Notes under the pieces: generated by a model
What the model was told of the DNA's origin: nothing
Databases searched by the model: none
The model's input: the letters and a program-made list of their open reading frames with translations, nothing else
Origin: a virus
Lineage: Duplodnaviria > Heunggongvirae > Uroviricota > Caudoviricetes
Reading direction: 5' to 3' (one strand)
Virus record (IMG/VR): IMGVR_UViG_2695420746_000009
Location: 1 to 13,740 of that record
DNA length: 13,740 nucleotides
Shown here: positions 1 through 13,740 of the stretch, one piece after another
How positions within the stretch are numbered: the first letter of the stretch is position 1
Layout of the letters: every line of letters starts with the position of its first letter
Program-made: the position numbers and the translations under genes

Positions 1-84
1 ATCACGGTAATGATTAACAGCCCATGACAGGCAGACGATGATGCAGATAATCAGAGCGGAGATAATCGCGGTTAACCTGCTCAT
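1..84 (-). CDS. Rz: i-spanin Rz, N-terminal 28 codons only (gene runs off the window start)
   Basis: Reverse strand from 84 reads [28 protein letters not shown], near-identical to my recollection of the lambda Rz N-terminus (single TM anchor). Its ATG overlaps the endolysin stop (ATGA). Confidence 0.85.
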
Positions 85-581
85 TGCTGCCCCCACAAAC
101 AGACTTCACGCTCAATATCACGACGGGTCATCAGCCCTTTCCATTGCTTACCGCCAGCGTATGTCCAGCGACGTAGCTGGTCACATGCGCCTTTGATATA
201 GCCCTGGTTTATTTTGCGAAGAAGCGTCGATGTTCTGAAATTGCCAGCACCCACGTTGTAGACGAACGAGTAAAGAGCGCCGCGCGTTGTTTCCGGTATA
301 TCGACTTTGATGTACGGGTTAATTTGTCTGGCGACCGTGGCAAGGTCTTTATTCAGGAGGGCTTTGCATTCTGCTTCGGTATACGTTTTACCTAGCATGA
401 TGTCTTTTCCAGTGTGTCCGTAACATACAGTCCATACGCCAACAATATCTTTGTATGGTATGTAACTGACACCTTCCAGACCATCGTTACCACTTGGGCC
501 AGTGATGAGCATAGACGCTATGGCAATAGCCCCGCCACCAATAGCAGCTGTGACAGCTTTGCGTAATGATGACTGCATCAT
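81..581 (-). CDS. SAR endolysin (phage lysozyme, GH24, P21 R-like)
   Basis: 166 aa. N-terminal Gly/Ala-rich weakly hydrophobic segment [20 protein letters not shown] typical of a signal-anchor-release domain, followed by a T4-lysozyme-like catalytic region ([24 protein letters not shown]). Near-identical to my recollection of P21 R. Tandem ATG ATG start overlaps the holin stop. Confidence 0.9.
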
Positions 582-850
582 ATTTCCTTCGGTGCTCTCT
601 TCCCCAGCTCTCCAATAACCATCGCTGTAGCAGAAAGATTATTGGTATTAGTTTTATCCAATATGTCCTGCAATATCTTCGTGCGCTTCATCTGCTCGCG
701 TTTATTGAGCCGGTATGTAAGCACACCGAGGATAATGCTGAACGCGACACCGATAATGAAGCCCCAATCCTGCAATGACAGGCTGGCAAAGAACGCAGCA
801 AGACCAGCGCTACCATAAGATGCACTGCTGTATCGTTCATCCATCTTCAT
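578..850 (-). CDS. class II holin / pinholin with dual-start motif (holin and antiholin)
   Basis: 90 aa with two hydrophobic segments ([11 protein letters not shown] and [18 protein letters not shown]) and a charged C-terminus. Starts Met-Lys-Met (ATG AAG ATG), the classic dual-start arrangement. SD GAGGT lies 7 nt upstream. Sits immediately upstream of, and overlapping, the SAR endolysin. Confidence 0.75.
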
Positions 851-945
851 ATCTCTTACCTCGCAATAGTTGCTGAGGTTTCGGCTTGGAAACTATATGG
901 CGAAAATAACCCCTACCAAAAACGGCAGGGGAATATATTCTCCAG

Positions 946-2022
946 TTACTCAAATAACTTTTTCACTTCATCAACTGTCTGAAGATAACGTTCGCTCTCA
1001 ATCTCAATACCTATTGCCTGACGTCCTAACTTCAGCGCAGCTTTAATAGTTGAGCCTGATCCCATAAAGAAATCGGCAACGATATCTCCGGGGCGTGAAC
1101 TACTCTTTATAATATGTTCCATCATCGCTGCAGGTTTTTCACATGGGTGCTTGCCAGGATAATATTGCACAGGAGGAAACTCCCATACATCGGTATAAGG
1201 TACATCAGCAGTAACATGAAATGGACGGCGTAAATTTTCATACTGAGTCTTCAAATCATCATACTGCTTCTTTACTTCCTCATAATGCAATTTCAGATCG
1301 CTATAACGCTTTTCATGTTCTGAATAATCAACATTAAAAGGATATGGACACGGGACACCGAGTGAATCTGCCTTCCTGCGAAATAATTCGCATAGTTTAT
1401 TAAAATCAATTAATGATGGAAGCCGCCACTGCGAATAAGAAAACCAGTGTGAACACATCTGCTTTCCTGTCGCTGAATTAATGTCTGCGGCTGATATATC
1501 TAACTGACGGCGAGCCAGCGAAAAAGCATCAATTAGTGGAGAAAATATATTTTTTCTTAAATCTGCACATTTTGAAGCATAACCTGACTGACCTTTAGCA
1601 TAACCTGACGCGCCGTAATGCTCTGCAAATAATATTCTTTCAGTAGCAGGAAAATAAGCCCTTAAACTTTCTTTATGACAACCGCGCCACATACCACTGG
1701 GTTTAGCCCAAATGATATGGTTCAGAACATTGAAACGGTCGCGAGTTAATAATTCAATTTTTGACGCAAGGCGAGAGCCGGTAAACATATACAGGCTGCC
1801 ATTAGGGGCCAATATCCGCCAAAATTCTGCCAAAAATTCGTCAATCCACCCCAAAAAGTCAGCATCGCTATCCCACTGGTTATCCCATGCGTTAGCCTTT
1901 ACGCCGAAGTATGGTGGGTCTGTTGCAATCAAATTGACCGAGTTATCAGGGATGGTTTTGATAAATTGCAGAGAATCTGCGCAAACGAGTTGTGCGCCAT
2001 GAATATTAGTGGTTTTGAACAT
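946..2022 (-). CDS. DNA N6-adenine methyltransferase, beta class (orphan, phage late-region moron)
   Basis: Motif IV DPPY near the N-terminus (LIATDPPYFG) and motif I FxGxG near the C-terminus (DFFMGSGST), i.e. the beta-class order. A coiled-coil-like insert (KRYSDLKLHYEEVKKQYDDLKTQYENLRR) lies in the presumed target-recognition region. Start chosen at the ATG giving MFKTTNIHG; the ORF track extends to 2067. Neither start has a clear SD. Confidence 0.85.
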   Translation of the reverse strand: MFKTTNIHGAQLVCADSLQFIKTIPDNSVNLIATDPPYFGVKANAWDNQWDSDADFLGWIDEFLAEFWRILAPNGSLYMFTGSRLASKIELLTRDRFNVLNHIIWAKPSGMWRGCHKESLRAYFPATERILFAEHYGASGYAKGQSGYASKCADLRKNIFSPLIDAFSLARRQLDISAADINSATGKQMCSHWFSYSQWRLPSLIDFNKLCELFRRKADSLGVPCPYPFNVDYSEHEKRYSDLKLHYEEVKKQYDDLKTQYENLRRPFHVTADVPYTDVWEFPPVQYYPGKHPCEKPAAMMEHIIKSSSRPGDIVADFFMGSGSTIKAALKLGRQAIGIEIESERYLQTVDEVKKLFE

Positions 2023-2157
2023 AGCTATTATTTTTTTGCCTGGGTAAGCTAACCCAGCGATGCGCATCGCGGGTGGGCTTTAGGTTCAGCCTATAGCTCT
2101 GGCATGGGTTGACCGCAGGACAAGCTGCAACTTGTCCTGCGCCCACTTTTCAGGCAC

Positions 2158-2179
2158 AAAAAAACCGCCATAAAGGCGG
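2158..2179 (-). terminator. Intrinsic terminator for leftward transcription (GC hairpin plus U7)
   Basis: Plus strand CCGCC-ATAAA-GGCGG (2165-2179) preceded by a run of 7 A (2158-2164). On the minus strand this is a 5-bp all-GC stem followed by UUUUUUU. Confidence 0.6.
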
Positions 2180-2218
2180 CTTGTTGGCTATTGGGTACAA
2201 AAAACCCAACTTAACAAA

Positions 2219-2247
2219 ACAATAACTAAAAACCGTCATTTTGCCAA
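2219..2247 (-). promoter_or_regulatory. Candidate sigma70 promoter firing leftward into the terminator and late genes (pR'-like by position)
   Basis: Minus-strand TTGGCA (rc of 2242-2247), 17-nt spacer, TATTGT (rc of 2219-2224). The terminator lies about 30-55 nt downstream. No other promoter-like sequence is visible before the methyltransferase start. Confidence 0.35.
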
Positions 2248-2264
2248 GCTTTTTCGTTTTTGTG

Positions 2265-2286
2265 CTGTGCGACCATGGTCGCACAG
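2265..2286. repeat. Perfect 22-bp palindrome CTGTGCGACCATGGTCGCACAG; copy 1 of dispersed TGCGACC-NN-GGTCGCA motif (candidate centromere-like site)
   Basis: Read directly. Intergenic, about 20 bp upstream of the candidate late promoter -35. Same core as the copies at 6573-6590 and 9017-9034. Confidence 0.5.
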
Positions 2287-2289
2287 TTT

Positions 2290-2517
2290 TTAGAAAGTTG
2301 CCTGCTTATATTCATCGGTCAAAGAATATCGACCAGACCCACTACGCTTTGCAACCCCAAAACAGATCATCTGTTCGATGATAAATTCAACGGCAGCCTG
2401 ACTCAAAAAACAGGCTTCGCTTAACTCTTTCAAGGAAATGCGTGGATATCCACGCATAACACATTCCACACTCAGGGCCGCTTCGGTCATATTTCCACGA
2501 ATTTCATTAATATTCAT
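2290..2517 (-). CDS. Hypothetical small protein with probable winged-helix/HTH segment
   Basis: 75 aa. SD GAGAGG 4-5 nt upstream of the ATG. Helix-turn-helix-like stretch ISLKELSEACFLSQAAVEFIIEQM followed by a Gly-rich wing-like segment. Second gene of a two-gene minus-strand operon, ending at the terminator. Confidence 0.55.
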   Translation of the reverse strand: MNINEIRGNMTEAALSVECVMRGYPRISLKELSEACFLSQAAVEFIIEQMICFGVAKRSGSGRYSLTDEYKQATF

Positions 2518-2530
2518 AACGCCTCTCTAA

Positions 2531-2752
2531 TCAATCTTGAAACTGGAAATCAACATCAGCCATAAAGCGGTTCAACTCAGCCAGTTTTGGCCCCATAGTC
2601 CCAATTAAGCGGCCAGCCAGTCGGTCTGTCAGGTTGGTACTGTTGAAACCATATTCCTTTTCGAAACGTTCAACCTTCTGCCACAACTCATACAATTCGT
2701 TAGCTATCTCCGCAACGTCGCCGCGCATTTTTTCGTTACCTTGATAATTCAT
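2531..2752 (-). CDS. Hypothetical small acidic protein
   Basis: 73 aa from the internal ATG (MNYQGNEK...), which has SD GAGGA 4 nt upstream. The ORF-track start at 2770 has no usable SD. Gap of 13 nt to the downstream HTH gene. Confidence 0.5.
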   Translation of the reverse strand: MNYQGNEKMRGDVAEIANELYELWQKVERFEKEYGFNSTNLTDRLAGRLIGTMGPKLAELNRFMADVDFQFQD

Positions 2753-2839
2753 AATATCCTCGAAATTCATATAGTTAGTGGGTTATCCCCCTCAACAACA
2801 CGAACTGTAACTCTGCCAAAAGAACACATCCAGTGTTAT

Positions 2840-2857
2840 TTTCACTTTTTAGTGAAA
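2840..2857. promoter_or_regulatory. Inverted repeat TTTCAC-N6-GTGAAA in the divergent promoter region (candidate operator for TA autoregulation)
   Basis: Read directly, about 60 bp upstream of the toxin start, between two divergent transcription units. Confidence 0.4.
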
Positions 2858-2915
2858 TTTTATATTTGCTTTGTTTTCTCGTTTTGGTGTATTTTGCGCG
2901 TTAGGAGGCTATAAT

Positions 2916-3227
2916 ATGTTTAACGTGATAACCCACCCTGCAGCACTGGATGAACTGCTTGAACTACCAGACGATCTGCGAGGTCGCATGACCAGGCTAA
3001 TTGAACGACTGGAGAAAGAGGGAAACAAACTTAAGATGCCCCATAGCCGTGTAATAGGCGGAGGACTCTTTGAACTAAGAGTAGGGGATAAAAACATCGC
3101 AAGAACGCTATACGCCTACGCGACTGGTAACGAAATTTATCTATTGCATGCATTTGTAAAAAAGACACAGAAAACACCAGTAAAGGCTATAGAAATCGCC
3201 AGAACTCGCCTGAAGGAGATGAACTGA
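2916..3227 (+). CDS. Type II toxin, RelE/ParE superfamily, HigB/Gp49-like (addiction module killer protein)
   Basis: 103 aa from the ATG with SD AGGAGG 7 nt upstream. Family-typical motifs LFELR, LLHAF and KKTQKTP. Stop overlaps the start of the downstream HTH gene by 1 nt. The ORF-track start at 2871 is over-extended. Confidence 0.8.
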   Translation: MFNVITHPAALDELLELPDDLRGRMTRLIERLEKEGNKLKMPHSRVIGGGLFELRVGDKNIARTLYAYATGNEIYLLHAFVKKTQKTPVKAIEIARTRLKEMN

Positions 3228-3514
3228 TGAAAGCAAAAGGCATCCCGTTTAACGAAGTAAAGGAAAAACTACTCAACACTCCAGAAGCTATCAAAGGATA
3301 TGAAGAGGCCGATAAAGAACTGGAGATGGTCGAAATGTTATACGAAATGAGGGAAAGAGCAGGTTTAACGAAGTCAGCTCTGGCAGAACGAATGGGATTG
3401 CGCCCGTCCGCCATCAGCCGCCTGGAAAGCAATCCTTTAGGGGCAAGCATGAAAACTTTATCAAAATATGCCCAAGCATGTGGCGCAACAATTAATATTA
3501 ATGCCGTCTATTGA
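3227..3514 (+). CDS. HTH (XRE-family) antitoxin, HigA-like antidote protein
   Basis: 95 aa. Classic HTH LTKSALAERMGLRPSAISRLE. Translationally coupled to the upstream toxin in toxin-first (HigBA-type) order. Confidence 0.8.
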   Translation: MKAKGIPFNEVKEKLLNTPEAIKGYEEADKELEMVEMLYEMRERAGLTKSALAERMGLRPSAISRLESNPLGASMKTLSKYAQACGATININAVY

Positions 3515-3531
3515 TTAATCACTTTTCACTA

Positions 3532-3551
3532 CCCCGTCCAGAAGGGCGGGG
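3532..3551. terminator. Hairpin between convergent genes (possible bidirectional terminator)
   Basis: CCCCGTCC-AGAA-GGGCGGGG, an 8-bp stem with one G-U pair. Lies between the antitoxin stop (3514) and the stop of the convergent ORF (3558). Flanking U-tracts are poor. Confidence 0.4.
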
Positions 3552-3557
3552 TGTGTA

Positions 3558-3776
3558 TCAATGATGTAAACACTCCACAGCAATCGCTTGTTGGCAATTC
3601 TGAGCAATCTCCCGCGACATACTAACAAGCCGTGAAATCTCGCCAAGATGCAAGCTAGCTTCGGGAGAAGCCAGAGCAACGCTAACCAGATCCAAAACGG
3701 CGTCGATGTCTTTTAGGTTTGATCCGAGTTCTTCAAGAGTTGATACAGATGCTTCAGTCATTGAATCTAATACCAT
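3558..3776 (-). CDS. Hypothetical small acidic protein; candidate LexA-regulated gene
   Basis: 72 aa, rich in D/E. No recognisable SD in front of the ATG. A consensus-like LexA box lies 23 nt upstream. Coding status uncertain. Confidence 0.4.
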   Translation of the reverse strand: MVLDSMTEASVSTLEELGSNLKDIDAVLDLVSVALASPEASLHLGEISRLVSMSREIAQNCQQAIAVECLHH

Positions 3777-3798
3777 TTAATTAAAAAAGGTTATTTGA

Positions 3799-3818
3799 TA
3801 CTGTATAAAATTACAGGG
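3799..3818. promoter_or_regulatory. Candidate LexA (SOS) box
   Basis: TACTGTATAAAATTACAGGG: CTGT-N8-ACAG with an AT-rich spacer, 16 of 20 matches to TACTGTATATATATACAGTA. Overlaps a possible -10 (TACAGT on the minus strand) for the 3558-3776 ORF. It is the only CTGT-N8-ACAG found in the intergenic regions inspected. Confidence 0.55.
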
Positions 3819-4017
3819 TAAAACTCAAATTTTATAGCCAACTTTCAATGGATTAACAGGGTTAATAGCTTTGTAGTCCGATACTTATGTTCTCTTCCTA
3901 CGCCTCACTCAACCACCTACAGAAGCCCATCATCACCATAAGAAAAACTCTTTTCGCTTCGTTTTCTCATCATTTCAAAAACTATGCCTTTTTGTTTATT
4001 TATCATTCCGTGACCAG

Positions 4018-4344
4018 TCACACTTTGAGCACAAGTTTCAGCCTCGTAGTTGTAAGGTGACATGAGCCTTCACCATCAAAAATACATTCTGAAACAGGCA
4101 TTTTCTGACCACATCGCGGGCAAGTAGTAGATAGCTGCTTCTGCAGCTCCTTATAGTTTTTCCTGATCAGCAGACCGATGACTTCATTCTCTGAATATGG
4201 AACTCGTCCCGGTCTACGCAATACACAAATTTCCCCCAACATACGTAGCTCGTCAGGTTCCAGAATCCAGTCCCGTCTTGATGTGCCTTCCTTCTTCAAC
4301 CGTTCCCTGCGTCTCCTTTGCCGTTCTGCAGCTGTCAGCGCCAT
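4018..4344 (-). CDS. Hypothetical protein with arginine-rich N-terminus and C-terminal Cys cluster
   Basis: 108 aa. SD AGGAGG 4 nt upstream. N-terminus AERQRRRRERLKK; Cys cluster CPRCG...C...C. Last gene of the minus-strand operon. Confidence 0.6.
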   Translation of the reverse strand: MALTAAERQRRRRERLKKEGTSRRDWILEPDELRMLGEICVLRRPGRVPYSENEVIGLLIRKNYKELQKQLSTTCPRCGQKMPVSECIFDGEGSCHLTTTRLKLVLKV

Positions 4345-4359
4345 AAATCCTCCTGAAAA

Positions 4360-5034
4360 TTACTTAACCCAATTAACTACACCGCCAGCGGCCACAACCG
4401 CTTTTTCACAGTCACGCTCATATCTCAAAGGTTGAAATACACCATCAATAAAATATTTATCTCCACCACATGCTGCAGGAAGTGAAACAGAAAACTGAAT
4501 ATGACCATCCGGAGTTACCGGAGAGTTGCCAGCCTCATACGCTACCCTTATCCAGTGCATAAGCATTTCTGTACTTACACATCCACAATCAACATCAATT
4601 TTGTCATGCTGCTGTTCCAGCCATTGCTCAAAAGTTAACTTGTAAGTTTGGCTTATAGGTTTGGCTTCCAGTTCTGCTATGTGATTTTTGGCTGATTCCA
4701 ACTCAATCGACAATTTTTCCAACTGCTCTTTATGCTTCTTGTATTCCTGATATGCGTGCCAAGACTGACCTTTGCGCACACTATCCGTGATATCAGTAAT
4801 CTGTTCTGGTGTTAGCGTGGTCAGTGGCTGTGCTGGGAAAATCAGCACTTTCCCGGAATCCCAATCAAAACCAGCGTGAATTGACTGAACCTCAACTGAA
4901 GGTGTTGAACCAATGCTGCCAGGCGAATGAACAACGATCGTTACATCCATATCGCGACGATCGCTGTGGTTGTTGGACAAAATACGATTCAACAAAATAC
5001 GATTCACCAACTCAGAAAATTTAGAAAATTTCAT
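4360..5034 (-). CDS. Hypothetical protein with central coiled-coil
   Basis: 224 aa. ATG overlaps the upstream gene stop (ATGA). Coiled-coil-like region KKHKEQLEKLSIELESAKNHIAELEAK. Contains an in-frame 15-bp tandem duplication near the 5' end. Confidence 0.65.
   Translation of the reverse strand: MKFSKFSELVNRILLNRILSNNHSDRRDMDVTIVVHSPGSIGSTPSVEVQSIHAGFDWDSGKVLIFPAQPLTTLTPEQITDITDSVRKGQSWHAYQEYKKHKEQLEKLSIELESAKNHIAELEAKPISQTYKLTFEQWLEQQHDKIDVDCGCVSTEMLMHWIRVAYEAGNSPVTPDGHIQFSVSLPAACGGDKYFIDGVFQPLRYERDCEKAVVAAGGVVNWVK
4977..5006. repeat. Perfect tandem duplication of 15 bp (ACAAAATACGATTCA x2), in frame inside CDS 4360-5034
   Basis: Read directly. Encodes the repeated NRIL(L/S) unit in the N-terminus. 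Confidence 0.8.
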
Positions 5035-5321
5035 GCTGATTCACCTTTCTCTGCTCTCTCCTGTCGGAACATCACTATCATCAGGTCGCCTTTTGTCGCT
5101 ATCTTGGCTGTTGTGCCTGGCTCAATGCGGCTAAGTTCAAATGCGTCATAGAACGCCTCCAACGCTTTCTGGCGTTTTTCCTGTTTGCGGCGCTTTCCCC
5201 ACTGCTTTAGAAAAACAGAGGCCGCCCACTTCCCCGCACTGAACATGATGTAAAACCAACCGAGAAGTGCCAGACCGGTATTTAGGGCCGTATCGATCGT
5301 TATCGTGGTGTCGATATTCAC
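5031..5321 (-). CDS. Small membrane protein (one predicted TM segment), GTG start
   Basis: 96 aa from GTG at 5321, which is preceded by SD AGGAGG at 7-nt spacing and overlaps the upstream stop (TAGTG). TM-like segment GLALLGWFYIMFSAGKWAASVFL followed by a basic stretch. The ORF-track start at 5399 would overlap the upstream gene by 79 nt. Confidence 0.55.
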   Translation of the reverse strand: MNIDTTITIDTALNTGLALLGWFYIMFSAGKWAASVFLKQWGKRRKQEKRQKALEAFYDAFELSRIEPGTTAKIATKGDLMIVMFRQERAEKGESA

Positions 5322-5740
5322 TACGCCACCTCCTGAAAATTTCCCTGATAAAACGCCAACACACGCTGCATAACTTCGCTCTTCCGACAATCGTGACAAA
5401 TCATGTTCAAGCGCCTGTCGTAACGACGTATTTCTCCATCAGGTAATGACCAGATAAGGTCAGGATCAACAACTACCGATTTCTTCGGCTTTACTCTTGA
5501 TAGCTTTTTGCGGGCGTTTTGCCAGTCCTTGCGCGCTTGTGCAGACAGAAATATCCCGGAGCCAGAGATATACAAATCACCACTGGTGGCAAGCTCTCTG
5601 GATAAACGATTAACAGCACATCGGCTAATACTAATTTCATCTGCCAGTTGCCTAACCGTTCCTCGCCCATTCAGGCGCACGAGTTCCACAATTTGTTTCT
5701 TCAGTTCTTCACGCTGTTCTGGTGTAAAAACTTTTGCCAT
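5321..5740 (-). CDS. HTH-containing DNA-binding protein, function unknown
   Basis: 139 aa. SD GGAGA 6 nt upstream. ATG overlaps the exonuclease stop (TAATG). HTH-like stretch VRQLADEISISRCAVNRLSREL. Confidence 0.7.
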   Translation of the reverse strand: MAKVFTPEQREELKKQIVELVRLNGRGTVRQLADEISISRCAVNRLSRELATSGDLYISGSGIFLSAQARKDWQNARKKLSRVKPKKSVVVDPDLIWSLPDGEIRRYDRRLNMICHDCRKSEVMQRVLAFYQGNFQEVA

Positions 5741-6339
5741 TACGATTCTCCTTTCCCTTTTATGAGACGGGAGAAAATTGCGGATACATACTTAGCCTGA
5801 TGAATAGCATCAGCTAGGGCATGGTGTCGTTCGCCATCAAATGGCATATCTTTTTTAGAATTGAAACCAATAAACTGACCAAGATTAACGATTGTTCGAA
5901 CATCCTGATCATTAAAATATTCCCACGGACAGGCTAAGCCAACGCGCTCATAAGCACCGCGTAAAATTACATTGTCGAATGTTGCTCCATTTCCCCATAC
6001 TTTCAATTTTTTTAAATTACATGCATGGCAAGTAATAAAGTGTGATAATTCAAAAAGTGCATCCTTAATATCAAGGGCATCATTAGTACAAATTGCGGCT
6101 CTGGCTTCCTTGCTCTGTTTCAACCACCATAAAATGGTATCACCATCGGCGACACCACCATTCAACATCGAGCTTCTGAGATTCACTGGCACATAAAAAG
6201 TAGGACCTAATTCCTCACTTTCTGGAGAAAAAAACACTGCCCCGATAGAAACAATTGGAGCACATGTGTTAGTACCCATTGTTTCAAGGTCAATCATTAC
6301 ATCAGACCGTTTCCTGTCGTAAATAATCTGATTAGTCAC
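5740..6339 (-). CDS. DEDDh-family 3'-5' exonuclease (DnaQ-like fold)
   Basis: 199 aa. Exo I motif MIDLETMG (D-x-E), Exo II GNGATFDNVIL, Exo III HHALADAIHQAKY (H-x4-D with Tyr). GTG start with SD GAGGAG 8 nt upstream. Confidence 0.75.
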   Translation of the reverse strand: MTNQIIYDRKRSDVMIDLETMGTNTCAPIVSIGAVFFSPESEELGPTFYVPVNLRSSMLNGGVADGDTILWWLKQSKEARAAICTNDALDIKDALFELSHFITCHACNLKKLKVWGNGATFDNVILRGAYERVGLACPWEYFNDQDVRTIVNLGQFIGFNSKKDMPFDGERHHALADAIHQAKYVSAIFSRLIKGKGES

Positions 6340-6362
6340 GAATAATTCTCCTCAACGTTTAT

Positions 6363-6566
6363 CTATACCCAAATTTTCTGTTGATATGTTCTGGATGGTT
6401 TTGGCGTTCTTTCTGATTCAGGTAAATGAACATAAACGCAATATCCATCACCTAAAAAATCAGAACGAACAACCAGAACTTTCTTACCACGCCGCCGATA
6501 AGTATCTGAAAGACGCTCTGCTTCATCATGCGTCATCGGCCCCTGCTTAAATGGCGTTATTTTCAT
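6363..6566 (-). CDS. Hypothetical small basic protein
   Basis: 67 aa from the ATG (MKITPFKQ...). The 18-bp palindrome lies 6 nt upstream of the start; no clear SD. The ORF-track start at 6590 is a GTG inside the palindrome. Confidence 0.5.
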   Translation of the reverse strand: MKITPFKQGPMTHDEAERLSDTYRRRGKKVLVVRSDFLGDGYCVYVHLPESERTPKPSRTYQQKIWV

Positions 6567-6867
6567 TTTCTTGTGCGACCGCGGTCGCACCCTCGCTGAT
6601 TTCCAAGTAACGCTTAATCCAAAGATTTTCTATATGCTTATTACCTGGCTGATTTGATAAATACCAATCGGCAATTACAGACTGCTTATTACTATCTGGT
6701 CGTGTCCTGTAACCACAAGTTGGACACCAGATAACATATTCATTTCTTACCCCCGAATACCTTAATTCTGGCTTCGACGGTTTCCTGAACATAACTTGTT
6801 TACAAAGGCAGAATGGCACTTCCTGCCCGATGGCGTTTGATGATTTCACTGCGCTTCTCCGCCGCAT
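6547..6867 (-). CDS. Hypothetical protein with Cys pairs (CxC ... CPxCG), possible zinc ribbon
   Basis: 106 aa as given in the ORF track; start uncertain (no SD at either candidate ATG, and it overlaps the upstream gene by 68 nt if full length). Cys pattern CLC ... CPTCG. Confidence 0.4.
   Translation of the reverse strand: MRRRSAVKSSNAIGQEVPFCLCKQVMFRKPSKPELRYSGVRNEYVIWCPTCGYRTRPDSNKQSVIADWYLSNQPGNKHIENLWIKRYLEISEGATAVAQENENNAI
6573..6590. repeat. Perfect 18-bp palindrome GTGCGACCGCGGTCGCAC; copy 2 of TGCGACC-NN-GGTCGCA motif
   Basis: Read directly. Lies within the 3' end of ORF 6547-6867 (encoding ATAVAQ) and immediately upstream of the start of the 6363-6566 gene. Confidence 0.5.
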
Positions 6868-7510
6868 TTAATAATGCGGTTCGATTTAAGCTCAGACATC
6901 GCGACTTAATTAAAAGCCAGCGTTCTTTATAATCTTGTCTCCAGCTATCAATAGATATATTCAGTAGAAAACTCAGATGCCTGTCCTGTTCTCTCTCATC
7001 AACTGCCTCAGCACACGTAAGTTCTGATTTAACCTGCTGTGCCGCGTAATAAATCAATTTCCGCATGGCTTTTTTCGTGGAGGCCTTCATTTTTTTAAAG
7101 CCGCCCCCAGAATGAGCAACCAGAAAATCAAGCCATAACCACTGACAAACAATCACATCATTGTTGTAGTCAGGCTTGCATCCGTAGCAATAATAAAGCC
7201 AGGCTGATTCCTCGTTATTCAACTGACCAATAGCCCTGCGCCAGCTGGCGCTCTGAAAATCAATATCAGTGAGCAACATTGATGATTGTTTAAATGTTTT
7301 CCCTTGGTGGAATCTAACCGACTCAGCGGGAACGGACACTTCGTATGAGTTATCATCCCCCACACTGATTGACCGGACTGGTTTATTGTTAAACCGTCCT
7401 GATCTACCGAGACGCATCTGCTCAAGCTGGACCTCCAGAATGCCACGCTGGCGATAATGAACATCAGCCAATGCCGTAGAGACGCAGCTGCGTATATACT
7501 CAAGCTCCAC
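6800..7510 (-). CDS. Hypothetical protein; positional candidate for a late-gene antiterminator (Q-like), unverified
   Basis: 236 aa. GTG start with SD AGGAGA at 9-nt spacing, overlapping the cro-like stop by 11 nt. First gene after the cro-like gene. I cannot confirm Q-family membership by eye. Confidence 0.55.
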   Translation of the reverse strand: MELEYIRSCVSTALADVHYRQRGILEVQLEQMRLGRSGRFNNKPVRSISVGDDNSYEVSVPAESVRFHQGKTFKQSSMLLTDIDFQSASWRRAIGQLNNEESAWLYYCYGCKPDYNNDVIVCQWLWLDFLVAHSGGGFKKMKASTKKAMRKLIYYAAQQVKSELTCAEAVDEREQDRHLSFLLNISIDSWRQDYKERWLLIKSRCLSLNRTALLNAAEKRSEIIKRHRAGSAILPL

Positions 7511-7721
7511 GCTTACGACTCTCCTTAATCGACTGCTTTACCCGCCGAGTTGTAAAGTCACTCTTCAGCTTGTAAGCAGTACGAACTTCAATATCGCTTT
7601 GCCGCAATGAAGGAATCTCTCCAGCGGTTAACCATTGGTAAACAGCTCCGGGTGTTACACCTACCCCTGCCGCTGCTTTTTCAACACTGCCAAAGTGGCG
7701 AATAAGTTCTTCTGGTTTCAT
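7500..7721 (-). CDS. Cro-like HTH regulator
   Basis: 73 aa from the ATG giving MKPEELIRHF. HTH VGVTPGAVYQWLTAGEIP resembles the lambda Cro GVYQSAINKAI region. Divergent from the CI-like gene across an operator-bearing intergenic region. TATAAT lies 7 nt upstream of the ATG, so the mRNA may be leaderless. Confidence 0.7.
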   Translation of the reverse strand: MKPEELIRHFGSVEKAAAGVGVTPGAVYQWLTAGEIPSLRQSDIEVRTAYKLKSDFTTRRVKQSIKESRKRGA

Positions 7722-7749
7722 GTTGTTATTATAAACAATAAATAACAAT

Positions 7750-7789
7750 TAAAGCCAGCTATAATAAATAAATTTTATAGCCAGCTATA
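7750..7789. promoter_or_regulatory. Two operator-like 14-bp sites (TAAAGCCAGCTATA and TATAGCCAGCTATA) between the divergent cro-like and cI-like genes
   Basis: The 12-mer AGCCAGCTATAA occurs twice, 26 bp apart. The second site is a near-perfect dyad (TATAGC-CA-GCTATA). The location is the expected OR-like switch region. Confidence 0.5.
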
Positions 7790-7812
7790 AGAAGATCATT
7801 TATGATTACAGT

Positions 7813-8409
7813 ATGAAAACACGAGGCGAACGACTGAAAGCACGCCGTTTAGAGATGAAGCTGACGTTGCGAGAAGTTGCTGAGGCTGTCGATATCTCTA
7901 TAGCAGGCGTCCAAAACTTAGAACGTGGCGACGTAATGCCGTCACTGGAGATAGGTATTGCCCTGGCTAAGTGCTTACGCAAGCCAGTGCATTGGGTGCT
8001 ATATGGGACAGAATATGACCCTGATCGCATTCCTGTTATTGGCACAACTGAAAGTGGGCCTGATGAAGAGTGGAAGCCGGGACAGGTTCCAAATACTGAG
8101 CGATTCCTGCCATTCATCAGCCAGCGCAATACTGTGTATGCGTTAACTATCAGCAATCTTACGCAGGGAAACTATCAGCCAGGCGATTTTCTCCTGGTCG
8201 ATTCTGCGCTGGAACTGGTCCCCGGCGAGGATGTTCTGGTTCGTGATACTGCAGGAAATATCACTATCCAGCGCCTAGCCCGTTTTGATGATGAAAATTA
8301 CTATCTGGATGGAACAAACTCACAACGCGCCATCTTCAGGAAAAGCGATCTTGAATTTGTTCACCAAATAGTCGGAACGATCAAATCATTCATGGTTGAG
8401 GGTAGATGA
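7813..8409 (+). CDS. CI-like prophage repressor (N-terminal XRE HTH, C-terminal CI/LexA-like domain)
   Basis: 198 aa. HTH LTLREVAEAVDISIAGVQNLERG. C-terminal region resembles lambda CI around PGDF (QPGDFLLVDS ... VGTIKS). I could not locate a canonical G-D-S-M catalytic Ser context by eye, so autocleavage competence is uncertain. Confidence 0.8.
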   Translation: MKTRGERLKARRLEMKLTLREVAEAVDISIAGVQNLERGDVMPSLEIGIALAKCLRKPVHWVLYGTEYDPDRIPVIGTTESGPDEEWKPGQVPNTERFLPFISQRNTVYALTISNLTQGNYQPGDFLLVDSALELVPGEDVLVRDTAGNITIQRLARFDDENYYLDGTNSQRAIFRKSDLEFVHQIVGTIKSFMVEGR

Positions 8410-8510
8410 CTTAATACGGGGTTTATTGTTTGCTGTAAATCTGGTTTAATGCAGGGCATATGTTCTGTGGGTTGACTCAGGTTACAGCAGCAGAAAAAAG
8501 ACGAAAAAAA

Positions 8511-8539
8511 ACCCGAGTCGGCAAACTCGGGTCCTTTTC
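8511..8539. terminator. Bidirectional intrinsic terminator between the cI-like and repA-like genes
   Basis: ACCCGAGT-CGGCAA-ACTCGGGT, an 8-bp stem. The plus-strand U-tract is weak (CCUUUUC); the minus-strand U-tract is strong (UUUUUUUUCGUCUUUUUUC). Confidence 0.5.
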
Positions 8540-8654
8540 AGGAAGCAGCCACAGTAACGCGACGGATTCCGTCAATTCAAGATGCGTTTATTGTGGCTGC
8601 TCCTGCGGATTTTTTCAACCCGAAAAAACATAATTCGCATGGAATGGCTAAAAA

Positions 8655-11600
8655 ATGACATTAAACGATTTCTATGCGGATCGCTTTGGCAGCGATCCGT
8701 TCTCGCTAATTGAAGCAGCACGGGATGAACTAACCGAGCTGGCACAGATGGCTGGTATCAACTGGCCTGCCTGTTCCGACAACATCCAACTCAACCCTCG
8801 CGGGGGAGTTGAGCGTTACTCTTCATACAATAAAACATCTCCAGAAGCTCTCGAAAAGAGCCTGAAAGGACGCGTAGAAATTTACTCCCGGCTGGAACAC
8901 AGCAAAGGGATTGATTACCCGTTCATTAACTTCGTCCATAAAGGCAGCGATGCTGGCTCATGGAGCGGTTTCTCCTTCCTGTTTTCTGAATATCGCCGTG
9001 AGCAACAACGGAATAATGCGACCGTGGTCGCACAACCGGAAGAAGAACGGGAAAGAATAGAACGTCAGGCCGAAGCACGTCGTCGCCGTGAAGAACAAAA
9101 ACGAATTAATGACCTGAAAAACAACCAAATGGACCATGAACGTTTGCTGGGATGGCTGGCATTCCACAGCGCGTGGGAACATGCTCCGGCTGAAGACGGC
9201 TCATGGCCATATGCGATTAAAAAAGGTATTCGTGACGTTTTTAGTTCATGTGATGTGCGTCGCGTGACCAGTCACGACAGTGCGAAATGGAGCCGGGGGC
9301 CAACCACATATATGGCTATCCCTCTGGCTCACCTGGACGGTCGTTACGATGGTCGTATTGTGGGTTGGCAGCGAATCGACAAACAAGGTGGGAAATACCA
9401 GACCAGCGCAGTAACCAGCGGCGATTTCGTCGGTGCCTGCTTTGTTATCGGTGAGCTGAAAGGGGCGCAAAACATCGCTGTTACAGAAGGTTTTGCTACT
9501 GGTGCATCCATCTGGCTTGCCACGAAAAAAGATAAACGCTTTGACGCTGTGGTTGTCGCTGTATCCGCTAACAACATGGTTCATGTTGTGGAACAACTGG
9601 TAAACATGTACCCAGCGGCAAAAATCACCTGCGCACTGGATAATGACCGGAAATCTGCCACAGAAGGAAAAGGGAATACCGGCCTGCGGACTGGCTATGA
9701 AATCTTATCGAAATTCAACGATGTCCGCTGCGTCTATCCAACTTTTGAAGACGATCCGCAAATGGAGTGCAGTGACTTCAACGACCTGCACAAACTACGT
9801 GGACTTCGTGAAACCGCACGTCAACTATTTACAACAGCAAACCGCCTGAAAACCGGTACTGATTTGCTATCTCTGACGCTCAACCGCCTGAAGACAATTA
9901 AGCGGGATAACCGTCGTACTTTTGCCAAAGAGCTGCTGAGAGCGGTGGATATTGGCATGCTAACCTGTCCAGTTCCTAACAGTCCGTCAGATTTATTTAA
10001 CATGTTCTGCATCGTTCTGCGTGAAATGGGACTGGAAAATATCTATCGCGCTACGGTAAAAGACCACATTGCCCGTCGCCTGAATAAAAAGTGCCGTATT
10101 GCCCAGGCTCCGCGCTCTTTCAGCGAACGCATAACTGATCCCAATAAACGCCCTCAACATATCACCTATAAGCGTTTTGAAACTTCGGTAATGACCGATG
10201 ATGTCCTGAAGTACGTGCAATCACTACAAGGGATAGTCATCGTCCGTGCTGGTATGGGTTCCGGCAAATCTACAGGATTGTTACGACCATTAATGCATAG
10301 CTCAGAACGTGGTATCTCTGTTGCTCACCGTGTCTCCCTTATTGGTGGCCTGTGGGAAATGATGACAGAAGGAAAAGGTGTAAAAGCCGATATCCTGCAC
10401 TATCAGGACCCTGGCTATCAGGAAATGGCTCCATACGCCAGTAAACTGACCATCTGCATAAACTCGATTGTCAAAAACTGCTGGCAACCGTTGATGCGCC
10501 AGCACGACTATTTTGGCTTTGACGAGGCCACACAAGGGCTACGTGCCGTTCTTTCCGGTCGGGCTATGGAAAACCCGGTGGCTGTATTCAATACGCTAAT
10601 TGACGCGCTGGCCAGAACGGAACAACACCCAATCATGGTGGATGCTGATGCGAACGATCTGCTGGTTGACCTAGCTGAACTGGCTATGAAACGCCGTGAA
10701 GAACTAGGTTTACCGGCATGGCTGCAGATCCACGTAATTGAATTACCTGTTGATGTTCGCAACCGCGAAACAGGTGAGCCAATCCGGGTTTTTTATACAG
10801 AAAAAGATCGCATCATGACCGAGGTGGTGAAAGCTGTATCGGATGGCGAAAAAATCATGTTGGCCACCGACAGCTCCACCTTTGCAGAAGATGTGACAGC
10901 CACCCTGAGAATGCATTTTCCTGGTAAGAAATTTCTGTGTGTAAACCAGAAAAACAAACCAGAGCCAGAAGTTGAAGCATTTACCAATCAACCGAAAAAG
11001 ATGGTCAAAAAATACGACGGCCTGATTTATAGCCCGTCTATTTCATCCGGCGTGTCGATTGAGCAAAAACATTTTGACCGTCATTTCGGCATGTTCTGTG
11101 GTGAAGTTGTACCCAGCGACGCAGTGCAAATGCTACGCCGCGACCGTACAGCAAAAGAATTTATTATCGGCTTTGATAAAGCTCGTGCAAAACGTGAAAC
11201 TGACCCGCAAAAAATAGAACGAGCATTCGCCCAGGCATTGCTTGCTACCGCAGGTATGAACGGTGAACTGACGGATGTTGTTTTCGATGGCGACCGTATA
11301 TCAATGGGGGTGGCCAATACCGACTTTACCAGGATGAAAATTAAAGCAGCCGCAATTGAAGCGACTGCGCGTAACGACTACGCCAGCAACATGATCTGCA
11401 TCATGCACAGCGACGGTTATAAGGTATCGCCGCTGGCCACCGATTATGCTGCGAATGATATCGGTAAAGATCTGCGTAAAGAAGCGCGGGATATTGTGTG
11501 GGAACAGACACTGGATCTGCACCTCAATACAGAAACTCCACAAGAATCAGAGCGTGAAGAACTGCTAAAAAAACGCGCGCTGACGCTTGAAGAACAGGCA

Positions 11601-12698
11601 AAACTTGTCCGCTGGGATATTGAAAACGAACTGAAACTACCGGTTGAAGAAGGCACGCTGAAATTCTATTTCGATGGTGCTCGAGACAAAGTTCGCCGCT
11701 ATGAAACAATGCTTTTAGATGAGGTAACAGCTCGTCGTTACGACCGGGAAGAAGCAGCCATCAATTTTACCTACGCATACCGTCAGGCGGGACAGTGGCA
11801 ATATTTTGTAGTGACCGCGATGACTCGCGAGCAGGCTGATGATGTCTTTAAAACTAAATTCCCTGGAATAATCGATCACAAGGTAAAAGCTACTCCTACT
11901 GTTGAAGTCGGGGCGCGCGGTTTCTATGCGCTTAAATCAGCAACTCTCCGGCAGTACTTTATCGACTGCGGTATCAACCCTGAGACTATGACCGGCGAGG
12001 CGACTCAGGAGCGTCTCAAATTTGCTCGAGATAACCTCATGACAGCCGAACGCCGTGACCTGTTGAATAACGTTCTGCACATTGGTGGTTTTATGACGCC
12101 AAAAGGGAAGCCTAAAGTGCCGGAAGCGTTGTTTAAAAACATTTGCGACTCTCTTGGCCTTAAAACAGGTAAACGTCGCGGCAGAGACGGCGATAAGCGT
12201 CCAACCTTGCGTTTTGTTGAGCCTGAATCAGCGGCATTTATGCTGGATATTCTTGCTCAGCGTCAGAAAGATGGCCTAACCCTGAAAACGCGTAAAGCCG
12301 AGAAGACCGCCATCGAAATGGATCGCGATTTGGATCTCAATATATATATGGATGATAAAACGCGATCCACAAACGAGCAGGTTCAAAACGCCCCTCATTC
12401 AGTAATTTCTGAGGCTTTGGCTGTGTTGCCAGTGGTTGTACCTGAGTCCTGGGCGATGAGTGCGCTTTCCGGTGAGGAGCTGGCCACTATGTCATCATGG
12501 TCATCAGCCAGCATAGCTATGACGTTTGCATCTCTGTACCTCACAGAGTTCATGGATCACTTATCCAGCAATGAACTGCGGCGGTTACGTGAATACATTA
12601 CCGGGAATAGCTGGATTTGCCCCTATATTTCCAGACATCTGTTATCACTTAACCCATTACAAGCCCGCTGCCGCAGATATTCCCGTGGCGAGCGATAA
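8655..12698 (+). CDS. Large multidomain replication initiator (primase-helicase, N15 RepA-like); 3' end disrupted by IS2
   Basis: 1347 codons as an ORF. Toprim-like motifs ([12 protein letters not shown] and CALDNDR) around aa 280-330, Walker A GMGSGKST around aa 535, Walker B-like FGFDEAT, then a roughly 700-aa C-terminal region. Native sequence ends at 12611 (1319 codons); codons 1320-1347 are read from the IS2 terminal inverted repeat. Weak SD. Confidence 0.8.
9017..9034. repeat. Palindrome TGCGACC-GT-GGTCGCA; copy 3 of the motif, inside the repA-like coding sequence
   Basis: Read directly. Encodes ATVVAQ in a charged linker ([21 protein letters not shown]), in the same codon phase as copy 2 (ATAVAQ). 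Confidence 0.5.
12320..12368. other. Candidate origin-like element inside the 3' part of the repA-like gene
   Basis: 8-bp inverted repeats GGATCGCG / CGCGATCC flank ATTTGGATCTCAATATATATATGGATGATAAAA, which includes an (AT)5 run and three GATC sites within 49 bp. Confidence 0.3.
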
Positions 12699-13528
12699 CC
12701 CAGCGCACTATGCGGATGCCATTCGTTATAATGCTCGAACGCCTCTGCAAGGTTCTTTGCTGCCGTTAACCCGTCTGGTTTGGGCATGATACTGATGTAG
12801 TCACGCTTTATCGTTTTCACGAAGCTCTCTGCTATTCCGTTACTCTCCGGACTCCGCACCGCCGTGTTCTTCGGTTCAAGTCCCAACATCCGGGCGAACT
12901 GGCGTGTTTCATTAGCCCGGTAGCATGAACCATTATCCGTCAGCCACTCCACTGGAGACGACGGAAGATCGTTGCCGAAGCGGCGTTCCACCGCTCCCAG
13001 CATGACGTCCTGTACTGTTTCACTGTTGAAGCCGCCGGTAGTCACCGCCCAGTGCAGTGCCTCACGATCACAGCAGTCCAGCGCGAACGTGACACGCAGT
13101 CTCTCTCCGTTATCACAGCAGAACTCGAACCCGTCAGAGCACCATCGCTGATTGCTTTCTTTCACGGCCACTCTGCCTGTATGTGCCCGTTTCGATGGCG
13201 GTACAGCAGGTTTTCGCTCAAGCAACAGCGCATTCTGGCGCATGATCCGGTAAACACGTTTGGCATTGATCGCAGGCATACCATCAAGTTCTGCCTGTCT
13301 GCGAAGCAGCGCCCATACCCGACGATAACCATACGTGGGCAGCTCTCCGATAACATGGTGTATACGGAGAAGCACATCCGTATCATCAGTGTGACGACTG
13401 CGGCGGCCATCCATCCAGTCATCGGTTCGTCTGAGAATGACGTGCAACTGCGCACGCGACACCCGGAGACAACGGCTGACTAAGCTTACTCCCCATCCCC
13501 GGGCAATAAGGGCGCGTGCGCTATCCAC
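12623..13528 (-). CDS. insD: IS2 transposase OrfB (InsD), normally expressed as an OrfAB fusion by -1 frameshift
   Basis: 301 aa beginning [23 protein letters not shown] and ending SDNRCLEI, matching IS2 InsD from memory. DDE-type integrase core. Confidence 0.9.
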
Positions 13529-13740
13529 TTTTTTGCCCGTCCATATTCAACGGCTTCTTTGAGGAGTTCATTTTCCATCGTTTTCTTGCCGAGCAGGCGC
13601 TGGAGTTCTTTAATCTGCTTCATGGCGGCAGCAAGTTCAGAGGCAGGAACAACCTGTTCTCCGGCGGCGACAGCAGTAAGACTTCCTTCCTGGTATTGCT
13701 TACGCCAGAGAAATAACTGGCTGGCTGCTACACCATGTTG
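13486..13740 (-). CDS. insC: IS2 OrfA (InsC), C-terminal part (5' end beyond the window)
   Basis: Reverse strand reads ...[20 protein letters not shown] ... [24 protein letters not shown], then a stop. Overlaps the insD start region, which contains the slippery AAAAAAG. Confidence 0.85.

Follow-up and report, generated by a model that had tools for sequence, protein, structure and literature searches.

The locus examined here raises a simple question of purpose: why does a temperate phage carry a DNA methyltransferase gene directly ahead of its lysis genes? The window, that is, the whole stretch of 13,740 nucleotides that was analysed, holds such a gene on its minus strand. The answer which we consider quite probable is that it encodes an orphan β-class N6-adenine methyltransferase, produced late under the control of Q, which would place m6A marks on progeny DNA with almost no sequence specificity and thereby shield it from restriction.

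Megablast places the window among the N15-like telomere phages, which are linear plasmid-prophage elements. Over 92% of its length it matches Escherichia phage PhiR46_1, in which the telL/telR ends and a protelomerase are annotated, at 96% identity; it is 95% identical to YDC107_1 and about 76% identical to N15. Of the 5,426 complete E. coli genomes in RefSeq, 16 carry the element, and most of the records with it have a length near 46 kb (range 36-75 kb). The gene order of the window is read from right to left on the minus strand:

Right end of the window: the C-terminal end of RepA, interrupted by IS2
After RepA, plus strand: the CB repressor
After the CB repressor: Cro, then Q
6800..7510, minus strand: Q-type late antiterminator (PF06323, E=1e-82)
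After Q: small early genes grouped in a block, with a 3'-5' exonuclease among them
After the early block, plus strand: a RelE/HTH toxin-antitoxin pair
Between the toxin-antitoxin pair and the methyltransferase region: gp50-like and gp51-like genes
Past the methyltransferase region, at the left end of the window: holin, endolysin and the beginning of Rz

The N15 counterpart of this Q, gene 40, is annotated as a late transcription activator.

The identity of the methyltransferase itself is established by its domain match and by two motifs:

946..2022, minus strand: methyltransferase coding sequence, 358 amino acids, stop codon included; an intact open reading frame, ortholog of N15 gene 52 and member of the M.EcoGII family
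1909..1920, minus strand: catalytic motif IV, D-P-P-Y, residues 35-38, invariant in an alignment of 30 sequences
1054..1068, minus strand: SAM-binding motif I, F-M-G-S-G, residues 319-323, with F319, G321, S322 and G323 invariant

The Pfam family PF01555 (N6_N4_Mtase) matches residues 29-347 with an E-value of 4e-47 and 161.4 bits against a cut-off of 26.7. Since DPPY precedes FxGxG, the enzyme belongs to the β class. The DPPY catalytic motif is typical of adenine enzymes. Membership of the α class of Dam (GATC) is not found, as PF01555 is the sole Pfam family reported and the order of the motifs is reversed relative to the Dam type. The gene is under strong purifying selection because the comparison with N15 gives a pN/pS ratio of 0.13 (pN=0.11, pS=0.83; synonymous sites are saturated). 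A longer open reading frame starting from an ATG at 2067 (373 amino acids) was rejected, as a relative (L015) has a stop codon inside the 15-codon extension and as M.EcoGII and other homologues align from the methionine at 2022. With the extension unconserved and the homologues starting at that methionine, the gene boundaries of the sequence-only reading (946-2022) are correct.

No nuclease or restriction-enzyme domain is detected by Pfam and PADLOC in the other open reading frames of the window. The identification as an orphan N6-adenine methyltransferase, first made from the letters alone, is thus borne out by PF01555, by DPPY ahead of FMGSG and by this absence. A cognate restriction gene in the full element had been named as an observation that would refute this; the annotation of the 96%-identical PhiR46_1, whose complete genome measures 46 kb, contains no restriction enzyme, and the inspected portions of the N15 and phiKO2 records contain none either. 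The gene is not seen to be part of a Type II restriction-modification system. The exclusion of a partner is strong but not absolute, since two of the scanned unannotated open reading frames of PhiR46_1 (286 and 149 amino acids) have no Pfam match.

The fold of the protein was predicted with AlphaFold2 from 30 homologues (mean pLDDT 81). In the model, residues 1-134 and about 276-358 form a Rossmann-type domain, a helical domain spans residues 148-221 and a long helix extends over residues 233-263. Two features lie between the halves of the catalytic domain:

1360..1581, minus strand: target-recognition domain made of four helices, residues 148-221, with a helix-turn-helix among them (AlphaFold2)
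1222..1326, minus strand: coiled-coil-like linker helix built of five heptads, residues 233-267, with a tyrosine opening each heptad

The four helices of the recognition domain comprise residues 148-174, 178-185, 190-194 and 204-221. A Foldseek search against the PDB shows that the model resembles the β-class enzymes CcrM, MboIIA, BceJIV and RsrI (E-values of 1e-15 to 1e-12) and returns N4-cytosine enzymes as well; with phmmer, RsrI is matched among PDB sequences at 2e-22. The linker joins the helical recognition domain to the catalytic domain's C-terminal half. Its heptads read YSEHEKR/YSDLKLH/YEEVKKQ/YDDLKTQ/YENLRRP, with tyrosines at positions 233, 240, 247, 254 and 261 and mostly leucine or valine at the fourth heptad position, and residues 233-263 are modelled as a single helix with a pLDDT of about 90.

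This layout is a familiar one. M.EcoGII consists of a four-helix recognition domain with a helix-turn-helix, followed by a long, flexible, charged and partly helical linker, and the model helices 148-221 together with the long helix 233-263 fit the published architecture (PMC11551740). Absent from M.PflMI, the nearest site-specific relative, the linker is proposed to help the enzyme bind nucleic acids non-specifically (PMC11551740). The heptad segment is therefore a hallmark of the clade, a linker of the M.EcoGII type and not an oddity. The sequence-only reading had described it as an unusual coiled-coil-like insert of the target-recognition region: the segment is real, with its five tyrosine heptads at residues 233-267, but it lies outside that region and is not unusual for the clade. 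Its length varies by exact units, with exactly seven residues, one heptad, missing from M.EcoGII and some homologues. The published rationale for non-specific binding rests on a positive surface, and the window linker has no net positive charge (8 lysines and arginines vs 9 aspartates and glutamates).

The relationship to M.EcoGII can be quantified with the reference sequence in Table S1 of PMC11551740. Identity is 55.7% over the full length (residues 1-357), and it rises to 69%, 64% and 61% for the reconstructed ancestors Anc250, Anc242 and SUPREM (Anc284), respectively. The methyltransferase of phage 1720a-02, named in the M.EcoGII paper as a very similar, close relative, is 56.6% identical to the window protein. 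Between M.PflMI and M.EcoGII, the identity is only 27% (PMC11551740). Judged by sequence, the window protein is thus well inside the M.EcoGII clade, given 55.7% identity to M.EcoGII and 61-69% to the ancestors vs the 27% of M.PflMI.

M.EcoGII and M.EcoGI were described from prophages of E. coli O104:H4 as non-specific adenine methyltransferases (PMC5778455). M.EcoGII, which is commercially available, can convert as much as 99% of dA irrespective of context, and its product resists many restriction enzymes. It is silent in the lysogen, while constitutive expression is deleterious and slows or destabilises cells. A review in EcoSal Plus lists it as a protective modifying enzyme which is expressed on induction of temperate phages (PMC12707154). 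Methylation of both DNA and RNA is reported for each of the five ancestors that were purified, with activity on DNA differing little among them (PMC11551740); this DNA result is a bulk activity, and direct non-specificity at the DNA level has been demonstrated for M.EcoGII alone. Furthermore, 44% of residues differ between the window protein and M.EcoGII, which counts against simply assuming non-specificity. The relationship matters for any expression assay: the appearance of a new m6A motif had been proposed as the test of activity, but since the nearest characterised relative is non-specific, a missing motif would not mean an inactive enzyme, and total m6dA would be the informative quantity. 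A search of the literature for methylome data on N15-like phages or PhiR46_1 found none.

The gene is embedded in a compact arrangement of transcription signals and lysis genes:

2219..2247, minus strand: putative late promoter TTGGCA-17-TATTGT (promoter scan)
2155..2182, minus strand: strong intrinsic terminator that directly follows the late promoter and corresponds to lambda tR', with a stem from 2182 to 2162 followed by seven U (terminator scan)
910..931, minus strand: second intrinsic terminator, in the gap between methyltransferase and holin (terminator scan)
578..850, minus strand: holin-like gene, 90 amino acids; Pfam holin matches are weak and below cut-off, and the gene is a holin in the PhiR46_1 annotation
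81..581, minus strand: endolysin, a GH24 phage lysozyme (PF00959, E=1e-45)

The end of the holin-like gene overlaps the start of the endolysin gene. These signals recur in the relatives. The GenBank records of N15 and phiKO2 annotate a -35/-10 pair at the homologous site (a 'putative late promoter' in phiKO2), the first terminator is annotated in both and also found in Yersinia phage vB_YenS-P840 (P840), and at the second position a terminator is annotated or predicted in N15, phiKO2, P840 and cdtI. Indeed, the depositors of N15 and phiKO2 had already recorded the succession of signals, terminator, gene 52 methylase, terminator and gene 53 onward, and P840 repeats it. In a wider sample, a holin or lysozyme is recognisable downstream on the same strand in 41 of 80 homologous viral loci, and many have Q homologues upstream. 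Phage cdtI runs Q ... methyltransferase, S, R, Rz.

From a terminator that separates promoter and gene, the presence of Q and a further terminator ahead of the holin, we infer an arrangement like lambda pR'-tR', in which the methyltransferase and the lysis genes would be transcribed late and depend on Q. Late co-expression with the lysis genes, as the sequence-only reading had it, is supported by this layout, by the presence of Q and by the synteny with N15 and phiKO2, and it stays a prediction from the sequence and from the annotation of relatives. Silence in the lysogen is likewise consistent with the layout, in which a terminator lies ahead of the methyltransferase and its start codon lacks a Shine-Dalgarno sequence at the usual spacing.

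A further element occupies the space between the first terminator and the start codon:

2020..2149, minus strand: structured and conserved leader at the 5' end of the methyltransferase mRNA, about 130 nt (covariance model R1, 33 bits, E=5e-5)

Over the 138 nt between terminator and ATG, the window and N15 are 92% identical, vs 73% over the coding sequence with its saturated synonymous sites. The model R1 was built from leaders of lambdoid phages only, and R1-matching leaders span telomere phages as well as lambdoid phages. In about 50 of 79 sources, N15 included, the full-length match ends exactly at the methyltransferase ATG, always on the coding strand. In the window, helix 2 of the leader falls at about 2114-2141. 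Pairing was evaluated in an alignment of 46 distinct sequences, which was fitted to the model's own structure, a caveat on the following statistics: 95% of cells pair vs 79% in shuffles, compensatory changes occur at 17 of 27 pairs, 177 cells are doubly changed vs 51±5 in shuffles, and pairing falls to 27-42% when the pairing partners are slid.

Several other identities of the leader were considered. Rfam holds no family for it, and an E-value search yields sub-threshold chance matches only. A tRNA was rejected with a negative ARAGORN result, and so were small open reading frames (GTG at 2146, a 'hypothetical protein' in PhiR46_1), as one related locus (L014) has an in-frame TAA; no conserved open reading frame was found across the leader. 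A pattern scan of genome contigs gave three chance matches only, in unrelated bacteria. No Shine-Dalgarno sequence is located at a normal distance from the methyltransferase ATG.

The strand on which the leader folds deserves a separate comment. The main hairpin of the telomere clade has 12 non-Watson-Crick cells; apart from one terminal G-G, each of them is A.C on the mRNA strand. Moreover, the opposite strand of this hairpin folds better in 12 of 13 variants, and N15 scores there as a plus-strand terminator. Across the family, the ratio of G.U to A.C on the mRNA strand is 59:23 (40:2 in helix 1), and a structure on the mRNA strand is for this reason favoured. The same G.U excess disfavours reading the leader as an antisense RNA or antisense terminator, which is left as a minor possibility.

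The leader is the sole element of this locus that appears undescribed. A role in controlling the dosage of a toxic enzyme is plausible. A more ambitious, composite proposal is that the leader represents a family of structured RNAs in 5' UTRs that has so far gone undescribed, possibly a cis-regulatory dose switch, and that the enzyme of the N15 clade is non-specific with an extended tyrosine-heptad linker; we put this forward tentatively and rate its chances somewhat below even. Should such a switch exist, translational gating, sensing of SAM or SAH and autoregulation by the enzyme are its candidate modes of action.

The following course of events would account for these features. A transcript begun at the late promoter in the lysogen would end at the terminator 40-60 nt further on, and no enzyme would be made. 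On induction, Q would render RNA polymerase resistant to terminators, so that it would pass both of them, transcribing the structured leader and the methyltransferase gene that lie in between, and continue into holin and endolysin. Shortly before packaging, the enzyme would then methylate adenines of phage DNA under replication, with a weak sequence preference or none. The progeny would arrive in the next host with genomes already protected against those many Type I, II and III enzymes which are blocked by adenine methylation. An anti-restriction function, proposed at the outset from the position of the gene, is supported as probable by the sequence, by synteny and by homology to the characterised M.EcoGII.

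Genetic and biochemical results from the literature put bounds on this scheme. In P840, an insertion in the orthologous gene (record position 42,479, gene 42,402-43,475) leaves lysis and lysogeny intact (PMC10612081), which implies that the gene is dispensable on a permissive host. A plasmid with 80% m6dA transforms non-restricting E. coli four to five orders of magnitude worse than a dam-methylated control. Because of this very poor transformation, the phage can probably not afford saturating methylation, and the level reached in vivo may be low. There is thus a tension between anti-restriction marking and the poor transformation by M.EcoGII-modified DNA, and it bears on how much self-methylation a phage tolerates; the leader may be the device which sets the tolerated level.

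Late, nearly non-specific marking of progeny has to be weighed against three other explanations. The enzyme could, as the sequence-only reading implies, be an orphan adenine methyltransferase specific for one motif, which would protect against one or a few systems or serve regulation in the manner of Dam or CcrM. Most β-class enzymes are of this kind, including every structural match of the model, and M.PflMI has the same fold of the recognition domain; the divergence from M.EcoGII at 44% of positions and a longer linker without net positive charge point the same way. However, M.PflMI combines its 27% identity to M.EcoGII with the lack of a helical linker, whereas the window protein stands at 56% with the linker present. 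Moreover, Anc250 (69%) and Anc242 (64%), which bracket it, show M.EcoGII-like activity on generic 3.6-kb DNA in addition to their activity on RNA. A rare recognition site is hard to reconcile with such activity on a generic 3.6-kb substrate, and we regard specificity for a single motif as unlikely. The structural matches and the family bear on a different chemistry too: PF01555 spans N4-cytosine and N6-adenine enzymes, and Foldseek returns the former along with the latter. Against an N4-cytosine methyltransferase stand the DPPY motif and the closest characterised homologue, which makes m6A. The two PhiR46_1 open reading frames without a Pfam match would leave room for a restriction-modification system in which this gene is the modification half and the nuclease is encoded at another place of the element, but no nuclease domain is found in the window, no restriction enzyme appears in the PhiR46_1 annotation, and a methylase made only late could not shield the lysogen from a cognate nuclease. 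Taken together, a cytosine enzyme or a modification half is very improbable.

Another explanation keeps the adenine chemistry and moves the target. The main role could lie in phage physiology, with methylation of RNA or DNA tuning late expression, replication or packaging, or disrupting the host during lysis. M.EcoGII and the ancestors do methylate RNA, and single-stranded DNA is a substrate too; the poor transformation by heavily methylated DNA argues against wholesale marking of the genome, and the conserved structured leader before the gene suggests fine control of dosage. Yet the P840 insertion mutant is normal in lysis and lysogenisation, so that no essential physiological role is apparent, and PMC12707154 counts M.EcoGII among the protective enzymes expressed on induction. 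A predominantly physiological role accordingly receives a low probability, below that of motif specificity and above that of a cytosine enzyme or a modification half. Late anti-restriction marking of progeny DNA with little or no sequence preference remains the preferred reading.

In its family context, the methyltransferase is ordinary: it is the already annotated gene 52, a member of a known family. The window protein is 83% identical to N15 gp52, 62% to phiKO2 Gp52 and 59% to both PY54 ORF60 and P840 ORF62. The N15 record lists a gp52 of 284 amino acids without DPPY, while the full 377-codon open reading frame with DPPY is present in N15; the notion of a truncated and inactive N15 methylase was rejected, the 284-residue annotation being a miscall of the start codon. 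N15 gp52, misannotated in GenBank, is hereby tied to the non-specific M.EcoGII clade. When 5.8 billion proteins are searched, homologues with a length near 350 amino acids are recovered by the thousand from Enterobacterales and Vibrio, mostly on contigs of 35-60 kb. Full-length relatives occur in 93 annotated phage records, among them all telomere phages, and many relatives in lambdoid or Stx phages are 55-57% identical to the window protein. Gene 52-type methyltransferases are found in N15, phiKO2, PY54, P840 and Klebsiella N15-like phages, and in lambdoid relatives the gene lies between Q and S. In the telomere phages, the methyltransferase is a conserved gene that opens the late/lysis transcription unit and not a sporadic moron; of the moron position between late terminator and holin suggested by the sequence-only reading, the location stands and the moron does not.

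How does the locus compare with known systems? N15, phiKO2, PY54 and P840 share its synteny, which runs from a gp51-like gene over late promoter, terminator, leader, methyltransferase and second terminator to the lysis genes. The window differs from N15 in that its lysis cassette is another mosaic module, with an endolysin 95% identical to that of cdtI and only about 35% identical to N15 gp54. Lambdoid phages with M.EcoGII relatives, such as cdtI, carry the gene between Q and holin and precede it by a leader of the same structured family. M.EcoGII itself resembles the window protein in its β class, domain order, helical recognition domain with heptad linker and prophage location. In contrast, the window protein has an extra heptad and two to three further linker residues (358 vs 349 amino acids), its linker is not net basic, and its host element is a linear plasmid-prophage whereas that of M.EcoGII is an integrated lambdoid prophage. 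Anc250 and Anc242 share the longer linker (...QYDDLKAQYENLRRPF...), and both were purified and found active on DNA and RNA (PMC11551740); unlike the window protein, they are inferred sequences and not natural proteins, and their activity is reported as bulk DNA activity.

Lastly, the phage Mu Mom function offers a parallel in strategy. The Mom modification is a carbamoylmethyl group on adenine N6, and both the protein and its chemistry are unrelated to the window methyltransferase. The likeness lies in the regulation and the presumed purpose, as Mom and other late protective modifiers are silent in the lysogen, toxic if mis-expressed and deployed late for the protection of progeny (PMC12707154).

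The methyltransferase gene (946-2022, minus strand) is preceded by a conserved RNA element:

2020-2149, minus strand: structured 5′ leader of about 130 nt, directly 5′ of the methyltransferase ATG

This leader is kept in approximately 50 of the 79 phage loci carrying this methyltransferase family, in telomere and lambdoid phages alike. Its covariation is strong, with compensatory changes at 17 of 27 pairs; 95% of the cells in the leader alignment pair vs 79% in shuffles, figures which derive from an alignment that was itself fitted to the structure of the covariance model. Rfam contains no family for the leader. The gene itself is mis-started in the N15 reference record (L001, NC_001901; 2979-4112, minus strand), where the ortholog, gene 52, is given as 284 aa from an internal Met, a start which excludes the catalytic DPPY motif. 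The full N15 gene 52 ORF is intact and comprises 377 codons mechanically, or about 362 when counted from the conserved Met.

Homology with N15 stops at the methyltransferase stop codon (window 850-946; columns ~1355-1480 of the alignment with N15), and the terminator and lysis cassette lying 3′ of the gene form a mosaic module which differs from that of N15. The endolysin of this module shares 95% identity with that of the lambdoid phage cdtI, whereas identity to N15 gp54 is only about 35%. Exchange of the lysis module is thus independent of that of the promoter-leader-methyltransferase block.

A palindrome, GTGCGACC(A/G)(T/C)GGTCGCAC, occurs three times in the window, while none is expected by chance:

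2267-2284: palindrome copy just upstream of the putative late promoter, which it abuts
6573-6590: palindrome copy
9016-9033: palindrome copy

Since the site equivalent to the first copy is annotated in the telomere phage phiKO2 as a ‘putative plasmid partitioning site’, the three palindromes are probably dispersed centromere (SopB-binding) sites.

The 3′ end of repA, the primase-helicase gene, is the insertion point of a mobile element:

12611-13740: IS2 copy, 99.8% identity to known IS2

Homology with relatives ends at 12612, and RepA has lost approximately its 12 last codons, which are replaced by 28 IS-derived codons. All 16 related E. coli plasmids lack the repA-IS2 junction.

Two further loci lie in the window:

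6547-6867, minus strand: 106-aa ORF just downstream of the antiterminator gene Q
2916-3514, plus strand: Gp49/RelE-type toxin (PF05973) and HTH antitoxin pair

The match of the 106-aa ORF to PF14354, the Lar restriction-alleviation family, is weak and stays below threshold (21 bits, cut-off 28.6; E=3.5e-4). If real, this match would endow the phage with a second, early anti-restriction function. The toxin-antitoxin pair lies on the opposite strand, with the early genes on one side of it and the late promoter on the other. In N15, genes 49/48 constitute the same kind of pair in the same arrangement, and in the Yersinia telomere phage P840 the corresponding place is occupied by a HicA/HicB pair.

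Follow-up and report, generated by a model that had tools for sequence, protein, structure and literature searches.

A putative late promoter cassette in an N15-like telomere phage, several kilobases downstream of its Q antiterminator gene

Gene content of the window

The stretch of DNA analysed here (the window; 13,740 nucleotides) belongs to a Ravinvirus, an N15-like telomere phage of the linear-plasmid type, as identified by megablast. Its relatives in that search include Escherichia phage PhiR46_1 (96% identity over 92% of the window) and YDC107_1 (95%), and it is about 76% identical to N15 across the conserved parts. The last 1.1 kb matches IS2. This insertion (12611-13740) is 99.8% identical to known IS2 and disrupts repA, the primase gene, in its 3'-terminal part at about codon 1319; the similarity to PhiR46_1 ends at window position 12612. 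A tRNA scan found no tRNA or tmRNA genes in the window.

On the minus strand the order is cro, Q, a Lar-like ORF with several small genes, gp50-like, gp51-like, a promoter and terminator, methyltransferase, holin and lysozyme. The principal genes are as follows.

7813-8409, strand opposite to cro and Q: CB repressor gene
7500-7748, minus strand: cro
6800-7510, minus strand: gene Q, coding for a Q82-family antiterminator, in the immB region downstream of cro (PF06323, E = 1.2e-82; phrog_304)
2531-2770, minus strand: gp50-like gene
2290-2517, minus strand: gp51-like gene, for a small protein predicted to be a winged helix (AlphaFold pLDDT 92; Foldseek matches to MarR/IclR winged-helix domains, E ~5e-4; phrog_331)
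946-2022, minus strand: Dam-like DNA methyltransferase gene, the first late gene (Pfam PF01555, E = 5e-47)
81-850, minus strand: lysis genes, comprising holin (578-850, Pfam holin families) and lysozyme (81-581, Phage_lysozyme, E = 1.3e-45), in line with the annotation of close relatives

Among the remaining genes, the ORF at 6547-6867 on the minus strand overlaps the end of Q and appears as "QD1" in older N15 records; it belongs to a Lar-like restriction-alleviation family (phrog_6795, E = 3e-45). Two plus-strand ORFs at 2871-3514, syntenic with N15 genes 49 and 48 (a RelE/ParE toxin and its regulator), stand between the early-right genes and gp50-gp51. The methylase likely starts at the ATG at 2022 and not at 2067, as C(T/C)ATG is aligned in all relatives at the starts annotated in PY54 and phiKO2. 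The PhiR46_1 annotation begins the methylase at the upstream ATG (2067), within the structured leader described below, and places a 53-aa protein across the promoter and terminator (window 2086-2247); both assignments are doubtful.

Predicted promoter, pause-like motif and terminators

Between the gp51-like gene and the lysis genes we identified a compact series of predicted regulatory elements, listed here in the direction of late transcription.

2265-2286, no strand assigned: SopB (ParB-type) centromere site, homologue of N15 IR3; a 22-bp perfect palindrome, CTGTGCGACCATGGTCGCACAG, with its core at 2267-2284 (assigned by identity to the IR3 core and by the phiKO2 annotation)
2242-2247, minus strand: -35 element TTGGCA (the N15 -35 signal; part of the phiKO2 "putative late promoter"; TTGnnA kept in relatives)
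2219-2224, minus strand: -10 element TATTGT, 17 nt after the -35 (annotated in N15 and phiKO2)
2205-2213, minus strand: candidate sigma-dependent pause element, with -10-like TAAGTT around the presumed +1 at 2212, a GGG triplet and a T-rich stretch
2190-2210, minus strand: predicted hairpin at the 5' end of the transcript, GUUGGGU/ACCCAAU
2158-2182, minus strand: intrinsic terminator (tR'-like), stem GCCGCC/GGCGG(T) at 2180-2164, loop UUUAU, U7 at 2164-2158 (annotated as rho-independent in N15 and phiKO2)
2037-2156, minus strand: structured RNA leader from the terminator to the methylase start, closed by P0 (UGCCUG at 2156-2151 with CAGGCA at 2042-2037) and containing a long hairpin and three further helices
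900-931, minus strand: second intrinsic terminator, in the gap between methylase and holin

A first-pass annotation, made from the sequence alone, had described a minus-strand pair of TTGGCA and TATTGT separated by 17 nt, with a GC hairpin and U7 within about 55 nt of it. The coordinates of the pair proved exact on recheck, and the hairpin and U7 are present at 2182-2158. The pair matches 9 of 12 consensus positions and qualifies in silico as a sigma-70 promoter. Promoter-like sites of this kind are nevertheless at chance level in the window (19 seen against 22.3 expected) and terminator-like sites only slightly enriched (19 against 14 expected). Taken alone, the hexamers are no better than chance, and an argument for function has to come from the relatives.

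Over 273 nt, the region shares 84% identity with positions 41124-41397 of N15. The GenBank record of that phage has, in the gap separating genes 51 and 52, a -35 signal at 41162-41167, a -10 signal at 41185-41190 and a putative rho-independent terminator at 41229-41250. The phiKO2 record lists, after its gene 51, a partitioning site, the -35 and -10 of a "putative late promoter", a "terminator, putative" and gene 52 as a putative DNA adenine methylase. Since homologous elements are annotated in both phages, the feature is already known, as a prediction. By sequence comparison, the feature in the window is the late promoter predicted in N15 and phiKO2, and a distant Q gene is the norm of the group.

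The correspondence with these two phages extends from the sequence itself to the same neighbours (gp50, gp51, the SopB site, the Dam-like methylase and the lysis genes), the same positions of -35, -10 and terminator, and a Q gene in immB several kilobases upstream. Only sequence details differ. The -10 reads TATTGT in the window, TATCTT in N15 and TATCGT in phiKO2, and there are differences in the loop of the terminator and in the 3' arm of the 5' hairpin. The leader in the window is of the N15 class, not of the class found in phiKO2 and PY54. The N15 and phiKO2 annotations are themselves predictions; our literature search retrieved no experiments on transcripts, pausing or Q dependence in an N15-like phage, and a 2025 paper on telomere phages contains nothing on late transcription.

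Viral and genome contigs were searched by pattern and combined with phage records, which yielded 67 usable copies of the element representing about 45 distinct sequences. They derive from telomere phages of Escherichia, Klebsiella, Enterobacter, Citrobacter and Yersinia. The pattern scan of genome contigs returned mostly unrelated terminators, with only a few enterobacterial loci proving real. One cassette, on a 52-kb contig labelled Limoniibacter endophyticus (NZ_BMZO01000013.1), is near-identical to those of Klebsiella telomere phages, and reflects either assembly contamination or an unexpected host.

Among the distinct sequences the hexamers drift while the form TTGnnA-17-TAnnnT and its position are kept. 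The -35 occurs as TTGGCA, TTGCAA, TTGATA, TTGCCA or TTGCTA, and the -10 as TATTGT, TATCTT, TATCGT, TAAAAT, TATCAT, TACTGT, TACTAT, TAAGAT or TATGAT. The sole exception is L119 (IMGVR_UViG_3300036778_000033), which has an extended -10. In the terminator, CCGCC...GGCGGTTTTTTT is invariant in 20 aligned representatives, with a variable loop. As judged from these alignments, it is conservation that raises the promoter-terminator pair above chance.

A sceptical reading would treat the hexamers as coincidental and the hairpin with U7 as the terminator of an upstream early or gp50-gp51 transcription unit. It would account for the chance-level count of promoter-like matches, and the terminator does lie downstream of gp51 on the same strand. 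Yet the TTGnnA-17-TAnnnT form has survived many substitutions and the replacement of the whole spacer class, a promoter was called here by two annotation teams independently, and the fixed 5-nt distance from the -10 to an invariant motif is otherwise hard to explain. We give this reading scarcely any chance of being correct. The first-pass annotation had also found no other promoter before the methyltransferase and lysis genes. This was borne out: the only other promoter-like site (919-892), which overlaps the second terminator, is absent as a conserved element in N15 and phiKO2 and was set aside.

The invariant motif is TA(A/T)GTTGG(G/C) followed by a T-rich stretch, and it lies 5 nt past the variable -10 in all the distinct sequences except one, L090, where the distance is 4 nt. 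Sigma-dependent pause sites at the pR' promoters of lambda and phage 82 follow a common grammar, consisting of a -10-like hexamer that keeps A2 and T6, a GC-rich discriminator-like triplet and an AT-rich tract; at lambda pR' the GGG discriminator is at +7 to +9 (PMC5001585). By its fit to this grammar, the invariant motif is a candidate sigma-dependent pause element. If transcription starts at A2212, as we assume, the motif occupies about -1 to +8, a position that resembles lambda, that of phage 82 being +9 to +17 (PMC5001585), and a pause near +15 is predicted. A second occurrence of TATGTTGG (4236-4243) falls within coding sequence, has no promoter ahead of it and was dismissed as a chance match.

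The same bases may serve a second purpose in the RNA. Folding of the short transcripts predicted a hairpin starting at +1 to +3 in 27 of 27 distinct sequences. Its 5' arm, GUUGG(G/C), is invariant and is matched by about ten different 3' arms, some of which pair only through G.U. That so many 3' arms compensate against a fixed 5' arm points to selection at the level of RNA, and the role of the motif as a hairpin arm could partly explain its conservation.

A transcript running from A2212 to the terminator would be about 55 nt long and would form two hairpins (-21.5 kcal/mol, z = -3.75; 1 of 200 shuffled sequences folds as well). [quoted passage not shown] The RNA folds well into the two-hairpin shape typical of small RNAs, its architecture is kept in 27 distinct variants, and a search of the whole window against Rfam 15 (E <= 1) gave weak resemblance to small RNAs. 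All of those matches were sub-threshold, however, with scores far below the gathering values (AgrB, 26.4 bits against 40; ctRNA_pGA1, 22.9 against 45). The single-stranded linker between the hairpins is not conserved and offers no conserved seed, and no alternative late promoter or Q-loading site was seen near Q or before the lysis genes. Lambda PR' likewise releases a short terminated RNA, and does so as a by-product. On this balance a trans-acting RNA as the main function is very unlikely.

The downstream part of the locus is consistent with antitermination. Promoter and late genes are separated by an intrinsic terminator, after which come methylase, second terminator, holin and lysozyme in that order. 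N15 and phiKO2 have a terminator at the position matching 900-931, with unrelated sequences. Such retention by position and not by sequence is expected if the lysis genes need a processive antiterminator.

The predicted partition site and structured leader

The first-pass annotation had missed that the palindrome upstream of the -35 is a partition site. Its core, GTGCGACCATGGTCGCAC, is the sequence of the N15 IR3 oligonucleotide (PMC7205306, Table 4), and IR3 is one of four dispersed SopB binding sites, IR1-IR4, in N15 (PMC7205306). The shorter palindrome GTGCGACCnnGGTCGCAC, identical to the IR3 core, occurs three times in the window against 0.46 expected; the two further copies are at 6575-6588, downstream of Q, and at 9018-9031, inside repA. 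These three predicted sites match the dispersed arrangement of IR1-IR4 in N15, with no difference established between the two. The homologous 18 bp in the phiKO2 record are called a "putative plasmid partitioning site", and PY54-type relatives carry an F sopC-like sequence, TTGGGACCnnGGTCCCAA, at the same place.

In the window, the palindrome lies about 20 bp upstream of the -35 and is centred about 63 bp upstream of the presumed start. We infer that SopB bound at about -63 may additionally dampen the late promoter in the plasmid prophage. A stronger proposal is that silencing by the SopB partition complex is the main control of the promoter and that antitermination is secondary. Its appeal lies in the near-universal presence of the site among the relatives, some 20 bp ahead of the -35, in the way its type (N15-like or F-like) switches along with its surroundings, in its duplication in some Klebsiella phages, and in the fact that SopB complexes on N15 centromere arrays have been assayed for silencing (PMC7205306). 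Still, the second terminator and the first, which is strong and invariant, would continue to block the late genes without an antiterminator, and L119 keeps the cassette without the palindrome. The two forms of control are not mutually exclusive, and silencing as the main one seems to us unlikely.

In Klebsiella phage 48ST307 (positions 1490-1590 of L005 in our set), and also in L092, L116 and L165, two tandem SopB palindromes about 47 bp apart lie upstream of the late promoter. L119 retains the pause motif, terminator, leader and methylase, and has neither the SopB palindrome nor gp50 and gp51 upstream.

Beyond the terminator, the RNA leading to the methylase start is predicted to be structured (-56.1 kcal/mol, z = -3.9 in the window). 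A covariance model built from sequences of the Klebsiella/Yersinia class only finds the N15-class leaders over their full length, the window scoring 60 bits (E = 4e-12). In an alignment of related sequences that was itself fitted to the model, 94.8% of the cells are paired, with compensatory changes at 15 of 33 pairs, while partners slid by 1-3 columns give 24-43% pairing. For the 5' (A/G)UGGG strand there are a proximal and a distal partner option, each with one compensatory change between the classes. A weak long-range pairing suggested by RNAalifold on a mixed-class MAFFT alignment was not adopted, the two leader classes being misaligned in it.

The leader matches no Rfam family. A pattern scan of viral contigs returned noise, and the covariance model found no copy in 76 such unrelated loci. 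Among other options, it may control translation of the methylase, stabilise the late mRNA or protect a long untranslated leader. It could represent a new class of cis-regulatory RNA for the expression or stability of the late transcript.

The distant Q gene and the proposed late switch

The first-pass annotation had nominated the ORF at 6800-7510 as Q by position, and its PF06323 match, which defines the Q82 family (PMC9388147), places it there by sequence as well. Its product is 66% identical to N15 gp40, 31% to the Q protein of PY54 and 28% to that of phage 82. A PDB sequence search with Q returned no solved relative, and NCBIfam holds no models for Q, gp50 or gp51.

The distance between Q and the promoter had been regarded as a puzzle, with the candidate some 4.5 kb away and either antitermination at a distance or a novel activator needed to explain it. 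It is no real anomaly. In each of the 29 relatives that show both, Q precedes the cassette on the same strand by 3.8-6.1 kb (4.6 kb in the window), and in N15 and phiKO2 a Q-like gene sits beside cro in the immunity region, 5.3-5.5 kb upstream of the promoter. Being a diffusible protein that binds DNA and polymerase, Q can reach its recognition site at the late promoter from elsewhere, and nothing requires the gene to adjoin that promoter. Q should thus act in trans, and what was called antitermination at a distance would be plain trans action. No promoter-pause-terminator unit was found after Q itself in the window.

The relatives fall into two promoter classes. With an N15-type Q (66-100% identical to that of the window) the promoter reads AAAAG(G/C)TTGGCAA...TTTTTAG(G/T)TAT; with a PY54-type Q (28-34% identical) it has TTG(C/A)nAAAAA-ATCACAAAA-like spacers. 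In phiKO2 and the Klebsiella phages an N15-type promoter is joined to a PY54-type leader and methylase, from which it follows that promoter class stays with Q where recombination has apparently joined the two types at the invariant terminator. The class of -35 and spacer tracks the Q subtype even where the class of leader does not. This agrees with published cross-tests, in which the Q of phiKO2 acts on N15 like N15's own and the PY54 genes do not (PMC4997575). The co-variation is suggestive of a Q-binding site in or near the promoter spacer. It falls short of proof because the SopB site class and gp51 co-segregate too, and common descent alone could account for the association of promoter class with Q subtype.

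A different route to late expression, which the first-pass annotation had offered as an alternative, would make one of the small proteins encoded next to the promoter a new kind of late activator; here gp51 or gp50, and not Q, would activate or antiterminate late transcription. In its modelled fold, gp51 is a winged helix standing alone and similar to the domains of MarR/IclR regulators, and in most relatives, PY54 included (32% identity), the cassette follows 78-126 nt after the end of a gp51 homologue. The comparison across relatives does not support such a role. Four of them (L109, L131, L136 and L119) have no gp50 or gp51 upstream of the cassette and keep promoter, pause motif, terminator and leader intact; Q is retained in L109, L131 and L136, and in L109 and L136 a DinI-like ORF and an unrelated ORF occupy the place of gp50 and gp51.

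It is because gp51 is missing from lineages that keep the cassette that we regard it as a poor activator candidate. In addition, no conserved dyad other than the SopB site, to which a known protein binds, lies near the promoter, every locus with enough visible sequence has a bona fide Q-family gene, and both gp50 and gp51 belong to PHROGs families listed as of unknown function. That either protein takes the place of Q is extremely improbable, and gp51 is probably a neighbour and not part of the mechanism.

Based on these observations, we consider it very likely that the locus is the late promoter cassette of this N15-like telomere phage and the counterpart of PR'-qut-tR'. The first-pass reading of a pR'/tR'-like, Q-dependent unit gains support from the homologous annotations in N15 and phiKO2, the pause-like motif, the second terminator and the Q82-family ORF. 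In the mechanism that we propose, E. coli sigma-70 RNA polymerase would initiate near A2212, and sigma would re-bind the -10-like TAAGTT-GGG in the first transcribed bases, leaving the polymerase paused at about +15. Without Q, the polymerase would halt at the hairpin-U7 terminator and release the short RNA. Once the CB repressor is lifted, the cro-Q operon would make Q, which would diffuse to the promoter, bind a putative DNA site there and load onto the paused polymerase. The modified polymerase would then pass both terminators, and the methylase, the lysis genes and genes beyond would be expressed.

A Q-dependent late cassette has been defined as a Q gene followed directly by a PR' unit, comprising a sigma-70 promoter, a QBE, a terminator that is read through in dependence on Q, and the late genes (PMC9388147). 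The Q gene of the window is not followed directly by such a unit, a departure that concerns layout and not mechanism. Shared with the lambdoid cassettes of lambda, 82 and 21 are the promoter, the -10-like element with its GGG discriminator, the nearby terminator, the late lysis genes and a Q-family protein. The terminator is about 55 nt from the start here and about 60 nt from PR' in phage 434, which also has a Q82-type Q.

In lambdoid phages of the Q82 type the cassette directly follows Q, whereas in the window Q is encoded far upstream in the cro operon. A Q82-family Q is here combined with a pause-like element placed as in lambda and not as in 82. Unlike in the lambdoid phages, a ParB-type centromere site abuts the promoter, and the window has a leader of about 120 nt and a 5' hairpin, neither of which the covariance model found in four lambdoid Q82-type loci. 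We put forward only tentatively, and with some doubt, that the N15-like cassette carries layers that lambdoid cassettes do not have, namely the SopB silencing site, the 5' hairpin, a possibly new class of leader RNA and the pairing of a Q82-type Q with a lambda-like pause.

The finding itself places a new Ravinvirus relative into the layout predicted in the N15 and phiKO2 records; modest additions to it that may be new are the assignment of the pause element, the hairpin at the 5' end, the SopB site next to the promoter and the structured leader. Q82 is the one Q family with a mechanism that is still open (PMC9388147), and comparing the dozens of promoter variants that occur naturally in N15-type cassettes, which fall into two Q-specificity classes, could reveal where Q binds. 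L119 would be useful for telling apart the functions of the parts of the cassette. The structured leader is a candidate new RNA motif, and, with a site for the partition protein directly next to the late promoter, plasmid maintenance may be linked to silencing of the lysis genes in a way that can be tested.

Follow-up and report, generated by a model that had tools for sequence, protein, structure and literature searches.

The window, by which we mean the whole 13,740-nucleotide stretch of DNA analysed here, is recognizable from its sequence as belonging to an N15-type linear phage-plasmid. In megablast comparisons with phage records, positions 1-12,612 are 96% identical to Escherichia phage PhiR46_1 and 95% identical to YDC107_1, and N15 aligns over ∼42% of the window at ∼76% identity and phiKO2 over ∼40% at ∼74% identity. 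In the set of complete E. coli genomes, alignments spanning 80% of the window or more were obtained for 16 records, the best being p23GD35035_P4 at 99.2% identity, and the E. coli matches listed are plasmid records of 36-75 kb, most of them ∼46 kb. The gene order, which was read from the annotations of close relatives, runs on the minus strand through lysis genes, a DNA methyltransferase gene, gp51- and gp50-like genes, small early genes, Q and cro, and the repressor gene and repA are carried by the plus strand (table 1).

Table 1. Features of the window, in order of position
Feature	Position	Strand	Remarks
DNA methyltransferase gene	946..2067	-	Comes first after the late promoter and its terminator
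Intrinsic terminator (stem-loop and T-run)	2162..2182	-	Just downstream of the late promoter; equivalent of N15 stem-loop 41229-41250
Candidate late promoter	2219..2247	-	-35 TTGGCA 2247-2242, 17-nt spacer, -10 TATTGT 2224-2219
A-tract block CACAAAAACGAAAAAGC	2248..2264	-	Between copy 1 and the -35
Palindrome copy 1	2265..2286 (16-bp core 2268-2283)		Orthologue of N15 IR3 and phiKO2 site 45384-45401
gp51-like small gene	2290..2517	-	Last gene of the early-right operon
Palindrome copy 2	6573..6590		Orthologue of N15 IR2 and phiKO2 site 40345-40362; intergenic
Q-like late antiterminator gene	6800..7510	-	Copy 2 at its 3' side
CB-type repressor gene	7813..8409	+	From annotations of relatives
repA, primase/helicase-type replication protein, CyRepA1 family	8655..12611	+	Contains copy 3
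Palindrome copy 3	9017..9032		Orthologue of N15 IR1 and phiKO2 site 37905-37922; inside the repA CDS
IS2	12612..13740 (junction 12611/12612)	reverse orientation	Right end TGGATTTGCCCC... starts at 12612

The palindrome TGCGACCNNGGTCGCA has exactly three exact matches in the window, at 2268-2283 (spacer AT), 6574-6589 (spacer GC), and 9017-9032 (spacer GT), with distances of 4.3 and 2.4 kb between neighbouring copies, and a scan of the window allowing up to two mismatches brought no further site to light. Dinucleotide-preserving shuffles of the window contained 0.04 matches on average and none of 200 held three copies, bearing out the claim of the first-pass annotation that three dispersed palindromes are present beyond chance; its coordinates and description were likewise correct. 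Copy 1 (CTGTGCGACCATGGTCGCACAG, 2265-2286) is palindromic over all 22 bp and copy 2 (GTGCGACCGCGGTCGCAC, 6573-6590) over all 18 bp. The arms of copy 3 are only 7 bp long because A 9016 and C 9033 are unpaired, and its GT spacer is not self-complementary. The flanks of the three copies are unrelated to each other.

Studies of N15 by Ravin and Lane in 1999 and by Grigoriev and Lobocka in 2001 are said to have described SopB-binding inverted repeats, IR1-IR4. The N15 genome has its sites at 33480 (in repA), 35931 (between Q and gene 41), 41125 (past gene 51), and 45562 (after gene 58), and the phiKO2 RefSeq record (NC_005857) lists four features named “putative plasmid partitioning site” at equivalent places, all with the same core. 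These two phages show the scattering of centromere repeats, some of them near lytic promoters, that had been attributed to N15-type phage-plasmids when the window was first read. The three palindromes have in common with the N15 repeat family the 16-bp core TGCGACC-NN-GGTCGCA, which is identical and usually extended to GTGCGACC..GGTCGCAC, an arrangement as dispersed single rather than tandem sites, and the same three positions, orthologous to IR1, IR2, and IR3 (in repA at about nt 363, on the 3' side of Q, and ahead of the late promoter). The likeness extends to the companion genes of complete relatives, whose SopA and SopB are 93% and 75% identical, respectively, to those of N15. All four IR1-IR4 oligonucleotides used for an artificial N15 centromere contain GTGCGACC-NN-GGTCGCAC (PMC7205306, Table 4), and N15 SopB forms foci on an IR1-IR4 array while F SopB does not use the N15 sites (PMC7205306). 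A 2024 bioRxiv paper on linear plasmids features N15 solely as the source of TelN and holds no IR-binding data. The sites carry no annotation in the PhiR46_1 and p23GD35035_P4 records, and the three in the window can provisionally be labelled as putative SopB-binding centromere sites (IR1-, IR2-, and IR3-like).

The correspondence with N15 is not complete. The element in the window is of another species (∼76% DNA identity), its spacer dinucleotides differ from those of N15, its copy 1 is palindromic over a full 22 bp, and its lineage has five sites compared with four in N15, with a pair of sites, 220 bp from each other, in the place of the lone IR4. Both sites of this pair fall just outside the window, past its left end and beyond the lysis genes; they are found at 17794 and 18014 in PhiR46_1 and at 15739 and 15959 in a second record of the lineage (L003), following a DUF4406 gene. 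phiKO2 differs from the window in being a Klebsiella phage with HK97-type virion genes, and its relatives possess further sites that are absent from the window's lineage, one following the capsid gene and two in tandem ahead of the late promoter. The tandem pair of Klebsiella phage 48ST307 is at 15133 and 15180, 47 bp apart and upstream of the late promoter.

The sopC site of F (TGGGACCACGGTCCCA) resembles the window motif in belonging to the type Ia SopABC family and in being a 16-bp palindrome of 7-2-7 structure, with 12 of the 14 specified bases identical. The first-pass annotation had given this sequence and placed it one position per arm away from the window motif, which was correct and agrees with the site as published: position 3 of each arm is G in F (TGGGACC) and C in the window. 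The two systems also differ in layout, F having 10-12 tandem 43-bp repeats beside sopB as opposed to dispersed single sites. No F-type site (TGGGACC-NN-GGTCCCA) with 0 or 1 mismatches was found in the window, each copy differing from it at two positions. Identification of the window motif as F sopC was ruled out by the arm sequence together with the kilobase spacing and unrelated flanks.

Copy 1 lies between the gp51-like gene and the candidate late promoter. Its 16-bp core begins 6 nt past the stop codon of the gp51-like gene (3 nt for the 22-bp palindrome), and 17 nt separate the 22-bp palindrome from the promoter, which is real as a consensus match. The promoter is collinear with the annotated -35 and -10 of N15 (41162/41185) and with the “putative late promoter” of phiKO2. 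The N15 site at 41125 is 6 nt past gene 51 and 21 nt ahead of the annotated -35, and the third phiKO2 site is 6 nt past gp51 and 20 nt ahead of the -35, exactly as in the window, where the gap between core and -35 is likewise 20 nt; the earlier description of a perfect 22-bp palindrome located ∼20 bp before a late promoter was accurate. On the minus strand, in an alignment that also included PhiR46_1, the copy 1 region matches the IR3 region of N15 column for column through the palindrome, A-tract, -35, -10, and terminator. The A-tract block is nearly invariant across the window, N15, and phiKO2 despite its diverged surroundings and may represent an UP element or bent DNA. The terminator is the presumed target of Q antitermination.

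Copy 2 follows Q on its 3' side at a distance of ∼210 nt, an arrangement shared with N15 and phiKO2, and the next small ORF (6363-6536, minus strand) lies 37 nt downstream of it. The start of copy 3 within repA is nt 363 for the window, PhiR46_1, and p23GD35035_P4 but nt 366 for N15 and phiKO2; the reading frame over the site is constant in all five, giving the peptide A-T-V-V-A. One N15 centromere site has been described as one that “lies within repA”, and this site alone gives sopAB-dependent stabilization in N15 vectors (PMC2847241). In the RefSeq genome of N15 (NC_001901, 33480) and in Enterobacter phage MStein-2023a (40831), the site inside repA is mismatched at a single arm position (AGCGACC..GGTCGCA). 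The published IR1 oligonucleotide (PMC7205306, Table 4) differs from the N15 RefSeq sequence in having TGCGACC at this arm, and the repA copy of the window is exact.

The window itself contains no sopA, sopB, or protelomerase gene, so its cognate SopB was taken from relatives. SopA, SopB, and protelomerase are encoded in N15, phiKO2, MStein-2023a, PhiR46_1, p23GD35035_P4, and PY54, and 48ST307, of which 50 of 52.3 kb were covered, has a protelomerase gene and, at the limit of that stretch, the beginning of a gene annotated as ParB. Identities within the N15 group are 92-100% for SopA and 74-100% for SopB, and the PhiR46_1 record has annotated telL and telR ends. The partition and protelomerase genes that the first-pass annotation proposed to look for in the complete replicon are present in complete close relatives, among them the nearly identical p23GD35035_P4.

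The N15 and F centromeres differ by one nucleotide per half-site, and residues 179-200 of N15 SopB comprise all specificity determinants (PMC2910045). When this region is aligned, only K182/S, D191/S, and N193/K separate proteins associated with TGCGACC sites from those associated with TGGGACC sites. The five TGCGACC proteins (PhiR46_1, p23GD35035_P4, phiKO2, MStein-2023a, and N15) read (I/V)-D-R-N-I, and F SopB and PY54 SpyB, both with TGGGACC sites, read I-S-R-K-I. The N15-type helix (D191-R192-N193) is thus found in the relatives' SopB, and that of p23GD35035_P4 (DRNIITRCIN) is otherwise identical to that of F (SRKIITRCIN). This co-variation of half-site and recognition helix ties the palindromes to SopB as an independent line of evidence. 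The correspondence between DRN or SRK and half-site base 3 (C or G) also narrows the 22-residue specificity region to two or three candidates.

Conservation of the sites was initially assessed by comparing site and flanks in IMG/VR contexts, most of which had been retrieved by the motif itself, and the invariance of the arms in that set is partly circular because of this mode of retrieval. Both spacer bases vary freely in these contexts and flank identity is ∼0.8; a free spacer between constant arms is as expected for the site of a dimeric helix-turn-helix protein. An unbiased set was formed by N15, phiKO2, MStein-2023a, 48ST307, PhiR46_1, and p23GD35035_P4, which were retrieved by homology and not by motif, with the addition of PY54. 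N15, Enterobacter phage MStein-2023a, and phiKO2 have four sites each, PhiR46_1 and p23GD35035_P4 five each, and Klebsiella phage 48ST307 six exact sites and one near match. In all six homology-retrieved genomes, sites are present in repA (nt 363-366), on the 3' side of Q, and in the gap between gp51 and the late promoter, these landmarks having been located by tblastn.

PY54 is more distant, its SopB being 55% and its RepA 49% identical, and a scan of its genome found no N15-type site. Instead, PY54 (NC_005069) has eight exact copies of TGGGACC-NN-GGTCCCA, at 508, 6566, 26513, 31240, 34394, 39870, 40976, and 44409, including one at nt 369 of repA, one 3' of Q, and one 21 nt past a gp51-like gene; six of the eight lie within ∼55 nt past a stop codon. 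The SpyA/SpyB system of PY54 therefore resembles that of the window in having dispersed single palindromes at equivalent positions of a telomere phage-plasmid, down to the same repA offset, and differs from it in its F-type arms (TGGGACC), its eight exact copies, and its F-type ParB helix (ISRKI). Comparison with the N15, phiKO2, and PY54 repeats, which had been proposed as a check, thus shows an identical core in the first two and F-type sites in PY54. Over the site, RepA of the N15 group reads ATVVA and that of PY54 reads GTTVP, and this change of residues along with the DNA motif points to selection on the DNA.

Outside these genomes, a scan of IMG/VR found the motif in at least 120 stretches. 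Among the matches listed, 17 of the 19 loci with two or more copies carry N15-type genes, and two clusters together account for 47 single-copy loci in which the site comes just after an HK97-type capsid gene on contigs of ∼50 kb. 48ST307 has the same post-capsid site (27548), which identifies these 47 loci as phiKO2-like phage-plasmids. We had considered an unrelated phage family as the source of the single-copy viral matches and rejected it in favour of phiKO2-like Klebsiella phage-plasmids with an extra post-capsid site. The post-capsid site (e.g., IMG/VR L019:9434 and L023:3570) is sometimes inside a gp7-like ORF, where it encodes ATVVA, and phiKO2 itself does not have it. In 185,579 genomes, one per bacterial species, a scan with the 18-bp form returned scattered single hits among the matches listed, mostly in unrelated high-GC taxa; the chance expectation is roughly 0.02 motif copies per E. 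coli chromosome. Pseudocitrobacter vendiensis NZ_CALSBS010000033 (46,169 bp; sites at 3500 and 7651) is one of only two double-hit loci among these matches, and the size of its contig suggests an N15-like phage-plasmid.

On sequence grounds, we consider the three palindromes to be dispersed parS-like centromere sites of the type Ia SopABC class, orthologous to N15 IR1, IR2, and IR3, with a probability of about 0.93. The first-pass reading of the motif as centromere-like partition sites gains support from what was directly seen, that is, core identity with the N15 and phiKO2 sites, orthologous positions, sopAB in the relatives, and co-variation of half-site with recognition helix; binding, assembly, and segregation, which are established for N15 and F, are carried over from that literature. 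On that model, we predict that the element in its prophage state would be a low-copy linear plasmid, with a dimer of SopB (a ParB-family protein) binding each 16-18-bp palindrome by its helix-turn-helix, one recognition helix per arm. The bound SopB would nucleate a larger SopB-DNA partition complex, and the SopA ATPase would then distribute sister plasmids to the two sides of the plane of division. A TGCGACCATGGTCGCA duplex would be expected to be shifted by the SopB of a PhiR46_1-type element, and better than its C3G/G14C (F-type) variant.

Given that copy 1 is 20 nt upstream of the late promoter, a partition complex assembled there likely modulates late transcription too. A 2008 study of N15 by Ravin, Rech and Lane (J Bacteriol 190:3538) reportedly states in its title that “the Sop system ... 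facilitates late gene expression”. The coupling between partition and late-gene control that was put forward in the first-pass annotation is, by this title, the subject of published N15 work, and by analogy it would hold here. Most likely, then, the complex at copy 1 also modulates late transcription as published for N15.

A rival reading is that the palindromes are chiefly transcription-control elements acting where transcription units meet, as operators, roadblocks, or insulators, with partition being secondary or confined to some copies. Their conserved placement 3' of Q, ahead of the late promoter, and at the 3' ends of genes would then mirror a regulatory task of the bound protein. We regard this as possible but rather unlikely. 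It would account for the constant spacing of copy 1 and the -35 (20-21 nt, over a conserved A-tract) that the window shares with N15 and phiKO2, for positions that outlast a complete change of specificity in PY54, and for the crowding of PY54 sites behind stop codons, and it agrees with the title of the N15 study on late gene expression. ParB/SopB spreading silences genes in P1 and F. However, the protein bound would still be SopB, as indicated by the co-variation, so that a control function adds to the centromere reading and does not replace it, and intergenic enrichment is also expected from mere avoidance of coding constraint. The number of sites (4 to 7) and the extra positions vary by lineage, which argues against a fixed task for each site, and in N15 vectors the in-repA site by itself supports sopAB-dependent stabilization (PMC2847241).

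A purely RNA-level function of the palindromes, as hairpins or intrinsic terminators that bind no protein, is very improbable, even though each copy makes a stable hairpin in silico as part of folds of -17 to -22 kcal/mol, copy 1 is followed by TTTTT on the plus strand, and IR4 is entered in the N15 record as a stem-loop (45560-45584) of a putative rho-independent terminator. The sequence after copies 1 and 2 on the transcribed strand is A-rich, not U-rich, and without a U-run on the sense strand they are not intrinsic terminators; copy 3 is in the repA frame, and the one terminator picked up by a scan is the separate element at 2182-2162. A hairpin should show compensatory drift, and this reading leaves unexplained both the identity of the 14 arm bases (the repA mismatch in N15 and MStein-2023a aside) and the one-base switch alongside the SopB helix. 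We can practically dismiss the idea that the motif recurs by chance, or that it is a REP-like repeat spread through the host or a mobile one with no connection to the phage-plasmid. Single copies do occur in many unrelated genomes and viral contigs, but no shuffle out of 200 produced three copies, the multi-copy viral loci listed are N15-type in 17 of 19 cases and the 47 single-copy loci are phiKO2-like, and no genome with a repeat family appeared among the species-scan matches listed. A host-wide REP-like repeat, which the first-pass annotation had named as grounds for abandoning the centromere reading, was thus not encountered: the matches listed are scattered singles, and the multi-copy viral loci are N15-like.

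Within the preferred reading as SopB-binding centromere sites, the site positions may themselves be under selection, with SopB complexes serving as position-specific regulators or insulators of the lysis-lysogeny units, for instance by holding the late promoter in a partition-complex state. We advance this only tentatively and think it unlikely; it is prompted by the persistence of sites in the repA codons, 3' of Q, and before the late promoter at ∼50% RepA identity and through the C-to-G switch. If true, D191/N193 versus S/K would pinpoint two residues that read half-site base 3.

The feature is real and was correctly interpreted, and it is already described in N15 and partly annotated in phiKO2; as the orthologue of such a system, it has low novelty. 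Its biological value is confirmatory, and the co-variation is a by-product of some value. Modestly new are the co-variation of DRN/SRK with half-site base 3, the conservation of positions across the specificity switch, and the lineage-specific extra sites. The scattered-centromere layout of N15, with one site by the late promoter, has been kept in E. coli phage-plasmids that are now common in clinical and animal isolates.

The IS2 at the right end of the window is inserted 36 nt before the repA stop codon, exchanging the final 12 residues of RepA (SCSYEEQGAFFG) for 28 IS2-encoded residues. No record with this repA::IS2 junction was found among phages, complete E. coli genomes, or PLSDB plasmids. 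Because IS2 replaces the C-terminus of RepA, the copy of the element carrying it may be defective or replication-impaired, with its centromeres perhaps out of use, or it may simply be unsampled. In keeping with the annotation of p23GD35035_P4 and of N15 (genes 48 and 49), a RelE/ParE-family toxin and helix-turn-helix antitoxin pair is encoded at 2916-3514 on the plus strand. The pair is situated between the late promoter region and the early genes and would be a second plasmid-maintenance module.

Follow-up and report, generated by a model that had tools for sequence, protein, structure and literature searches.

Two small genes lie side by side on the minus strand of the 13,740-nt stretch of DNA analysed here (the window), in an accessory region adjoining the late genes, and their layout raises the question of what kind of system they form: an anti-CRISPR operon with an Aca repressor (Acr/Aca), a toxin-antitoxin (TA) pair, or something else. 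A sequence-only reading had offered the first two as candidates, had placed the genes next to the late region, and had recognised neither protein. The architecture and location it described were borne out. ORFs, isoelectric points and an AF2 model agree on a 73-aa acidic protein followed, after exactly 13 nt (2518-2530), by a 75-aa winged-helix protein, each with a good SD as originally noted (GAGGA and GAGAGG, respectively). The first ORF has a longer alternative start at 2770 (79 aa); we prefer the ATG at 2752 because GAGGA lies 4 nt before it, the family is uniformly 73 aa and begins with MNY, and the counterpart of the upstream ATG reaches a stop in N15. The first protein has a pI of 4.7 with 13 D+E vs 9 K+R, and the second a pI of 5.3. 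Compared with the N15 and phiKO2 orthologues, the pair had pS values of 0.65-1.0 and pN values of 0.10-0.18, with dN/dS of ~0.07 where computable, and both genes are under strong purifying selection. The low pN relative to pS, together with PHROG matches of 2e-39 for the first protein (phrog_4830, residues 1-73/73) and 3e-32 for the second (phrog_331), indicates that these are more than chance ORFs.

The window comes from an N15-like (Ravinvirus) phage-plasmid. Ravinvirus phage YDC107_1 shared 96.4% DNA identity with it and has genes named 'putative gp50/gp51'. The second protein was 100% identical to that of YDC107_1/PhiR46_1, 74.6% to that of N15, and 69% to that of phiKO2, which RefSeq names 'winged helix-turn-helix domain-containing protein', and it matched N15 gene 51 at 5e-28 with tblastn. 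The N15 counterparts are NP_046946 and NP_046947 (genes 50 and 51), and orthologues occupied the equivalent position in N15, phiKO2, and PY54. N15, phiKO2, and YDC107_1 have in common with the window the TA module, genes 50 and 51, the SopB-site palindrome, the late promoter, the terminator, gene 52, and the lysis genes, and differ from it in the pair by sequence divergence only. We are close to certain of the identity and anatomy of the pair as N15 genes 50 and 51, and we use these names below (Table 1). Both proteins are thus recognisable after all, gp50 even having a Pfam family of its own (PF27407), and as orthologues of N15/phiKO2 gp50 and gp51 the genes were already catalogued, though uncharacterised. 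The window element also carries an additional IS2 within the 3' end of repA.

Table 1. Features at and around genes 50 and 51 in the window.
Feature	Position	Strand	Evidence or remarks
Gene 50 orthologue, acidic all-helical YubE-family protein (73 aa)	2531..2752	-	PF27407; phrog_4830
Gene 51 orthologue, winged-helix protein (75 aa)	2290..2517	-	phrog_331; AF2 model
Conserved upstream block, ~95 nt	2753..2835	-	contains AACACTGGATGTG, TACAGT, stem-loop, TAAC, SD
-10-like hexamer TACAGT, weak -35	2804-2809		within upstream block
Small GC stem-loop	2780-2791		within upstream block
Palindrome TTTCACTAAAAAGTGAAA	2842..2859	.	within divergent TA promoter
Divergent TA promoter, TTTTCA-16-TATATT	2839-2866	+	
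Divergent TA operon, not part of the pair	2916..3514	+	always adjacent
Gp49/HigB-like toxin	2916-3227	+	PF05973 at 4e-29
HTH_3 antitoxin	3227-3514	+	PF01381 at 2e-12
SopB-type centromere palindrome GTGCGACCATGGTCGCAC, N15 IR3 equivalent	2267..2284	.	right after gene 51 stop
Late promoter, N15 p52 equivalent, TTGGCA-17-TATTGT	2219..2247	-	promoter scan
Intrinsic terminator	2155..2182	-	8-bp stem (5 GC pairs) at 2162-2182, then T7
Second hairpin	2114..2141	-	between late promoter and methylase gene
Gene 52 orthologue, orphan N6/N4 DNA methyltransferase	946..2067	-	PF01555 at 5e-47
Q gene	6800-7510		PF06323 at 1e-82

By its profile matches, gp50 is assigned to the YubE family (PF27407). Homologues at 73-97% identity to gp50 all carried the precomputed PF27407 label and the name 'YubE', and a profile built from plasmid and phage YubE members scored the window-type protein at E ~1e-34. 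The protein has the length of ~73 residues, MNY start, R10, Y34, L41, RLAG (44-47), and C-terminal F-x-D of the family; in an alignment of 21 phage, plasmid and ICE YubE members (A5), M1, N2, Y3, Y34, and F71 were invariant and R10, L41, R44, L45, G47, and D73 were at least 90% conserved. An exhaustive HMMER search with gp50 gathered 25 cluster representatives, every one YubE-like, and made no connection to a characterised family. The AF2 model has three helices (pLDDT 75) and predicts a helical hairpin; searched by fold against PDB and BFVD, it returned nothing below E = 0.4, and a PDB sequence-profile search with gp50 had no match. Plasmid-type and P2-type YubE queries had no matches in IMG/VR.

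Conjugative plasmids hold many members of the same family. A tblastn search with gp50 reached at least 5000 plasmids at 32-36% identity across the full 73 aa, with 3534 conjugative among the plasmid matches listed; these instances are not independent, since most of the 5000 are related IncF/IncI backbones. In F, pAPEC-O2-R, and a Klebsiella IncF plasmid, the gene order was DNA methylase, YubE, DUF1380, a hypothetical gene, and an anti-restriction gene, followed by SSB in F and pAPEC-O2-R and then by PsiB in F. The plasmid proteins (YubE/YfcA) resemble gp50 in their 73 aa, 32-45% identity, MNY, E..R, RLAG, and F-x-D, and their genes likewise adjoin a PF01555 orphan methylase. They differ from the phage locus in that the methylase precedes, DUF1380 follows, no winged-helix partner is present, and the location is the plasmid leading region. 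In the survey of Samuel et al. 2024 (PMC11541004), YubE is family 11, with 3388 members and a leading-region enrichment FDR p = 0, at position 20 between DUF1380 at 19 and the methylase at 21, and its source names include 'YfcA' and 'Gp50' (Suppl. Table 1). By size it ranks 11th among the gene families with significant enrichment in plasmid leading regions, which are anti-defence islands whose genes are transiently expressed upon entry, and it had no sequence or structure match to anti-CRISPR or anti-restriction (PMC11541004). Word searches of the available papers found no mention of yubE in a plasmid context. The other contexts in which we found YubE are likewise establishment/anti-defence neighbourhoods: RES / methylase fragment / YubE / Antirestrict / DUF1380, SSB / PAPS-reductase / YubE / DUF3085 in ICE-like DNA, and YubE-MazEF. 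Because the YubE family sits in the plasmid anti-defence leading region, an anti-defence role for the pair is plausible by analogy. Such residence is guilt by association, and no homology of YubE or gp51 to a defence or anti-defence activity was found in PDB, BFVD, PADLOC, Pfam, or NCBIfam.

The methylase next to YubE invites another interpretation, in which YubE/gp50 would serve the PF01555 orphan methylase as accessory subunit or modulator, acting on its activity, specificity, or single-stranded substrate, and not a defence inhibitor. In F, pAPEC-O2-R, and the Klebsiella IncF plasmid the start of YubE either adjoins the stop of the methylase gene or overlaps it, an arrangement suggestive of translational coupling, and a PF01555 methylase adjoins the cassette in N15-like phages as well; the plasmid enzyme (PF01555 at 1e-39) matched the gene 52 product at 6e-13 with BLASTP. 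We nevertheless consider this interpretation very unlikely, given that YubE occurs with no adjacent methylase in P2-like prophages, in ICE-like DNA, and beside MazEF, that the neighbouring methylase at one locus (L072) is a 120-aa fragment, and that PY54 has the methylase and no YubE.

The partner, gp51, is predicted to be a winged-helix protein. Its AF2 model (pLDDT 94.4) has an H-H-H-beta-beta wing topology, and the top Foldseek matches in PDB were MarR/IclR/AspA winged-helix domains at E ~4e-4. Its profile match and its syntenic place after gene 50 assign it to phrog_331. Matches in Pfam were limited to sub-threshold generic wHTH models, NCBIfam and PADLOC gave none, and a PDB profile search returned nothing below E = 0.04, with no Aca among the matches. 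The 'recognition' helix AVEFIIEQM is conserved and contains no basic residue, and the only conserved basic residues are the wing arginines R58 and R63. As gp51 is also mildly acidic, DNA binding by this protein is not assured. We considered that gp51 might be a short relative of DUF1380/YubF and dropped the idea (hhalign probability 0.4%).

Among the loci examined, gp51 occurred in N15-like elements and in a small number of P2-like prophages and nowhere else, phrog_331 itself being a large family. In our census of 70 instances of the gp51 family, YubE lay directly upstream in nearly all, the exceptions being two loci of the PY54 type and a third truncated at a contig edge, such that the upstream gene was either YubE or nothing. 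The association persisted at locus L075, where YubE shares 37% identity with gp50 and the gp51-like protein clearly belongs to the gp51 family despite low identity. PY54 retains the gp51-like ORF59 and the methylase and has no YubE, which indicates that gp51 has some function of its own.

This distribution bears directly on the Acr/Aca proposal of the sequence-only reading, under which gp50 would inhibit type I-E or I-F CRISPR-Cas and gp51 would be its Aca repressor. The resemblance to such operons is in form: a mobile element bears a short operon for a small acidic protein and then a small protein with a DNA-binding fold, with a structured-looking 5' leader. Escherichia and Klebsiella, the hosts of the element, carry type I CRISPR systems. 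The content departs from it. Searches of Pfam, NCBIfam, PADLOC, and PDB, extended to BFVD for gp50, gave no similarity of gp50 to any Acr, and gp51 had no homology to Aca1-14. In none of the 70 instances did gp51 stand behind another candidate acr gene, and no operator was assignable to it. Almost every IncF plasmid has YubE, irrespective of the CRISPR system of its host. Here it is the 'effector' that occurs widely and the HTH partner that is restricted, the reverse of the conservation pattern expected from Aca logic, and we judge a genuine Acr/Aca operon highly improbable.

A novel TA pair, the other suggestion of that reading, fared worse. The locus does offer two small, tightly linked and co-transcribed genes on a plasmid-like replicon, as in type II systems. 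However, neither gp50 nor gp51 resembles a toxin in fold or family, the models showing a helical hairpin and a bare winged helix, and both proteins are acidic. At least 5000 plasmids have YubE by itself and PY54 has gp51 by itself, a separation that a TA pair would not withstand. The genuine TA is the divergent operon next door, whose toxin has an N15 orthologue annotated as RelE/ParE-family. The probability that genes 50 and 51 themselves form a TA pair is close to negligible.

Together with an upstream block of its own, the pair forms a mobile cassette, found beside a swappable TA module. Apart from N15-like elements, it was found in P2-like prophages with no methylase, in the cargo position that follows gpD, at the end of the prophage, and in both backgrounds a TA module, either gp49/gp48 or HicAB, always adjoined it. 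The cassette measures ~0.55 kb. The upstream block was kept in N15, phiKO2, divergent N15-like loci, and P2-like prophages. At L075 it is duplicated, with the second copy placed before the gp51-like gene, past a terminator, and in PY54 it lies directly before ORF59. We infer that the block contains a putative promoter, P50, and a ~50-nt leader; the assignment is inferential because a simple sigma-70 scan upstream of gene 50 found no promoter at the threshold used, and conservation was the sole basis for the -10-like TAnAnT. The leader stem-loop was not significant in single-sequence folding (z +0.1 to -2.1), no LexA box or P2 Ogr-type dyad was seen by eye upstream of gene 50, and Rfam gave no family in the whole window.

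A palindrome beyond this block, TTTCACTAAAAAGTGAAA, was weighed as a gp51 operator and mostly rejected because it tracks the TA type: it was present with the gp49/gp48-type TA and absent with HicAB, regardless of the gp51 recognition-helix variant. L075 points the other way, with a related palindrome before both the YubE and the gp51-like genes. The palindrome is most likely the operator of the neighbouring TA and not of gp51, to judge from its position and distribution, and no inverted repeat co-varied with gp51 among the loci compared.

Downstream of gene 51, the sequence-only reading had ended the operon at a strong intrinsic terminator. The terminator is real. Its place at the operon end did not stand, as it lies 108 nt downstream of the gene 51 stop, with palindrome GTGCGACCATGGTCGCAC and the late promoter in between, and ~30-35 nt downstream of the p52 start region. 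The perfect 18-bp palindrome occurs three times in the window (2267, 6573, and 9016) vs 0 expected, is annotated as a 'putative plasmid partitioning site' in phiKO2, and was kept in N15, phiKO2, L006, PY54, and L075. The late promoter was conserved in our alignment (A7) and is annotated by its -35/-10 in N15 and as 'putative late promoter' in phiKO2, while the terminator core AACCGCC..GGCGGTTTTTTTGTGCCT was almost invariant in all five phages aligned. The hairpin beyond the terminator, a 14-nt inverted repeat that is 93% complementary, has conserved flanks and a stem that differs between an N15 type and a phiKO2/PY54 type. Promoter and terminator have the features of a lambdoid late promoter-terminator module, and we assign the terminator to the Q-controlled late module and not to the gene pair, as a tR'-like putative target for Q antitermination. 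Q antitermination at N15 p52 was reportedly described by Ravin, Rech and Lane (2008). Lambda PR'-qut-tR' and N15 p52 resemble the window in the promoter, the terminator within tens of nt, the late methylase-lysis operon, of which the gene 52 methyltransferase is the first gene, and a Q gene. The window differs from lambda in that Q is not adjacent but ~4.5 kb upstream and a SopB-type palindrome precedes the promoter. This likeness accounts for the terminator, not for the gene pair.

The proximity of this module raises the possibility that gp51, possibly with gp50, regulates the late-control/partition node and tunes expression of the late operon or the orphan methylase, in which case it might bind near the SopB-site palindrome, p52, or its terminators, by analogy with a methylase controller protein. 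In all N15-like elements gp51 directly precedes the palindrome, late promoter, terminator, and methylase, PY54 retains gp51 and the late module in the absence of YubE, and the association of YubE with PF01555 methylases recurs in plasmids. We regard such a role as unlikely: P2-like prophages have the pair and lack the downstream palindrome, p52-like promoter, and methylase, and gp51 has no similarity to Xre-type C proteins. N15 late expression was reportedly explained by Q and the SopB/IR sites, with no appeal to gp51. The narrower candidate of gp51 as a restriction-modification C-protein was rejected, its winged helix not being Xre-type, a promoter and terminator separating it from the methylase, and gp51 occurring where no methylase does. 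Neither protein proved to be a late regulator or structural component.

The constant company of a TA module, gp49/gp48 or HicAB, in N15-like and P2-like backgrounds, and the cargo position in P2-like prophages would also suit a prophage-expressed 'moron' from which the lysogen gains, for instance through superinfection exclusion or anti-phage/plasmid defence, and which forms a defence/stability islet with the neighbouring TA. We find this distinctly unlikely, considering that PADLOC gave no match for either protein, that neither gp50 nor gp51 has an enzymatic or membrane domain, and that the plasmid homologues lie in the leading region, where they would serve the incoming element and not the resident cell.

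The reading that we prefer, with a probability of about 0.4, is that gp50 and gp51 form an N15-type, self-contained accessory cassette in which gp50 is an establishment/anti-defence effector and gp51 its partner. The cassette sits between the swappable TA module and the module of SopB site, late promoter, and orphan methylase. YubE/gp50 may be a small protein-binding effector that aids establishment of an incoming mobile element, most likely by weakening a defence or DNA-surveillance function of the host, and gp51 a winged-helix partner, specific to the phages, that either exerts control over the cassette at the upstream block or modulates gp50. In plasmids, the timing would come from zygotic leading-region expression instead of from gp51. 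This 'effector plus regulator' role in anti-defence or establishment is our best guess, drawn wholly from genomic association.

A wider version of the preferred reading is more tentative, and we hold it to be possible but doubtful. It takes YubE/gp50 to be an unrecognised anti-defence/establishment effector common to phage-plasmids, P2-like prophages, ICEs, and most F-like resistance plasmids, one that works via protein-protein interaction and possibly joins orphan PF01555 methylases in countering restriction, and gp51 to be a new family of winged-helix regulators. On this account gp51 would supply the phages with transient control, its site being the conserved promoter block or a structured RNA leader.

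Among the leading-region families with no assigned function, YubE is one of the most abundant, and it occurs in thousands of resistance and virulence plasmids as well as in F. As the window shows, telomere phages and P2-like prophages carry it too, in a compact cassette that adds a winged-helix partner of its own and a conserved putative promoter, and the temperate-phage cassette offers a small, genetically tractable handle on YubE with plaque and lysogeny read-outs. Should the proposed role prove wrong, the pair would still have been sorted as neither a TA, nor a known Acr-Aca system, nor late regulatory machinery. If the anti-defence/establishment role is true, it would bear on how AMR plasmids and phage-plasmids evade the defences of their recipients.

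Genes 50 and 51 form a real, conserved and mobile two-gene cassette encoding a helical YubE protein (gp50) and a winged-helix protein (gp51), with its own regulatory block; the terminator beyond it belongs to the late module. The window is the right arm, reversed, of an N15-like (Ravinvirus) linear plasmid-prophage. Its minus strand carries Cro, the Q antiterminator (PF06323), a 3'-5' exonuclease-like gene and several small genes, then gp46/gp47-like genes, the gene pair, an orphan N6/N4 DNA methylase, a holin and a lysozyme, with a divergent toxin-antitoxin (TA) operon ahead of the pair. The 851 bp spanning the pair had 96.4% identity to Escherichia phages YDC107_1 and PhiR46_1. Neither protein was recognised in the sequence-only reading; YDC107_1 annotates them as 'putative gp50' and 'putative gp51', and every close homologue of gp50 bears the Pfam label PF27407, named YubE, an assignment made through precomputed labels since the Pfam release searched directly predates that model. 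The pair thus belongs to the N15 gp50/gp51 families, gp50 being a member of YubE, and these are known gene families without a described function.

Features of the cassette, its surroundings and compared loci (window positions unless another record is named)
Feature	Position	Strand	Details
Gene 50 (gp50)	2531-2752	minus	73 aa; ATG at 2752; SD GAGGA
Gene 51 (gp51)	2290-2517	minus	75 aa; SD GAGAGG
Palindrome GTGCGACCATGGTCGCAC	2267-2284		Perfect, 18 bp; between gene 51 stop and terminator
Further palindrome copies	6573-6590; 9016-9033		
Promoter TTGGCA-17-TATTGT	2247-2219		Between gene 51 stop and terminator
Terminator	2155-2182		Hairpin and T-run
GC stem-loop	2780-2791	minus	Upstream block; short
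-10-like TAnAnT	2804-2809		Upstream block; with GAGyTAnAnTT
Palindrome TTTCACTAAAAAGTGAAA	2842-2859		Between -35 and -10 of divergent TA promoter
Gp49/HigB-like toxin, HTH_3 antitoxin	2916-3514	plus	Between gp46/gp47-like genes and gene pair
72-aa acidic protein	3558-3776	minus	pI 4.4; phrog_6301
106-aa ORF	6547-6867	minus	Just 3' of Q
cB-like repressor, RepA primase		plus	
IS2	~12611-13740		To window end
IS2 transposase (rve/HTH_21)	12623-13528	minus	
F plasmid locus L071	50955-55071		NC_002483
F plasmid YubE gene	54850-55071		Directly after DNA methylase
L075, divergent N15-like element	1-1257		Logan SRR12008663 contig
L075 terminator	~345-380		After YubE
L009 methylase remnant	1886-2041		52 aa; gp52-type

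Several other features of the arm were recorded. The IS2 copy (99.4-99.8% identity to IS2 of Shigella phage SfX and Stx phages) lies within repA at its very 3' end, and the repA frame runs on into the IS to give 1347 aa versus the 3984 bp (~1327 codons) annotated in YDC107_1. The 106-aa ORF had a SopB-type palindrome at its 3' end and weakly matched PF14354, the Lar restriction-alleviation family, below the threshold (E = 3.5e-4, 21.2 bits, cutoff 28.6). The very acidic 72-aa protein weakly matched the anti-repressor phrog_10889 and resembles antA, annotated as an anti-repressor in PY54; the secondary immunity (immA-like) region thus probably ends just before the TA module.

The initial description of a 73-aa acidic gene, a 13-nt gap and a 75-aa winged-helix/HTH-like gene, both with good SD sequences, was borne out by the ORFs, SD sequences, isoelectric points, selection, PHROG matches and AF2 models. 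The spacer is exactly 13 nt, and the products have pI values of 4.7 (gp50) and 5.3 (gp51). The gene 50 ORF is open as far as 2770; we favoured the ATG in the table because of its SD, because the family is uniformly 73 aa from MNY, and because the upstream ATG in N15 runs into a stop. Purifying selection on the two genes is strong (pS 0.65-1.0 vs pN 0.10-0.18 in comparison to N15/phiKO2), and both matched PHROGs (2e-39 and 3e-32, respectively). The gp51 model was a high-confidence winged helix (pLDDT 94.4) whose best PDB matches were winged-helix domains of MarR/IclR regulators and the centromere-binding protein AspA. Its conserved helix 3, AVEFIIEQM, has no basic residues, the protein is acidic, and the only residues that seem to point towards DNA are R58 and R63 in the wing. 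The gp50 model was a three-helix hairpin (pLDDT 75), and fold searches with it against PDB and BFVD gave nothing significant. We regard the identity and anatomy of the pair as close to certain. In Klebsiella phage Kpn74 (OQ790078), the homologues and many neighbouring genes are broken into short ORFs by apparent frameshifts, which looks like low-accuracy assembly rather than biology.

The strong intrinsic terminator proposed to end the pair is real, but it lies 108 nt beyond the gene 51 stop, past a palindrome and a promoter, and is part of the late module. The window has three copies of the palindrome (zero expected by chance), all of the SopB-type centromere form GTGCGACC-NN-GGTCGCAC: one after gene 51, one 3' of Q and one within repA; the first position reads TTGGGACCAYGGTCCCAA in the divergent relatives L006, PY54 and L075. 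N15, phiKO2, PY54, L075 and a divergent Salmonella-type element all keep the palindrome, promoter, TTTTTCTAAGTTGG box, terminator and a second hairpin. The phiKO2 annotation labels the counterparts 'putative plasmid partitioning site', 'putative late promoter' and 'terminator', and that of N15 gives them as -35/-10 signals and a stem-loop. We take the promoter-terminator stretch to be the N15 late promoter p52 with SopB site IR3 ahead of it; Q reportedly reads through the p52 terminators. The terminator is best seen as a tR'-like element that would also halt any read-through out of genes 50-51.

YubE is widespread on plasmids. A tblastn search with gp50 returned full-length 73-aa matches (32-36% identity) on at least 5000 plasmids, most of them conjugative and from Escherichia, Klebsiella, Salmonella or Shigella. 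An exhaustive HMMER search gave just 25 cluster representatives, each ~73 aa, and by these matches the family appears compact and confined to enterobacterial mobile elements. In F, pAPEC-O2-R and a Klebsiella IncF plasmid, a 227-aa PF01555 DNA methylase lies immediately 5' with its stop abutting or overlapping the YubE start, and DUF1380, a hypothetical gene and an anti-restriction gene follow 3', then SSB in F and pAPEC-O2-R and PsiB in F. Other contexts were RES/methylase fragment/YubE/Antirestrict/DUF1380, an ICE-like AcaB/DUF3158/SSB/PAPS-reductase/YubE/DUF3085, and adjoining MazEF. YubE corresponds to family 11 of Samuel et al. 2024 (PMC11541004, Suppl. Table 1), which has 3388 members, under source names such as 'YfcA' and 'Gp50', is enriched in leading regions (FDR p = 0) at a median of 20 genes from oriT, compared with 21 for the methylase family and 19 for DUF1380, and has no match to anti-CRISPR or anti-restriction sequences or structures. 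Where plasmids have DUF1380 after YubE, N15-like elements have gp51; gp51 as a relative of DUF1380 was rejected. YubE, a sopC-type element and a methylase are neighbours in both F and N15-like phages in differing order: in F the methylase-YubE pair is just past sopAB and an unannotated stretch where sopC is expected, and in the phages YubE-gp51 precedes a sopC-like palindrome and a methylase of the homologous family.

The distribution of gp51 is narrow: 15 phage records, all telomere phages; 215 'plasmids', nearly all of which are non-mobilizable, 45-55 kb long and thus N15-like prophages; and a few chromosomal P2-like prophages. In a census of 71 loci, 51 N15-like loci had gp47/TA (gp48-gp49, opposite strand)/YubE/gp51/methylase, and five had HicAB in place of gp49/gp48. 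PY54-type phages had HicAB and gp51 and lacked YubE. Salmonella P2-like prophages carried HicBA/YubE/gp51 at their end, past tail gene D, and another P2-like element carried gp49/gp48/YubE/gp51 followed by a ParA-like gene; the methylase, palindrome and p52 were absent from both P2-like contexts. From this census, YubE-gp51 moves as a unit, always beside a TA of either family and untied to the late module. The P2-like occurrences count against two readings as the whole story: that gp51, with or without gp50, tunes the adjoining SopB-site/p52/methylase node, which is rather unlikely, and that YubE is a cofactor of PF01555 methylases, which is improbable. The grouping with TA modules would suit a defence moron benefiting the lysogen, an unlikely explanation. 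A TA pair, as suggested initially, is scarcely credible: the genes fall outside the described TA families, and each also stands alone. The neighbouring TA is itself a swap hotspot, Gp49/HigB-like plus HTH_3 alternating with HicAB in N15-like and P2-like backgrounds (the window, L049, L050, L054, L063, L067, L003, L007-L009, L064), with the exchange junction just 5' of the conserved AAGACTGGAT box. Upstream of the tail genes, the Salmonella P2-like prophage L009 (HicBA-YubE-gp51) has a methylase remnant and a lambda-type antiterminator fragment, which points to an earlier recombination event involving an N15-like or lambdoid element.

About 95 nt 5' of gene 50 were kept in every context, comprising the AAGACTGGAT box (AACACTGGAT in the window), the -10-like element, the GC stem-loop and TAAC followed by the SD. 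L075 has split the pair into two units: a strong bidirectional-looking terminator follows YubE, and the ~110-nt block (palindrome, -10-like box, GC hairpin, SD) is repeated in full ahead of the gp51-like gene. The block is also directly 5' of the gp51-like gene in PY54. This duplication and placement point to a portable promoter/leader. A gene 50 promoter here is putative, as the -35 is weak and a simple promoter scan called none upstream of the gene. In the putative leader, the stem-loop is ~12-14 nt 3' of the -10-like box; at the homologous positions of L001-L075, most variants have it with differing stems (GGG/CCC, GGGG/CCCC, CGGG/CCCG, GCGGG/CCCGC, AGGCGG/CCGCTT), it is missing from the L049 type, PY54 and L069, and it had no significance in single-sequence folding. 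Palindrome TTTCACTAAAAAGTGAAA follows the gp49/gp48 TA type rather than the gp51 variant and is most likely the antitoxin operator, with some doubt from L075. No operator co-varying with gp51 was found among the compared loci.

We hypothesize that the pair may work as an effector-plus-regulator anti-defence operon. YubE/gp50 would be a protein-binding effector that helps the incoming element to establish, the most plausible route being interference with host defence or DNA surveillance; this reading draws on its occurrence in first-transferred plasmid regions and phage cargo sites, by orphan methylases, anti-restriction genes, SSB and TA, and on its being small, acidic, helical and without an enzymatic domain. 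The phage-specific gp51 would control gp50, perhaps through DNA or RNA binding at the conserved block or perhaps as a direct protein partner; plasmids would rely on zygotic leading-region expression for timing. We assign this establishment effector and controller a probability of roughly 0.3-0.4. Its weak points are the helix and operator results, gp51 alone in PY54, and the absence of homology to any Acr, Ard or Aca. The pair also lies outside the described Aca/Acr and C-protein families, and a true Acr-Aca operon, the layout first proposed, is very unlikely. The cassette explicitly ties phages to plasmids through one of the largest leading-region families that lack annotation, and with this link comes a compact experimental handle on the role of YubE.

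Follow-up and report, generated by a model that had tools for sequence, protein, structure and literature searches.

A Gp49-family toxin–antitoxin operon of an N15-like linear phage-plasmid and its candidate operator

What do two short, overlapping genes behind a small palindrome do for a phage that is inherited as a linear plasmid? The window analysed here, a stretch of 13,740 nucleotides, is an N15-like linear phage-plasmid (Ravinvirus). Positions 1–12612 are 99% identical to N15-like plasmids of E. coli and Shigella, which bears out the phage-plasmid host proposed in a preliminary description of the sequence. That description also proposed a HigB/Gp49-like toxin encoded ahead of a helix-turn-helix (HTH) antitoxin, an operator-like palindrome, and a role in post-segregational killing or abortive infection. 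The pair is a near-copy of N15 gp49/gp48, real but ordinary and already known, and the locus is the namesake of the Pfam Gp49 family, which was named after N15 gp49. Taken as a whole, it is very probably a type II toxin–antitoxin operon of the Tad-Ata/Gp49 family that stabilises the N15-like linear plasmid-prophage.

The two genes and their ribosome-binding sites are arranged as follows.

2903–2908, plus strand: Shine-Dalgarno sequence of the toxin gene, AGGAGG, ending 7 nt before the ATG
2916–3227, plus strand: toxin gene, 103 aa, Gp49 family (Tad or 'HigB'-like, RelE superfamily), ortholog of N15 gp49
3214–3219, plus strand: Shine-Dalgarno sequence of the antitoxin gene, AAGGAG, within the 3' end of the toxin gene and ending 7 nt before the ATG at 3227
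3227–3514, plus strand: antitoxin gene, 95 aa, XRE-HTH, ortholog of N15 gp48

The toxin start is a conserved ATG at 2916, versus the TTG at 2871 given in the mechanical list of open reading frames, and its stop is the TGA at 3225–3227. The GGAGG of its Shine-Dalgarno sequence is invariant in 33/33 N15-like sequences. The antitoxin gene runs from the ATG at 3227–3229 to a stop at 3512–3514. The toxin TGA and the antitoxin ATG share one base, forming the junction TGATG at 3227. The toxin-first order and the 1-nt overlap are thus as first described, and the order is the same in all relatives examined.

The toxin matches Pfam PF05973 (Gp49) along the entire profile (positions 1–90 of 90; 101.6 bits, cutoff 23.9; E 2.5e-29) and PHROG 2523 (E 2.6e-43), and it is 92% identical to N15 gp49. 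With Pfam matches accepted up to an E of 0.1, it gives Gp49 and a sub-threshold PilZNR match only, and no HigB-type profile. NCBIfam returns only a RelE/ParE model, sub-threshold at 15 bits versus 62.85, and the NCBI annotation of the protein already reads RelE/ParE family. Of the double label first given to the toxin, Gp49 holds. 'HigB' appears to fit only in a loose sense, through the toxin-first order and the HTH antitoxin, as no other meaningful Pfam match was found.

A structural model bears on how the toxin may act. The AlphaFold2 model (pLDDT 86.6, pTM 0.79) has a RelE-like fold, in which the N-terminal helices pack against an antiparallel beta-sheet. Foldseek matches it with a probability of 1.00 to the mRNases HigB1, S. 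pneumoniae HigB, YoeB and RelE (TM 0.57–0.79). The top matches are M. tuberculosis HigB1 (7NBU, ribosome-bound; TM 0.79) and S. pneumoniae HigB (6AF4; TM 0.75). This fold is common to RelE and ParE, and the NCBI name says just 'RelE/ParE family', so a ParE-like gyrase poison has to be weighed against an mRNA endonuclease. Overexpression reportedly leads to cell elongation, which would also fit DNA damage. A gyrase poison is nonetheless very unlikely. ParE chains rank 32nd or lower in the Foldseek results, at TM 0.41–0.51, and the positions that match the S. pneumoniae HigB RNase active site and HigB1 K95 do not vary. Toxin residues E53, R55, F80 and K82, which align with E66, R68, F90 and K92 of S. 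pneumoniae HigB (by sequence alignment only; PMC7984235), are unchanged across 24 diverse homologs. K82 also aligns, again by sequence, with K95, the residue mutated in the HigB1 structures. For R73, the S. pneumoniae HigB residue with the largest mutational effect (PMC7984235), the alignment gives no clear equivalent in the toxin. An mRNA endonuclease is the reading we prefer.

The antitoxin has ~33 N-terminal residues followed by a C-terminal XRE helix-turn-helix (residues 36–89). It matches HTH_3 (47.7 bits, cutoff 23; E 1.6e-12; residues 38–88) and HTH_31 (35 bits, cutoff 27), the HTH matches spanning residues 36–88, in agreement with the antitoxin class originally assigned. The protein is 86% identical to N15 gp48 and matches S. 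pneumoniae HigA (6AF3_B) and M. tuberculosis HigA2 weakly, over its whole length.

Much about such pairs is already on record. The window's pair and N15 gp49-gp48 have the same gene order, overlap, neighbours and upstream palindrome, and differ in a few amino acids and in one promoter base, a G at 2889 where N15 has an A. In passages that refer to Dziewit 2007, N15 gp49-gp48 is cited as a validated Tad-Ata type II toxin–antitoxin system (PMC2701414, PMC2654960, PMC3581621, PMC5906591). The title of Dziewit et al. 2007 (J Bacteriol 189:1983), as listed in PMC2654960, names N15 among the encoders of a toxin–antitoxin stabilising system. In the N15 pair as described, the toxin comes first and the XRE-HTH antitoxin second (PMC2701414 section 8; PMC3581621). 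Stabilisation of a heterologous plasmid is reported explicitly, in the citing passage of PMC2654960, for the SXT pair of the same study. Growth inhibition and its neutralisation are known for homologs only, through literature cited in PMC2701414, PMC2654960 and PMC5906591.

More distant systems share the design to varying degrees. The tad-ata pair of Paracoccus aminophilus pAMI2 and SXT s045-s044 also place a COG4679/DUF891 (Gp49) toxin before an XRE-HTH antitoxin (PMC2701414 section 8; PMC2654960), but their sequence relationship to the pair is distant and the likeness comes from literature description only. A Gp49-domain toxin of A. baumannii is only ~20% identical to Tad toxins (PMC5906591). 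M. tuberculosis HigB1 (Rv1955; 7AWK, 7NBU) is the closest solved fold (TM 0.79, 27% identity) and shares the motifs FELR and F-x-K-K-T-Q-K-T-P with the toxin; the M. tuberculosis higBA pair is said to resemble N15 gp49-gp48 (PMC3581621). However, its sequence similarity to the toxin is weak (phmmer E 0.035), and HigB1 is part of a toxin–antitoxin–chaperone system, whereas the module here has no SecB-like chaperone gene. S. pneumoniae HigBA (6AF3, 6AF4) combines a Gp49-like toxin carrying a C-terminal helix (TM 0.75) with a matching HTH antitoxin. In that system, promoter-region palindromes serve as binding sites for the HigA dimer and the HigBA heterotetramer, and the toxin is an RNase in vitro (PMC7984235). 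It differs in having four reported palindromes, against one clear one here, and identity is ~24%. Classical HigBA (Rts1/Proteus vulgaris) and V. cholerae HigB2-HigA2 likewise encode the toxin first, pair it with an HTH antitoxin and have a toxin of the RelE superfamily, but their toxins belong to other subfamilies and the toxin here matches Gp49 only. Against the toxin model, V. cholerae HigB2 (8A0X) reaches TM 0.53–0.58 and E. coli/Shigella HigB TM 0.54–0.60.

Regulation of the pair is likely to lie in the region upstream of the toxin, which holds two elements.

2840–2857, no strand assigned: candidate operator O1, the palindrome TTTCAC-TTTTTA-GTGAAA
2866–2895, plus strand: inferred toxin–antitoxin promoter, -35 TTGCTT (2866–2871) and -10 region TTGGTGTATTTT (2884–2895)

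The inverted repeat TTTCAC-N6-GTGAAA was correctly placed in the promoter region. It is present at 2840–2857 as TTTCACTTTTTAGTGAAA, upstream of the inferred -35, and this is the single match within the window. It reads slightly better with 7-bp arms, TTTCACT-N4-AGTGAAA around TTTT, which puts the half-site centres 11 bp apart. Taken alone, O1 is not beyond chance: when the 145-bp intergenic region is shuffled with its dinucleotides preserved, 37% of the shuffles hold a perfect 6-bp inverted repeat (loop 0–12), and the background of such repeats in the window averages 0.93 per 145 bp. The significance of the palindrome therefore comes from comparison with relatives only, not from the statistics of a single sequence.

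That comparison shows an element that is held in place and travels with the pair. In 33 distinct N15-like sequences the palindrome is nearly invariant and its flanks are more variable, and in nearly all close relatives it lies ~75–78 nt upstream of the toxin ATG. It is kept in N15, phiKO2 and YDC107_1, as well as in a diverged N15-like element with different flanks. It also accompanies the module between phage tail genes and on a Xenorhabdus chromosome (L016), where both arms are altered. In diverged relatives the two arms change jointly, for example to TTTCTC…GAGAAA or TTTATC…GATAAA. Double-change cells number 17, versus 5.2 for shuffled data, where none of 500 shuffles reaches that number, and are seen in 4/7 arm pairs. 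Paired cells in the arms make up 88.8%, versus 76.4% in shuffles and at most 47% in slid controls. The half-site sequence varies together with the recognition helix of the antitoxin among relatives; at the Buttiauxella locus (L017) no related palindrome was found and the recognition helix differs. Several near-identical relatives carry a mutation in one arm (TTTCGC, TTTCTC, TTTAAC, TTTATC, GTTAAA) with an unchanged antitoxin, and strict symmetry is therefore not required. O1 is likely the operator of an antitoxin dimer. This reading of the alignments is favoured because the position is conserved, the element is retained in unrelated contexts and the arm changes are compensatory. What the analysis adds, as an incremental gain, is this evidence from relatives that a symmetric element of 18 bp moves with the module while its arms covary.

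A conserved RNA hairpin would show arm covariation too, and in the N15 GenBank record this sequence carries the label 'putative rho-indep. transcription terminator' (L002 2924–2944). Downstream of the stem, the plus strand carries a T-run. Even so, an RNA hairpin or intrinsic terminator with no protein-binding role is a highly improbable reading of the palindrome. Just 2 of the stem's base pairs are G-C, local folding yields -7 kcal/mol, and a terminator scan finds nothing at the palindrome. Since gp50 is divergent, no plus-strand gene ends upstream of the palindrome in N15-like elements. The palindrome lies upstream of the conserved promoter and hence outside the toxin–antitoxin mRNA, and its distance to the toxin ATG is fixed whatever lies upstream. 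With a weak stem, a negative scan, no co-directional gene upstream and a position ahead of the promoter, we rejected the terminator. Reading O1 as an operator corrects the label in the N15 record.

Could the palindrome instead serve its other neighbour? The gp50 start codon is at 2770 on the minus strand, divergent from the toxin across the 145-bp intergenic region. The palindrome sits in this shared region, 70–87 nt from the gp50 start, and conservation is high in the remainder as well, as at 2800–2815 and 2826–2833. Control of the divergent gp50-gp51 unit, instead of or besides the toxin–antitoxin operon, is nevertheless quite unlikely, given that the palindrome follows the pair into loci without gp50/gp51 (L013, L015, L016, L018) and that its half-sites change alongside the antitoxin recognition helix. 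In N15-like elements it might still control both units.

The promoter assigned to the pair is also supported by comparison. Conserved islands in the 33 N15-like sequences fall at 2866–2868 (TTG) and 2882–2894 (TTTTGGT.TATTT). Its counterparts are TTGTGT-17-TATATT in N15 and TTGCGT-17-TATATT in phiKO2, and in most relatives the -10 region reads TGgTATATT, an extended -10. The G at 2889 in the window's clade turns the hexamer into TGTATT, and from the sequence the -10 hexamer of this clade may have shifted to TATTTT at 2890–2895. A scan-called promoter lying over the palindrome, TTTTCA-16-TATATT (2839–2866), is doubtful, as it is not conserved in N15, phiKO2 or YDC107_1; N15 has no second promoter-like match over its palindrome. 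Inside the toxin gene, the promoter scan gave no match of at least 9/12. The best internal match, TGGAGA-16-TAAGAT at 3010–3037, is weak (8/12), and its N15 and phiKO2 counterparts are equally weak. Earlier work on Tad-Ata reportedly described a second, weaker promoter preceding the antitoxin gene.

O1 lies upstream of the conserved -35, not over the -35 or the -10, which is not the classic position for a repressor. Because O1 is directly upstream of the -35, antitoxin binding would repress the operon. In phiKO2, KpLi5, L064 and a Yersinia locus, a second partial palindrome is found 18 bp downstream, overlapping the -35. For the window we do not claim a second operator downstream of O1, where there is just a match with 2 mismatches at 2875–2892. 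In a speculative and improbable reading, the covarying pairs of palindrome and recognition helix across relatives would make a natural orthogonal set of repressors and operators acting from an UP-element position.

Together these features suggest how the operon may work. A single transcript from the promoter at ~2866–2895 would encode the 103-aa toxin first and then the 95-aa antitoxin. Translation of the antitoxin would be coupled to that of the toxin through the TGATG overlap, with help from its own AAGGAG ribosome-binding site. The RelE-fold toxin most likely stops growth through mRNA cleavage, probably on the ribosome. The N-terminal segment of the antitoxin is most likely the toxin-binding part, and its XRE-HTH most likely mediates dimerisation and binding to TTTCAC-N6-GTGAAA at 2840–2857. 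In a daughter cell without the plasmid-prophage, the labile antitoxin would decay and the toxin would halt growth, thereby stabilising the element. By analogy, the idea of post-segregational killing matches the literature on the 92%/86%-identical N15 pair.

The distribution of the module bears on whether it serves maintenance. It is present in 16/5,426 complete E. coli genomes and is plasmid-borne in every case. An antitoxin-based genome scan returned only three loci, all on N15-like contigs. At one of these, L009, the presumed upstream stretch failed to align with the others; L011 and L012, which end at a contig end, and L014, which has no called toxin, were uninformative for the upstream comparison. 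The neighbours are kept as in N15, with gp50/gp51 on one side and an antC-like ORF and gp46/gp47 on the other. N15-like phage-plasmids now circulating in E. coli and Shigella thus retain the gp49/gp48 addiction module, which helps to explain the stable inheritance of these low-copy linear plasmids.

The pair is also inserted as extra genes between tail genes of integrated and other phages, and on chromosomes. For integrated phages and chromosomes, segregational stabilisation would be pointless, and the module might chiefly protect the lysogen from phages (abortive infection) or act in competition among mobile elements, instead of maintaining a plasmid. Deletion of the related SXT pair s045/s044 did not destabilise SXT, as loss of the element was not raised (PMC2654960). 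Stabilisation of a heterologous plasmid therefore does not prove that such a pair maintains its native element. The toxin also partly matches the C-terminal domain of the PADLOC model NsnC (E 2.6e-07). This match covers just positions 229–282 of the 293-position model, however, the antitoxin matches generic HTH models only, and neither protein is covered in full by any PADLOC system model. There is no evident phage-sensing component, and the functional reports cited for the Gp49/Tad-Ata family concern plasmid stabilisation and toxicity only. We consider a mainly defensive role unlikely; the abortive-infection option raised at the outset finds no support here beyond the partial-domain match to NsnC. 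Plasmid maintenance remains the preferred reading.

Two further features lie downstream of the pair.

3527–3555, no strand assigned: G+C-rich hairpin separating the antitoxin gene from the LexA-controlled ORF
3558–3776, minus strand: LexA-boxed antC-like ORF, convergent with the antitoxin gene

The LexA box, CTGTATAAAATTACAG, is at 3801–3816, 25 nt upstream of the ORF, and the convergence noted in the preliminary description is confirmed. The antitoxin gene converges on this LexA-controlled antC-like antirepressor gene with only a hairpin devoid of a T-run between them, and for that reason the module might be wired into the prophage SOS switch instead of being a plain addiction cassette. We regard this as a long shot. 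If true, SOS-induced antC transcription could run antisense into the antitoxin mRNA and free the toxin at induction, and the freed toxin would shut down host translation or act as an abortive-infection trigger. The hairpin has no T-run on either strand, which is why the terminator scan makes no call there. Its RNA fold is stable (-23.2 kcal/mol, z -3.5), with 0/200 shuffles equally stable, and it is a probable transcript boundary.

The toxin and antitoxin genes are co-directional, both on the plus strand. The preliminary description had named a Gp49-signature toxin placed ahead of an XRE-HTH antitoxin with a 1-nt overlap, the inverted repeat TTTCAC-N6-GTGAAA and a convergent LexA-boxed ORF. 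Each of these is borne out by the following features.

2840-2857: palindrome TTTCACTTTTTAGTGAAA, 59-76 nt upstream of the toxin ATG
2903-2908, plus strand: AGGAGG, toxin ribosome-binding sequence
2916-3227, plus strand: toxin gene, 103 aa, Gp49 (PF05973)
3214-3219, plus strand: AAGGAG, antitoxin ribosome-binding site
3225-3227, plus strand: toxin stop codon TGA, sharing A 3227 with the antitoxin ATG
3227-3514, plus strand: antitoxin gene, 95 aa, XRE-type helix-turn-helix
3558-3776, minus strand: antC-like ORF, 72 aa, PHROG annotated as anti-repressor
3801-3816: LexA-type box CTGTATAAAATTACAG, perfect CTGT-N8-ACAG

A mechanical ORF list starts the toxin gene at TTG 2871. The conserved start is ATG 2916, which follows AGGAGG and upstream of which relatives diverge, which sets the toxin ORF at 2916-3227. 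Its product matches Pfam PF05973 'Gp49' from end to end (E 2.5e-29, 101.6 bits, cutoff 23.9). Antitoxin residues 36-89 form the helix-turn-helix (Pfam HTH_3, E 1.6e-12), and the N-terminal ~33 residues have no Pfam domain match.

The module is orthologous to a toxin–antitoxin system described in earlier literature as characterised by experiment. N15 gp49 gave the Pfam family Gp49 its name, and the Tad-Ata system was discovered on Paracoccus plasmid pAMI2 (PMC2701414 section 8). Work by Dziewit et al. on Tad-Ata-type pairs is cited in a passage of PMC2654960, and deletion of the SXT pair did not make SXT itself less stable (PMC2654960). The M. tuberculosis HigBA of a toxin–antitoxin–chaperone system has been likened to N15 gp49-gp48 (PMC3581621), and validated toxin-first modules with a Gp49 domain, as listed in PMC5906591, include Dziewit 2007. 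In RefSeq the two genes already appear as a 'type II toxin-antitoxin system RelE/ParE family toxin' and an HTH protein. The 2007 abstract of Dziewit reportedly describes two promoters, a bacteriostatic effect and cell elongation. The earlier finding was real and rightly interpreted, and the comparative case for the operator is all that we add to it.

By sequence identity and gene neighbours, the window is assigned to an N15-like linear plasmid-prophage, in keeping with the phage-plasmid setting first proposed. Positions 1-12612 are 99% identical to ~42-47 kb plasmids of Shigella sonnei and E. coli, which encode a RepA-type replication protein, Q, Cro and a prophage repressor. Escherichia phages YDC107_1 (genus Ravinvirus) and PhiR46_1 match positions 2700-3900 at 89% identity. 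Toxin identity is 100% to YDC107_1, 92% to N15 gp49 and 91% to phiKO2 Gp49; the antitoxin is 86% identical to N15 gp48. N15 has the same neighbours, with gp50 and gp51 divergent upstream and a small LexA-boxed ORF and gp46 convergent downstream.

The module occurs in 16 of 5,426 complete E. coli genomes, every copy plasmid-borne, and Gp49-family relatives are found in 3,829 of 72,556 plasmid records. Given these distributions and the published work on the Tad-Ata group, to which N15 gp49-gp48 belongs, the best-supported role for the module is post-segregational stabilisation of the plasmid-prophage. Occurrence of the gene pair at non-plasmid loci would also suit abortive infection or defence, but that role has no positive support, and PADLOC gave only a partial-domain match to NsnC. 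Most of the Gp49-matching plasmid records (3,487/3,829) fall below 60% identity, and thousands of plasmids carry a paralogous Gp49-family toxin of ~42% identity, chiefly conjugative Klebsiella plasmids. At a Photorhabdus locus (L019 701-1316) a second, divergent Gp49 and HTH pair lies directly upstream of the homologous pair.

An AlphaFold2 model of the toxin, built on 24 diverse homologs, was confident (mean pLDDT 86.6, pTM 0.79). Its predicted topology is a short strand, two helices, four strands and a C-terminal helix. The best solved match is M. tuberculosis HigB1, either bound to the ribosome with its mRNA target (7NBU, TM 0.79) or free (7AWK, TM 0.77), and S. pneumoniae HigB (6AF3/6AF4, TM ~0.75) is also among the best. 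YoeB and RelE come next (TM 0.57-0.62), and ParE toxins reach only 0.41-0.51. A phmmer alignment to 6AF3_A pairs E53, R55, F80 and K82 with E66, R68, F90 and K92 of S. pneumoniae HigB, in which mutation of R68 or F90 cut RNase activity markedly and that of K92 less (PMC7984235). R73, which had the largest mutational effect there (PMC7984235), lacks a clear partner in this toxin; the nearest candidate is the invariant R63. K82 lines up, in addition, with the alanine that replaces K95 in the HigB1 structures (K95A mutant). Residues E53, R55, R63, Y66, F80, K82 and K83 are invariant among homologs down to 46% identity. Because of the fold matches, the active-site alignment and these invariant residues, mRNA cleavage is the best inference for the mechanism, probably in association with the ribosome.

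Full-length antitoxin matches are weak: S. pneumoniae HigA (6AF3_B, query residues 9-90) and M. tuberculosis HigA2 (7EWC). The HTH domain taken alone is HipB-like. HigA partners of Gp49-like toxins are built like this antitoxin, with an N-terminal segment ahead of a dimeric HTH at the C-terminus, and in S. pneumoniae HigA as a dimer and HigBA as a heterotetramer both bind palindromes within their own promoter region (PMC7984235).

The palindrome, also readable with 7-bp arms TTTCACT/AGTGAAA, is not significant alone: when the 145-bp intergenic region is dinucleotide-shuffled, 37% of the shuffles have a perfect 6-bp inverted repeat whose loop is ≤12. Five lines of comparative sequence evidence alter this chance-level picture. 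Four conserved islands, separated by variable stretches, stand out across 33 distinct N15-like upstream sequences: 2836-2860 around the palindrome, 2800-2815 with 2826-2833, TTG 2866-2868, and 2882-2894. At L010, a distant N15-like locus (antitoxin 65% identity), the flanks have diverged and the palindrome is kept and improved to TTTTCACTT-TT-AAGTGAAAA. It accompanies the two genes to sites between phage tail genes (L013, ATTCAC-TTATAA-GTTAAT; L015, ATTCAC-TTTTAA-ATGAAT) and onto the chromosomes of Xenorhabdus (L016) and Yersinia (L018), usually 75-78 nt before the toxin ATG. The arms vary together, and in more distant subfamilies the toxin gene is preceded by palindromes of other sequence.

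TTTCTC…GAGAAA: arm variant, Xenorhabdus
TTTCTA…TAGAAA: arm variant, L065
TTTATC…GATAAA: arm variant, L069
TTTAG…CTAAA: arm variant, L073/L074
ATTCAC…GTGAAT: arm variant, L072
CATAAC-TTATTA-GTTATG: distant subfamily, L078-L085
ATAACAAATTTGTTAT: distant subfamily, Stx phage 75/02

In a 27-sequence alignment, symmetric positions were complementary in 88.8% of cases versus 76.4% in shuffles, and double-change cells numbered 17 versus 5.2 expected; none of 500 shuffles was as high for either. Compensatory changes fell in 4 of 7 pairs, and sliding one arm by 1-3 columns reduced pairing to ≤47%. Such covariation would also be compatible with a conserved RNA hairpin, and the N15 GenBank record (L002 2924-2944) labels the same palindrome 'putative rho-indep. 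transcription terminator'. However, the stem has two G-C pairs and reaches -7 kcal/mol with flanks, a terminator scan was negative at the palindrome, in N15-like elements no gene running in the same direction terminates ahead of it, and the promoter lies downstream. The label looks like a misannotation.

As for an operator, the half-sites have a centre-to-centre spacing of 11 bp, close to one turn of the helix, which fits a dimeric HTH protein. The antitoxin recognition helix is altered in most arm-variant loci (e.g. PSAISRLE, PSAITRLE, SQSGINSL, AQSALNRL, PSTITQLE). Single-arm mutants (TTTCGC, TTTCTC, TTTCCC, TTTAAC, TTTATC, GTTAAA) occur in elements with identical antitoxins. Among near-identical N15-like elements, such substitutions fall at 2843-2844 and 2854 (L021, L022, L027, L030, L038, L044, L076, L004, L048). 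Position 2844 shows three bases and a gap among the 33 sequences, with adjoining positions invariant. These substitutions could reflect repression tuning, a mutational hotspot or sequencing artefacts.

The group's conserved promoter pairs TTG(C/T)GT with an extended -10, TGgTATATT, across a spacer of 16-17 nt. The -35 begins 8 bp past the palindrome, which spans about -60 to -43 if transcription starts near 2900. This is roughly the UP-element position, not the polymerase core site, and repression could act via blocked alpha-subunit contacts or cooperation with weaker downstream sites. At L013, the same motif sits between a TTGATG -35 and a TAATAT -10, the classic operator position. A second partial palindrome, 18 bp downstream and overlapping the -35, is found in phiKO2, KpLi5, L064 and the Yersinia locus, which suggests a two-operator arrangement in some members; the window has no convincing second palindrome 18 bp downstream of 2840-2857. 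The second partial site reads TTCTC-TATTG(C/T)-GTGAA over the -35 in phiKO2, KpLi5 and L064 (L003/L004 ~1442-1460). Yersinia L018 1421-1456 carries two palindromes in tandem at an 18-bp spacing, ATTAACT-TAAT-AGTTAAT and TTCACT-ATTG-AGTTAA.

The window's clade (11 of the 33 N15-like sequences) has TGgTGTATT where others have TGgTATATT. Window position 2889 is G at the critical second base of the -10 hexamer, and the promoter in this clade may be weakened or shifted to TATTTT 2890-2895. In the gp50/gp49 intergenic region, ACGAACTGTAACTCTG (2800-2815) and ACATCCAG (2826-2833) are almost invariant in the 33 sequences, and their 'aactctg/agctctg' core is kept in the more distant relatives L064-L074. 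These are possibly the gp50 promoter or a site for another regulator.

The convergent ORF is 56% identical to an N15 ORF (L002 3688-3891, minus strand) that is absent from the N15 annotation and has its own LexA-type box at L002 3916. N15 encodes a LexA-controlled antirepressor, AntC (PMC4488713; PMC3121763), and ORF 3558-3776 is probably its SOS-controlled counterpart. Between the antitoxin and antC-like genes lies a stable G+C-rich hairpin (3527-3555, -23.2 kcal/mol). Neither of its strands has a T-run, so the convergent transcripts might overlap.

At the far end of the window, an IS2 copy (12613-13740; TnpB match, 727 bits) interrupts the repA-type replication gene at its 3' end, and similarity to all related plasmids ends at 12612. 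The repA ORF (1347 aa) extends to 12698, past this boundary, so its last ~28 codons are IS-derived.

Follow-up and report, generated by a model that had tools for sequence, protein, structure and literature searches.

A short open reading frame (ORF) on the minus strand of an N15-like plasmid-prophage, together with the predicted LexA box in front of it, very likely forms the antC module, a single-gene, SOS-controlled unit that triggers induction of the element. The system is already known from phage N15, of whose antC the present gene is an uncharacterised orthologue, and the finding raises no new biological question. Its value lies in annotation: the product is labelled "hypothetical protein" on more than 1000 E. 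coli, Shigella, and Klebsiella contigs, and the gene is absent from the N15 reference annotation. As the trigger of SOS induction, antC would also explain how these phage-plasmids respond to DNA-damaging antibiotics despite a repressor that does not cleave itself. A preliminary description of this DNA had suggested that a LexA-repressed antirepressor passes the SOS signal on to a repressor that cannot be cleaved, a proposal that orthology to the N15 gene and the N15 literature now support. The window referred to below is the whole stretch of viral DNA that was analysed (13,740 bp); its relevant features are as follows.

2916-3514, plus strand: gp49/gp48 (Tad-Ata / HigBA-like) toxin-antitoxin pair, matching Pfam Gp49 (E 3.8e-29) and HTH_3
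3532-3553, no strand assigned: GC-rich hairpin (RNA fold dG -21.7 kcal/mol, z -3.5 against shuffles)
3558-3761, minus strand: probable antC orthologue, 67 aa plus stop, from a conserved ATG; RefSeq/PGAP calls the same span
3762-3776, minus strand: five-codon N-terminal extension of a 72-aa ORF, from an upstream ATG that is not conserved
3799-3818 (20-mer), no strand assigned: predicted LexA (SOS) box, palindromic core CTGT-N8-ACAG at 3801-3816, from sequence and conservation
3800-3828, minus strand: putative sigma-70 promoter of antC, with -35 TTGAGT (3828-3823), a 17-nt spacer, and -10 TACAGT (3805-3800)
7813-8409, plus strand: CB-type prophage repressor, helix-turn-helix (HTH) plus degenerate S24-like C-terminal domain, 78% identical to N15 CB

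The element and its repressor

Sequence matches to plasmids and to phage N15, together with a gene order like that of N15, assign the window to an N15-like linear plasmid-prophage of E. coli. Two E. coli plasmids of 46-47 kb are 100% identical to the region and fourteen more are 82-94% identical; all sixteen matches are on plasmids (the E. coli plasmid matches span 45-68 kb). Phage N15 itself is about 72% identical to the region, and the N15-like phages PhiR46_1 and YDC107_1 are 83% identical. As in N15, the genes run lysozyme, holin, methylase, gp51, gp50, gp49/48, the small ORF, gp46, and further early genes, after which the N15-type order continues with Q, Cro, the CB repressor, and RepA (1347 aa).

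The late-gene block (methylase/holin/lysozyme) comes after gp51/gp50, which is also the case in N15; its methylase ORF (946-2067, minus strand) could start at 2067 to give 373 aa, and the PGAP start is at 2022. An insertion sequence of IS2 type, presumably IS2 to judge from its terminal repeat, occupies 12612-13740; its end reads TGGATTTGCCCCTATATTTCCAGACATC…, and a transposase ORF (12623-13528, minus strand) lies inside it. The element is inserted about 39 nt ahead of the repA stop codon, so that the C-terminus of RepA in the window is IS-derived. A near-identical plasmid (NZ_JBVFXE010000005.1) has no IS2-type element at this point, and different genes continue there.

The CB repressor scores 21.3 bits against Pfam Peptidase_S24, below the 23.3-bit cut-off. 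It was aligned with E. coli LexA, lambda CI, and an S24 relative (MAFFT), and to UmuD structures (phmmer). Both alignments place Q153 in the column of the catalytic Lys (LexA VTVKRL, CB ITIQRL). In the Ser column, MAFFT places T117 of the window protein and an Ile of N15 CB, and phmmer against UmuD places N115 of the window protein. The Ser-Lys dyad of the self-cleaving LexA/lambda CI (S24) repressors is thus not present in these alignments, which bears out the earlier impression that the CI-like repressor has no obvious catalytic Ser motif. Because its S24-like domain is without the dyad, the window CB is presumed to be unable to cleave itself and to be the target of AntC. Its N15 counterpart is non-proteolytic by experiment and stays uncleaved on SOS induction (PMC10432266).

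The small gene, its putative promoter, and its surroundings

The preliminary description had named a 72-aa acidic ORF without a Shine-Dalgarno sequence, convergent on a toxin-antitoxin locus. All of this stands except the start codon. The 72-aa frame is present (3558-3776, minus strand) and its product is acidic (pI 4.4, and 4.5 when shortened to 67 aa), but the start is most likely the ATG at 3761, which would give a product of 67 aa, because that ATG is invariant among the aligned relatives and the one at 3776 is not conserved; the RefSeq/PGAP gene call (3558-3761) begins at the same codon. At the position of the 3776 ATG, phiKO2 has CTG and NAR688 has CGG, and PhiR46_1 then has an in-frame TGA; the segment 3762-3776 is probably a non-coding 5′ leader. 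A canonical Shine-Dalgarno sequence is absent ahead of both ATGs (3776 and 3761) in the window allele; in relatives, AGG sits 7 nt upstream of the conserved ATG. The tetramer GGTA (3774-3771, minus strand), which lies 10-13 nt ahead of the conserved ATG, is invariant in 40 of 40 distinct sequences; in the window allele it is shorter than a normal Shine-Dalgarno sequence and lies further from the start than such a sequence would.

Selection on the frame is purifying, with pairwise dN/dS of 0.09-0.26 wherever dS could be estimated, and the ORF is therefore judged to be a protein gene and not a small RNA. Changes fall predominantly in the third codon position (against the N15 ORF, for example, 23/14/44 for the three positions), the reading frame is unbroken in every locus examined, and 24 protein columns, including DAVLD and SPEASLH, are invariant at an overall identity of about 50%. 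Rfam gave no match at E <= 1 on either strand of window positions 3300-4200.

The gene is widespread among related elements, and its family is narrow. By tblastn it was found in 13 phage records and 213 plasmids, where it is often unannotated; the hosts are Klebsiella, Escherichia, Enterobacter, Citrobacter, and Shigella. An exhaustive search among 1.84 billion representatives returned 6 proteins at E <= 1e-3, one of which (P0064) is a low-complexity repeat and looks spurious; a word-indexed protein search returned close relatives only, and a scan of genome contigs found just two loci with the ORF. One of the two, a 52-kb contig in a GTDB record titled Limoniibacter endophyticus, an unrelated species outside the enterobacteria, carries a Klebsiella-type antC allele with its box and may represent assembly contamination by a Klebsiella telomere phage-plasmid.

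The window protein and the corresponding N15 product both match PHROG 6301 ("unknown function") and, more weakly, PHROG 10889 ("anti-repressor"; E 2.5e-6 for the window protein and 1.4e-8 for the N15 protein); a distant relative of 66 aa also matches both. An AF2 model (pLDDT 87.7) predicts a two-helix hairpin, with helices at residues 2-30 and 33-66 and the turn formed by the invariant Ser-Pro of the SPEASLH motif. The product has no match in Pfam or PADLOC; a sequence-profile search of PDB gave chance matches only (E >= 0.055), and Foldseek against viral and PDB libraries gave generic helical hairpins only, none at E <= 0.001.

The predicted LexA box reads TACTGTATAAAATTACAGGG on the plus strand and CCCTGTAATTTTATACAGTA on the strand of the gene, and its spacer is all A/T. 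In all 13,740 bp of the window there is a single CTGT-N8-ACAG core motif, at 3801-3816. Shuffled versions of the window contain 0.19 matches on average, and 34 of 200 contain at least one; by itself, then, the motif has no significance within the window. It is from position and conservation that the predicted box draws its significance. Related loci (61, with 34 distinct upstream sequences) were gathered from annotated records, IMG/VR, and GTDB genomes. Every one of them carries a predicted LexA box whose end is 38-42 nt away from a single conserved ATG downstream; the motif is perfect in 60, the exception being phiKO2 with ATGT as its left half; the loci span Escherichia, Klebsiella, Enterobacter, Citrobacter, and others. 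Among 40 distinct sequences, 14 of 20 columns are invariant in the box versus 14 of 92 in the rest of the intergenic region, and the right half, TATACAGTA (3807-3799), does not vary at all; this half-site, about 40 nt before the ATG, can serve as a marker for the induction module in N15-like elements. Of its 20 positions, the window box shares 15 with the consensus TACTGTATATATATACAGTA (its left flank is CC, where the consensus has TA), and the genuine E. coli lexA box 2 shares 14.

The -10 hexamer and spacer of the putative antC promoter fall within the predicted box, as anticipated in the preliminary description, which had placed an AT-spaced LexA box over the likely -10. TTTG (3829-3826) and the bases of the -10 are invariant among the 40 distinct sequences. 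The hexamers would correspond to a weak promoter: a hexamer scan with a threshold of 9/12 called no promoter for antC, and TTGAGT/TACAGT has 8/12 matches to the consensus. An alternative -10, TATCAA (3800-3795), would overlap the box too. The gene is on the strand of the early operon, and a terminator scan found no terminator upstream of it; as a speculation, read-through from the early operon after derepression might reinforce AntC synthesis.

Downstream, the gp49/gp48 pair is convergent with antC in a layout that matches N15 genes 49/48; the antitoxin gene ends at 3514 and the ORF at 3558, with 43 bp between them. The GC-rich hairpin in this interval (3532-3553) is likely to stop transcription from both sides, that of antC and that of the antitoxin gene; it has no T-run and was not flagged by the terminator scan. 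The convergent cassette is gp49/gp48 in the window, N15, and phiKO2; in a Citrobacter plasmid (NZ_CP056423.1, locus 1780-2439) a HicA-type pair takes its site, with the ORF and its box kept, and antC is therefore not tied to the gp49/gp48 pair. On the other side, a homologue of N15 gene 47 (window 3820-4017, minus strand) has decayed: its start ATG has become ATA, it has a 1-nt deletion, and relative to PhiR46_1 and N15 it has an internal deletion of 87 bp; PGAP annotates nothing here. Directly downstream of this remnant, antC and its box are intact. Between the decayed gene 47 and the hairpin, antC has no adjacent dinI-like ORF.

Probable assignment to antC and the alternatives

In the N15 genome an unannotated ORF (MVYDSMTDAAV…; NC_001901, 39589/39604-39816) lies between genes 47 and 48; the window ORF is 56% identical to it over 68 aa (E 3e-26). 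The N15 ORF is preceded by CCCTGTGTTTATATACAGTA, and its box and leader can be aligned with those of the window base for base. In N15, phiKO2, PhiR46_1, an Enterobacter plasmid, and the window alike, the ORF is flanked by genes 46/47 on one side and by the convergent gp48/gp49 pair on the other. Annotated N15 gene 47 was rejected as the counterpart; it has no similarity to the ORF and is a different gene one position upstream. CTGT-N8-ACAG occurs three times in the N15 genome, once within gene 16, where the spacer is GC-rich, once before the umuD-like gene 26, and once before the ORF, so that only the latter two are boxes with an A/T spacer. Gene 26 (21692-22078) has its own near-consensus LexA box, TACTGTATAAAAAAACAGTT at 21658-21677, and in alignment its product has Thr instead of Ser at the catalytic Ser column and keeps the Lys.

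Work by Mardanov and Ravin in 2007 reportedly established antC as a LexA-repressed antirepressor of the N15 CB repressor, and we take N15 antC to be the formerly unannotated ORF between genes 47 and 48. According to the N15 literature, antC starts induction, its product is directed against the prophage repressor, and the gene lies apart from both immA and immB (PMC4488713); two further sources describe N15 AntC as a LexA-controlled antirepressor (PMC3121763; PMC11652158). Since the 47/48 ORF has the sole A/T-spaced box besides that of gene 26, and since antC lies outside immA and immB, elimination makes it highly probable that this ORF is antC.

The following sequence of events is proposed. 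In a lysogen, host LexA bound to the box would block the antC promoter at its -10 and spacer and so keep the gene silent. On DNA damage, RecA would become active, LexA would cleave itself, and antC would be transcribed, giving a 67-aa acidic protein of two helices. AntC would bind the non-self-cleaving CB, which would then no longer act at its operators, and the loss of CB activity would derepress the Cro/Q early operon and repA. The N15 literature is the source for control of antC by LexA and for the action of AntC on CB, and we infer that both carry over to the 56%-identical allele; binding of AntC to the window CB would accordingly involve an allele only 54-56% identical to that of N15.

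It is quite unlikely that the gene, SOS-induced as proposed, serves some other damage-linked purpose, as an anti-defence gene (also raised in the preliminary description), a modulator of the toxin-antitoxin system, or an SOS modulator, with the N15 antC located elsewhere. Such a role would suit a family in which no database annotation uses the name AntC, every member being a "hypothetical protein" and PHROG 6301 being of "unknown function", and a gene that directly adjoins a toxin-antitoxin pair; the N15 ORF, moreover, is equated with antC by elimination. Against this, the only other A/T-spaced LexA box in N15 precedes the umuD-like gene, antC is placed outside immA/immB in the literature (PMC4488713), and the Citrobacter relative has exchanged its toxin-antitoxin genes for HicAB and retained the ORF with its box. 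PADLOC and Pfam give no match, the sister family PHROG 10889 is labelled anti-repressor, and nothing beyond the antirepressor context suggests a role in defence.

That the LexA-controlled transcript acts as a non-coding or antisense RNA against the convergent toxin-antitoxin locus, the ORF being incidental or untranslated, is very improbable: the frame is intact in all loci examined and evolves as a coding sequence, with low dN/dS, an excess of third-position changes, and 24 invariant columns at about 50% identity. The missing Shine-Dalgarno sequence, on which the preliminary description based its suggestion of a small RNA or a silenced product, is a trait of the window allele; in relatives an AGG stands 7 nt ahead of the ATG. 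Rfam offers no match. The transcript does converge on the antitoxin gene across 43 bp and one hairpin, but the ORF stops short of that gene and antisense overlap would need read-through of the hairpin. A chance occurrence of CTGT-N8-ACAG in AT-rich intergenic DNA, leaving the gene outside LexA control, is exceedingly improbable; one match in the window is not unusual by the shuffle counts, and the left flank is CC and not TA, yet all 61 loci have the box, always at a fixed spacing from the start codon amid intergenic DNA that varies, and it overlaps the sole plausible promoter and is as near the consensus as lexA box 2.

Within the preferred reading as an SOS-controlled antirepressor, the window and PhiR46_1 types form an E. 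coli/Shigella clade of AntC with the C-terminal tail …CQQAIAVECLHH. AntC is about 54% identical to its N15 counterpart and CB 78%, so the target range could have changed; it is nonetheless unlikely that AntC of this clade has different or broader targets, such as the repressors of co-resident prophages (in trans, after the manner of the Gifsy antirepressors) or a host factor. In the same speculative vein, the weak link to PHROG 10889 hints at a wider, unrecognised family of two-helix antirepressors to which AntC would belong.

Comparison with known systems

The nearest system is N15 AntC, taken here as the product of the box-bearing N15 ORF. The two share genomic position, a LexA box over the promoter, 56% protein identity, and the type of partner repressor (window CB is 78% identical to N15 CB). 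They differ in the C-terminal third of the protein, which diverges (…QNCQQAIAVECLHH in the window, …HRCKDVVADELIRQAGE in N15), in the box spacer and left flank, and in the adjacent gene 47 homologue, which is decayed in the window. The family also includes, at 48-52% identity, phiKO2 Gp47 and ORFs that are unannotated in Klebsiella telomere phages of the NAR688 type, with the same synteny and box position as in the window; phiKO2 has the left half-site ATGT, not CTGT, and these alleles have the AGG ribosome-binding motif that the window allele is without.

Tum of coliphage 186 follows the same logic: the annotated -10 of its dedicated promoter p95 lies inside a LexA site, and its product inactivates a non-cleavable CI by binding. 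Tum differs in having 146 aa and being fused to a DinI-like half, and phage 186 is P2-like, not N15-like. Membership of AntC in the Tum family was considered and rejected (hhalign probability 0.2); Tum is found in PHROG 189 and others, not in 6301 or 10889. The Gifsy antirepressors GfoA and GftA of Salmonella (Lemire et al. 2011) are likewise small, LexA-controlled, and trans-acting, target short or non-cleavable repressors, and are encoded outside the immunity region; they form part of a dinI-antirepressor-irsA operon, whereas antC stands alone with no dinI homologue.

Qtip of the Vibrio telomere phage VP882 and the smORF antirepressors are under the control of a quorum-sensing receptor or a dedicated transcription factor instead of LexA, and their partner repressors are autoproteolytic; they resemble AntC in being small, in their association with a linear plasmid-prophage, and in inactivating cI without proteolysis.

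Follow-up and report, generated by a model that had tools for sequence, protein, structure and literature searches.

Five abutting genes downstream of Q in an N15-like phage-plasmid: probably the mosaic distal part of an early-right operon

Five small genes that abut one another on one strand of a phage genome raise the question of whether their products act as a single system or are individual members of something larger. An earlier note, made from the DNA sequence alone, had taken five such genes for one functional unit co-expressed in fixed stoichiometry. The window that we analyzed, a stretch of 13,740 nucleotides of viral DNA, carries these genes as a block of minus-strand open reading frames, G1 to G5 (6339..4018), joined by TAATG, TAGTG, and ATGA overlaps and by one 15-nt gap. 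G1 (5740..6339, minus strand) starts at GTG 6339 and encodes 199 aa; G2 (5321..5740, minus) starts at ATG 5740 in the TAATG overlap with G1 and encodes 139 aa; G3 (5031..5321, minus) starts at GTG 5321 in the TAGTG overlap with G2 and encodes 96 aa; G4 (4360..5034, minus) starts at ATG 5034 in the ATGA overlap with G3 and encodes 224 aa; and G5 (4018..4344, minus) starts at ATG 4344, after the 15-nt gap, which holds AGGAGG, and encodes 108 aa. A Shine-Dalgarno-like sequence is present at every start. The start of G1 is ambiguous, as many NCBI records take ATG 6297 (185 aa). For G3, we preferred GTG 5321 to the TTG 5399 of a mechanical ORF list because homologues are 91-97 aa long and an AGGAGG Shine-Dalgarno sequence lies 8 nt upstream of the GTG. 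Pfam matches for G1 to G3 and PHROG matches for G4 (phrog_6026 over residues 1-117, E 1e-53) and G5 (E 5e-32) argue that these reading frames do not arise by chance. Thus, the five genes are real, co-oriented, and abutting, as the earlier note had described, and the gene types that it named also stand: a DEDDh exonuclease, an HTH protein, a protein with one hydrophobic segment, a coiled-coil protein, and an arginine-rich Cys-cluster protein.

Judged by its sequence, the window belongs to an N15-like (Ravinvirus) phage-plasmid of E. coli/Shigella, a linear plasmid-prophage. It shares 95% nucleotide identity and an identical gene order with the Ravinvirus phages YDC107_1 and PhiR46_1, and public E. 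coli/Shigella assemblies contain the exact sequences of all five proteins. A SopB centromere palindrome equivalent to N15 IR2 (GTGCGACCGCGGTCGCAC, 6573..6590) lies 234 bp upstream of G1; three copies of this palindrome occur in the window against 0.01 expected (the N15 IR1-4 sequences are given in Table 4 of PMC7205306). A centromere site at this distance could affect expression of the block. An Rfam scan of the window returned no RNA family.

The block does not stand alone on its strand. A CB/cI-like repressor gene (7813..8409, plus strand) diverges from cro (7500..7748, minus), the first gene of the early-right string, which matches PF14549 P22_Cro (E 2.5e-22) and is 87% identical to N15 gp39. 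A Q-type antiterminator gene (6800..7510, minus; PF06323, E 1e-82; 66% identical to N15 gp40) follows, and its 3' end is overlapped by a Lar-like restriction-alleviation ORF (6547..6867, minus; phrog_6795, E 3e-45) whose match to PF14354 (E 3.5e-4) falls under the Pfam cut-off. The last gene before G1 is orf75 (6363..6590, minus; phrog_1212, E 2e-25), a member of the same string that we find in 45 of 48 N15-like loci, the other three being incomplete upstream. N15 itself carries both of these ORFs after Q, conserved and unannotated, at 79% (Lar-like) and 54% (orf75) identity. These neighbors are packed as closely as the block: cro and Q overlap by 11 nt, Q and the Lar-like ORF by 68 nt, and the Lar-like ORF and orf75 by 44 nt, with a gap of 23 nt between orf75 and G1, and N15 genes 41-47 are equally tight. 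Close packing is not special to G1-G5.

The stops and starts of G1-G5 overlap or abut on one strand, and our scan found no terminator-like sites between Q and G5. A sigma-70 promoter scan gave no convincing internal match, and its sole candidate there (6074..6045, inside G1) is at chance level. A likely end of the region lies further on, at 2162..2284 (minus strand), where an IR3-type SopB site (2267-2284), late-promoter-like hexamers (2247..2219), and a terminator hairpin (2182..2162) occur in a Q-target region that is 87% identical to an N15 stretch annotated with -35, -10, and terminator elements; this predicted promoter and strong terminator pair at 2247..2162 bounds the early accessory region. 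Just beyond the block, a perfect LexA box (CTGTATAAAATTACAG, 3801..3816, 0 mismatches) located 25 nt upstream of ATG 3776 marks a separate, putatively SOS-controlled promoter. It precedes a 72-aa AntC-like antirepressor ORF (3558..3776, minus; phrog_6301, E 3e-35; phrog_10889 'anti-repressor', E 2e-6), the next transcription unit downstream; N15 antC counters the prophage repressor (PMC4488713).

We considered how consistently the five genes travel together by counting their co-occurrence in the 297 loci that were fetched. All 48 N15-like loci, three of which are incomplete upstream, have the backbone cro-Q-lar-orf75-[exonuclease]-[variable]-gp46-antC-TA-gp50-gp51-methylase. G1, G2, and a G4-type gene occur in 15-16 of the 48, and 13 of these also have G3; 30 of the 48 have the N15 gp41 type, an RNase_T-type exonuclease fused to a Lar domain. 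The YDC107_1-like lineage keeps the five genes together at 91-99% identity. Even there, three loci lack G3 and carry a 47-48% identical allele of G4 while G1, G2, and G5 stay at 94-99%. Outside N15-like phages the genes are found apart: loci with G2 relatives (n = 70) contain G1, G4, or G5 in no case and G3 in one, and loci with G1 relatives (n = 64) contain G2 in none, G3 in three, G4 in two, and G5 in five. All five genes together were not found in unrelated genomes among the 297 loci.

Based on these observations, we consider it probable that G1-G5 form the distal part of an early-right operon belonging to an N15-like linear plasmid-prophage, composed of individually exchangeable accessory genes, and not a dedicated five-protein machine. 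The proposed gene order is P_R, cro, Q, Lar-like, orf75, G1, G2, G3, G4, G5. When the CB repressor is removed, upon infection or induction, RNA polymerase would read the whole string from P_R, presumably early. The overlapping stops and starts would then represent the usual compaction of phage operons, with some translational coupling possible, and would not point to a five-subunit complex.

What might the individual genes contribute? G1 is predicted to be a DexA/Rv2179c-family DEDDh 3'-5' exonuclease. Its residues 13-188 match PF16473 over profile positions 2-176 of 177 (E 7.7e-68; 228 bits against a cut-off of 27), and it also matches phrog_255 'exonuclease' (E 3e-81) and PDB 8KEL (E 1.4e-7). 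The catalytic motifs D17-x-E19, D122, and H172-x4-D177 are present; D17, E19, and D122 align with D7, E9, and the FD motif of T4 DexA, to which G1 is 27% identical, and H172-x4-D177 is read from 'HHALAD'. T4 DexA and its E. coli homologue EcD (HREX) have the PF16473 family and the conserved DEDDh motifs in common with G1, although G1 is shorter than DexA and without its extra loops. Among the G1 relatives outside N15-like phages, a gene for SSB adjoins in 22 of 64 loci and one for Abc2 in 19 of 64, and in mEp235 the order is Erf-SSB-exonuclease-Abc2-xis-int. By analogy with T4 DexA and with the relatives beside Erf, SSB, and Abc2, G1 would trim DNA at 3' ends during recombination or early DNA metabolism.

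G2 is, by sequence comparison, a DUF977 protein with an N-terminal winged-helix/HTH region and a C-terminal motif in common with lambda Ren. Residues 1-136 cover the full 134-position profile of PF06163 (E 2.4e-28; 99 bits against a cut-off of 22.1), with an additional weak Pfam match to HTH_24 and a match to phrog_142 'Ren-like exclusion protein' (E 3e-41). BLASTP aligned G2 112-131 with lambda Ren 73-92 at 50% identity (E 9e-6), an alignment of only 20 residues. Both proteins are small, with an HTH-like N-terminal region and the same PHROG; Ren, however, has 96 aa against 139 in G2 and gave no significant Pfam match in our scan. Relatives of G2 directly follow O-like or DnaT-like replication genes, which is the position of lambda ren, but G2 in the window adjoins no replication gene. 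Ren lets lambda escape Rex exclusion, and G2 may be a winged-helix protein of this type. The name 'LygF' is uninformative, being only a label given to a gene in a Salmonella prophage remnant. Our literature search found no functional work on DUF977 or on DUF4752, the family of G3.

G3 matches DUF4752 (PF15944; E 5.8e-41, 139 bits against a cut-off of 27) and contains a single moderately hydrophobic segment (residues 12-38), after which comes a stretch rich in Lys and Arg. Its Kyte-Doolittle 19-residue maximum, 1.27 at residues 12-30, is under the usual transmembrane threshold, and a membrane anchor is plausible but not proven. G4 appears to be a coiled-coil protein of the DUF551/"Ea22-like" type, mosaic and in three parts, namely an N-domain (residues 1-124), a heptad-rich stretch (~90-125), and a variable C-terminal part. 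In addition to phrog_6026 it matches phrog_368 (E 1e-40), and its N-half shares 89% identity with a protein of a P1-like phage; it has no Pfam or NCBIfam match. Relatives that match the first ~83% of G4 have a PF04448 DUF551 C-terminus instead, a domain that, even at E <= 1, we detected neither in full-length G4 nor in its last 100 residues. In PhiR46_1 the label 'Ea22' is the depositor's annotation. We rejected the identification of G4 as a true Ea22 homologue, given the absence of an NCBIfam match, a BLASTP E of 0.27 against lambda Ea22, and no PDB match to the solved Ea22 domain. G3 and the G4 N-domain are the sole recurrent pair across the 297 loci: a G4-like gene occurs in 49 of 66 loci with G3 relatives outside N15-like phages, and of 79 genes that come directly after DUF4752, 68 overlap it by 4 nt and 44 contain the G4 N-domain. 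This recurrent pair would be translationally coupled, with the small hydrophobic-segment protein encoded first and the modular coiled-coil protein second.

G5 is 77% identical to N15 gp46 over 108 of 108 residues, and a gp46-type gene is the last before the gp47/antC region in 48 of 48 N15-like loci. Its modelled architecture comprises an N-terminal basic helix, a ribbon-helix-helix-like core (~23-71), and a C-terminal module of four cysteines (C75, C78, C87, C95). AF2 models of G5 were usable only with 53 distant homologues from a profile search; with 10 close homologues, the pLDDT of 51 made them unusable. Foldseek searches of PDB and BFVD returned nothing significant, and no Pfam ribbon-helix-helix family was matched at the sequence level. 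Compared with ribbon-helix-helix regulators (Arc/CopG/ParD/TraM N-domain), G5 has the N-terminal basic helix and the four-Cys module in addition. Weak profile matches connect this module to the TraR and YbiI zinc fingers (E 0.02-0.03). Of the DksA/TraR finger pattern, C-x2-C-x17-C-x2-C, G5 matches the first CxxC and the distance to C95, but the second CxxC is missing and C87 would have to substitute. We suggest that G5 could be a dimeric DNA-binding regulator of the ribbon-helix-helix type that carries a zinc-type Cys module, and the model would permit a description of N15 gp46 and ~100 related clusters, which are without a Pfam family, as ribbon-helix-helix proteins that have a Cys4 module.

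These results bear on several other explanations. A dedicated five-protein system, made at fixed ratios and acting as a single complex or pathway in host takeover or superinfection exclusion, would suit the overlapping and abutting codons and the joint conservation of the genes in the YDC107_1-like lineage. We find it very improbable, given that the genes separate outside this lineage, that G3 is lost and the G4 allele swapped within it while G1, G2, and G5 remain constant, that N15 has only gp46, and that unrelated neighbors are packed just as tightly. The claim of one unit in fixed stoichiometry thus gives way to an operon that extends upstream through orf75, the Lar-like ORF, Q, and cro, with no co-occurrence of the five genes outside one phage lineage. 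A second possibility is late transcription of the block, dependent, as in lambda, on modification of RNA polymerase by Q at a promoter just past the Q gene, and the position directly downstream of Q, where lambda has P_R', would agree with this. However, the stretch after Q is coding (Lar-like, orf75) without a promoter-terminator pair, and the typical Q-target pair conserved with the annotated one of N15 lies 4 kb further on; late expression of the block is accordingly hard to credit.

Protection of the lysogen by the prophage would have G1 act like EcD, degrading 5hmC-containing T4 DNA (HREX), and G3 and G4 form a membrane-associated exclusion pair. EcD has been reported to protect E. coli against T4 (PMC12153337), G1 belongs to the Pfam family of DexA and aligns with it, and G3 has its hydrophobic segment. 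Nevertheless, EcD has Ala at the DexA D90 position, and G1 keeps Asp (D93). We rejected G1 as an EcD/HREX-type defense exonuclease on this ground, the diagnostic change of the tetramer-forming Asp to Ala being missing. The 5hmC-recognition residues of DexA, W152 and D169, are not reliably placed: in a 27%-identity pairwise alignment whose C-terminal half is out of register, F142/W139 fall near W152 and D169 has no equivalent. Moreover, expression in the lysogen is not expected, as the genes lie downstream of cro and Q behind a repressor-controlled promoter with no recognizable internal promoter. We regard lysogen protection as improbable. An early anti-defense or host-interaction island, in which several products and the Lar-like protein each neutralize a host or competitor defense soon after entry, is a functional refinement of the early-operon reading and not a structural alternative to it. 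Type I restriction would here be the target of Lar and Rex-type abortive infection that of the Ren-like G2, with G1 acting against defense-related nucleic acids or host DNA. Consistent with this, the Lar-like ORF lies two genes upstream, a DEDDh exonuclease is fused to a Lar domain in N15 gp41, the PF16473 exonuclease gene of PY54 is followed at once by a Lar-domain gene, G2 has the C-terminal motif of Ren, the genes are early in the operon, and a gene annotated as anti-RecBCD (Abc2) adjoins the G1 relative of mEp235. On the other hand, PADLOC gave only a weak DEDDh match for the five proteins and no known anti-defense family was matched, the window Lar-like ORF stays below its Pfam cut-off, and nothing about G3, G4, or G5 suggests this kind of function. 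An NCBIfam scan of the five proteins added nothing useful. The Lar-exonuclease link, moreover, is limited to telomere phages, and we discarded a general linkage on finding a Lar-domain ORF in 1 of 64 other loci with G1 relatives. An island of this kind is a minority prospect, unlikely as a whole; an anti-defense or host-interaction role of single genes (G1, G2, Lar-like) is possible.

The telomere phages show a pattern of their own. In N15, PY54, and the lineage of the window, the region downstream of Q always encodes a DEDDh 3'-5' exonuclease and a Lar-type zinc-ribbon protein. N15 gp41 is a fusion of both, PY54 has them side by side, and in the window they lie two genes apart; the exonucleases at this position come from two unrelated families. 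This non-homologous replacement between lineages suggests that the activity itself is selected in telomere phages. The fixed association of G1 and G2 in the lineage and the constant presence of a DEDDh exonuclease at this position may reflect common selection on part of the block. That exonuclease and Lar form a conserved, undescribed early nuclease/anti-restriction module, or serve a function tied to the hairpin-ended linear genome, is a speculation to which we give a low probability; if true, the pair of DUF4752 and modular coiled-coil proteins and the ribbon-helix-helix-zinc gp46 could be further new players in it. The main value of the analysis is a corrected annotation, in which the block is part of the cro-Q early operon and its genes are independent cassettes. 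Experiments are therefore best aimed at single genes or at the G3-G4 pair, and not at a five-protein complex.

The closest known arrangement is that of N15 genes 41-46. With cB, cro, Q, antC, gp50, gp51, the methylase gene, and the toxin-antitoxin pair as landmarks, these genes agree with the block in position and strand, and they likewise begin with a DEDDh exonuclease and end with gp46. N15 uses them to fill the stretch from Q to the late promoter, the slot that G1-G5 occupy in the window. The contents differ: N15 gp41 is a fusion of PF00929 RNase_T and PF14354 Lar, not a PF16473 protein, and has no significant BLASTP match to G1; gp42-45 have no similarity to G2-G4, so gp44 and gp45, suspected by size to be the counterparts of G3 and G2, were rejected as such; and gene 47 has no homologue in the window. 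By sequence similarity, N15 appears to retain only gp46 of the five. The earlier note had reasoned that clear homologues of established function, with synteny to a known module, would speak against its proposal; the synteny is there in part, the block being the positional counterpart of N15 genes 41-46, and an established function is not.

The note's further statement that the block is not a recognizable recombination or nin module proved half right. None of the canonical lambda genes ea22, ea8.5, orf60a/61/63, or ninB-ninI is in the block, and lambdoid exo-xis ('ea') and nin regions lie before Q or in the P_L operon, whereas the block lies after Q. These regions nonetheless house relatives of G1, G2, G3/G4, and G5: G1 relatives occur in Erf-SSB-exonuclease-Abc2 arrays, G2 relatives at the Ren position, and the one distant G5 relative that we examined in a lambdoid contig with the order DUF551 protein, DUF4752, gp46-like, NinB, YbcO, RusA. 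Two papers report effects of the lambda exo-xis region on the lysis-lysogeny decision (PMC7093339, PMC3824215). Like the block, exo-xis and nin regions consist of small early genes in strings whose makeup is mosaic from phage to phage. Overall, this is an ordinary mosaic accessory region, and its slot would serve N15-like phages as the exo-xis and nin regions serve lambdoid ones, as a cargo bay for small, exchangeable early genes.

The five minus-strand genes G1 to G5 have the junctions described in the earlier note (TAATG, TAGTG, ATGA and a 15-nt gap), with a Shine-Dalgarno-like sequence at each start. G1 (GTG 6339..5740, 199 aa) begins 23 nt after the end of orf75, a 75-aa ORF (6363-6590, minus strand), and is joined through TAATG to G2 (ATG 5740..5321, 139 aa), which is followed across TAGTG by G3 (GTG 5321..5031, 96 aa) and then across ATGA by G4 (ATG 5034..4360, 224 aa); the 15-nt gap before G5 (ATG 4344..4018, 108 aa) contains AGGAGG. 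All five match families strongly and are therefore real genes rather than chance ORFs. The G1 start is ambiguous: in many records NCBI's pipeline often chooses ATG 6297 (185 aa), where Shine-Dalgarno spacing is poor, whereas GTG 6339 has GAGGAG at 8 nt. The tight packing of the five does not start at G1: overlaps continue upstream through cro/Q, Q/Lar-like and Lar-like/orf75.

Over 4.3 kb around these genes, the window shares 95% nucleotide identity with Escherichia phages YDC107_1 (genus Ravinvirus) and PhiR46_1, in which the gene order is identical, and the exact protein sequences of G1 to G5 were found in many E. coli and Shigella sonnei assemblies. Comparison with phage N15 revealed the layout of the N15 right arm, with a CB/cI-type repressor (7813..8409) and a large RepA primase-helicase (8655..12698) on the plus strand and, on the minus strand, cro, Q, a string of small genes, an AntC-like gene, gp50, gp51, a methylase, a holin and a lysozyme in that order. 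Between the AntC-like gene and gp50, on the opposite (plus) strand and described as convergent, lies a toxin-antitoxin pair consisting of a RelE/HigB-like toxin and an HTH antitoxin (2871-3227 and 3227-3514, 1-nt overlap), which are homologues of N15 genes 49 and 48 with 86% identity. The match of repA to YDC107_1 ends at 12463, ~175 nt short of the gene end, and the region that follows (12463-13740) holds an IS2-like end (TGGATTTGCCCC...) and then an IS3-family transposase ORF (12623..13528, minus strand). The repA 3′ end appears disrupted in the window, and this prophage copy may therefore be defective in replication.

We scored 290 IMG/VR loci (L008-L297) around relatives of G1, G2, G3 and G5, each for all genes. 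The 48 N15-like loci share a constant backbone, but the stretch from orf75 to gp46, the N15 homologue of G5, is variable: G1, G2 and a G4-type gene are present in 15-16 loci, 13 of which also carry G3, and 30 have N15 gp41 instead, followed by other cargo. Three loci of the YDC107_1-like lineage lack G3, and the G4 allele there is 47-48% identical. Outside the N15-like loci, the genes are mostly found apart. Loci around G2 relatives (n = 70) contain G3 once and G1, G4-like or G5 genes never; those around G1 relatives (n = 64) contain G2 in none, G3 in three, a G4-like gene in two and G5 in five; and those around G3 relatives (n = 66) contain G1 in one, G2 in six, G5 in three and a G4-like gene in 49. 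Because co-occurrence is low and the native contexts of G1, G2, G3/G4 and G5 relatives differ from gene to gene, the block is a lineage-specific assembly of independent cassettes, and not the single module that had been proposed.

Only G3 and G4 look like a true pair. In 68 of 79 loci, DUF4752, the family of G3 (E 6e-41), is followed by a gene with a 4-nt overlap, and in 44 of 79 the following gene carries the G4 N-domain; relatives of G3 and G4 are seen in P1-like phages and lambdoid early regions. In G3, a Lys/Arg-rich stretch comes after a single segment of moderate hydrophobicity; since the hydropathy maximum of 1.27 lies under the usual transmembrane threshold, the earlier designation of G3 as a membrane protein is no more than plausible. 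G4 has no match in Pfam or NCBIfam and is modular, with residues 1-124 sharing 89% identity with a P1-like phage protein, while relatives alike over the first ~83% carry a DUF551 domain at the end instead. Similarity to lambda Ea22 was not significant, and G4 was rejected as a true homologue of that protein. G3 and G4 would be a coupled pair.

G1 is a DEDDh exonuclease that matches PF16473 (Rv2179c-like) along its full length (E 8e-68), and its only relatives of solved structure are the T4 DexA entries 8KEL/8KEN; it is 27% identical to DexA, and the D-x-E, D and H-x4-D motifs are present. Its family occurs in 746 of 50,697 phage records, both lytic and temperate. Relatives of G1 sit in Erf-SSB-exonuclease-Abc2 recombination modules, as in mEp235 (SSB adjoins in 22/64 loci and Abc2 in 19/64), and in ST64B the relative adjoins xis-int. 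G1 probably acts on DNA as a 3′-5′ exonuclease during early DNA metabolism or recombination. G2 matches DUF977 over its whole length and a winged helix weakly; its PHROG is labeled "Ren-like," its last 20 residues resemble the lambda Ren C terminus (E 9e-6), and its relatives lie directly 3′ of O-like or DnaT-like replication genes. It may be a Ren-type protein involved in DNA binding or host interaction.

G5 is 77% identical to N15 gp46. Searching 1.84 billion representatives with a profile recovered 101 related clusters, nearly all of 100-120 aa and none with a Pfam family. With the deeper alignment from this search, the AlphaFold model of G5 is confident (pLDDT 92), and the family alignment has a typical strand-helix pattern; G5 is a candidate dimeric RHH regulator. 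Its C-terminal part contains four conserved Cys and, in profile comparisons, weakly matches the TraR/YbiI zinc finger (E 0.02-0.03), a possible resemblance that we regard as a lead rather than a finding. The first of two distant relatives looked up belongs to a lambdoid nin region (DUF551 protein, DUF4752, gp46-like, NinB, YbcO, RusA); the second is flanked by an integrase-like gene and a holin. Gene 47, which follows gp46 in N15 and YDC107_1, has no homologue at 3777-4017, where a short remnant ORF alone is left between G5 and a LexA box.

This perfect LexA box (CTGTATAAAATTACAG, 3801-3816) lies just past G5 and 25 nt upstream of a 72-aa minus-strand ORF (3558-3776) that has an anti-repressor PHROG match and is 56% identical to an unannotated N15 ORF. 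The ORF is probably an SOS-controlled antC antirepressor, in keeping with N15, where induction begins with antC expression (PMC4488713). Farther downstream, a promoter-like site (TTGGCA-17-TATTGT, 2247..2219) and a strong terminator hairpin (2182..2162), both on the minus strand upstream of the methylase and lysis genes, fall in a stretch 87% identical to one annotated -35/-10/terminator in N15; they are likely a Q-dependent late promoter with an early terminator, arranged as expected for a Q target. A scan of the window found no terminator-like sites between Q and the G5 end. This map places G1 to G5 between the Q gene and the late promoter, and in the simplest reading they are read with cro and Q from P_R, the repressor-controlled early promoter, so that removal of the repressor would lead to early transcription of the whole string. 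An 18-bp palindrome (GTGCGACC-NN-GGTCGCAC) occurs three times in the window, against 0.01 copies expected by chance. The copies match the dispersed N15 SopB centromere sites (Table 4 of PMC7205306): IR1 at 9016-9033 inside repA, IR2 at 6573-6590, where the Lar-like ORF and orf75 overlap, 234 bp upstream of G1, and IR3 at 2267-2284, immediately upstream of the late promoter.

We considered whether G1, G2 and the Lar-like gene upstream of them could serve in anti-defence, for which the main support is the association of Lar with an exonuclease in telomere phages. Of the 48 N15-like loci, 45 conserve both orf75 and the Lar-like ORF (6547-6867, minus strand), which overlaps the Q 3′ end; the remaining three end short upstream. 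In the N15 reference record, their counterparts (11654-11971 and 11931-12152 of locus L003) fall in a 412-bp unannotated "gap" between genes 40 and 41. In N15 gp41 (12161-13075 of locus L003), a DEDDh exonuclease of the RNase_T type is fused to a Lar domain; in PY54 (5998-6931 of locus L254) a Lar-domain gene overlaps a PF16473 exonuclease gene, and an RdgC-like gene lies upstream; and in the window the Lar-like and exonuclease genes are two genes apart. The association is confined to telomere phages, being seen in 1 of 64 other loci. We consider an anti-defence role possible, though not probable. A defence role, with G1 acting like EcD, an anti-T4 exonuclease (PMC12153337), is less likely, given that the genes are located behind a repressed promoter and that the Asp lost in EcD is still present in G1.

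The sequences are already deposited in phage genomes, mostly as "hypothetical." What is new is modest: a description of the gp46 family as putative RHH plus Cys4, two conserved, unannotated ORFs after the N15 Q gene, non-orthologous replacement of the exonuclease between lineages, and recurrence of the DUF4752-coiled-coil pair; none of these points is expected to surprise a specialist. The region is arranged as the already known N15-type accessory region, and N15 genes 41-47 are packed in like manner to the string in the window.

Follow-up and report, generated by a model that had tools for sequence, protein, structure and literature searches.

The DNA analysed here (the window, 13,740 nt) represents the right arm of a linear plasmid-prophage of the N15-like (Ravinvirus) kind. 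Its identity to two Ravinvirus phages, YDC107_1 and PhiR46_1, is 96–98%, and it aligns at ~75% identity with N15 across roughly 40% of its length, as well as at ~75% with phiKO2 and several Klebsiella and Enterobacter linear plasmid-prophages. In minus-strand order it holds the lysis genes, methylase, gp51 and gp50, followed by a RelE/ParE toxin-antitoxin pair, by a stretch of small genes and an exonuclease gene, and by two small genes termed ORF2 and ORF1, Q and cro; cB and repA follow cro on the plus strand. The locus considered here is formed by four minus-strand genes: a Q-like late antiterminator (6800–7510; Pfam PF06323, E = 1e-82), directly downstream of it ORF1 (6547–6867) and then ORF2 (6363–6566), and, as the next gene past ORF2, an Rv2179c-like 3'-5' exonuclease (5740–6339; Pfam PF16473, E = 8e-68). 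The toxin-antitoxin pair (2871–3514), a RelE/ParE-family toxin with an HTH antitoxin homologous to N15 genes 49 and 48, is itself encoded on the plus strand within this minus-strand block.

At the junction of ORF1 and ORF2 lies GTGCGACCGCGGTCGCAC (positions 6573–6590), which equals its own reverse complement and hence is a perfect 18-bp palindrome, with arms GTGCGACC and GGTCGCAC and the central dinucleotide CG. The first-pass annotation had described it correctly, in sequence as in coordinates, as lying inside the 3' end of ORF1 and 6 nt upstream of the ORF2 ATG. Indeed, on the minus strand the palindrome is followed by the spacer AAGAAA and the ATG at 6566–6564, a gap of exactly 6 nt. The sense-strand context reads GAA ATC AGC GAG GGT GCG ACC GCG GTC GCA CAA GAA AAT GAA AAT AAC GCC ATT TAA, where the codons of the palindrome specify (E)GATAVA near the C-terminus of the ORF1 product. 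The ORF1 stop (6549–6547) falls 17 nt past the ORF2 ATG; ORF2, read in the +1 frame, shares its first 20 nt with the end of ORF1. A GAGG (6591–6594, minus strand) abuts the palindrome on its 5' side on the mRNA strand and is invariant in the N15-like group; as a displaced Shine-Dalgarno (SD) sequence it is a speculative candidate. Scans of 6573–6590 gave no sigma-70-like promoter and no terminator overlapping the palindrome, so that an operator over a promoter and a terminator can both be rejected; for an intrinsic terminator, moreover, there is no U-tract, with AAGAAAAUGAAAAU past the stem, and no terminator call. An Rfam scan gave no family matching the site, and a tRNA scan was likewise empty.

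Both flanking genes are real, as judged from the codon-position periodicity typical of coding sequence and from profile matches. ORF1 encodes a Lar-like restriction alleviation protein (phrog_6795, E = 3e-45, with a weak match to the Pfam family Lar_restr_allev), and ORF2 a conserved 67-aa protein of unknown function (phrog_1212), which covers profile positions 1–65 of 66 from its first Met (E = 1e-25). Among eight representatives sharing less than 97% identity, which formed our conservation set, the invariant columns at codon positions 1, 2 and 3 number 39, 42 and 8 of 50 in ORF1 and 37, 32 and 14 of 67 in ORF2. A search of the genome contigs with ORF2 returned a single locus. In the N15 reference record (NC_001901), homologs of both ORFs are contained in a 412-nt unannotated gap between gene 40 (Q) and gene 41, the Lar-like one at 35653–35973 (106 aa) and the phrog_1212 protein at 35954–36157 (67 aa).

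The ATG at 6566 is the supported start of ORF2, because homologs that have no palindrome begin at the equivalent Met (MAIEPF..., MRKTWF...). We also considered GTG, the first triplet of the palindrome, which is the start annotated in YDC107_1. It would place the GAGG at zero spacing, and both the PHROG profile and the palindrome-less homologs favour the ATG; this GTG is conserved anyway, being part of the site. For ORF1, two N-terminal starts are candidates. The ATG at 6867 overlaps Q, has no SD and is missing from the Klebsiella types, whereas a Met at 6792, 7 nt past the Q stop (6802–6800), is conserved in all lineages within the motif QQ[VI]M. Counter to a start at 6792, a protein beginning at this residue (Met26) would be without the CxC motif that a four-Cys Lar zinc ribbon requires, as the motif is encoded further upstream. 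An early sequence of the N15 immB region (U45242) holds no copy of the palindrome and shows a 142-aa 'orf QD1' resembling an ORF1–ORF2 fusion, a name that was carried over to both ORFs of YDC107_1. The absence of the palindrome from U45242 is most likely a sequencing compression artefact at a GC-rich palindrome. A programmed frameshift from ORF1 into ORF2, as 'orf QD1' might prompt one to consider, was rejected: ORF2 is in the +1 frame, a slippery motif is lacking, and U45242 is without the palindrome. On the other side of ORF2, Klebsiella phage 48ST307 has the ORF2 homolog annotated in-frame as a fusion to the downstream 3'-5' exonuclease (1721–2533; ...FQQKYGNKMLTY...), and in KpLi5 the two are separate and both labelled 'exonuclease'. 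These annotations hint that the ORF2 product may work together with the exonuclease.

A scan of the 13.7 kb for the motif with up to three mismatches gave three sites, at 2267–2284, 6573–6590 and 9016–9033, against no match in 200 dinucleotide-preserving shuffles of the window. The copy at 2267–2284 (GTGCGACCATGGTCGCAC) is identical to N15 41124–41141. This copy (copy 1) precedes by 20 nt the –35 element of a late-promoter-like site with an intrinsic terminator (2162–2247, minus strand; –35 TTGGCA at 2247, –10 TATTGT ending at 2219, terminator 2182–2162), and the layout in N15 is alike, with the 41124 site 21 nt before the annotated late-promoter –35. Promoter and terminator together form the target region of Q, next to copy 1. 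Between the late terminator (2162–2182) and the methylase start there is also a 28-bp near-perfect palindrome, CGCAGGACAAGCTG/CAACTTGTCCTGCG (2114–2141), which has no U-tract. The third copy (ATGCGACCGTGGTCGCAC, 9016–9033) carries one arm mismatch and lies within repA; its distance from the repA start codon is 361 nt, compared with 364 nt in N15 and 368 nt in PY54. In the numbering used by the Lane laboratory, the copies at 2267, 6573 and 9016 correspond to IR3, IR2 and IR1, respectively.

The other end of repA (8655–12698) is interrupted: an IS2 copy (12612–13740, left end TGGATTTGCCCCTATATTTCCAG...) is inserted 12 codons before the stop, and the original end ...GNS-SCSYEEQGAFYG is replaced by 28 IS2-encoded residues. 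None of the complete E. coli genomes searched shares this repA::IS2 junction, the matches being IS2 copies only. An element with IS2 in repA could be decaying.

The palindrome is kept at the Lar/ORF2 junction throughout the group. It is found at –24 or –27 of the ORF2 ATG in 24 of 24 N15-like IMG/VR loci, and at the junction in all GenBank relatives (N15, phiKO2, 48ST307, KpLi5, MStein-2023a, YDC107_1, PhiR46_1 and NZ_LR883007). Conservation of the site in homologous elements, which the first-pass annotation had proposed as a check, is thus borne out in every N15-like element examined. A further, nearly identical junction, one base apart from that of Klebsiella-type N15-like phages over the stretch compared, occurs on a 52-kb contig of an alphaproteobacterial assembly (Limoniibacter endophyticus, NZ_BMZO01000013); this contig is likely contamination and not a sign of a genuine host.

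The pattern of conservation indicates what is being selected. In the eight representatives, all six third-codon positions of the ORF1 frame inside the palindrome are invariant, compared with 8 of 50 in the 150-nt flank; by our own arithmetic, the chance of six out of six at the flank rate is ~2e-5. The variable columns of the 18-mer are confined to the two central bases and the last base. The central dinucleotide, CG in the window, is GT, AC, TC or AT in relatives, and since it occupies codon positions 1 and 2, its variation alters the amino acid (A, V, T, S or M). Because the arm third positions are fixed while the amino-acid-changing centre varies, it is the nucleotide sequence of the arms, not the protein, that is under selection; the palindrome, embedded in coding DNA downstream of Q, thus dictates EGATxVA at the C-terminus of the Lar-like protein. 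The arms are, furthermore, the same as at the other genomic copies, whose flanks are unrelated. Invariant arms around a free centre would be expected for a sequence-specific dimeric DNA-binding protein, while an RNA element conserved for structure alone would be expected to tolerate compensatory changes.

Altogether, we consider it highly probable (about 90%), from comparison of sequences, that the palindrome is bound as DNA by SopB, the ParB-family partition protein of the element, and is one of several dispersed centromere sites of the type Ia ParABS (SopABC) kind, orthologous to N15 IR2. In kind and position such a site is already described: it is an N15 IR2-type SopB centromere site. Four copies of the motif are present in the N15 genome, at 33479 (within repA), 35930 (past Q), 41124 and 45561, and three of these places are syntenic with those of the window: repA, the region downstream of Q and the vicinity of the late promoter. 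The flanks of the N15 ortholog at 35930–35947 match as well, GAGG-IR-GAGATAATGAA. For N15, the four natural SopB sites, IR1–IR4, have been listed together with their flanking sequences, IR2 as CAAAGAGG-GTGCGACCTCGGTCGCAC-GAGATAATGAA (PMC7205306, Table 4), which is exactly the N15 ortholog of the site at 6573–6590. In the same work, N15 SopB forms foci on a 4xIR array and is reported to bind both N15-type and F-type palindromes; for the dispersed centromere-like sites of N15 it cites Ravin & Lane 1999, and N15 is cited for such sites elsewhere too (PMC3235114). Published evidence of SopB binding to sites of this type, or of plasmid stabilisation by them, is confined to those of N15.

The resemblance to N15 IR2 extends to both arms, which are identical, to GAGG on the 5' side and a purine-rich 6-mer then ATGAA on the 3' side, and to the place, past Q within a Lar-like ORF that is unannotated in N15, with the ORF2 ATG 6 nt further on. 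The two differ in the centre (TC in N15, CG in the window), and the surrounding DNA is only ~75% identical. In phiKO2 the orthologous 18-mer (40345–40362) lies at the same Q-lar/ORF2 junction, and the GenBank record labels it, together with the one in repA, 'putative plasmid partitioning site'; here the centre is AC, and ORF2 begins ATGATG. The F plasmid sopC core, TGGGACCNNGGTCCCA, likewise consists of arms with a free 2-bp centre. The F sopC/PY54 class differs from that of the window by one symmetric base per arm (GGGACC vs GCGACC), and F has its sites clustered in tandem 43-bp repeats outside genes, whereas those of the window are dispersed in coding and regulatory DNA.

The window itself does not contain sopAB; to judge from its relatives, the element would carry these genes elsewhere. 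PhiR46_1, its closest complete relative and in prophage configuration, encodes ParA and ParB proteins 93% and 74% identical to N15 SopA and SopB, respectively, and has five SopB-type sites, compared with four in N15 and three in the window. We took it as the reference relative because the 'complete' records of YDC107_1 (CP025712) and NZ_LR883007 look like fold-back misassemblies around the hairpin telomere. Both show mirrored repA-to-protelomerase copies and are without sopAB and part of the tail region.

According to this identification, a SopB dimer would recognise the two 8-bp arms, leaving the central 2 bp free, and would nucleate a partition complex on the site, which the SopA ATPase would use to segregate prophage copies at cell division. 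Placed where it is, the centromere site would unavoidably add to the early mRNA a hairpin that ends 6 nt short of the ORF2 AUG. The first-pass annotation went further and assigned the palindrome a possible regulatory role beyond partition, exerted on initiation of ORF2. For N15, a role beyond partition is claimed at the level of late transcription; on the translational level, coupling is left as a weaker form of the proposal. Any regulatory effect of SopB would be on the DNA, transcriptional or architectural, near Q and the late promoter, and not on translation initiation, a view with which the layout of copy 1 and the late promoter is consistent.

A wider comparison of telomere phages bears on this. 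Distant Lar-like genes (44–54% identity) have a palindrome exactly there, at the 3' end of lar, but one that belongs to another class. The F-sopC-type core occurs there in PY54 (34394–34409, in the same reading frame, G-T-x-V) and in lineages L143, L145–L147 and L149, while L150 has TGGGGCCACGGCCCCA and L148 an imperfect GTGTGTCCACGGTCACAC. The classes found at conserved places in distant lineages are TGGGACC (F/PY54 type), TGGGGCC and GTGTGxCC. Palindromes of distant lineages were observed in L143 and L145–L151, in PY54 (L152) at 34394–34409, 31240–31255 and 40976–40991, and in L185, L191 and L192. PY54 has 11 dispersed F-type sites, one of which adjoins a promoter/terminator module upstream of the late methylase gene. 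On the 24-kb L150 contig the palindrome class proper to L150 occurs eight times, whereas almost all other IMG/VR contigs with the pattern have one. Across N15-, phiKO2- and PY54-like elements, three positions are kept, at the lar end next to Q, at the late promoter and ~365 nt into repA, although the palindrome classes at these positions differ (GCGACC, GGGACC and GGGGCC). The positions thus appear to be ancestral and the palindrome to have changed in situ, a single symmetric base in each arm separating the N15 from the F/PY54 class.

The gene past the palindrome, by contrast, is not kept. In the distant, PY54-like lineages it is not ORF2 and has its own SD 8–15 nt beyond the palindrome; on the L146/L034 contig, an ORF2-like gene lies ~1.2 kb further on. 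To judge from these alignments, the conserved adjacency is to the Q-lar module and not to the ORF2 ribosome-binding site, which speaks against selection for control of ORF2. Either a DNA-level role near Q or mere inheritance would fit this adjacency.

Such a DNA-level role could be in late transcription: SopB bound at 6573, next to Q, might interact with SopB bound beside the late promoter (copy 1/IR3) and boost Q-dependent late transcription, which would explain the conserved site positions. Ravin, Rech & Lane (2008) claim in their title that the N15 Sop system facilitates late gene expression. Between copy 1 and the –35 of the module of late promoter and terminator there are 20 nt, as in N15, and in PY54, too, palindromes are kept at the lar 3' end, beside a comparable promoter/terminator module and at the corresponding repA offset, though its sites are of the F-type TGGGACC class. 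Mechanistic detail of the Sop effect on late genes has reportedly been described as well. Positional conservation could, on the other hand, be plain inheritance together with selection for site number, and we rate a contribution to late transcription as plausible at somewhat less than even odds.

A second possibility is that the RNA hairpin is itself a translational operator, which alone or with a bound factor would block 30S access to the ORF2 start and so regulate ORF2. The palindrome RNA is predicted to form a 7-bp stem with a 4-nt loop, of –11.1 kcal/mol alone and –12.5 kcal/mol in its local context, and the orthologs are alike. The hairpin is thus stable, and it spans –24 to –7 of the ORF2 AUG, the place at which three free-standing, palindrome-less ORF2 homologs have AGGA or AGGAGG. 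ORF2 itself lacks a good SD, its spacer AAGAAA being a poor one; spacers elsewhere in the group hold weak-to-moderate SD-like purine runs (GAGATA in N15, AGGGTA in the Klebsiella types and AGGATGATA in L032). In these respects the earlier proposal that the hairpin occludes initiation has a basis. Yet the AUG and the 6-nt spacer are unpaired in the predicted structure, and its 3' arm contains no SD motif, such that neither an SD nor the start codon is sequestered. The predicted cost of opening –20 to +13 of ORF2, 13.8 kcal/mol, falls within the range of the other gene starts in the window (6–19 kcal/mol), several of which have equally costly ribosome-binding sites, and hence gives no sign of exceptional occlusion. 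The hairpin, moreover, lies within translated ORF1. The arms show no compensatory variation in the N15 group and match exactly those of the DNA sites at other loci, the arm changes between lineages are symmetric, as would equally be expected for a dimer-binding DNA palindrome, and no RNA-binding factor is known for the sequence. Finally, in some lineages SD-like AGGG or AGGA motifs directly follow the hairpin, and adjacency to ORF2 is lost outside the N15 group. We therefore regard a translational operator as unlikely, and the hairpin may have no measurable effect on ORF2. The related claim of the first-pass annotation, that a bound protein blocks ORF2 initiation, does not hold: SopB binds duplex DNA, and so cannot occlude a ribosome-binding site on mRNA, and nothing suggests that it binds an RNA hairpin. 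In the literature, with the N15 primary papers covered by their titles and citations, we found nothing on translation linked to the IR sites.

What the geometry and the predicted hairpin do suggest is coupling. In all N15-like variants the stop codon of ORF1 is positioned from –7 to +20 nt relative to where ORF2 starts. Since the hairpin is inside translated ORF1, ribosomes would melt it, which makes coupling likelier than switchable control; ribosomes completing ORF1 would terminate 17 nt past the ORF2 start and reinitiate at ORF2. Most likely, then, ORF2 would be translated mainly by coupling to ORF1. The arrangement shares with translational coupling across structured intercistronic or overlapping regions, which is general in phages and operons, the stop/start overlap, the weak downstream SD and a hairpin in the upstream ORF that ribosomes must melt. 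It differs from them in that the hairpin exists here due to a DNA-binding site, and selection for a role of the RNA is not evident.

Split Shine-Dalgarno sequences bridged by a hairpin are found at genes 38 and 25 of phage T4. In the same manner, folding of the palindrome RNA could bring the 5' GAGG to an effective 6 nt from the ORF2 AUG. GAGG abuts the palindrome in every N15-like sequence, its silent third position included (GAG, never GAA), and hairpin and AUG are 6 or 9 nt apart. These observations come from few independent lineages (eight), however, and GAG-G also serves ORF1 as Glu-Gly codons, which constrain it. In addition, spacers of the Klebsiella and L032 types have an AGGG or AGGA of their own, and PY54-type lineages lack GAGG before the palindrome and have a normal SD past it, which together make a split SD improbable.

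That the palindrome is a chance sequence, a relic of a restriction site (SacII, CCGCGG) or an intrinsic terminator has next to no probability: it is GC-rich and contains CCGCGG, but its conservation and copy number (three observed, none in the 200 shuffles) already refute chance, and the SacII site is incidental because the central CG varies among relatives.

The identification as a SopB centromere site thus stands, and its main value lies in correct annotation: the three palindromes of the window are the element's centromere sites, and the Lar-like and phrog_1212 genes are real, yet missing from the N15 reference annotation. Beyond this, we put forward as a tentative and rather doubtful proposal that the positions of the sites, and not just their number, are functionally constrained, that the partition complex is an architectural element of the lytic switch, and that in the N15 group the hairpin couples ORF2 to ORF1. 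If this were true, one DNA sequence would be constrained in three ways, as a protein-binding site, as codons of ORF1 and as a fold in the mRNA where the following gene begins, and the partition system would be wired into phage late-gene control. The combination of kept positions and changing specificity class across N15-, PY54- and other telomere-phage lineages provides a handle on why these centromeres are dispersed.

Follow-up and report, generated by a model that had tools for sequence, protein, structure and literature searches.

An N15-type immunity switch with three operators and putative leaderless divergent cro and cB promoters in a linear plasmid-prophage of Escherichia coli

Gene content and setting of the immunity region

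The DNA analysed here is a stretch of 13,740 bp, referred to throughout as the window, which on sequence comparison is that of an N15-like telomere phage, a linear plasmid-prophage of Escherichia coli. Linear plasmid-prophages of E. coli and Shigella match positions 1-12612 with 99% identity. Over the switch region (7300-8500) the identity is 99% to YDC107_1 (an Escherichia phage, Ravinvirus), 97% to the phage PhiR46_1 and 76% to the immB region of N15, for which the source is GenBank U45242.1 (Lobocka et al. 1996, as cited in PMC4997575). To judge from its gene content the region is immB, the primary immunity region, with cro and Q on the minus strand and cB and repA on the plus strand. Pfam matches and synteny reveal a helix-turn-helix repressor gene, cB, and a P22_Cro-type cro gene that are divergent, as in the gene order of N15-type immB regions, with Q lying 3' of cro and repA 3' of cB, an arrangement common to N15, phiKO2 and YDC107_1. 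The features of this interval are as follows.

6800 to 7510, minus strand: Q antiterminator gene (Pfam Phage_antiter_Q, E=1e-82), overlapping the 3' end of cro, in the order found in N15 immB
7500 to 7721, minus strand: cro, lytic repressor gene, 73 aa (Pfam P22_Cro, E=1.7e-22), start codon ATG at 7721
7813 to 8409, plus strand: cB, prophage repressor gene (the cI equivalent), 198 aa (Pfam HTH_3, E=3e-11; weak Peptidase_S24 match)
8504 to 8539, no strand assigned: terminator hairpin in the cB-repA interval, from a terminator scan
8655 to 12698, plus strand: repA, primase/helicase replication protein gene (Pfam Toprim_3 / Herpes_ori_bp)

Relatives of repA are annotated as belonging to the CyRepA1 family, and the terminator aligns with annotated putative terminators of N15 and with a terminator described as 'putative bidirectional' in phiKO2. 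A scan of the whole window against Rfam at the gathering threshold gave no match, so that the region is unexplained by any known RNA family, and a scan of genome contigs with the single CB protein gave only two matches, both to unrelated Firmicutes helix-turn-helix proteins.

Several other observations were made on the window and its relatives. An IS2 element (IS3 family) occupies 12613-13740, with its transposase ORF running from 13528 to 12623 on the minus strand, and similarity to the related plasmid-prophages stops at 12612. The insertion, at about 12612, lies in the last nine or so codons of repA and has altered the 3' end of the gene; repA of the relatives stops at the equivalent of 12638 and the ORF in the window continues into IS2 to 12698. 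A two-gene cassette (2871-3227 and 3227-3514) lies on the plus strand, opposite to its neighbours, and is annotated in YDC107_1 as a hypothetical protein followed by an HTH protein; the cassette (2871-3514) resembles a toxin-antitoxin pair. The cB locus is present in two inverted copies in several IMG/VR contigs and in the YDC107_1 record (CP025712.1 among these), as would be expected from assembly through the telomere of a hairpin-ended linear plasmid.

The operators

The initial annotation of this DNA drew attention to a 12-mer, AGCCAGCTATAA, between cro and cB, and this does occur exactly twice in the 13,740 bp (7753-7764 and 7779-7790), with no match in any of 200 dinucleotide-preserving shuffles. 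The two 14-bp quasi-palindromes that were described with it, TAAAGCCAGCTATA (7750-7763) and TATAGCCAGCTATA (7776-7789), are likewise present, 26 bp apart from start to start, and a search with the 14-mer pattern allowing three mismatches or fewer gave 5 matches against 0.9 expected. The proposal that the repeats are operators holds in so far as they coincide with OR2 and OR3 at the positions annotated in N15, but there are three sites rather than two and the functional unit is one of 16 bp, of TTATA-N6-TATAA type, rather than 14 bp; the 12-mer is, on this alignment, the common core of OR2 and OR3. The span originally reported, 7750-7812, takes in both repeats but leaves OR1 (7726-7741) and the cro -10 hexamer just outside, and the OL sites upstream of repA had also escaped notice. 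The sites, for none of which a strand is assigned, are as follows.

7726 to 7741: OR1, TTATTATAAACAATAA, positional homologue of N15 OR1 TTATTATAATCAATAA, with one central base different
7749 to 7764: OR2, TTAAAGCCAGCTATAA, containing the first copy of the 12-mer, positional homologue of N15 OR2 TTAAAGCTAGGTATAA
7775 to 7790: OR3, TTATAGCCAGCTATAA, containing the second copy of the 12-mer, identical to OR3 of N15 and phiKO2; putative Cro site and CB autorepression site
8423 to 8438: probable OL2, TTATTGTTTGCTGTAA, aligning with N15 OL2 TTATTGCTGACTATAA, T-A-N10-T-A kept
8446 to 8461: probable OL1, TTAATGCAGGGCATAT, diverged, aligning with N15 OL1 TTAATCCGATCTATAC and phiKO2 OL1 TTAATGCGGTCTATAA, T-A-N10-T-A kept

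The three operators between cro and cB all show the T-A-N10-T-A / TTATA-N6-TATAA pattern, OR1 having 2 mismatches to TTATA-N6-TATAA, and in alignment they coincide in every column with the operators annotated in N15, the start-to-start spacing being 23 bp from OR1 to OR2 and 26 bp from OR2 to OR3 in both phages. When the window was aligned with N15 and a further eight N15-like phages, the two repeats fell exactly on OR2 and OR3, and the operator cores are kept across the whole family. OR3 is an exact match, at 7775-7790, to the N15 OR3 oligonucleotide of PMC6649833. It overlaps the putative cB promoter, the -35 hexamer of which lies inside it, and the cro -10 hexamer, TATAAT, lies inside OR1. 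The OL2 and OL1 homologues sit 3' of cB, ahead of the conserved terminator and repA, and the right half-sites of both have diverged from those of N15.

OR2 and OR3 of the window differ from each other at one position only, base pair 4, in the left half-site. The 12-mer is the core of a longer 26-nt tandem direct repeat (7737-7762 and 7763-7788, 85% identical), which spans OR2 and OR3 together with their upstream spacers, and the equivalent 26-nt units of N15 are, by a hand count, only about 73% alike. This suggests, from the sequences compared, that OR2 may have been duplicated or converted in the lineage of the window. The promoter/start modules of the two genes, at 7713-7735 and 7799-7821, are also in mirror arrangement and 78% alike, with TTTATAATAACAACATGAAACCA on the cro strand and TTTATGATTACAGTATGAAAACA on the cB strand.

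The repressor proteins and published binding data

Residues 1-63 of the window Cro align to N15 Cro (PDB 2HIN/6ON0) with E=2e-32 and about 87% identity, and the two proteins (PDB 6ON0 for N15 Cro) have the same recognition helix. CB is 78% identical to N15 CB, and its C-terminal Peptidase_S24 match falls below the Pfam cut-off (21.3 against 23.3 bits), which agrees with the published absence of the RecA-cleavage site and of the Ser/Lys active residues from the CB proteins of N15 and phiKO2 (PMC4997575).

Five 16-bp CB operators, OR1-3 and OL1-2, are annotated in the N15 immB record (GenBank U45242.1) and all five are bound by N15 CB (PMC4997575). Of the three OR sites the CB protein of phiKO2 binds OR1 most strongly and the other two more weakly; OL1, OL2 and the operators of N15 are bound by it as well (PMC4997575). 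The Cro proteins are more selective in that OR3 is bound with a KD of 90 nM by N15 Cro and 44 nM by phiKO2 Cro, and at OR1 and OR2 N15 Cro showed no binding and phiKO2 Cro very weak binding, with a KD of about 1-2 uM (PMC6649833). The DNA in the N15 Cro crystals was a symmetric consensus site, one central base pair away from OR3 (PMC6649833). The binding of CB and Cro that is proposed for the window operators is taken, by analogy, from these experiments with N15 and phiKO2, and since the CB helix differs at 2 residues and the OL sites have diverged, the binding of CB to every site in the window is an assumption.

Geometry of the putative leaderless divergent promoters

On the cB side 6 nt (TACAGT) separate the hexamer TATGAT (7801-7806) from the ATG at 7813, and on the minus strand another 6 nt (AACAAC) separate TATAAT (7733 to 7728) from the cro ATG at 7721. 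No Shine-Dalgarno-like motif is present at either gene, and one is present at 13 of the 17 other annotated genes of the window. Both genes of the window combine an AUG start with a -10 hexamer 6 nt away and no Shine-Dalgarno sequence, a combination of leaderless type. The hexamers at 6-7 nt and the lack of Shine-Dalgarno sequences at the two genes had been noted in the initial annotation, which went on to suggest leaderless mRNAs, and that suggestion has gained support from the geometry of the whole family and from 5' RACE in PY54, which bear on this phage by homology. When the 91-bp intergenic region was replaced by composition-matched shuffles, a -10 hexamer of at least 5/6 at 6-7 nt on both sides was found in 0.2% of trials. 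The promoter elements are listed below.

7728 to 7733, minus strand: -10 hexamer TATAAT of a putative leaderless cro promoter, homologue of PY54 CATAAT, annotated in N15 as the -10 of PR2
7778 to 7783, plus strand: -35 hexamer TAGCCA of a putative leaderless cB promoter, from a consensus scan (TAGCCA-17-TATGAT, 7778 to 7806)
7801 to 7806, plus strand: -10 hexamer TATGAT of the putative leaderless cB promoter, with the 6-nt spacer TACAGT to ATG 7813, from the same consensus scan

The TAGCCA-17-TATGAT hexamers, with their 17-bp spacing, are also found in N15, where they are annotated, and in PY54. The proximal cro promoter has no convincing -35 hexamer (the best candidate matching at 2/6 positions), the consensus scan gave no call for it, and the TG of an extended -10 is one position off. 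Among 27 N15-like sequences both -10 hexamers are invariant and the hexamer-to-ATG spacers of 6-7 nt are the most variable columns, with a 1-nt indel, a pattern that is expected of an untranscribed discriminator and not of a ribosome-binding site.

A wider family set was drawn from phage, plasmid and IMG/VR records and comprised 49 distinct regions between cro and cB, the identity of CB ranging from 100% to about 30%. On the cB side a -10-like hexamer (A at position 2, T at position 6) stands 6-7 nt before the ATG in 48 of the 49, in the form TATGAT, TATTAT or TATCAT, and the ATG that it adjoins is the start codon of the MK(T/K)RG motif; on the cro side such a hexamer (TATAAT, CATAAT, TATCAT or TAACAT) stands 6-7 nt before the ATG in about 45. 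All 49 have no usable Shine-Dalgarno sequence and use ATG to start both cro and cB. In the distant N15-like Orbaceae plasmid CP133961.1 the intergenic region (568-700) is 133 bp long and the geometry is absent on both sides; this plasmid-prophage may have leadered mRNAs.

Experimental evidence comes from PY54, for which 5' RACE gave one mRNA species each for cI and cro, both leaderless and beginning with AUG (PMC4488713). Spontaneous promoter-down mutations identified CATAAT as the -10 of PY54 cro (PMC4488713), and this hexamer lies 6 nt from the cro ATG. The text of the PY54 paper leaves unspecified which cI AUG corresponds to the RACE 5' end (PMC4488713), and the phiKO2 paper makes no mention of leaderless mRNA or start sites (PMC4997575). 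With the -10 hexamers placed 6 nt before both ATGs, transcription should start at the A of the AUG, giving leaderless mRNAs, and by analogy with PY54 the cro and cB mRNAs of the window very probably begin at their own start codons. In minimum-free-energy folds of the first 50 nt of each predicted mRNA the first 12-15 nt are unpaired, with z-scores near 0; this is weak evidence and shows only that the 5' ends of the cro and cB mRNAs are not sequestered.

Start codons of cro and cB

The geometry described above bears on the annotation of both genes. In the YDC107_1 and PhiR46_1 records cro is called from a TTG at 7748, which gives a product of 82 aa. That call is probably wrong, the start being ATG 7721 instead: relatives differ in having a spacer of either 6 or 7 nt, so that the reading frame 5' of ATG 7721 is not kept, and N15 Cro as crystallised begins MKPEEL. 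For cB/cI, the start in the records of N15, phiKO2 and PY54 is the ATG inside TATGAT, 12 nt upstream, and the deposited PY54 cI start is accordingly 12 nt 5' of the conserved MKKRG ATG. In the window the corresponding ATG, at 7802, is out of frame, so the start of cB must be ATG 7813 (MKTRGERLK). ATG 7802 opens a 4-codon ORF, ATG ATT ACA GTA TGA, the TGA of which overlaps the cB ATG (ATGA). Among 30 distinct upstream sequences from the family an upstream ATG is in frame in 17, only out of frame in 4 and missing in 9; TATGAT followed by a 7-nt spacer automatically puts such an ATG in frame. It is therefore probable that public records misplace the starts of both cro and cB/cI.

Alternative transcripts

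The main rival reading accepts the operators as described and holds that the main cro and cB mRNAs are leadered, coming from promoters further upstream in the OR region, so that the proximal hexamers would be minor promoters or by-products of AT-rich operator half-sites. A cB transcript of this kind would have a leader of about 40 nt and would come from a plus-strand hexamer in OR2:

7760 to 7765, plus strand: TATAAT in the right half of OR2, candidate -10 of a leadered cB promoter (N15 putative promoter annotation; invariant in N15-like phages)

The candidate -10 for a leadered cro transcript is TAAAAT on the minus strand (7777 to 7772), and translation would have to proceed on an AU-rich leader with no Shine-Dalgarno sequence, in an S1-dependent manner. 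A number of results can be cited for such promoters. Fusions to lux in phiKO2 indicated that cB has two promoters, of which one lies near the start of cro and the other borders OR3, and that three promoters for cro overlap operators (PMC4997575), several putative promoters are annotated on each strand in N15 (U45242.1), and in PY54 the strongest cI-directed promoter activity was located at the 5' end of cro (PMC4488713); the invariance of the plus-strand TATAAT in OR2 points the same way. Yet RACE in PY54 gave only one species per gene, and that leaderless (PMC4488713). Conservation of the TATAAT of OR1 might reflect no more than its place in an operator half-site, but TATGAT is invariant too and belongs to no operator, and the distance from hexamer to ATG is held at 6-7 nt throughout the family though the sequence of the spacer drifts. 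A leadered cB transcript would, moreover, carry the out-of-frame ATG 7802 in competition with the real start. That leadered mRNAs should be the main products is thus considered improbable, although the further promoters found in phiKO2 mean that leadered transcripts may coexist with leaderless ones.

It is a good deal less probable still that the cB transcript starts at A7802, in which case the mini-ORF AUG AUU ACA GUA UGA would be translated first and CB made by termination-reinitiation. The overlap of the mini-ORF stop with ATG 7813 in the window, the fact that the annotated cB/cI starts of N15, phiKO2 and PY54 are this same upstream ATG, and its in-frame occurrence in 17 of the 30 distinct family upstream regions would all suit such an arrangement. 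However, there is no acceptable -10 at 5-8 nt 5' of 7802, the nearest hexamer being TATAAG (7786-7791), in which the final T is absent and which is 10 nt away. An in-frame ATG arises automatically from TATGAT and a 7-nt spacer, and the 13 regions of the 30 in which it is missing (9) or only out of frame (4) are to be set against 29 of 30 in which a hexamer stands 6-7 nt from the MK(T/K)RG ATG.

That the repeats are something other than repressor operators, whether a product of chance or iterons, partition sites or protelomerase sites, is extremely improbable, given that the exact 12-mer was absent from all shuffles, that the sites match the positions of experimentally bound operators in N15 and phiKO2, with OR3 identical, and that the operator cores are conserved family-wide; iterons, partition sites and chance were considered as the source of the repeats and rejected on this positional homology.

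Comparison with known switches

Among the closest known switches, that of N15 shares with the window the gene order and orientation, 16-bp operators at spacings of 23 and 26 bp with OR3 identical and OR1 1 nt off, TATAAT in OR1 beside the cro ATG, TAGCCA-17-TATGAT beside the cB ATG, the positions of two OL sites (probable ones in the window) with terminator and repA downstream, and the Cro recognition helix. It differs in CB, where the 78% identity includes a change at the start of the recognition helix (Ile-Ala in the window for Leu-Pro), in the right half of OR2 (GCTATAA in the window, not GGTATAA), in the right halves of OL1 and OL2, which have diverged, and in the hexamer-ATG spacers, which are 6 nt in the window and not 7 nt; the ATG from which cB is called in N15 thereby falls out of frame. 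The switch of phiKO2 (Hammerl et al. 2016, PMC4997575) has the same five-operator layout and an identical OR3 but differs in OR1 (TTATTATATTCGATAA) and OR2 (TTAAAGCCAGGTATAA); its promoters are known only by prediction and lux fusions (PMC4997575).

PY54 (Hammerl et al. 2015, PMC4488713) is more distant: its repressor proteins share no more than about 33-36% identity with their counterparts in the window, and its intergenic region is 116 bp long as against 91 bp. It nevertheless has divergent cI and cro genes with hexamers 6-7 nt before the ATGs and no Shine-Dalgarno sequence, and has the OR3 core TATAGCCAGCTATA and TAGCCA-17-TATGAT in common with the window. Unlike the window it has a single operator (OR3), in which the outermost G/C, in place of T/A, sets the specificity of Cro, and its CI binds other, dissimilar sites (PMC4488713).

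The general plan is also that of the lambda switch, in which cI and cro are divergent with three operators between them and Cro prefers OR3 and shuts off cI. The lambda operators, however, are 17 bp long and of other sequence, lambda CI and Cro each bind all three of them in opposite order of preference, with CI at OR2 activating PRM and Cro repressing its own synthesis, and the repressor of the window has, unlike that of lambda, no recognisable RecA-cleavage residues. The lambda cro mRNA has a leader and a Shine-Dalgarno sequence, whereas in the window the proximal promoter lies too close to cro to leave space for a leader. The fold of N15-type Cro is all-alpha and unrelated to that of lambda Cro (PMC6649833). 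Measured strictly against lambda OR, then, the region departs in operator length and sequence and in the restriction of N15 and phiKO2 Cro to OR3; it works like a lambda switch but is not a member of the lambda immunity group.

A model for the switch

The region is likely to be an N15-type switch in which three OR operators are combined with leaderless divergent promoters for cro and cB. It is as such an ordinary member of a known system, since the design has been shown by experiment in a related phage and both the operators and the leaderless arrangement have already been described for N15, phiKO2 and PY54. By analogy with these phages, CB would occupy OR1 in the lysogen, and because OR1 holds the cro -10 TATAAT, CB bound there would shut off cro and Q. 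At higher levels of CB, OR2 and OR3 would also be filled, eventually repressing cB itself, and CB on OL1 and OL2 would limit repA and so hold down plasmid copy number. Upon inactivation of CB, Cro would be made and would bind OR3, and because OR3 holds the cB -35 TAGCCA, this would block repressor synthesis. The leaderless cro and cB mRNAs would be translated with no Shine-Dalgarno sequence, like the lambda cI mRNA from PRM, which is leaderless (PMC4488713). The overlaps of OR1 with the cro -10 and of OR3 with the cB -35 can be read from the sequence itself, and from these together with the related phages we infer the protein binding and the transcription start sites.

A possible lineage-specific immunity variant and its significance

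The changes in OR2 and in the CB helix are the only lineage-specific twist, and there is little else that is new. In every member examined of the lineage to which the window belongs (the YDC107_1 / PhiR46_1 type, from E. coli and Shigella) helix 3 of CB reads SIAGVQNLERG, whereas in all other N15-like phages examined it reads SLPGVQNLERG, the altered positions lying within residues 28-31. In all of these members, too, the right half of OR2 matches that of OR3 exactly and the OL1 and OL2 sites have diverged. With the right half of OR3, the OR2 of the window may be bound better by Cro than N15 OR2 is by N15 Cro. The association of OR2, CB helix and OL changes comes from a single lineage and is therefore suggestive only, and that this lineage represents a distinct immunity variant of the N15 switch is a possibility put forward tentatively and judged rather unlikely. 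If the changes have functional consequences, OR2 could become a second site for Cro beside OR3, which would introduce an autoregulation or cooperativity of Cro that is absent in phiKO2 and PY54, and the specificity of CB could be shifted, which would make these phages heteroimmune to N15 and phiKO2. The OR2, CB-helix and OL changes together suggest a testable case of immunity divergence.

Two further points are of practical value. The start codons given for cro and cB/cI in public records look wrong, and a putatively doubly leaderless divergent promoter pair is conserved across the enterobacterial telomere phages, which makes the family a convenient natural system for the study of leaderless translation.

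Follow-up and report, generated by a model that had tools for sequence, protein, structure and literature searches.

A centromere that lies inside the replication gene repA has been known for N15 since 1999–2001 and has been put to use in the pJAZZ linear cloning vectors. For each of the four N15 sites, SopB/ParB binding, incompatibility, and stabilization were reportedly described by Ravin and Lane in 1999 and by Grigoriev and Lobocka in 2001. These natural sites, IR1 to IR4, are listed with their flanks in Table 4 of PMC7205306, and vectors that retain only repA, which harbors both a centromere site and the replication origin, are stabilized by sopAB supplied in trans (PMC2847241). The related F system has the sopC consensus site TGGGACCACGGTCCCA (PMC3597684), from which the N15 sites differ by one nucleotide per half-site; the published determinants of SopB specificity map to a segment of the recognition helix (PMC2910045). 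In binding by F SopB, arm position 1 is dispensable, positions 2 and 4 to 7 are required, and the center must be purine-pyrimidine (PMC3177203).

The window, by which we mean the entire stretch analyzed (13,740 nucleotides, positions 1 to 13,740 of IMG/VR record IMGVR_UViG_2695420746_000009), belongs to an N15-like linear telomere phage-plasmid, or plasmid-prophage. By megablast, the Escherichia coli plasmid CP056845.1 is 99.7% identical over window positions 1 to 12611, followed by Escherichia phage PhiR46_1 (98%), YDC107_1 (95%), Klebsiella telomere phages (about 77%), and phiKO2 (74%); N15 is 77% identical across the 5′ part of repA. The genes are ordered as in N15 and phiKO2: lysis genes, methylase, gp51/gp50, a toxin-antitoxin pair, early genes, 3′-5′ exonuclease, Q, cro, cB, and repA. 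Between cro and cB, direct repeats (AATAAATAA..(A/T)AGCCAGCTAT, window 7737 to 7796) presumably represent the CB/Cro operators (OR) described for N15. The RepA product matches NCBIfam CyRepA1 (E=8e-77) and the Pfam families Toprim_3 and Herpes_ori_bp, and tblastn recovers N15 gene 37 at 84% amino acid identity, as well as RepA of phiKO2 and PY54.

The 3′ end of repA is interrupted by an IS2 copy that begins at window position 12612 and within which the window ends (13740). The resulting open reading frame of 1,347 codons (8655 to 12698, plus strand) comprises native repA codons 1 to 1319 and then reads through into IS2, such that the last 12 native codons are swapped for 28 IS2-encoded ones. 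CP056845.1 and PhiR46_1 are without this insertion in repA, and no record in a search of complete E. coli RefSeq genomes spans the repA/IS2 junction.

Within repA, 362 nt from its start, is a perfect 16-bp inverted repeat consisting of TGCGACC, a GT spacer, and GGTCGCA (TGCGACCGTGGTCGCA). We consider this element, with a probability of about 0.9, to be a centromere (parS-like) site of a type Ia SopABC partition system and the ortholog of N15 IR1; as such, it would represent a feature that is already known, having been described for N15 and annotated in phiKO2. The original prediction had placed a palindrome at 9017 to 9034 in a repA-like coding sequence. The palindrome is real and lies inside repA, but the repeat ends at 9032, and the longer interval takes in two bases of the next codon. 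The reading frame across 9012 to 9035 is aat aaT GCG ACC GTG GTC GCA caa, in which codon 122 begins at 9018 and the palindrome is read as Ala-Thr-Val-Val-Ala-Gln. The features discussed here, including two further copies of the palindrome, are collected in Table 1.

Table 1. Palindrome copies and the genes that host them, in window coordinates
Feature	Position	Strand	Location	Basis
Probable N15-type SopB-binding inverted repeat, TGCGACC-GT-GGTCGCA (IR1 ortholog)	9017..9032		repA codons 121-126	Exact match, synteny, frozen arms
Copy 2, TGCGACC-GC-GGTCGCA (probable IR2 ortholog)	6574..6589		C-terminal tail of Lar-like gene	Exact match, N15 IR2 oligonucleotide flanks, phiKO2 syntenic annotation
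Copy 1, TGCGACC-AT-GGTCGCA (probable IR3 ortholog)	2268..2283		Intergenic	Exact match, phiKO2 syntenic annotation, N15 IR3 oligonucleotide
Lar-like zinc-ribbon gene, 106 codons (hosts copy 2)	6547-6867	-		phrog_6795, conservation, codon-position pattern
repA, N15 gene 37-type primase/origin-binding replication protein	8655..12611	+		ORF, Pfam, NCBIfam, tblastn

Allowing zero mismatches, TGCGACCNNGGTCGCA occurs in the window exactly three times, at the positions given in Table 1; 0.04 copies of TGCGACC-NN-GGTCGCA are expected from dinucleotide-preserving shuffles, and none of 200 shuffles reached three. The copies are single and dispersed across 6.7 kb, and all have a purine-pyrimidine center. 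An extended, 18-bp palindrome (GTGCGACC..GGTCGCAC) is found at copies 1 and 2 and is imperfect at the repA copy, where position 9016 is A. The shared consensus is identical to that of the N15 IR1 to IR4 oligonucleotides of PMC7205306, in which IR1 is flanked by repA sequence that matches the flanks of the window site, IR2 falls between genes 41 and 40, and IR3 is found upstream of gene 51; the three window copies are syntenic with IR1 to IR3 and with the annotated partition sites of phiKO2. Copy 1, intergenic like N15 IR4, follows the stop codon of the gp51-like gene by 6 bp and precedes the −35 element of a putative late promoter by ~20 bp, and the syntenic site in the phiKO2 annotation likewise adjoins the late promoter.

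Because the 13.7-kb window contains neither sopA nor sopB, we infer the cognate SopB from near-identical relatives. The complete relatives PhiR46_1 and CP056845.1 (the latter encoding a protelomerase, sopA, and parB) each bear five copies of the palindrome, two of them beyond the lysis genes, and their parA/parB (sopA/parB) genes are situated 25 to 30 kb away. PhiR46_1 ParB matches NCBIfam PRK13698 (E=1e-121) and the structures of F SopB (E=6e-39).

We evaluated constraint on the site across 48 viral-contig loci, 2 genome-contig loci, and reference phages, scoring changes by Fitch parsimony on a neighbor-joining tree from a codon alignment of 37 unique repA 5′ regions (500 codons, 61 to 99% nucleotide identity to the window). 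All 50+ related loci have the site at an identical offset in repA. Codon positions 1, 2, and 3 of repA average 0.78, 0.49, and 3.3 steps, respectively, in the 37 unique sequences; within the site, the third positions at 9017, 9020, 9023, 9026, and 9029 have undergone 0 steps each, against 2 to 7 steps for flanking third positions. Only 10% of third positions are invariant overall, and a run of at least five invariant ones arose in 0.5% of shuffles. The codon immediately preceding is AAT, CAT, GGT, CGT, or TGT (N/H/G/R/C), with 5 and 2 steps at its first and second positions, and its final T, which forms the first base of the palindrome, is invariant among the 37 relatives. Changes inside the 16-mer in these relatives are limited to the outermost base at 9032 (A/T) and the central dinucleotide, where GT gives way to AC or AT, and the resulting replacements of Val by Thr or Met are the sole amino acid changes within the site. 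The center is purine-pyrimidine in 67 of the 69 unique site contexts from all loci, compared with a chance expectation of 25%.

This variation matches the biochemistry of F SopB, and the sequence comparisons indicate that the DNA site, rather than the encoded peptide, is what evolution holds fixed. No homolog among the 37 unique sequences encodes the same peptide with freely varying codons and no palindrome. Selection on the DNA element with the protein tolerating it, as the original prediction proposed, is thus upheld by frozen synonymous positions in the arms amid varying flanking codons, and by the PY54 clade (considered below), in which the peptide tracks the palindrome. The proposal that the copies reside in linker or tail regions probably holds as well. 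The more distant RepA proteins of VP882 and phiHAP-1, in which the site is absent and the peptide unconserved, have a 5-residue gap just upstream of the peptide, which fits a tolerant linker, and the Lar-like tail is of variable length. Codons 121 to 126 of repA therefore probably lie in a linker that tolerates indels and connects the N-terminal domain to a charged helical stretch.

Copy 2 is carried by a minus-strand open reading frame downstream of Q that shares 68 nt with the 3′ end of the Q antiterminator gene (6800 to 7510). Several lines mark this frame as a real gene: phrog_6795 ("Lar-like restriction alleviation protein," E=3e-45) is a match and Pfam Lar_restr_allev a weak one; the frame is open and conserved in every relative; and codon positions 1, 2, and 3 show 0.54, 0.55, and 2.25 parsimony steps, respectively. 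Homologs are annotated in PY54 (the syntenic ORF44) and VP882 and are absent from the annotations of N15, phiKO2, and PhiR46_1. In Klebsiella-type relatives the frame ends right after the copy 2 site, and across relatives the central codon of this site varies (A, T, S, V, or M) while the arms are fixed.

On the minus strand copy 2 is translated as Ala-Thr-Ala-Val-Ala-Gln, in the same phase as the repA copy, just as had been noted. The fixed phase itself had been taken as a sign of selection on the DNA, and here only the conclusion stands, through the synonymous sites; the shared phase is weak evidence, and we do not accept it as a meaningful signal. The palindrome lacks a stop codon in each of its three phases, which leaves a 1-in-3 chance of agreement; both placements are old and shared by orthology between clades, and so amount to only two events; and a second repA site in the PY54 clade is read in another phase.

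The PY54 clade (PY54, vB_YenS-P840, and a Salmonella arizonae telomere plasmid), whose RepA proteins are about 50% identical to that of the window, reveals how the site and the protein change together. Its members have sites at the same repA codons, in the same Lar-like gene tail, and in the same phase as the window; unlike in the window, these are F-type sites (TGGGACC..GGTCCCA), a type of which there is none in the window and which occurs only in PY54-clade loci. In repA the codons read ACT/GGT GGG ACC ACG GTC CCA, an exact F sopC consensus, and encode G-T-T-V-P in place of the A-T-V-V-A of N15-type relatives; the F-type site in the Lar-like tail of PY54 likewise yields GTTVP. The SopB recognition helix differs correspondingly, being F-like in the PY54 clade (ISRKII, with SRKII as in F) and DRNI(I/V) in N15-type phages. 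This joint switch of site, peptide, and recognition helix argues that the protein sequence follows the DNA site and not the reverse.

PY54-clade repA genes also differ from that of the window by a second, near-consensus F-type site, TGGGACCGTGGTCACA (L056 9625–9640, L059 9625–9640, L060 4423–4438), whose single mismatch falls at arm position 3, which is dispensable. Translated in another codon phase, as W-D-R-G-H, it is common to PY54 and the diverged S. arizonae plasmid, and lies a few codons from the position at which N15-clade genomes have GTGACCAGTCAC, a motif discussed below.

Several other explanations of the repA palindrome have to be weighed. A mainly regulatory function strikes us as improbable; under it, SopB at IR1, whether bound or spreading, would tune transcription of repA or firing of the origin by serving as a roadblock or silencer, and partition would fall chiefly to the other copies. 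Sop sites of N15 are said to have been linked to late gene expression by Ravin, Rech, and Lane in 2008, and the other copies in the window adjoin the late promoter and the Q gene. The 362-nt position within repA has, moreover, persisted since the divergence of the N15 and PY54 clades, and ParB/SopB complexes do spread and can silence neighboring genes (PMC7205306). Against this stands the repA-only vector, in which just IR1 is present and which sopAB stabilizes in trans, demonstrating partition activity with no obvious harm to replication (PMC2847241). A regulatory role would in any case be compatible with, and not mutually exclusive of, a centromere role.

We give very little credence to an RNA hairpin in the repA mRNA that would serve as a pause, stability, or translational signal in place of a DNA-binding site. 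A 6-bp GC-rich hairpin does fold, with a minimum free energy of −16.6 kcal/mol in its 61-nt context (z = −2.3), and the N15 record annotates IR4 as a putative terminator stem-loop; however, the sequence downstream of the stem, CACAACCGGAAG, has no U-run, and we reject an intrinsic (rho-independent) terminator at the site. Compensatory and G-U substitutions are lacking, such that the sequence itself, not merely its pairing, is fixed; other transcription units and intergenic DNA contain the identical sequence; and where the sequence has changed, it has become an exact F SopB consensus, together with the SopB recognition helix. Nor does the site match any Rfam family: at the gathering threshold, searches of the window, N15, and phiKO2 returned no match at any Sop site; matches were confined to three elements that lie downstream of repA in N15 and phiKO2, namely isrK, the C4 antisense RNA, and the a1b1 target element.

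That the palindrome is incidental, its symmetry a by-product of codon choice under selection for Ala-Thr-Val-Val-Ala, has next to no chance of being correct, for although ATVVAQ hardly varies among N15-type relatives, third positions with four-fold and six-fold degeneracy are unchanged beside neighboring codons with 2 to 7 changes, the preceding residue is any of five amino acids with its third base T fixed, the central Val becomes Thr or Met with the purine-pyrimidine spacer kept, the PY54 clade swaps A..A for G..P exactly as the F-type site prescribes, the peptide is unconserved beside its gap in VP882 and phiHAP-1, and the same sequence stands in noncoding DNA at 2268; the synonymous-site data and the PY54 switch together exclude a purely peptide-level constraint.

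The reading of the repA palindrome as a SopB-dependent centromere site draws here on sequence identity to the N15 IR sites, orthology, and DNA-level purifying selection that matches the base requirements of SopB; SopB binding and centromere activity themselves come from the N15 and F literature, and the window element would be expected to behave in the same way. In such a system, a dimer of the phage-plasmid SopB (a ParB family protein) would bind the two 7-bp arms via its helix-turn-helix motifs and nucleate a larger SopB-DNA partition complex, which, with the SopA ATPase, would position the low-copy linear prophage copies so that each daughter cell receives one. The repA site would act jointly with the dispersed copies, that is, those at 2268 and 6574 and, in complete relatives, the two beyond the lysis genes. 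With the element embedded in coding sequence, RepA codons 121 to 126 would be dictated by what SopB recognizes. Because the origin also lies within repA, a replicon that keeps repA would keep a cis-acting partition site that deletion cannot separate from it; the suggestion that a partition site placed in the replication gene physically links replication and segregation agrees with the N15 origin and repA-only vectors described above.

A second stretch of repA lacks synonymous change across the 37 relatives: window 9258 to 9278 (CGTCGCGTGACCAGTCACGAC), read R-R-V-T-S-H-D, contains the palindrome CGTGAC-CA-GTCACG at 9263 to 9276. Its 12-mer, GTGACCAGTCAC, recurs at two further places in nearly every N15-type relative. 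One copy, at window 4009 to 4022 and with one mismatch at the 14-mer level, is found where the gp46-like regulator gene has its stop codon, and the other, a 20-bp perfect repeat, lies about 60 to 70 bp upstream of the a1b1/isrK-C4 antisense-RNA (antirepressor) operon (e.g., L002 14956–14967, L001 14151–14162). We rejected GTGACCAGTCAC both as a Sop site and as a CB/Cro operator; the GTGAC motif is absent from the paper on the PY54 Cro operator, and a full-text literature search for GTGACCAGTCAC found no paper. More speculatively, SopB loading in repA might couple replication-gene expression or origin use to assembly of the partition complex, a notion suggested by the position retained since the N15/PY54 split and by the second near-consensus site in PY54-type repA, and GTGACCAGTCAC could separately mark an undescribed regulator-binding network of N15-like phages; both ideas are long shots, and we regard them as unlikely.

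With the repA-internal centromere of N15 already described, the site in the window has little weight as a discovery. Its value is as a clean comparative case showing that part of a protein's sequence can be dictated by a protein-binding DNA site: when specificity switched from N15-type to F-type, Ala..Ala became Gly..Pro in two unrelated proteins at once. It is also a reminder about annotation, since these 16-mers can be mislabeled as terminators and the N15, phiKO2, and PhiR46_1 records omit the Lar-like host gene of copy 2. The case in point for the former is N15 IR4 (L055 2563–2578; N15 record 45562–45577), which coincides with a RefSeq "putative rho-indep. transcription terminator" stem-loop and is probably a mislabeled SopB site.

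Among described systems, N15 offers one of the closest parallels in site and placement. Its IR1 has the same 14-bp core, GCGACC-NN-GGTCGC, at the same orthologous repA codons and in the same phase (L002 10022–10037); its sites are likewise dispersed far from sopAB; and IR2 and IR3 match the other window copies. The two differ in that the last base of IR1 is T in the N15 reference and A at window 9032, where the repeat is perfect, and in the preceding residue, which is Gly in N15 and Asn in the window. A T at this base (GGTCGCT) is present in the N15 reference and in 15 of the 37 relatives, whereas the published IR1 oligonucleotide is perfect (GGTCGCA).

In phiKO2 (NC_005857), the identical 16-mer occurs at the equivalent codons of gp35, annotated as a "putative plasmid partitioning site," and two other annotated partitioning sites are syntenic with copies 1 and 2; phiKO2 differs from the window in its Klebsiella host and has 74% nucleotide identity across repA. 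In some Klebsiella-type relatives (e.g., L015 at 4045 and 4092; also L037, L039, L040, L048, L050, and L052), the copy 1 locus contains two Sop sites 47 bp apart, a spacing close to the 43 to 45 bp of the F-type sopC repeat unit, and these paired sites may represent an incipient tandem array.

Like the window element, known here from its sequence, F sopC is built on a 16-bp inverted repeat with a purine-pyrimidine center and a homologous SopB, a dimer of which binds the site in F. The arms differ by a single base at discriminator position 3, which is C in the window and G in F. The arrangement differs as well, and we reject an F-type sopC centromere (tandem 43-bp repeats of TGGGACC-RY-GGTCCCA next to sopAB) for the window: F has 12 tandem 43-bp repeats in noncoding DNA directly downstream of sopAB, whereas the window has single, dispersed sites, two of which lie in coding sequence.

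Follow-up and report, generated by a model that had tools for sequence, protein, structure and literature searches.

Organization of the locus

The window analysed here is a whole draft contig of 13,740 nt on which 19 genes were called. One plus-strand ORF of 1347 aa occupies positions 8655-12698 and starts with ATG. Upstream, Q and cro are read leftward, and the divergent cB gene is followed in turn by OL operators, a hairpin, and the ORF, an order that is the same in phage N15. Other features of the contig are also those of a phage, including genes for lysozyme, holin, a Q antiterminator, and a P22-type Cro. From the sequence comparisons described below, the ORF can very probably be identified as the repA gene of an N15-like (Ravinvirus-type) linear phage-plasmid of Escherichia coli; the length of the 1347-aa gene call reflects fusion to IS2 (repA::IS2) rather than natural variation. 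A replication initiator behind a prophage repressor, as in phage N15, is a well-known arrangement. In what follows, statements on primase and helicase activity, on origin function, and on control by CB come from literature on relatives; homology, motifs, synteny, cis-elements, and the IS2 junction were computed here. Coordinates are collected in Table 1.

Table 1. Features of the repA locus and its surroundings, in window coordinates
Feature	Position	Strand	Basis or detail
Third centromere palindrome, TGCGACC-AT-GGTCGCA	2268-2283		Motif match
Second centromere palindrome, TGCGACC-GC-GGTCGCA, upstream of Q	6574-6589		Exact N15 copy at equivalent place
OR-type operators between cro and cB	7749-7764, 7775-7790		Second identical to an N15 site
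cB prophage repressor gene	7813-8409	+	HTH_3; 78% identity to N15 CB
Two OL-type operators, TTATTGTTTGCTGTAA (8423-8438) and TTAATGCAGGGCATAT (8446-8461)	8423-8461		TA-N10-TA fit at N15 CB operator position
Putative countertranscript unit	8497-8618	-	Promoter-like TTGAAA-17-CACAAT 8618-8590; predicted start ~8583; terminator 8539-8504 plus T-run; RNA ~85 nt
Leader hairpin 1: A8, G+C-rich stem, then TCCTTTTC	8504-8539		Weak terminator on +, strong on -
Leader hairpin 2, then GCGGATTTTTT	8540-8604	+	Fold of leader
repA, native part	8655-12611	+	1319 of 1331 codons of intact gene
Primase region, aa 120-397	9012-9845	+	PHROG primase; Toprim_3 below cutoff; 26% identity to P4 alpha Toprim segment
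sopC-like centromere palindrome inside repA, TGCGACC-GT-GGTCGCA	9017-9032		Invariant in six N15-like repA genes
Toprim Glu motif TEGFATGAS, aa 277-285	9483-9509	+	Read from translation
DxD motif ALDNDRKS, aa 327-334	9633-9656	+	Read from translation
NTPase/helicase domain, aa 525-1034, UL9-like	10227-11756	+	CyRepA1; Herpes_ori_bp; weak 9hgj/9hgi alignment
P-loop/Walker A AGMGSGKST, aa 532-540	10248-10274	+	Read from translation
Walker B FGFDEAT, aa 620-626	10512-10532	+	Read from translation
C-terminal region, aa 1035-1319, without family match; encodes candidate ori	11757-12611	+	Pfam search
Candidate internal origin	12300-12404		TGGATC 12319-12324 (+), 12331-12336 (+), 12364-12369 (-), flanking AT-rich spacer
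IS2-encoded read-through tail, 28 codons plus stop, in place of native PCSYEEQGAFYG	12612-12698	+	Comparison with intact gene
IS2, 1129 of 1331 bp, right inverted repeat beside repA	12612-13740	-	99.8% identical to IS2 in U82084
IS2 orfB	12623-13528	-	NCBIfam IS2 TnpB, 727.6 bits, 301/301 positions

Domains of RepA and the comparison with P4 alpha

An earlier note on this DNA described one protein of more than 1300 aa with a Toprim region, Walker A and B motifs, and a long C-terminal extension, and both motifs and profiles agree with that description. The Toprim signatures EGFATGAS and DND are invariant in N15, PY54, VP882, and phiHAP-1. Pfam Toprim_3 matches aa 274-383 with 22.4 bits, below its cutoff of 27.2 (E 1.7e-4), and PHROG primase families match aa 106-397 (E 9e-35). 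The NTPase region scores above the curated cutoff for NCBIfam CyRepA1 (NF042913; aa 525-1034, 259.4 bits versus 200), and aa 522-674 match Pfam Herpes_ori_bp (PF02399; 25.2 bits versus a cutoff of 20). Herpesvirus UL9 and the cyanobacterial CyRepA1 plasmid Rep have a helicase/NTPase core like that of RepA, but both lack a primase domain, and the similarity to UL9 is weak and spans only ~150 residues. Among solved structures, there is a weak alignment to herpesvirus origin-binding protein chains 9hgj/9hgi, with a PDB phmmer E of 0.22. PHROG 4913 ('replication') covers the protein over its full length (aa 1-1316, 2022 bits). No Pfam family covers the C-terminal 285 aa, and a single-sequence structure model of this region is unusable (pLDDT 45). 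Judging from its homology to the RepA proteins of N15 and PY54, this single polypeptide would act as a Toprim primase and as a UL9-like NTPase/helicase and would also recognize the origin.

P4 alpha is likewise a single multifunctional initiator with primase, helicase, and ori binding activities, and its Toprim segment is homologous to that of RepA (E 1e-5). This common segment favors a reading in which the ORF belongs to an integrative satellite or island and encodes a P4-alpha-like primase-helicase that has no role in a plasmid. As the comparison called for by the earlier note reveals, however, the Toprim segment is all that the two proteins have in common. P4 alpha matches zinc ribbon, D5_N/SF3, DUF5906, and Pox_D5 families and has a D5-type (SF3) helicase, with ori and crr outside the gene, whereas RepA matches only Toprim_3, lacks zinc ribbon, D5_N, DUF5906, and Pox_D5, and has a UL9/CyRepA1-type helicase with the candidate ori inside the gene. 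The contig encodes no integrase besides the IS2 transposase, and no chromosomal copy was found in 5,426 complete E. coli genomes. Membership of the P4-alpha family was rejected, and a satellite or island origin is effectively refuted. A lambda-type O/P replication module was also rejected, since neither O nor P families occur among the 19 called genes, as the earlier note had stated for the window.

Homologues and identity of the element

RepA is 75% identical at the aa level to N15 RepA (gp37) over aa 1-1316. The likeness in length and domain order proposed in the earlier note is borne out: N15 RepA is indeed 1324 aa, versus 1331 for the native protein here, and has the same Toprim and P-loop motifs downstream of cB, OL operators, and a terminator. 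At the DNA level, identity to N15 repA that megablast can detect is limited to the first 1.1 kb. All full-length relatives found by tblastn are telomere phages. Their RepA proteins are encoded behind a repressor gene and are divergent in sequence, with 75.7% identity in phiKO2, 49% in PY54, 30% in VP882, and 28% in phiHAP-1; the values for phiKO2 and PY54 answer the homology check that had been proposed.

Near-identical copies are found in ~46 kb N15-like plasmids of E. coli and Shigella and in the linear phage PhiR46_1, where repA DNA is 98-99.8% identical over 3957 nt and the flanks are colinear. In these elements the genes are intact and have no IS2 junction. One of them, plasmid NZ_LR883007.1, encodes a protelomerase; its repA is 99.8% identical, and window positions 1-12611 are colinear with it at 98.7%. 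In the near-identical element L001, the protelomerase gene lies at 19705-21192, and PhiR46_1 has a telL end. RefSeq names a near-identical protein 'plasmid replication protein, CyRepA1 family'. The gene was detected in 17 of 5,426 complete E. coli genomes, at 22 places, all 22 on plasmids and none on a chromosome, a count that tests extrachromosomal location for the family rather than for the source element. Because the 13.7 kb window, a complete draft contig, breaks off inside IS2 and contains no telomere, protelomerase, or sopAB, its phage-plasmid nature is drawn from these relatives, which uphold the N15-like signature first suggested from gene content.

The discovery value of these assignments is small, as N15-type RepA and CB control are textbook knowledge for telomere phages and dozens of plasmids carry near-identical copies. 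Their annotation value is that they identify the contig as part of an N15-like linear phage-plasmid and locate predicted origin, centromere, and operator sites to within tens of bases.

Candidate origin and centromere palindromes

N15 RepA primes replication, and the replication start lies within repA (PMC2847241). A passage of PMC10612081, citing Ziegelin 2005 and Mardanov & Ravin 2006, states that repA alone is enough for circular replication of N15 and PY54. By analogy, RepA would start bidirectional replication at an origin in its own 3' coding region, at ~12300-12404 here. This segment contains an inverted repeat (12319-12331/12357-12369) and is the gene's peak of synonymous-site conservation, at 0.83 versus a mean of 0.48 (z 3.05), a value reached in 21 of 2000 permutations. 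Its position is that of the repeat_regions annotated in the N15 record U63085, and N15 repA similarly has a TGGATC repeat cluster in its 3' part and a centromere palindrome in its 5' part. In PY54 the layout of the candidate ori is kept, although the arm sequences differ. The PY54 origin reportedly spans 212 bp. Three GATC sites are packed into a 47-bp stretch of the candidate ori here, although GATC is under-represented across the window as a whole.

The palindrome TGCGACC-NN-GGTCGCA is present in three copies in the window, against a chance expectation of 0. The copy inside repA would serve as a SopB-type centromere. At the same codons PY54 has TGGGACCACGGTCCCA, in which both arms are changed and the palindrome is kept, so that, as in its ori, layout is maintained by compensatory changes. 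The phiKO2 annotation lists a putative partitioning site at this position, and a centromere within repA has been described for N15 (PMC2847241).

The IS2 insertion at the 3' end of repA

Intact repA genes of relatives are 3996 nt long and encode 1331 aa. In the window, the last base homologous to repA is 12611, adjoined from 12612 by the IS2 right end, TGGATTTGCCCC..., and the match to U82084 starts at this first IS2 base. The earlier note ended the gene at 12611, which is correct as the end of homology; the stop codon is at 12698. It overlooked both the loss of homology after 12611 and the IS2 right end that follows. The insertion point lies 39 bp ahead of the native stop codon, with the result that 28 residues encoded by IS2 stand in place of the last 12 of the native protein. 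IS2 orfA is cut by the contig end. Only the replacement of the last 12 codons and the contig end inside IS2 set this copy apart. A target duplication of ATAGC is expected, and the predicted second junction runs from the IS2 left end, ...GGGGGCCAGTCTA, through ATAGC into CCATGCAGCTACGAAGAGC.

No match to the exact junction was found in complete E. coli genomes, PLSDB, IMG/VR, or the representative genomes of GTDB apart from the source contig, its only record. The join could in principle be an assembly artefact, a short-read mis-join at a repeat that conceals an intact gene, given that the window is a complete draft contig stopping inside IS2 and that E. coli has many IS2 copies (a median of 3 places per genome). 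Such an error is quite improbable: the join coincides with the very first base of the right inverted repeat, as in real transposition, 1129 bp of IS2 continue past it, and the identical contig is on record for 2 samples.

If the junction is real, the allele is probably still functional, because only 12 residues have been exchanged, in a part of the protein that varies among relatives, and the insertion leaves intact the candidate ori, which lies 207 bp upstream of it. The downstream genes, however, are severed from repA transcription. The extreme C-termini of RepA relatives are indeed unalike. Ziegelin et al. 2005 reportedly found the 3' end of PY54 repA to be dispensable for RepA action in trans. 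The opposite reading, that the allele is dead and belongs to a decaying or non-replicating remnant, or that the insertion is present in a subpopulation only, is the less likely one; the contig would then not represent a working replication module. In its favor, IS2 lies within coding sequence and separates repA from the genes downstream, the rest of the element is out of view beyond the contig end, and the junction has been seen nowhere else. Against a dead allele stand the open frame, the intact centromere and ori candidate, the confinement of the loss to terminal residues that differ among functional relatives, the reported dispensability in PY54, and the colinearity of the other 12.6 kb with intact elements.

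Repressor control of repA

The CI-like gene noted just upstream on the same strand is cB, which encodes an HTH_3 repressor. In N15 and phiKO2, the predicted repA promoter is overlapped by two OL operators, and CB controls copy number by binding them (PMC4997575); the effect of CB on OL is to reduce copy number (PMC4997575, PMC4488713). Operators are fewer in PY54 (PMC4488713). The presence of both a CB homologue and operator sites argues for the same control here, in which CB from the upstream gene would bind the two OL operators and set plasmid copy number as well as immunity. A consensus scan of 8380-8520, around the OL operators, detected no sigma-70-like repA promoter. The earlier note had proposed that repressor and replication are coupled across a weak terminator. 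The coupling stands, via OL operators as in N15 and phiKO2 (PMC4997575), but read-through of the terminator as its route does not. The hairpin in question was correctly described as a weak plus-strand terminator; the consensus scan calls it on the minus strand only.

A putative countertranscript in the repA leader

Of the features described here, only a putative antisense unit, conserved in repA leaders, might repay work. Folding of the leader (8495-8640) yields -58.8 kcal/mol (z -7.2), and the two-hairpin arrangement is also found in N15, phiKO2, and PY54, the last with an unrelated stem sequence. Hairpin 1 is invariant in six phages; the N15 annotation lists it as a terminator, and that of phiKO2 as a putative bidirectional one. 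On the minus strand, a promoter-like element and this terminator could delimit a short transcript. Such a promoter-plus-terminator unit is present on the minus strand in 10 of 14 unrelated telomere-phage repA leader groups, where shuffles predict 0.66, and its plus-strand mirror arrangement in 1 of 14.

These patterns raise the possibility, still a doubtful one, that repA leaders of N15-like and other telomere phage-plasmids encode a short countertranscript, ~85 nt long in this window, that is both real and unreported. Literature on N15 or VP882, a set that does not extend to Mardanov & Ravin 2006 and Ravin 2011, yielded no description of a repA antisense RNA. No Rfam family reaches its gathering score anywhere in the window, and sub-threshold matches in the leader merely reflect hairpin or terminator shape. 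A 57-aa ORF at 8460-8633 was rejected as a gene because it matches no family and 1-nt indels among relatives disrupt its frame.

Short antisense units in rep leaders are familiar from R1 CopA, the pT181/pIP501 RNAs, and ColE1 RNA I. Like those of countertranscript plasmids, the putative unit combines an invariant promoter-like element and terminator with a variable segment that would pair with the target. By acting on the two-hairpin leader, the countertranscript may provide a second, repressor-independent control of copy number or incompatibility, in which specificity among phage-plasmids residing in one cell would depend on its variable 5' segment of ~40 nt. Should the unit prove real and unreported, the phage-plasmid family would gain a layer of copy-number and incompatibility control that is based on RNA. 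This family serves in linear cloning (the pJAZZ vector) and as a model for telomeres. Apart from the 3' IS2, which N15 repA lacks, this copy differs from N15 in the operator interiors and in a ~40-nt leader segment, and its immunity or incompatibility specificity may therefore differ from that of N15.

RepA and its relatives

The gene at 8655 encodes a replication initiator of the N15 type, as an earlier note had correctly, and with sound interpretation, proposed for 8655-12611. Its product is a single protein of more than 1300 aa that carries all of the motifs named there, Toprim and Walker A/B, together with a long C-terminal part. Profile searches match residues 106-397 to PHROG primase families (E 9e-35), with Pfam Toprim_3 slightly below cutoff, and residues 522-674 to Pfam Herpes_ori_bp; residues 525-1034 match NCBIfam CyRepA1 (259 bits against a cutoff of 200). 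A Pfam search of the final 285 native residues matched no family. The expected likeness to N15 RepA in length and domain order is borne out: the N15 protein (gp37, 1324 aa) is 75% identical over residues 1-1316, and the N15-RepA PHROG is matched over its full length (2022 bits). In RefSeq it is called 'plasmid replication protein, CyRepA1 family'.

Full-length tblastn relatives in the phage collection are all telomere phages (PhiR46_1, YDC107_1, Klebsiella N15-likes, phiKO2, N15, PY54, VP882, and phiHAP-1). The DNA of 8655-12611 is 98-99.8% identical to repA of ∼33 E. coli, Shigella, and E. fergusonii plasmids, each ∼46 kb, and the repA of the linear phage PhiR46_1, in which a telL end is annotated, falls within the same range. 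The plasmid NZ_LR883007.1, which encodes a protelomerase, is colinear with the whole window over 1-12611 (98.7%). Of the 5,426 complete E. coli genomes searched, 17 contain repA, at 22 places, all of them plasmid, and there are no chromosomal copies. The best homologues are not integrative-element primases, and att ends and lambda O/P genes were not found; we infer that the element is a linear phage-plasmid. The protein acts like P4 alpha yet lies outside the P4 alpha family, because only the Toprim segment is held in common (26% identity over ∼110 aa) and the zinc ribbon and D5-type helicase of P4 alpha are missing. The system is already known, as the window holds a near-identical copy of sequenced elements; what is new and specific to it is a repA clipped by IS2 and a contig break within IS2.

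Features of the repA region and related sites
Feature	Position	Strand	Remarks
repA ORF, fused	8655-12698	+	1347 aa, one frame
Toprim motif TEGFATGAS	aa 277-285		translation
DxD motif ALDNDRKS	aa 327-334		translation
P-loop AGMGSGKST	aa 532-540		translation
Walker B FGFDEAT	aa 620-626		translation
OL-type TA-N10-TA sites, predicted	8423-8438; 8446-8461		align with N15 CB operators
Antisense unit, predicted (promoter and terminator)	8497-8618	-	conserved in repA leaders
Promoter-like site TTGAAA-17-CACAAT	8618-8590	-	inside 46-nt block invariant in six phages
sopC-like palindrome TGCGACC-GT-GGTCGCA	9017-9032		within repA; invariant in N15-likes
Further copies, TGCGACC-NN-GGTCGCA	2268-2283; 6574-6589
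TGGATC copies at candidate ori	12319 (+), 12331 (+), 12364 (-)		flank AT-rich spacer
IS2 (right inverted repeat, orfB, truncated orfA)	12612-13740		39 bp before native repA stop
IS2 orfB	12623-13528	-	profile match

The IS2 fusion

The annotated protein is a repA::IS2 fusion, given the position of the insertion ahead of the native stop. Intact repA in relatives is 3996 nt (1331 aa), and the last base homologous to these genes is 12611; from 12612 onward the sequence, TGGATTTGCCCCTATATTTCC..., belongs to the right inverted repeat of IS2, outer end first, and IS2 of U82084 matches at 99.8% identity starting at the element's first base. The native last 12 residues, PCSYEEQGAFYG, are swapped for 28 IS2-encoded residues, with a stop at 12696-12698. 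N15, phiKO2, YDC107_1, the Klebsiella phages, and PY54 do not agree in their final dozen residues, so the fused RepA is probably still active, and this allele would still replicate the element. The window spans contig CXCD01000107.1 of GCA_001260475.1 in full; this contig terminates 202 bp before the IS2 left end, leaving the second junction and the remainder of the element out of view. The junction was not found in the other collections searched (complete E. coli, PLSDB, IMG/VR, and GTDB representatives).

Control of repA

The CI-like gene noted upstream on the same strand is the HTH repressor gene cB (7813-8409), and the intergenic terminator is indeed weak on the plus strand, where its hairpin is poor; the scan calls it on the minus strand only. 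The suggested coupling of repressor to replication is retained, by operator binding rather than by read-through of this terminator, since CB bound at the corresponding operators represses repA and reduces copy number in N15 and phiKO2 (PMC4997575, PMC4488713). Homology, motifs, synteny, conserved cis-sites, and the IS2 junction are observed directly; onto these, the literature on relatives would place a RepA that primes and unwinds at an internal ori, bidirectional replication from that ori, telomeres resolved by TelN, dispersed centromeres acted on by SopAB, and a copy number set by CB.

The leader at 8495-8640 is predicted to fold into two tandem hairpins (z -7.2), a layout held in common by N15, phiKO2, and PY54, although the PY54 sequence is unrelated. 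An eight-A run precedes hairpin 1, which makes this hairpin strong as a minus-strand terminator, although the genes on both sides are plus-strand. The ∼40 nt between the minus-strand promoter-like site and this terminator vary, 1-nt indels included. The 55 repA upstream regions compared, from the named phages and IMG/VR loci, form 14 groups whose members show no detectable similarity in sequence to those of any other group. A minus-strand promoter-then-terminator unit (predicted RNA 72-143 nt) was found in 10 groups and the plus-strand mirror arrangement in one, with 0.66 of 14 expected from dinucleotide shuffles. Besides the window, the loci concerned are L003, L005, L006, L011, and L014 and the IMG/VR loci L015-L064; phiHAP-1, used as a prospective test, has the unit. 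This pattern suggests that a conserved countertranscript is directed against the repA leader. Rfam has no family for the predicted RNA, and a literature search, outside which the two most relevant N15 papers lay, found no such antisense RNA. A 57-aa ORF overlapping the leader (8460-8633, plus strand) is most likely not a gene; it matches no family and 1-nt indels in relatives break its frame.

A candidate origin within repA

A codon-aligned scan of synonymous sites in six N15-like repA genes peaks at 12300-12404, where identity is 0.83 versus a gene mean of 0.48 (z 3.05; equaled in 21 of 2000 column permutations). The peak coincides with the three repeat_regions that the original record of N15 repA lists, and PY54 has the same layout with different arm sequences. 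GATC is scarce in the window (36 sites versus 51 expected, with at least 36 in every shuffle), yet three sites lie inside 47 bp here. This candidate ori fits published N15 initiation inside repA (PMC2847241); IS2 sits 207 bp downstream of it. Separately, the gene at 946-2067 (minus strand) is an N6_N4 DNA methyltransferase, annotated in PhiR46_1 as a DNA adenine methylase. The strongest other scan peak (0.73 versus the mean of 0.48) contains a palindrome, CGTGAC-CA-GTCACG (9263-9276), whose synonymous sites are invariant in the six genes and which PY54 lacks.

Centromere-like sites and neighboring genes

One N15 centromere is located in repA (PMC2847241), and the phiKO2 equivalent of the palindrome within repA is annotated as a putative partition site. 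In PY54 the counterpart is TGGGACCACGGTCCCA, with both arms changed and the palindrome kept. The window has two further copies, at 2268 and 6574, against a chance expectation of none, and together the three sites are presumably SopB centromeres, dispersed as they are in N15. Two close relatives, L001 (NZ_LR883007.1) and L002, have two extra copies just left of the window-matching region.

Toxin-antitoxin pairs are typical plasmid-maintenance cargo. The window has one at 2916-3514 (plus strand), a Gp49/RelE-family toxin followed by an HTH_3/HTH_31 antitoxin, annotated alike in relatives. In L001, a record marked 'circular', four proteins (hypothetical, Icd-like, hypothetical, and BRO) are encoded twice, at 16135-17362 and 21666-22893, in inverted copies that flank the protelomerase gene, which may reflect a genuine inverted duplication or the effect of hairpin telomeres on the assembly.

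Follow-up and report, generated by a model that had tools for sequence, protein, structure and literature searches.

In an N15-like linear plasmid-prophage of Shigella sonnei, an IS2 element occupies the extreme 3' end of the replication gene, repA, and has removed the last 12 codons of that gene. Assuming that the junction reflects a simple insertion, the resulting chimeric protein, henceforth referred to as RepA::IS2, probably still replicates the element, while the accessory genes that followed repA have probably become uncoupled from it. The analysis was conducted on a 13,740-nt stretch of DNA (the window), which is the complete 13,740-bp draft contig CXCD01000107.1 of S. sonnei assembly GCA_001260475.1. 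The coordinates of the features discussed below are collected in Table 1.

Table 1 Features of repA and IS2 in the window, with the strand and the basis of each assignment.
Feature	Position	Strand	Basis and remarks
Native repA, 1319 of 1331 codons; N15-type primase-helicase initiator (CyRepA1 family)	8655..12611	+	ORF list, NF042913, DNA identity
Centromere-like palindrome TGCGACCGTGGTCGCA inside repA	9017..9032		Match to TGGGACCNNGGTCCCA; intact, 3.6 kb from IS2
Candidate origin core; inverted repeat TGGATCGCGATTT / AAAACGCGATCCA, three GATC around AT-rich TCAATATATATATGGA core	12319..12369		GATC density, repeats
ATAGC, the 5 bp expected as far-side duplicate if the insertion is simple	12607..12611		Direct reading; far flank off contig
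Fortuitous repA-frame read-through into IS2, 28 codons and TAA	12612..12698	+	Translation; sequence is that of IS2
Partial IS2	12612..13740	-	1129 of 1331 bp, from IRR inwards; contig end inside IS2
IS2 right terminal inverted repeat (41 bp), as reverse complement	12612..12652	-	Identical to K-12 IS2A right end
insD (orfB, DDE transposase domain), complete, 301 aa	12623..13528	-	ORF list; Pfam HTH_21, rve, rve_3; coordinates map exactly onto K-12 insD1
insC (orfA), 3' part, start past contig end	13486..13740	-	Coordinates transferred from K-12 IS2A

The repA/IS2 junction and its host element

The copy of IS2, a member of the IS3 family, was aligned to the curated E. coli K-12 IS2A reference (NC_000913.3 381260..382590). 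The end of the element, TGGATTTGCCCC..., falls on window base 12612, which is the terminal base of the right end, and the start of IS2 at this base, as proposed in an earlier note on this DNA, was thereby confirmed. The IS2 right end terminates in ...GGGGCAAATCCA, and the window from 12612 onward is its exact reverse complement, the element being oriented opposite to repA. The 41-bp extent of the right repeat was estimated visually, by comparison with the left end. Thousands of enterobacterial plasmids carry IS2 copies to which bases 12612-13740 are 100% identical, and similarity to intact phage-plasmids breaks off precisely at 12611/12612. The contig stops within IS2, 202 bp before the expected left end of the element (13942), because IS2 is a multicopy repeat in a draft assembly. 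The junction is most likely that of a genuine and ordinary IS2 transposition, a kind of event that is already known.

Window positions 1-12611 are colinear with LR883007 (plasmid 2 of E. coli L5_E1779) at 98.7% identity, and over its 3' 1.2 kb repA shares 98-99.8% DNA identity with about 30 Escherichia/Shigella plasmids of ~46 kb and with phage PhiR46_1. Called genes with the HTH_3, P22_Cro and Phage_antiter_Q families are located at 6800-8409, and the immunity region is arranged Q - cro - cB - repA, as in N15. In the colinear relatives a telomere resolvase (protelomerase) gene lies ~2.2-3.4 kb downstream of repA, and a telL site is annotated in PhiR46_1. Judged by its sequence, the host element is an N15-like linear plasmid-prophage ("telomere phage"), which would be extrachromosomal, and the contig ends before the protelomerase/tel region. 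The earlier note had placed the insertion among the typical steps of prophage domestication. That is the wrong frame for an extrachromosomal linear element that is not integrated and whose visible 12.6 kb is colinear, at the identity given above, with complete relatives. Telomere phages are known to be frequent in S. sonnei and difficult to assemble there (bioRxiv 10.1101/2025.09.12.675607).

Several further observations were made on the element and its relatives. Overlapping genes for a Gp49 (HigB/RelE-like) toxin and an HTH_3-type antitoxin, a probable addiction module, are present at window 2916-3514. An Rfam scan of the window returned 0 matches. Some plasmid records of relatives are labelled "circular", are of odd sizes (27-91 kb) and contain head-to-head duplicated telomere resolvase genes with mirrored flanks (L004:16194-20391 and L003:16663-20447). 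Such records look like hairpin-telomere read-through in long-read assemblies of linear plasmids and not like true circles.

A search with the chimeric RepA for contigs encoding it returned only CXCD01000107.1, and the protein has the S. sonnei accessions CSP50994.1 / WP_252861281.1. The "n=13" label of its UniRef entry was not taken to mean 13 genomes, as UniRef100 pools sub-fragments too. No record covering the same repA/IS2 junction was found among complete E. coli genomes and PLSDB plasmids.

The RepA tail and the internal sites of repA

The repA frame, at 8655..12698 (+), is the longest ORF in the window. Its arithmetic had been given correctly in the earlier note: 1347 codons, comprising 1319 native and 28 IS2-encoded ones, are followed by TAA at 12696-12698. 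The native stop is not reached. Neither the position of the junction at a codon boundary (a chance of 1 in 3) nor a read-through of 28 codons (expected in ~26% of cases, (61/64)^28) is informative.

Intact RepA is 1331 aa long in PhiR46_1, LR883007, CP088379 and S. sonnei 6207. After ...YITGNS these homologs continue with (P/S)CSYEEQGAFYG and then a stop, and 12 of the 1331 codons (0.9%) are missing here. The native C-terminus has indeed been replaced by IS2, as had been claimed. A loss of 12 codons is also greater than the codon or two which, in the earlier note, would have amounted to essentially nothing; the tail that was lost is, however, a variable one.

The domain content of the protein was examined by profile search. 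NCBIfam NF042913 (CyRepA1) matched residues 525-1034 with 259.4 bits against a cutoff of 200, Herpes_ori_bp scored 25.2 bits (cutoff 20), and Toprim_3 scored 22.4 bits, which is under its cutoff of 27.2. The RepA of the window appears to match the architecture described for N15 and PY54 (PMC4889955), with an N-terminal primase (Toprim) domain and a central helicase / origin-binding domain, and over the C-terminal 295 aa it shares 56.6% identity with N15 gp37. The predicted primase, helicase and C-terminal helical domains all stay intact.

The last conserved block of RepA ends ...ELRRLREYI, with the counterparts LLKAFL in N15 and ELKRLQ in PY54, and the 12 lost residues all lie beyond it. Past this block the lineages have tails of 2-16 residues: TGNS(P/S)CSYEEQGAFYG in the present lineage, TGTFTGGYDAQEAFYG in Klebsiella / Enterobacter, SQRQAVAI in N15, SQWRDTDEALAV in phiKO2, GPRHASDEFCVV in the YDC107 type and AC in PY54. 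In ungapped register, PY54 RepA ends 2 residues short of the equivalent of the IS2 breakpoint. Among six lineages the fraction of invariant nucleotides averages 0.39 but is at most 0.12 in the 40 nt that precede the IS. A homolog search with the last 250 native aa of RepA yielded no more than 10 proteins, all of them fragmentary, and these served for the tail comparison and the structure alignment. Among the members of one RepA cluster at 90% identity, some variants of 1327 aa have a different C-terminal module of ~70 aa, of the YDC107 type, ending ...LLKAFIGPRHASDEFCVV (P0006, P0013, P0016 and L002:4826-5224), which suggests that recombination has made the 3' end of repA a mosaic.

The C-terminal 203 aa of intact RepA were modelled with AlphaFold2 as a helical bundle (residues 119-188, pLDDT 81-90) followed by a stretch, residues 191-203, with pLDDT below 50; the model was built from only 7 sequences and has a mean pLDDT of 60.9. 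The breakpoint follows residue 191 of the model, and the tail beyond it is predicted to be unstructured. IS2 thus removed only the variable tail of RepA, which is probably dispensable. The appended 28 residues, which are basic and in part hydrophobic, could make RepA unstable.

The earlier note had suggested that origin-proximal sequence may have been displaced together with the C-terminus. This does not accord with what is known of N15: its replication begins inside repA (PMC2847241), and a candidate internal origin is retained in the window. The candidate core, 12319-12369, is the densest GATC cluster of the window and coincides with the 11-bp repeats annotated in the N15 repA record U63085. 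The homologous site, 278-329 nt before the stop, is likewise the densest GATC cluster of the 3' 2.4 kb of repA in N15, phiKO2, PY54 and Kp48ST307. The segment of protein that it encodes was modelled by AlphaFold2 as disordered. Because nucleotide conservation at this site is no outlier (0.42 against a mean of 0.39, a local maximum only), the assignment depends on where the GATC cluster lies and on the repeats, and the function of the site as an origin is putative. The position agrees with that of a 212-bp origin which Ziegelin and colleagues reportedly located, in 2005, within the 3' part of PY54 repA; they are also reported to have found the 3' end of that gene dispensable for RepA action in trans. 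Linear N15 replication requires only repA, telN and the telomere site (PMC10612081).

Three TGCGACCnnGGTCGCA palindromes are present in the window, at 2268-2283, 6574-6589 and 9017-9032 (TGGGACCNNGGTCCCA is matched 3 times when up to 2 mismatches are allowed, compared with 0.03 expected by chance), and the third lies inside repA. These dispersed palindromes resemble SopB-type centromere sites of F and N15, and one N15 centromere site is itself located within repA (PMC2847241). The interval between cB and repA contains a hairpin, AAAAAAACCCGAGT / ACTCGGGTCCTTTT, at 8505-8538 and a 14-nt inverted repeat with 30-nt spacing, AGCAGCCACAGTAA / TTATTGTGGCTGCT, at 8544-8601; these could be a terminator and OL-type operators for control of repA by the CB repressor, as in N15.

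Downstream genes and the likely consequence of the insertion

In intact relatives the stop codon of repA overlaps the start codon (ATG) of the ORF that follows. The overlap reads ATGGGTAA in the E. coli lineage and ATGGCTAA in Klebsiella, and TTCTATGGGTAA or TTCTATGGCTAA in the AFYG-tail lineages. A purine-rich run is found shortly before the repA stop and includes a full GGAGG in Klebsiella 48ST307. Relatives with this tail type in Escherichia, Klebsiella and Enterobacter share the conserved ending (E/G)AFYG. Because its codons coincide with the ribosome-binding site and ATG of the next gene, their conservation at the DNA level can be explained as that of the translation-initiation region of a coupled downstream gene; a lineage-specific protein role of the ending is also conceivable. 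In Escherichia the next ORF encodes a 63-aa hydrophobic-basic product that RefSeq leaves unannotated; its 98-aa counterpart by position in Klebsiella 48ST307 is unrelated to it (loci in relatives: L001:7244-7435, L003:13244-13435 and L012:2393-2689). The arrangement suggests a conserved translational-coupling joint with exchangeable downstream cargo.

The displacement of downstream sequence, which had also been claimed, was borne out, as one IS2 length now lies between repA and what followed it. A scan of one intact relative found no sigma-70-like promoter from repA to the genes 2.5 kb downstream. The transcription of IS2 itself is oriented towards repA and away from the downstream genes. A promoter scan at the junction found no IS2/flank hybrid promoter, and IS2-driven antisense transcription into repA, which had been considered, was dropped since such a promoter was not found. 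In LR883007, the closest complete relative, with 99.8% identity in the 3' end of repA, an IS5-family element, ISKpn26, lies in accessory genes ~0.7 kb past repA (L003:13976-15134), and the neighbourhood just downstream of repA appears to tolerate IS insertions. Insertion of tetA in ORF35 of PY54 gave a usable phage mutant (PMC4488713), and a minimal N15 vector without telN and genes 30-32 has been described (PMC2847241). The genes downstream of repA seem dispensable. The main effect of the insertion is most likely polar, that is, reduced expression of the accessory genes and not loss of replication.

It had been proposed instead that replication of the element may have been crippled or altered; in this reading the lost C-terminus or a harmful 28-aa tail would impair RepA and lead to decay or to reduced copy number or stability. 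This outcome is unlikely. Twelve native residues have been exchanged for 28 foreign ones, the terminal AFYG motif is conserved within the sub-clade of this tail type, and the candidate origin core, itself intact, lies only 243 bp upstream of IS2, all of which would be compatible with impairment. The same tail, however, is absent from PY54 RepA and unrelated in the N15, phiKO2 and YDC107-type proteins, is modelled as unstructured, and ends in the codons that overlap the ribosome-binding site and ATG of the next gene; the 3' end of PY54 repA is, as mentioned, reportedly dispensable in trans. A plasmid-prophage that is unable to replicate is diluted out and not fixed, yet the contig was assembled unbranched straight through the repA/IS2 junction, and for this reason RepA::IS2 is probably functional. 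With a minimal loss, a variable tail and a retained candidate origin, crippled or altered replication does not appear to be supported.

The preferred and likely account is one of a truncation with mainly polar consequences. IS2 would have transposed into the extreme 3' end of repA, the sole replication-initiator gene of the element, and the repA frame would happen to stay open for 28 codons of the IS2 right end before it meets a stop. RepA::IS2 would still drive replication, the partition palindrome and candidate origin being retained, and the oppositely oriented 1.33 kb of IS2 would uncouple the downstream accessory genes from repA transcription and translation. The insertion was probably routine and harmless, and does not amount to evidence of a crippled element.

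Other origins of the junction and comparison with known elements

A simple insertion predicts a far junction of ...AGGGGGCCAGTCTA-ATAGC-CCATGCAGCTACGAAGAGCAGGGCGCTTTCTATGGGTAA, consisting of the IS2 left end, ATAGC and then CCATGCAGCTACG... / CCATGCAGCTACGAAG...; the 5-bp target duplication rule is illustrated by K-12 IS2A, which is flanked on both sides by ATTAC. The predicted far junction had no match in genome_contigs or viral_contigs, collections that do not include this assembly and from which the near junction is absent too. Because the collections searched lack the assembly, this null result is uninformative with regard to the target duplication.

IS2 could alternatively mark a rearrangement, namely a deletion end-point, an inversion, or a cointegrate with the chromosome or another plasmid able to carry the element. 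Only a single junction is visible, the contig ends inside IS2 and the predicted far junction is absent from the collections searched; IS2 is, in addition, very widespread in E. coli/Shigella replicons and offers ample scope for recombination between copies. A rearrangement is nevertheless distinctly unlikely, as positive evidence for it was not found, the far-junction result is uninformative for the reason given above, and simple insertion is the commonest origin of such junctions. A more specific proposal, in which IS2 is the cointegration joint that ties a replication-impaired telomere phage-plasmid to the S. sonnei chromosome or another plasmid, or, in a milder form, in which RepA-delta12::28 alters copy-number control, is very doubtful; a cointegrate, if true, would represent an early stage at which another replicon captures a telomere phage. 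It is highly improbable that an assembly artefact joined repA to an IS2 from elsewhere, or that the insertion is confined to a minority of cells: this is a short-read draft contig ending in a repeat, from a species that assembles poorly owing to IS elements (bioRxiv 10.1101/2025.09.12.675607), but the join sits exactly on the IS2 terminal base, misjoins arise within shared sequence whereas intact repA and IS2 share none, and the contig contains no competing uninterrupted path.

With simple insertion as the preferred reading, the case illustrates that the only replication gene of an N15-like phage-plasmid in IS-rich S. sonnei can have an IS2 in its final codons. Should the element be maintained, it would show, as a natural truncation, that this RepA lineage can do without its last 12 residues, and would suggest that the downstream genes are unnecessary for plasmid maintenance. 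The insertion also explains the fragmentation of such phage-plasmids in short-read assemblies and the presence in RefSeq of a "CyRepA1" protein of 1347 aa that ends in 28 residues of IS2 read-through. The value of the observation is modest: it is a natural C-terminal truncation of an N15-type RepA, in a known kind of element and by a known kind of event.

The complete N15-like phage-plasmids PhiR46_1 (PV340565), LR883007 plasmid 2 and S. sonnei 6207 plasmid CP061364 share with the window the gene order lysis genes, methylase, toxin-antitoxin, Q, cro, cB and repA. Unlike the window copy, their repA is uninterrupted and encodes 1331 aa, and beyond it lie small accessory genes, an icd/antirepressor cluster and the telomere resolvase gene, all of which fall outside the present contig. 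The insertion itself resembles that of K-12 IS2A in yaiX, with the same terminal sequence, the same insC/insD layout and the same disruption of a host ORF, but here the element struck the final 12 codons of the replication gene of a phage-plasmid. N15 RepA (gp37), PY54 RepA and phiKO2 Gp35 are likewise multidomain initiators of ~1.3 kaa encoded beside a cB/cro/Q immunity region, and the internal cis sites of the window repA, a centromere-like palindrome and a GATC-rich, AT-rich element, are N15-like. Compared with N15 RepA and its relatives, the window RepA is part of a separate Escherichia/Shigella sub-lineage (PhiR46_1, LR883007) whose 16-aa tail is of another kind, and in this copy 28 residues encoded by IS2 stand in place of the last 12.
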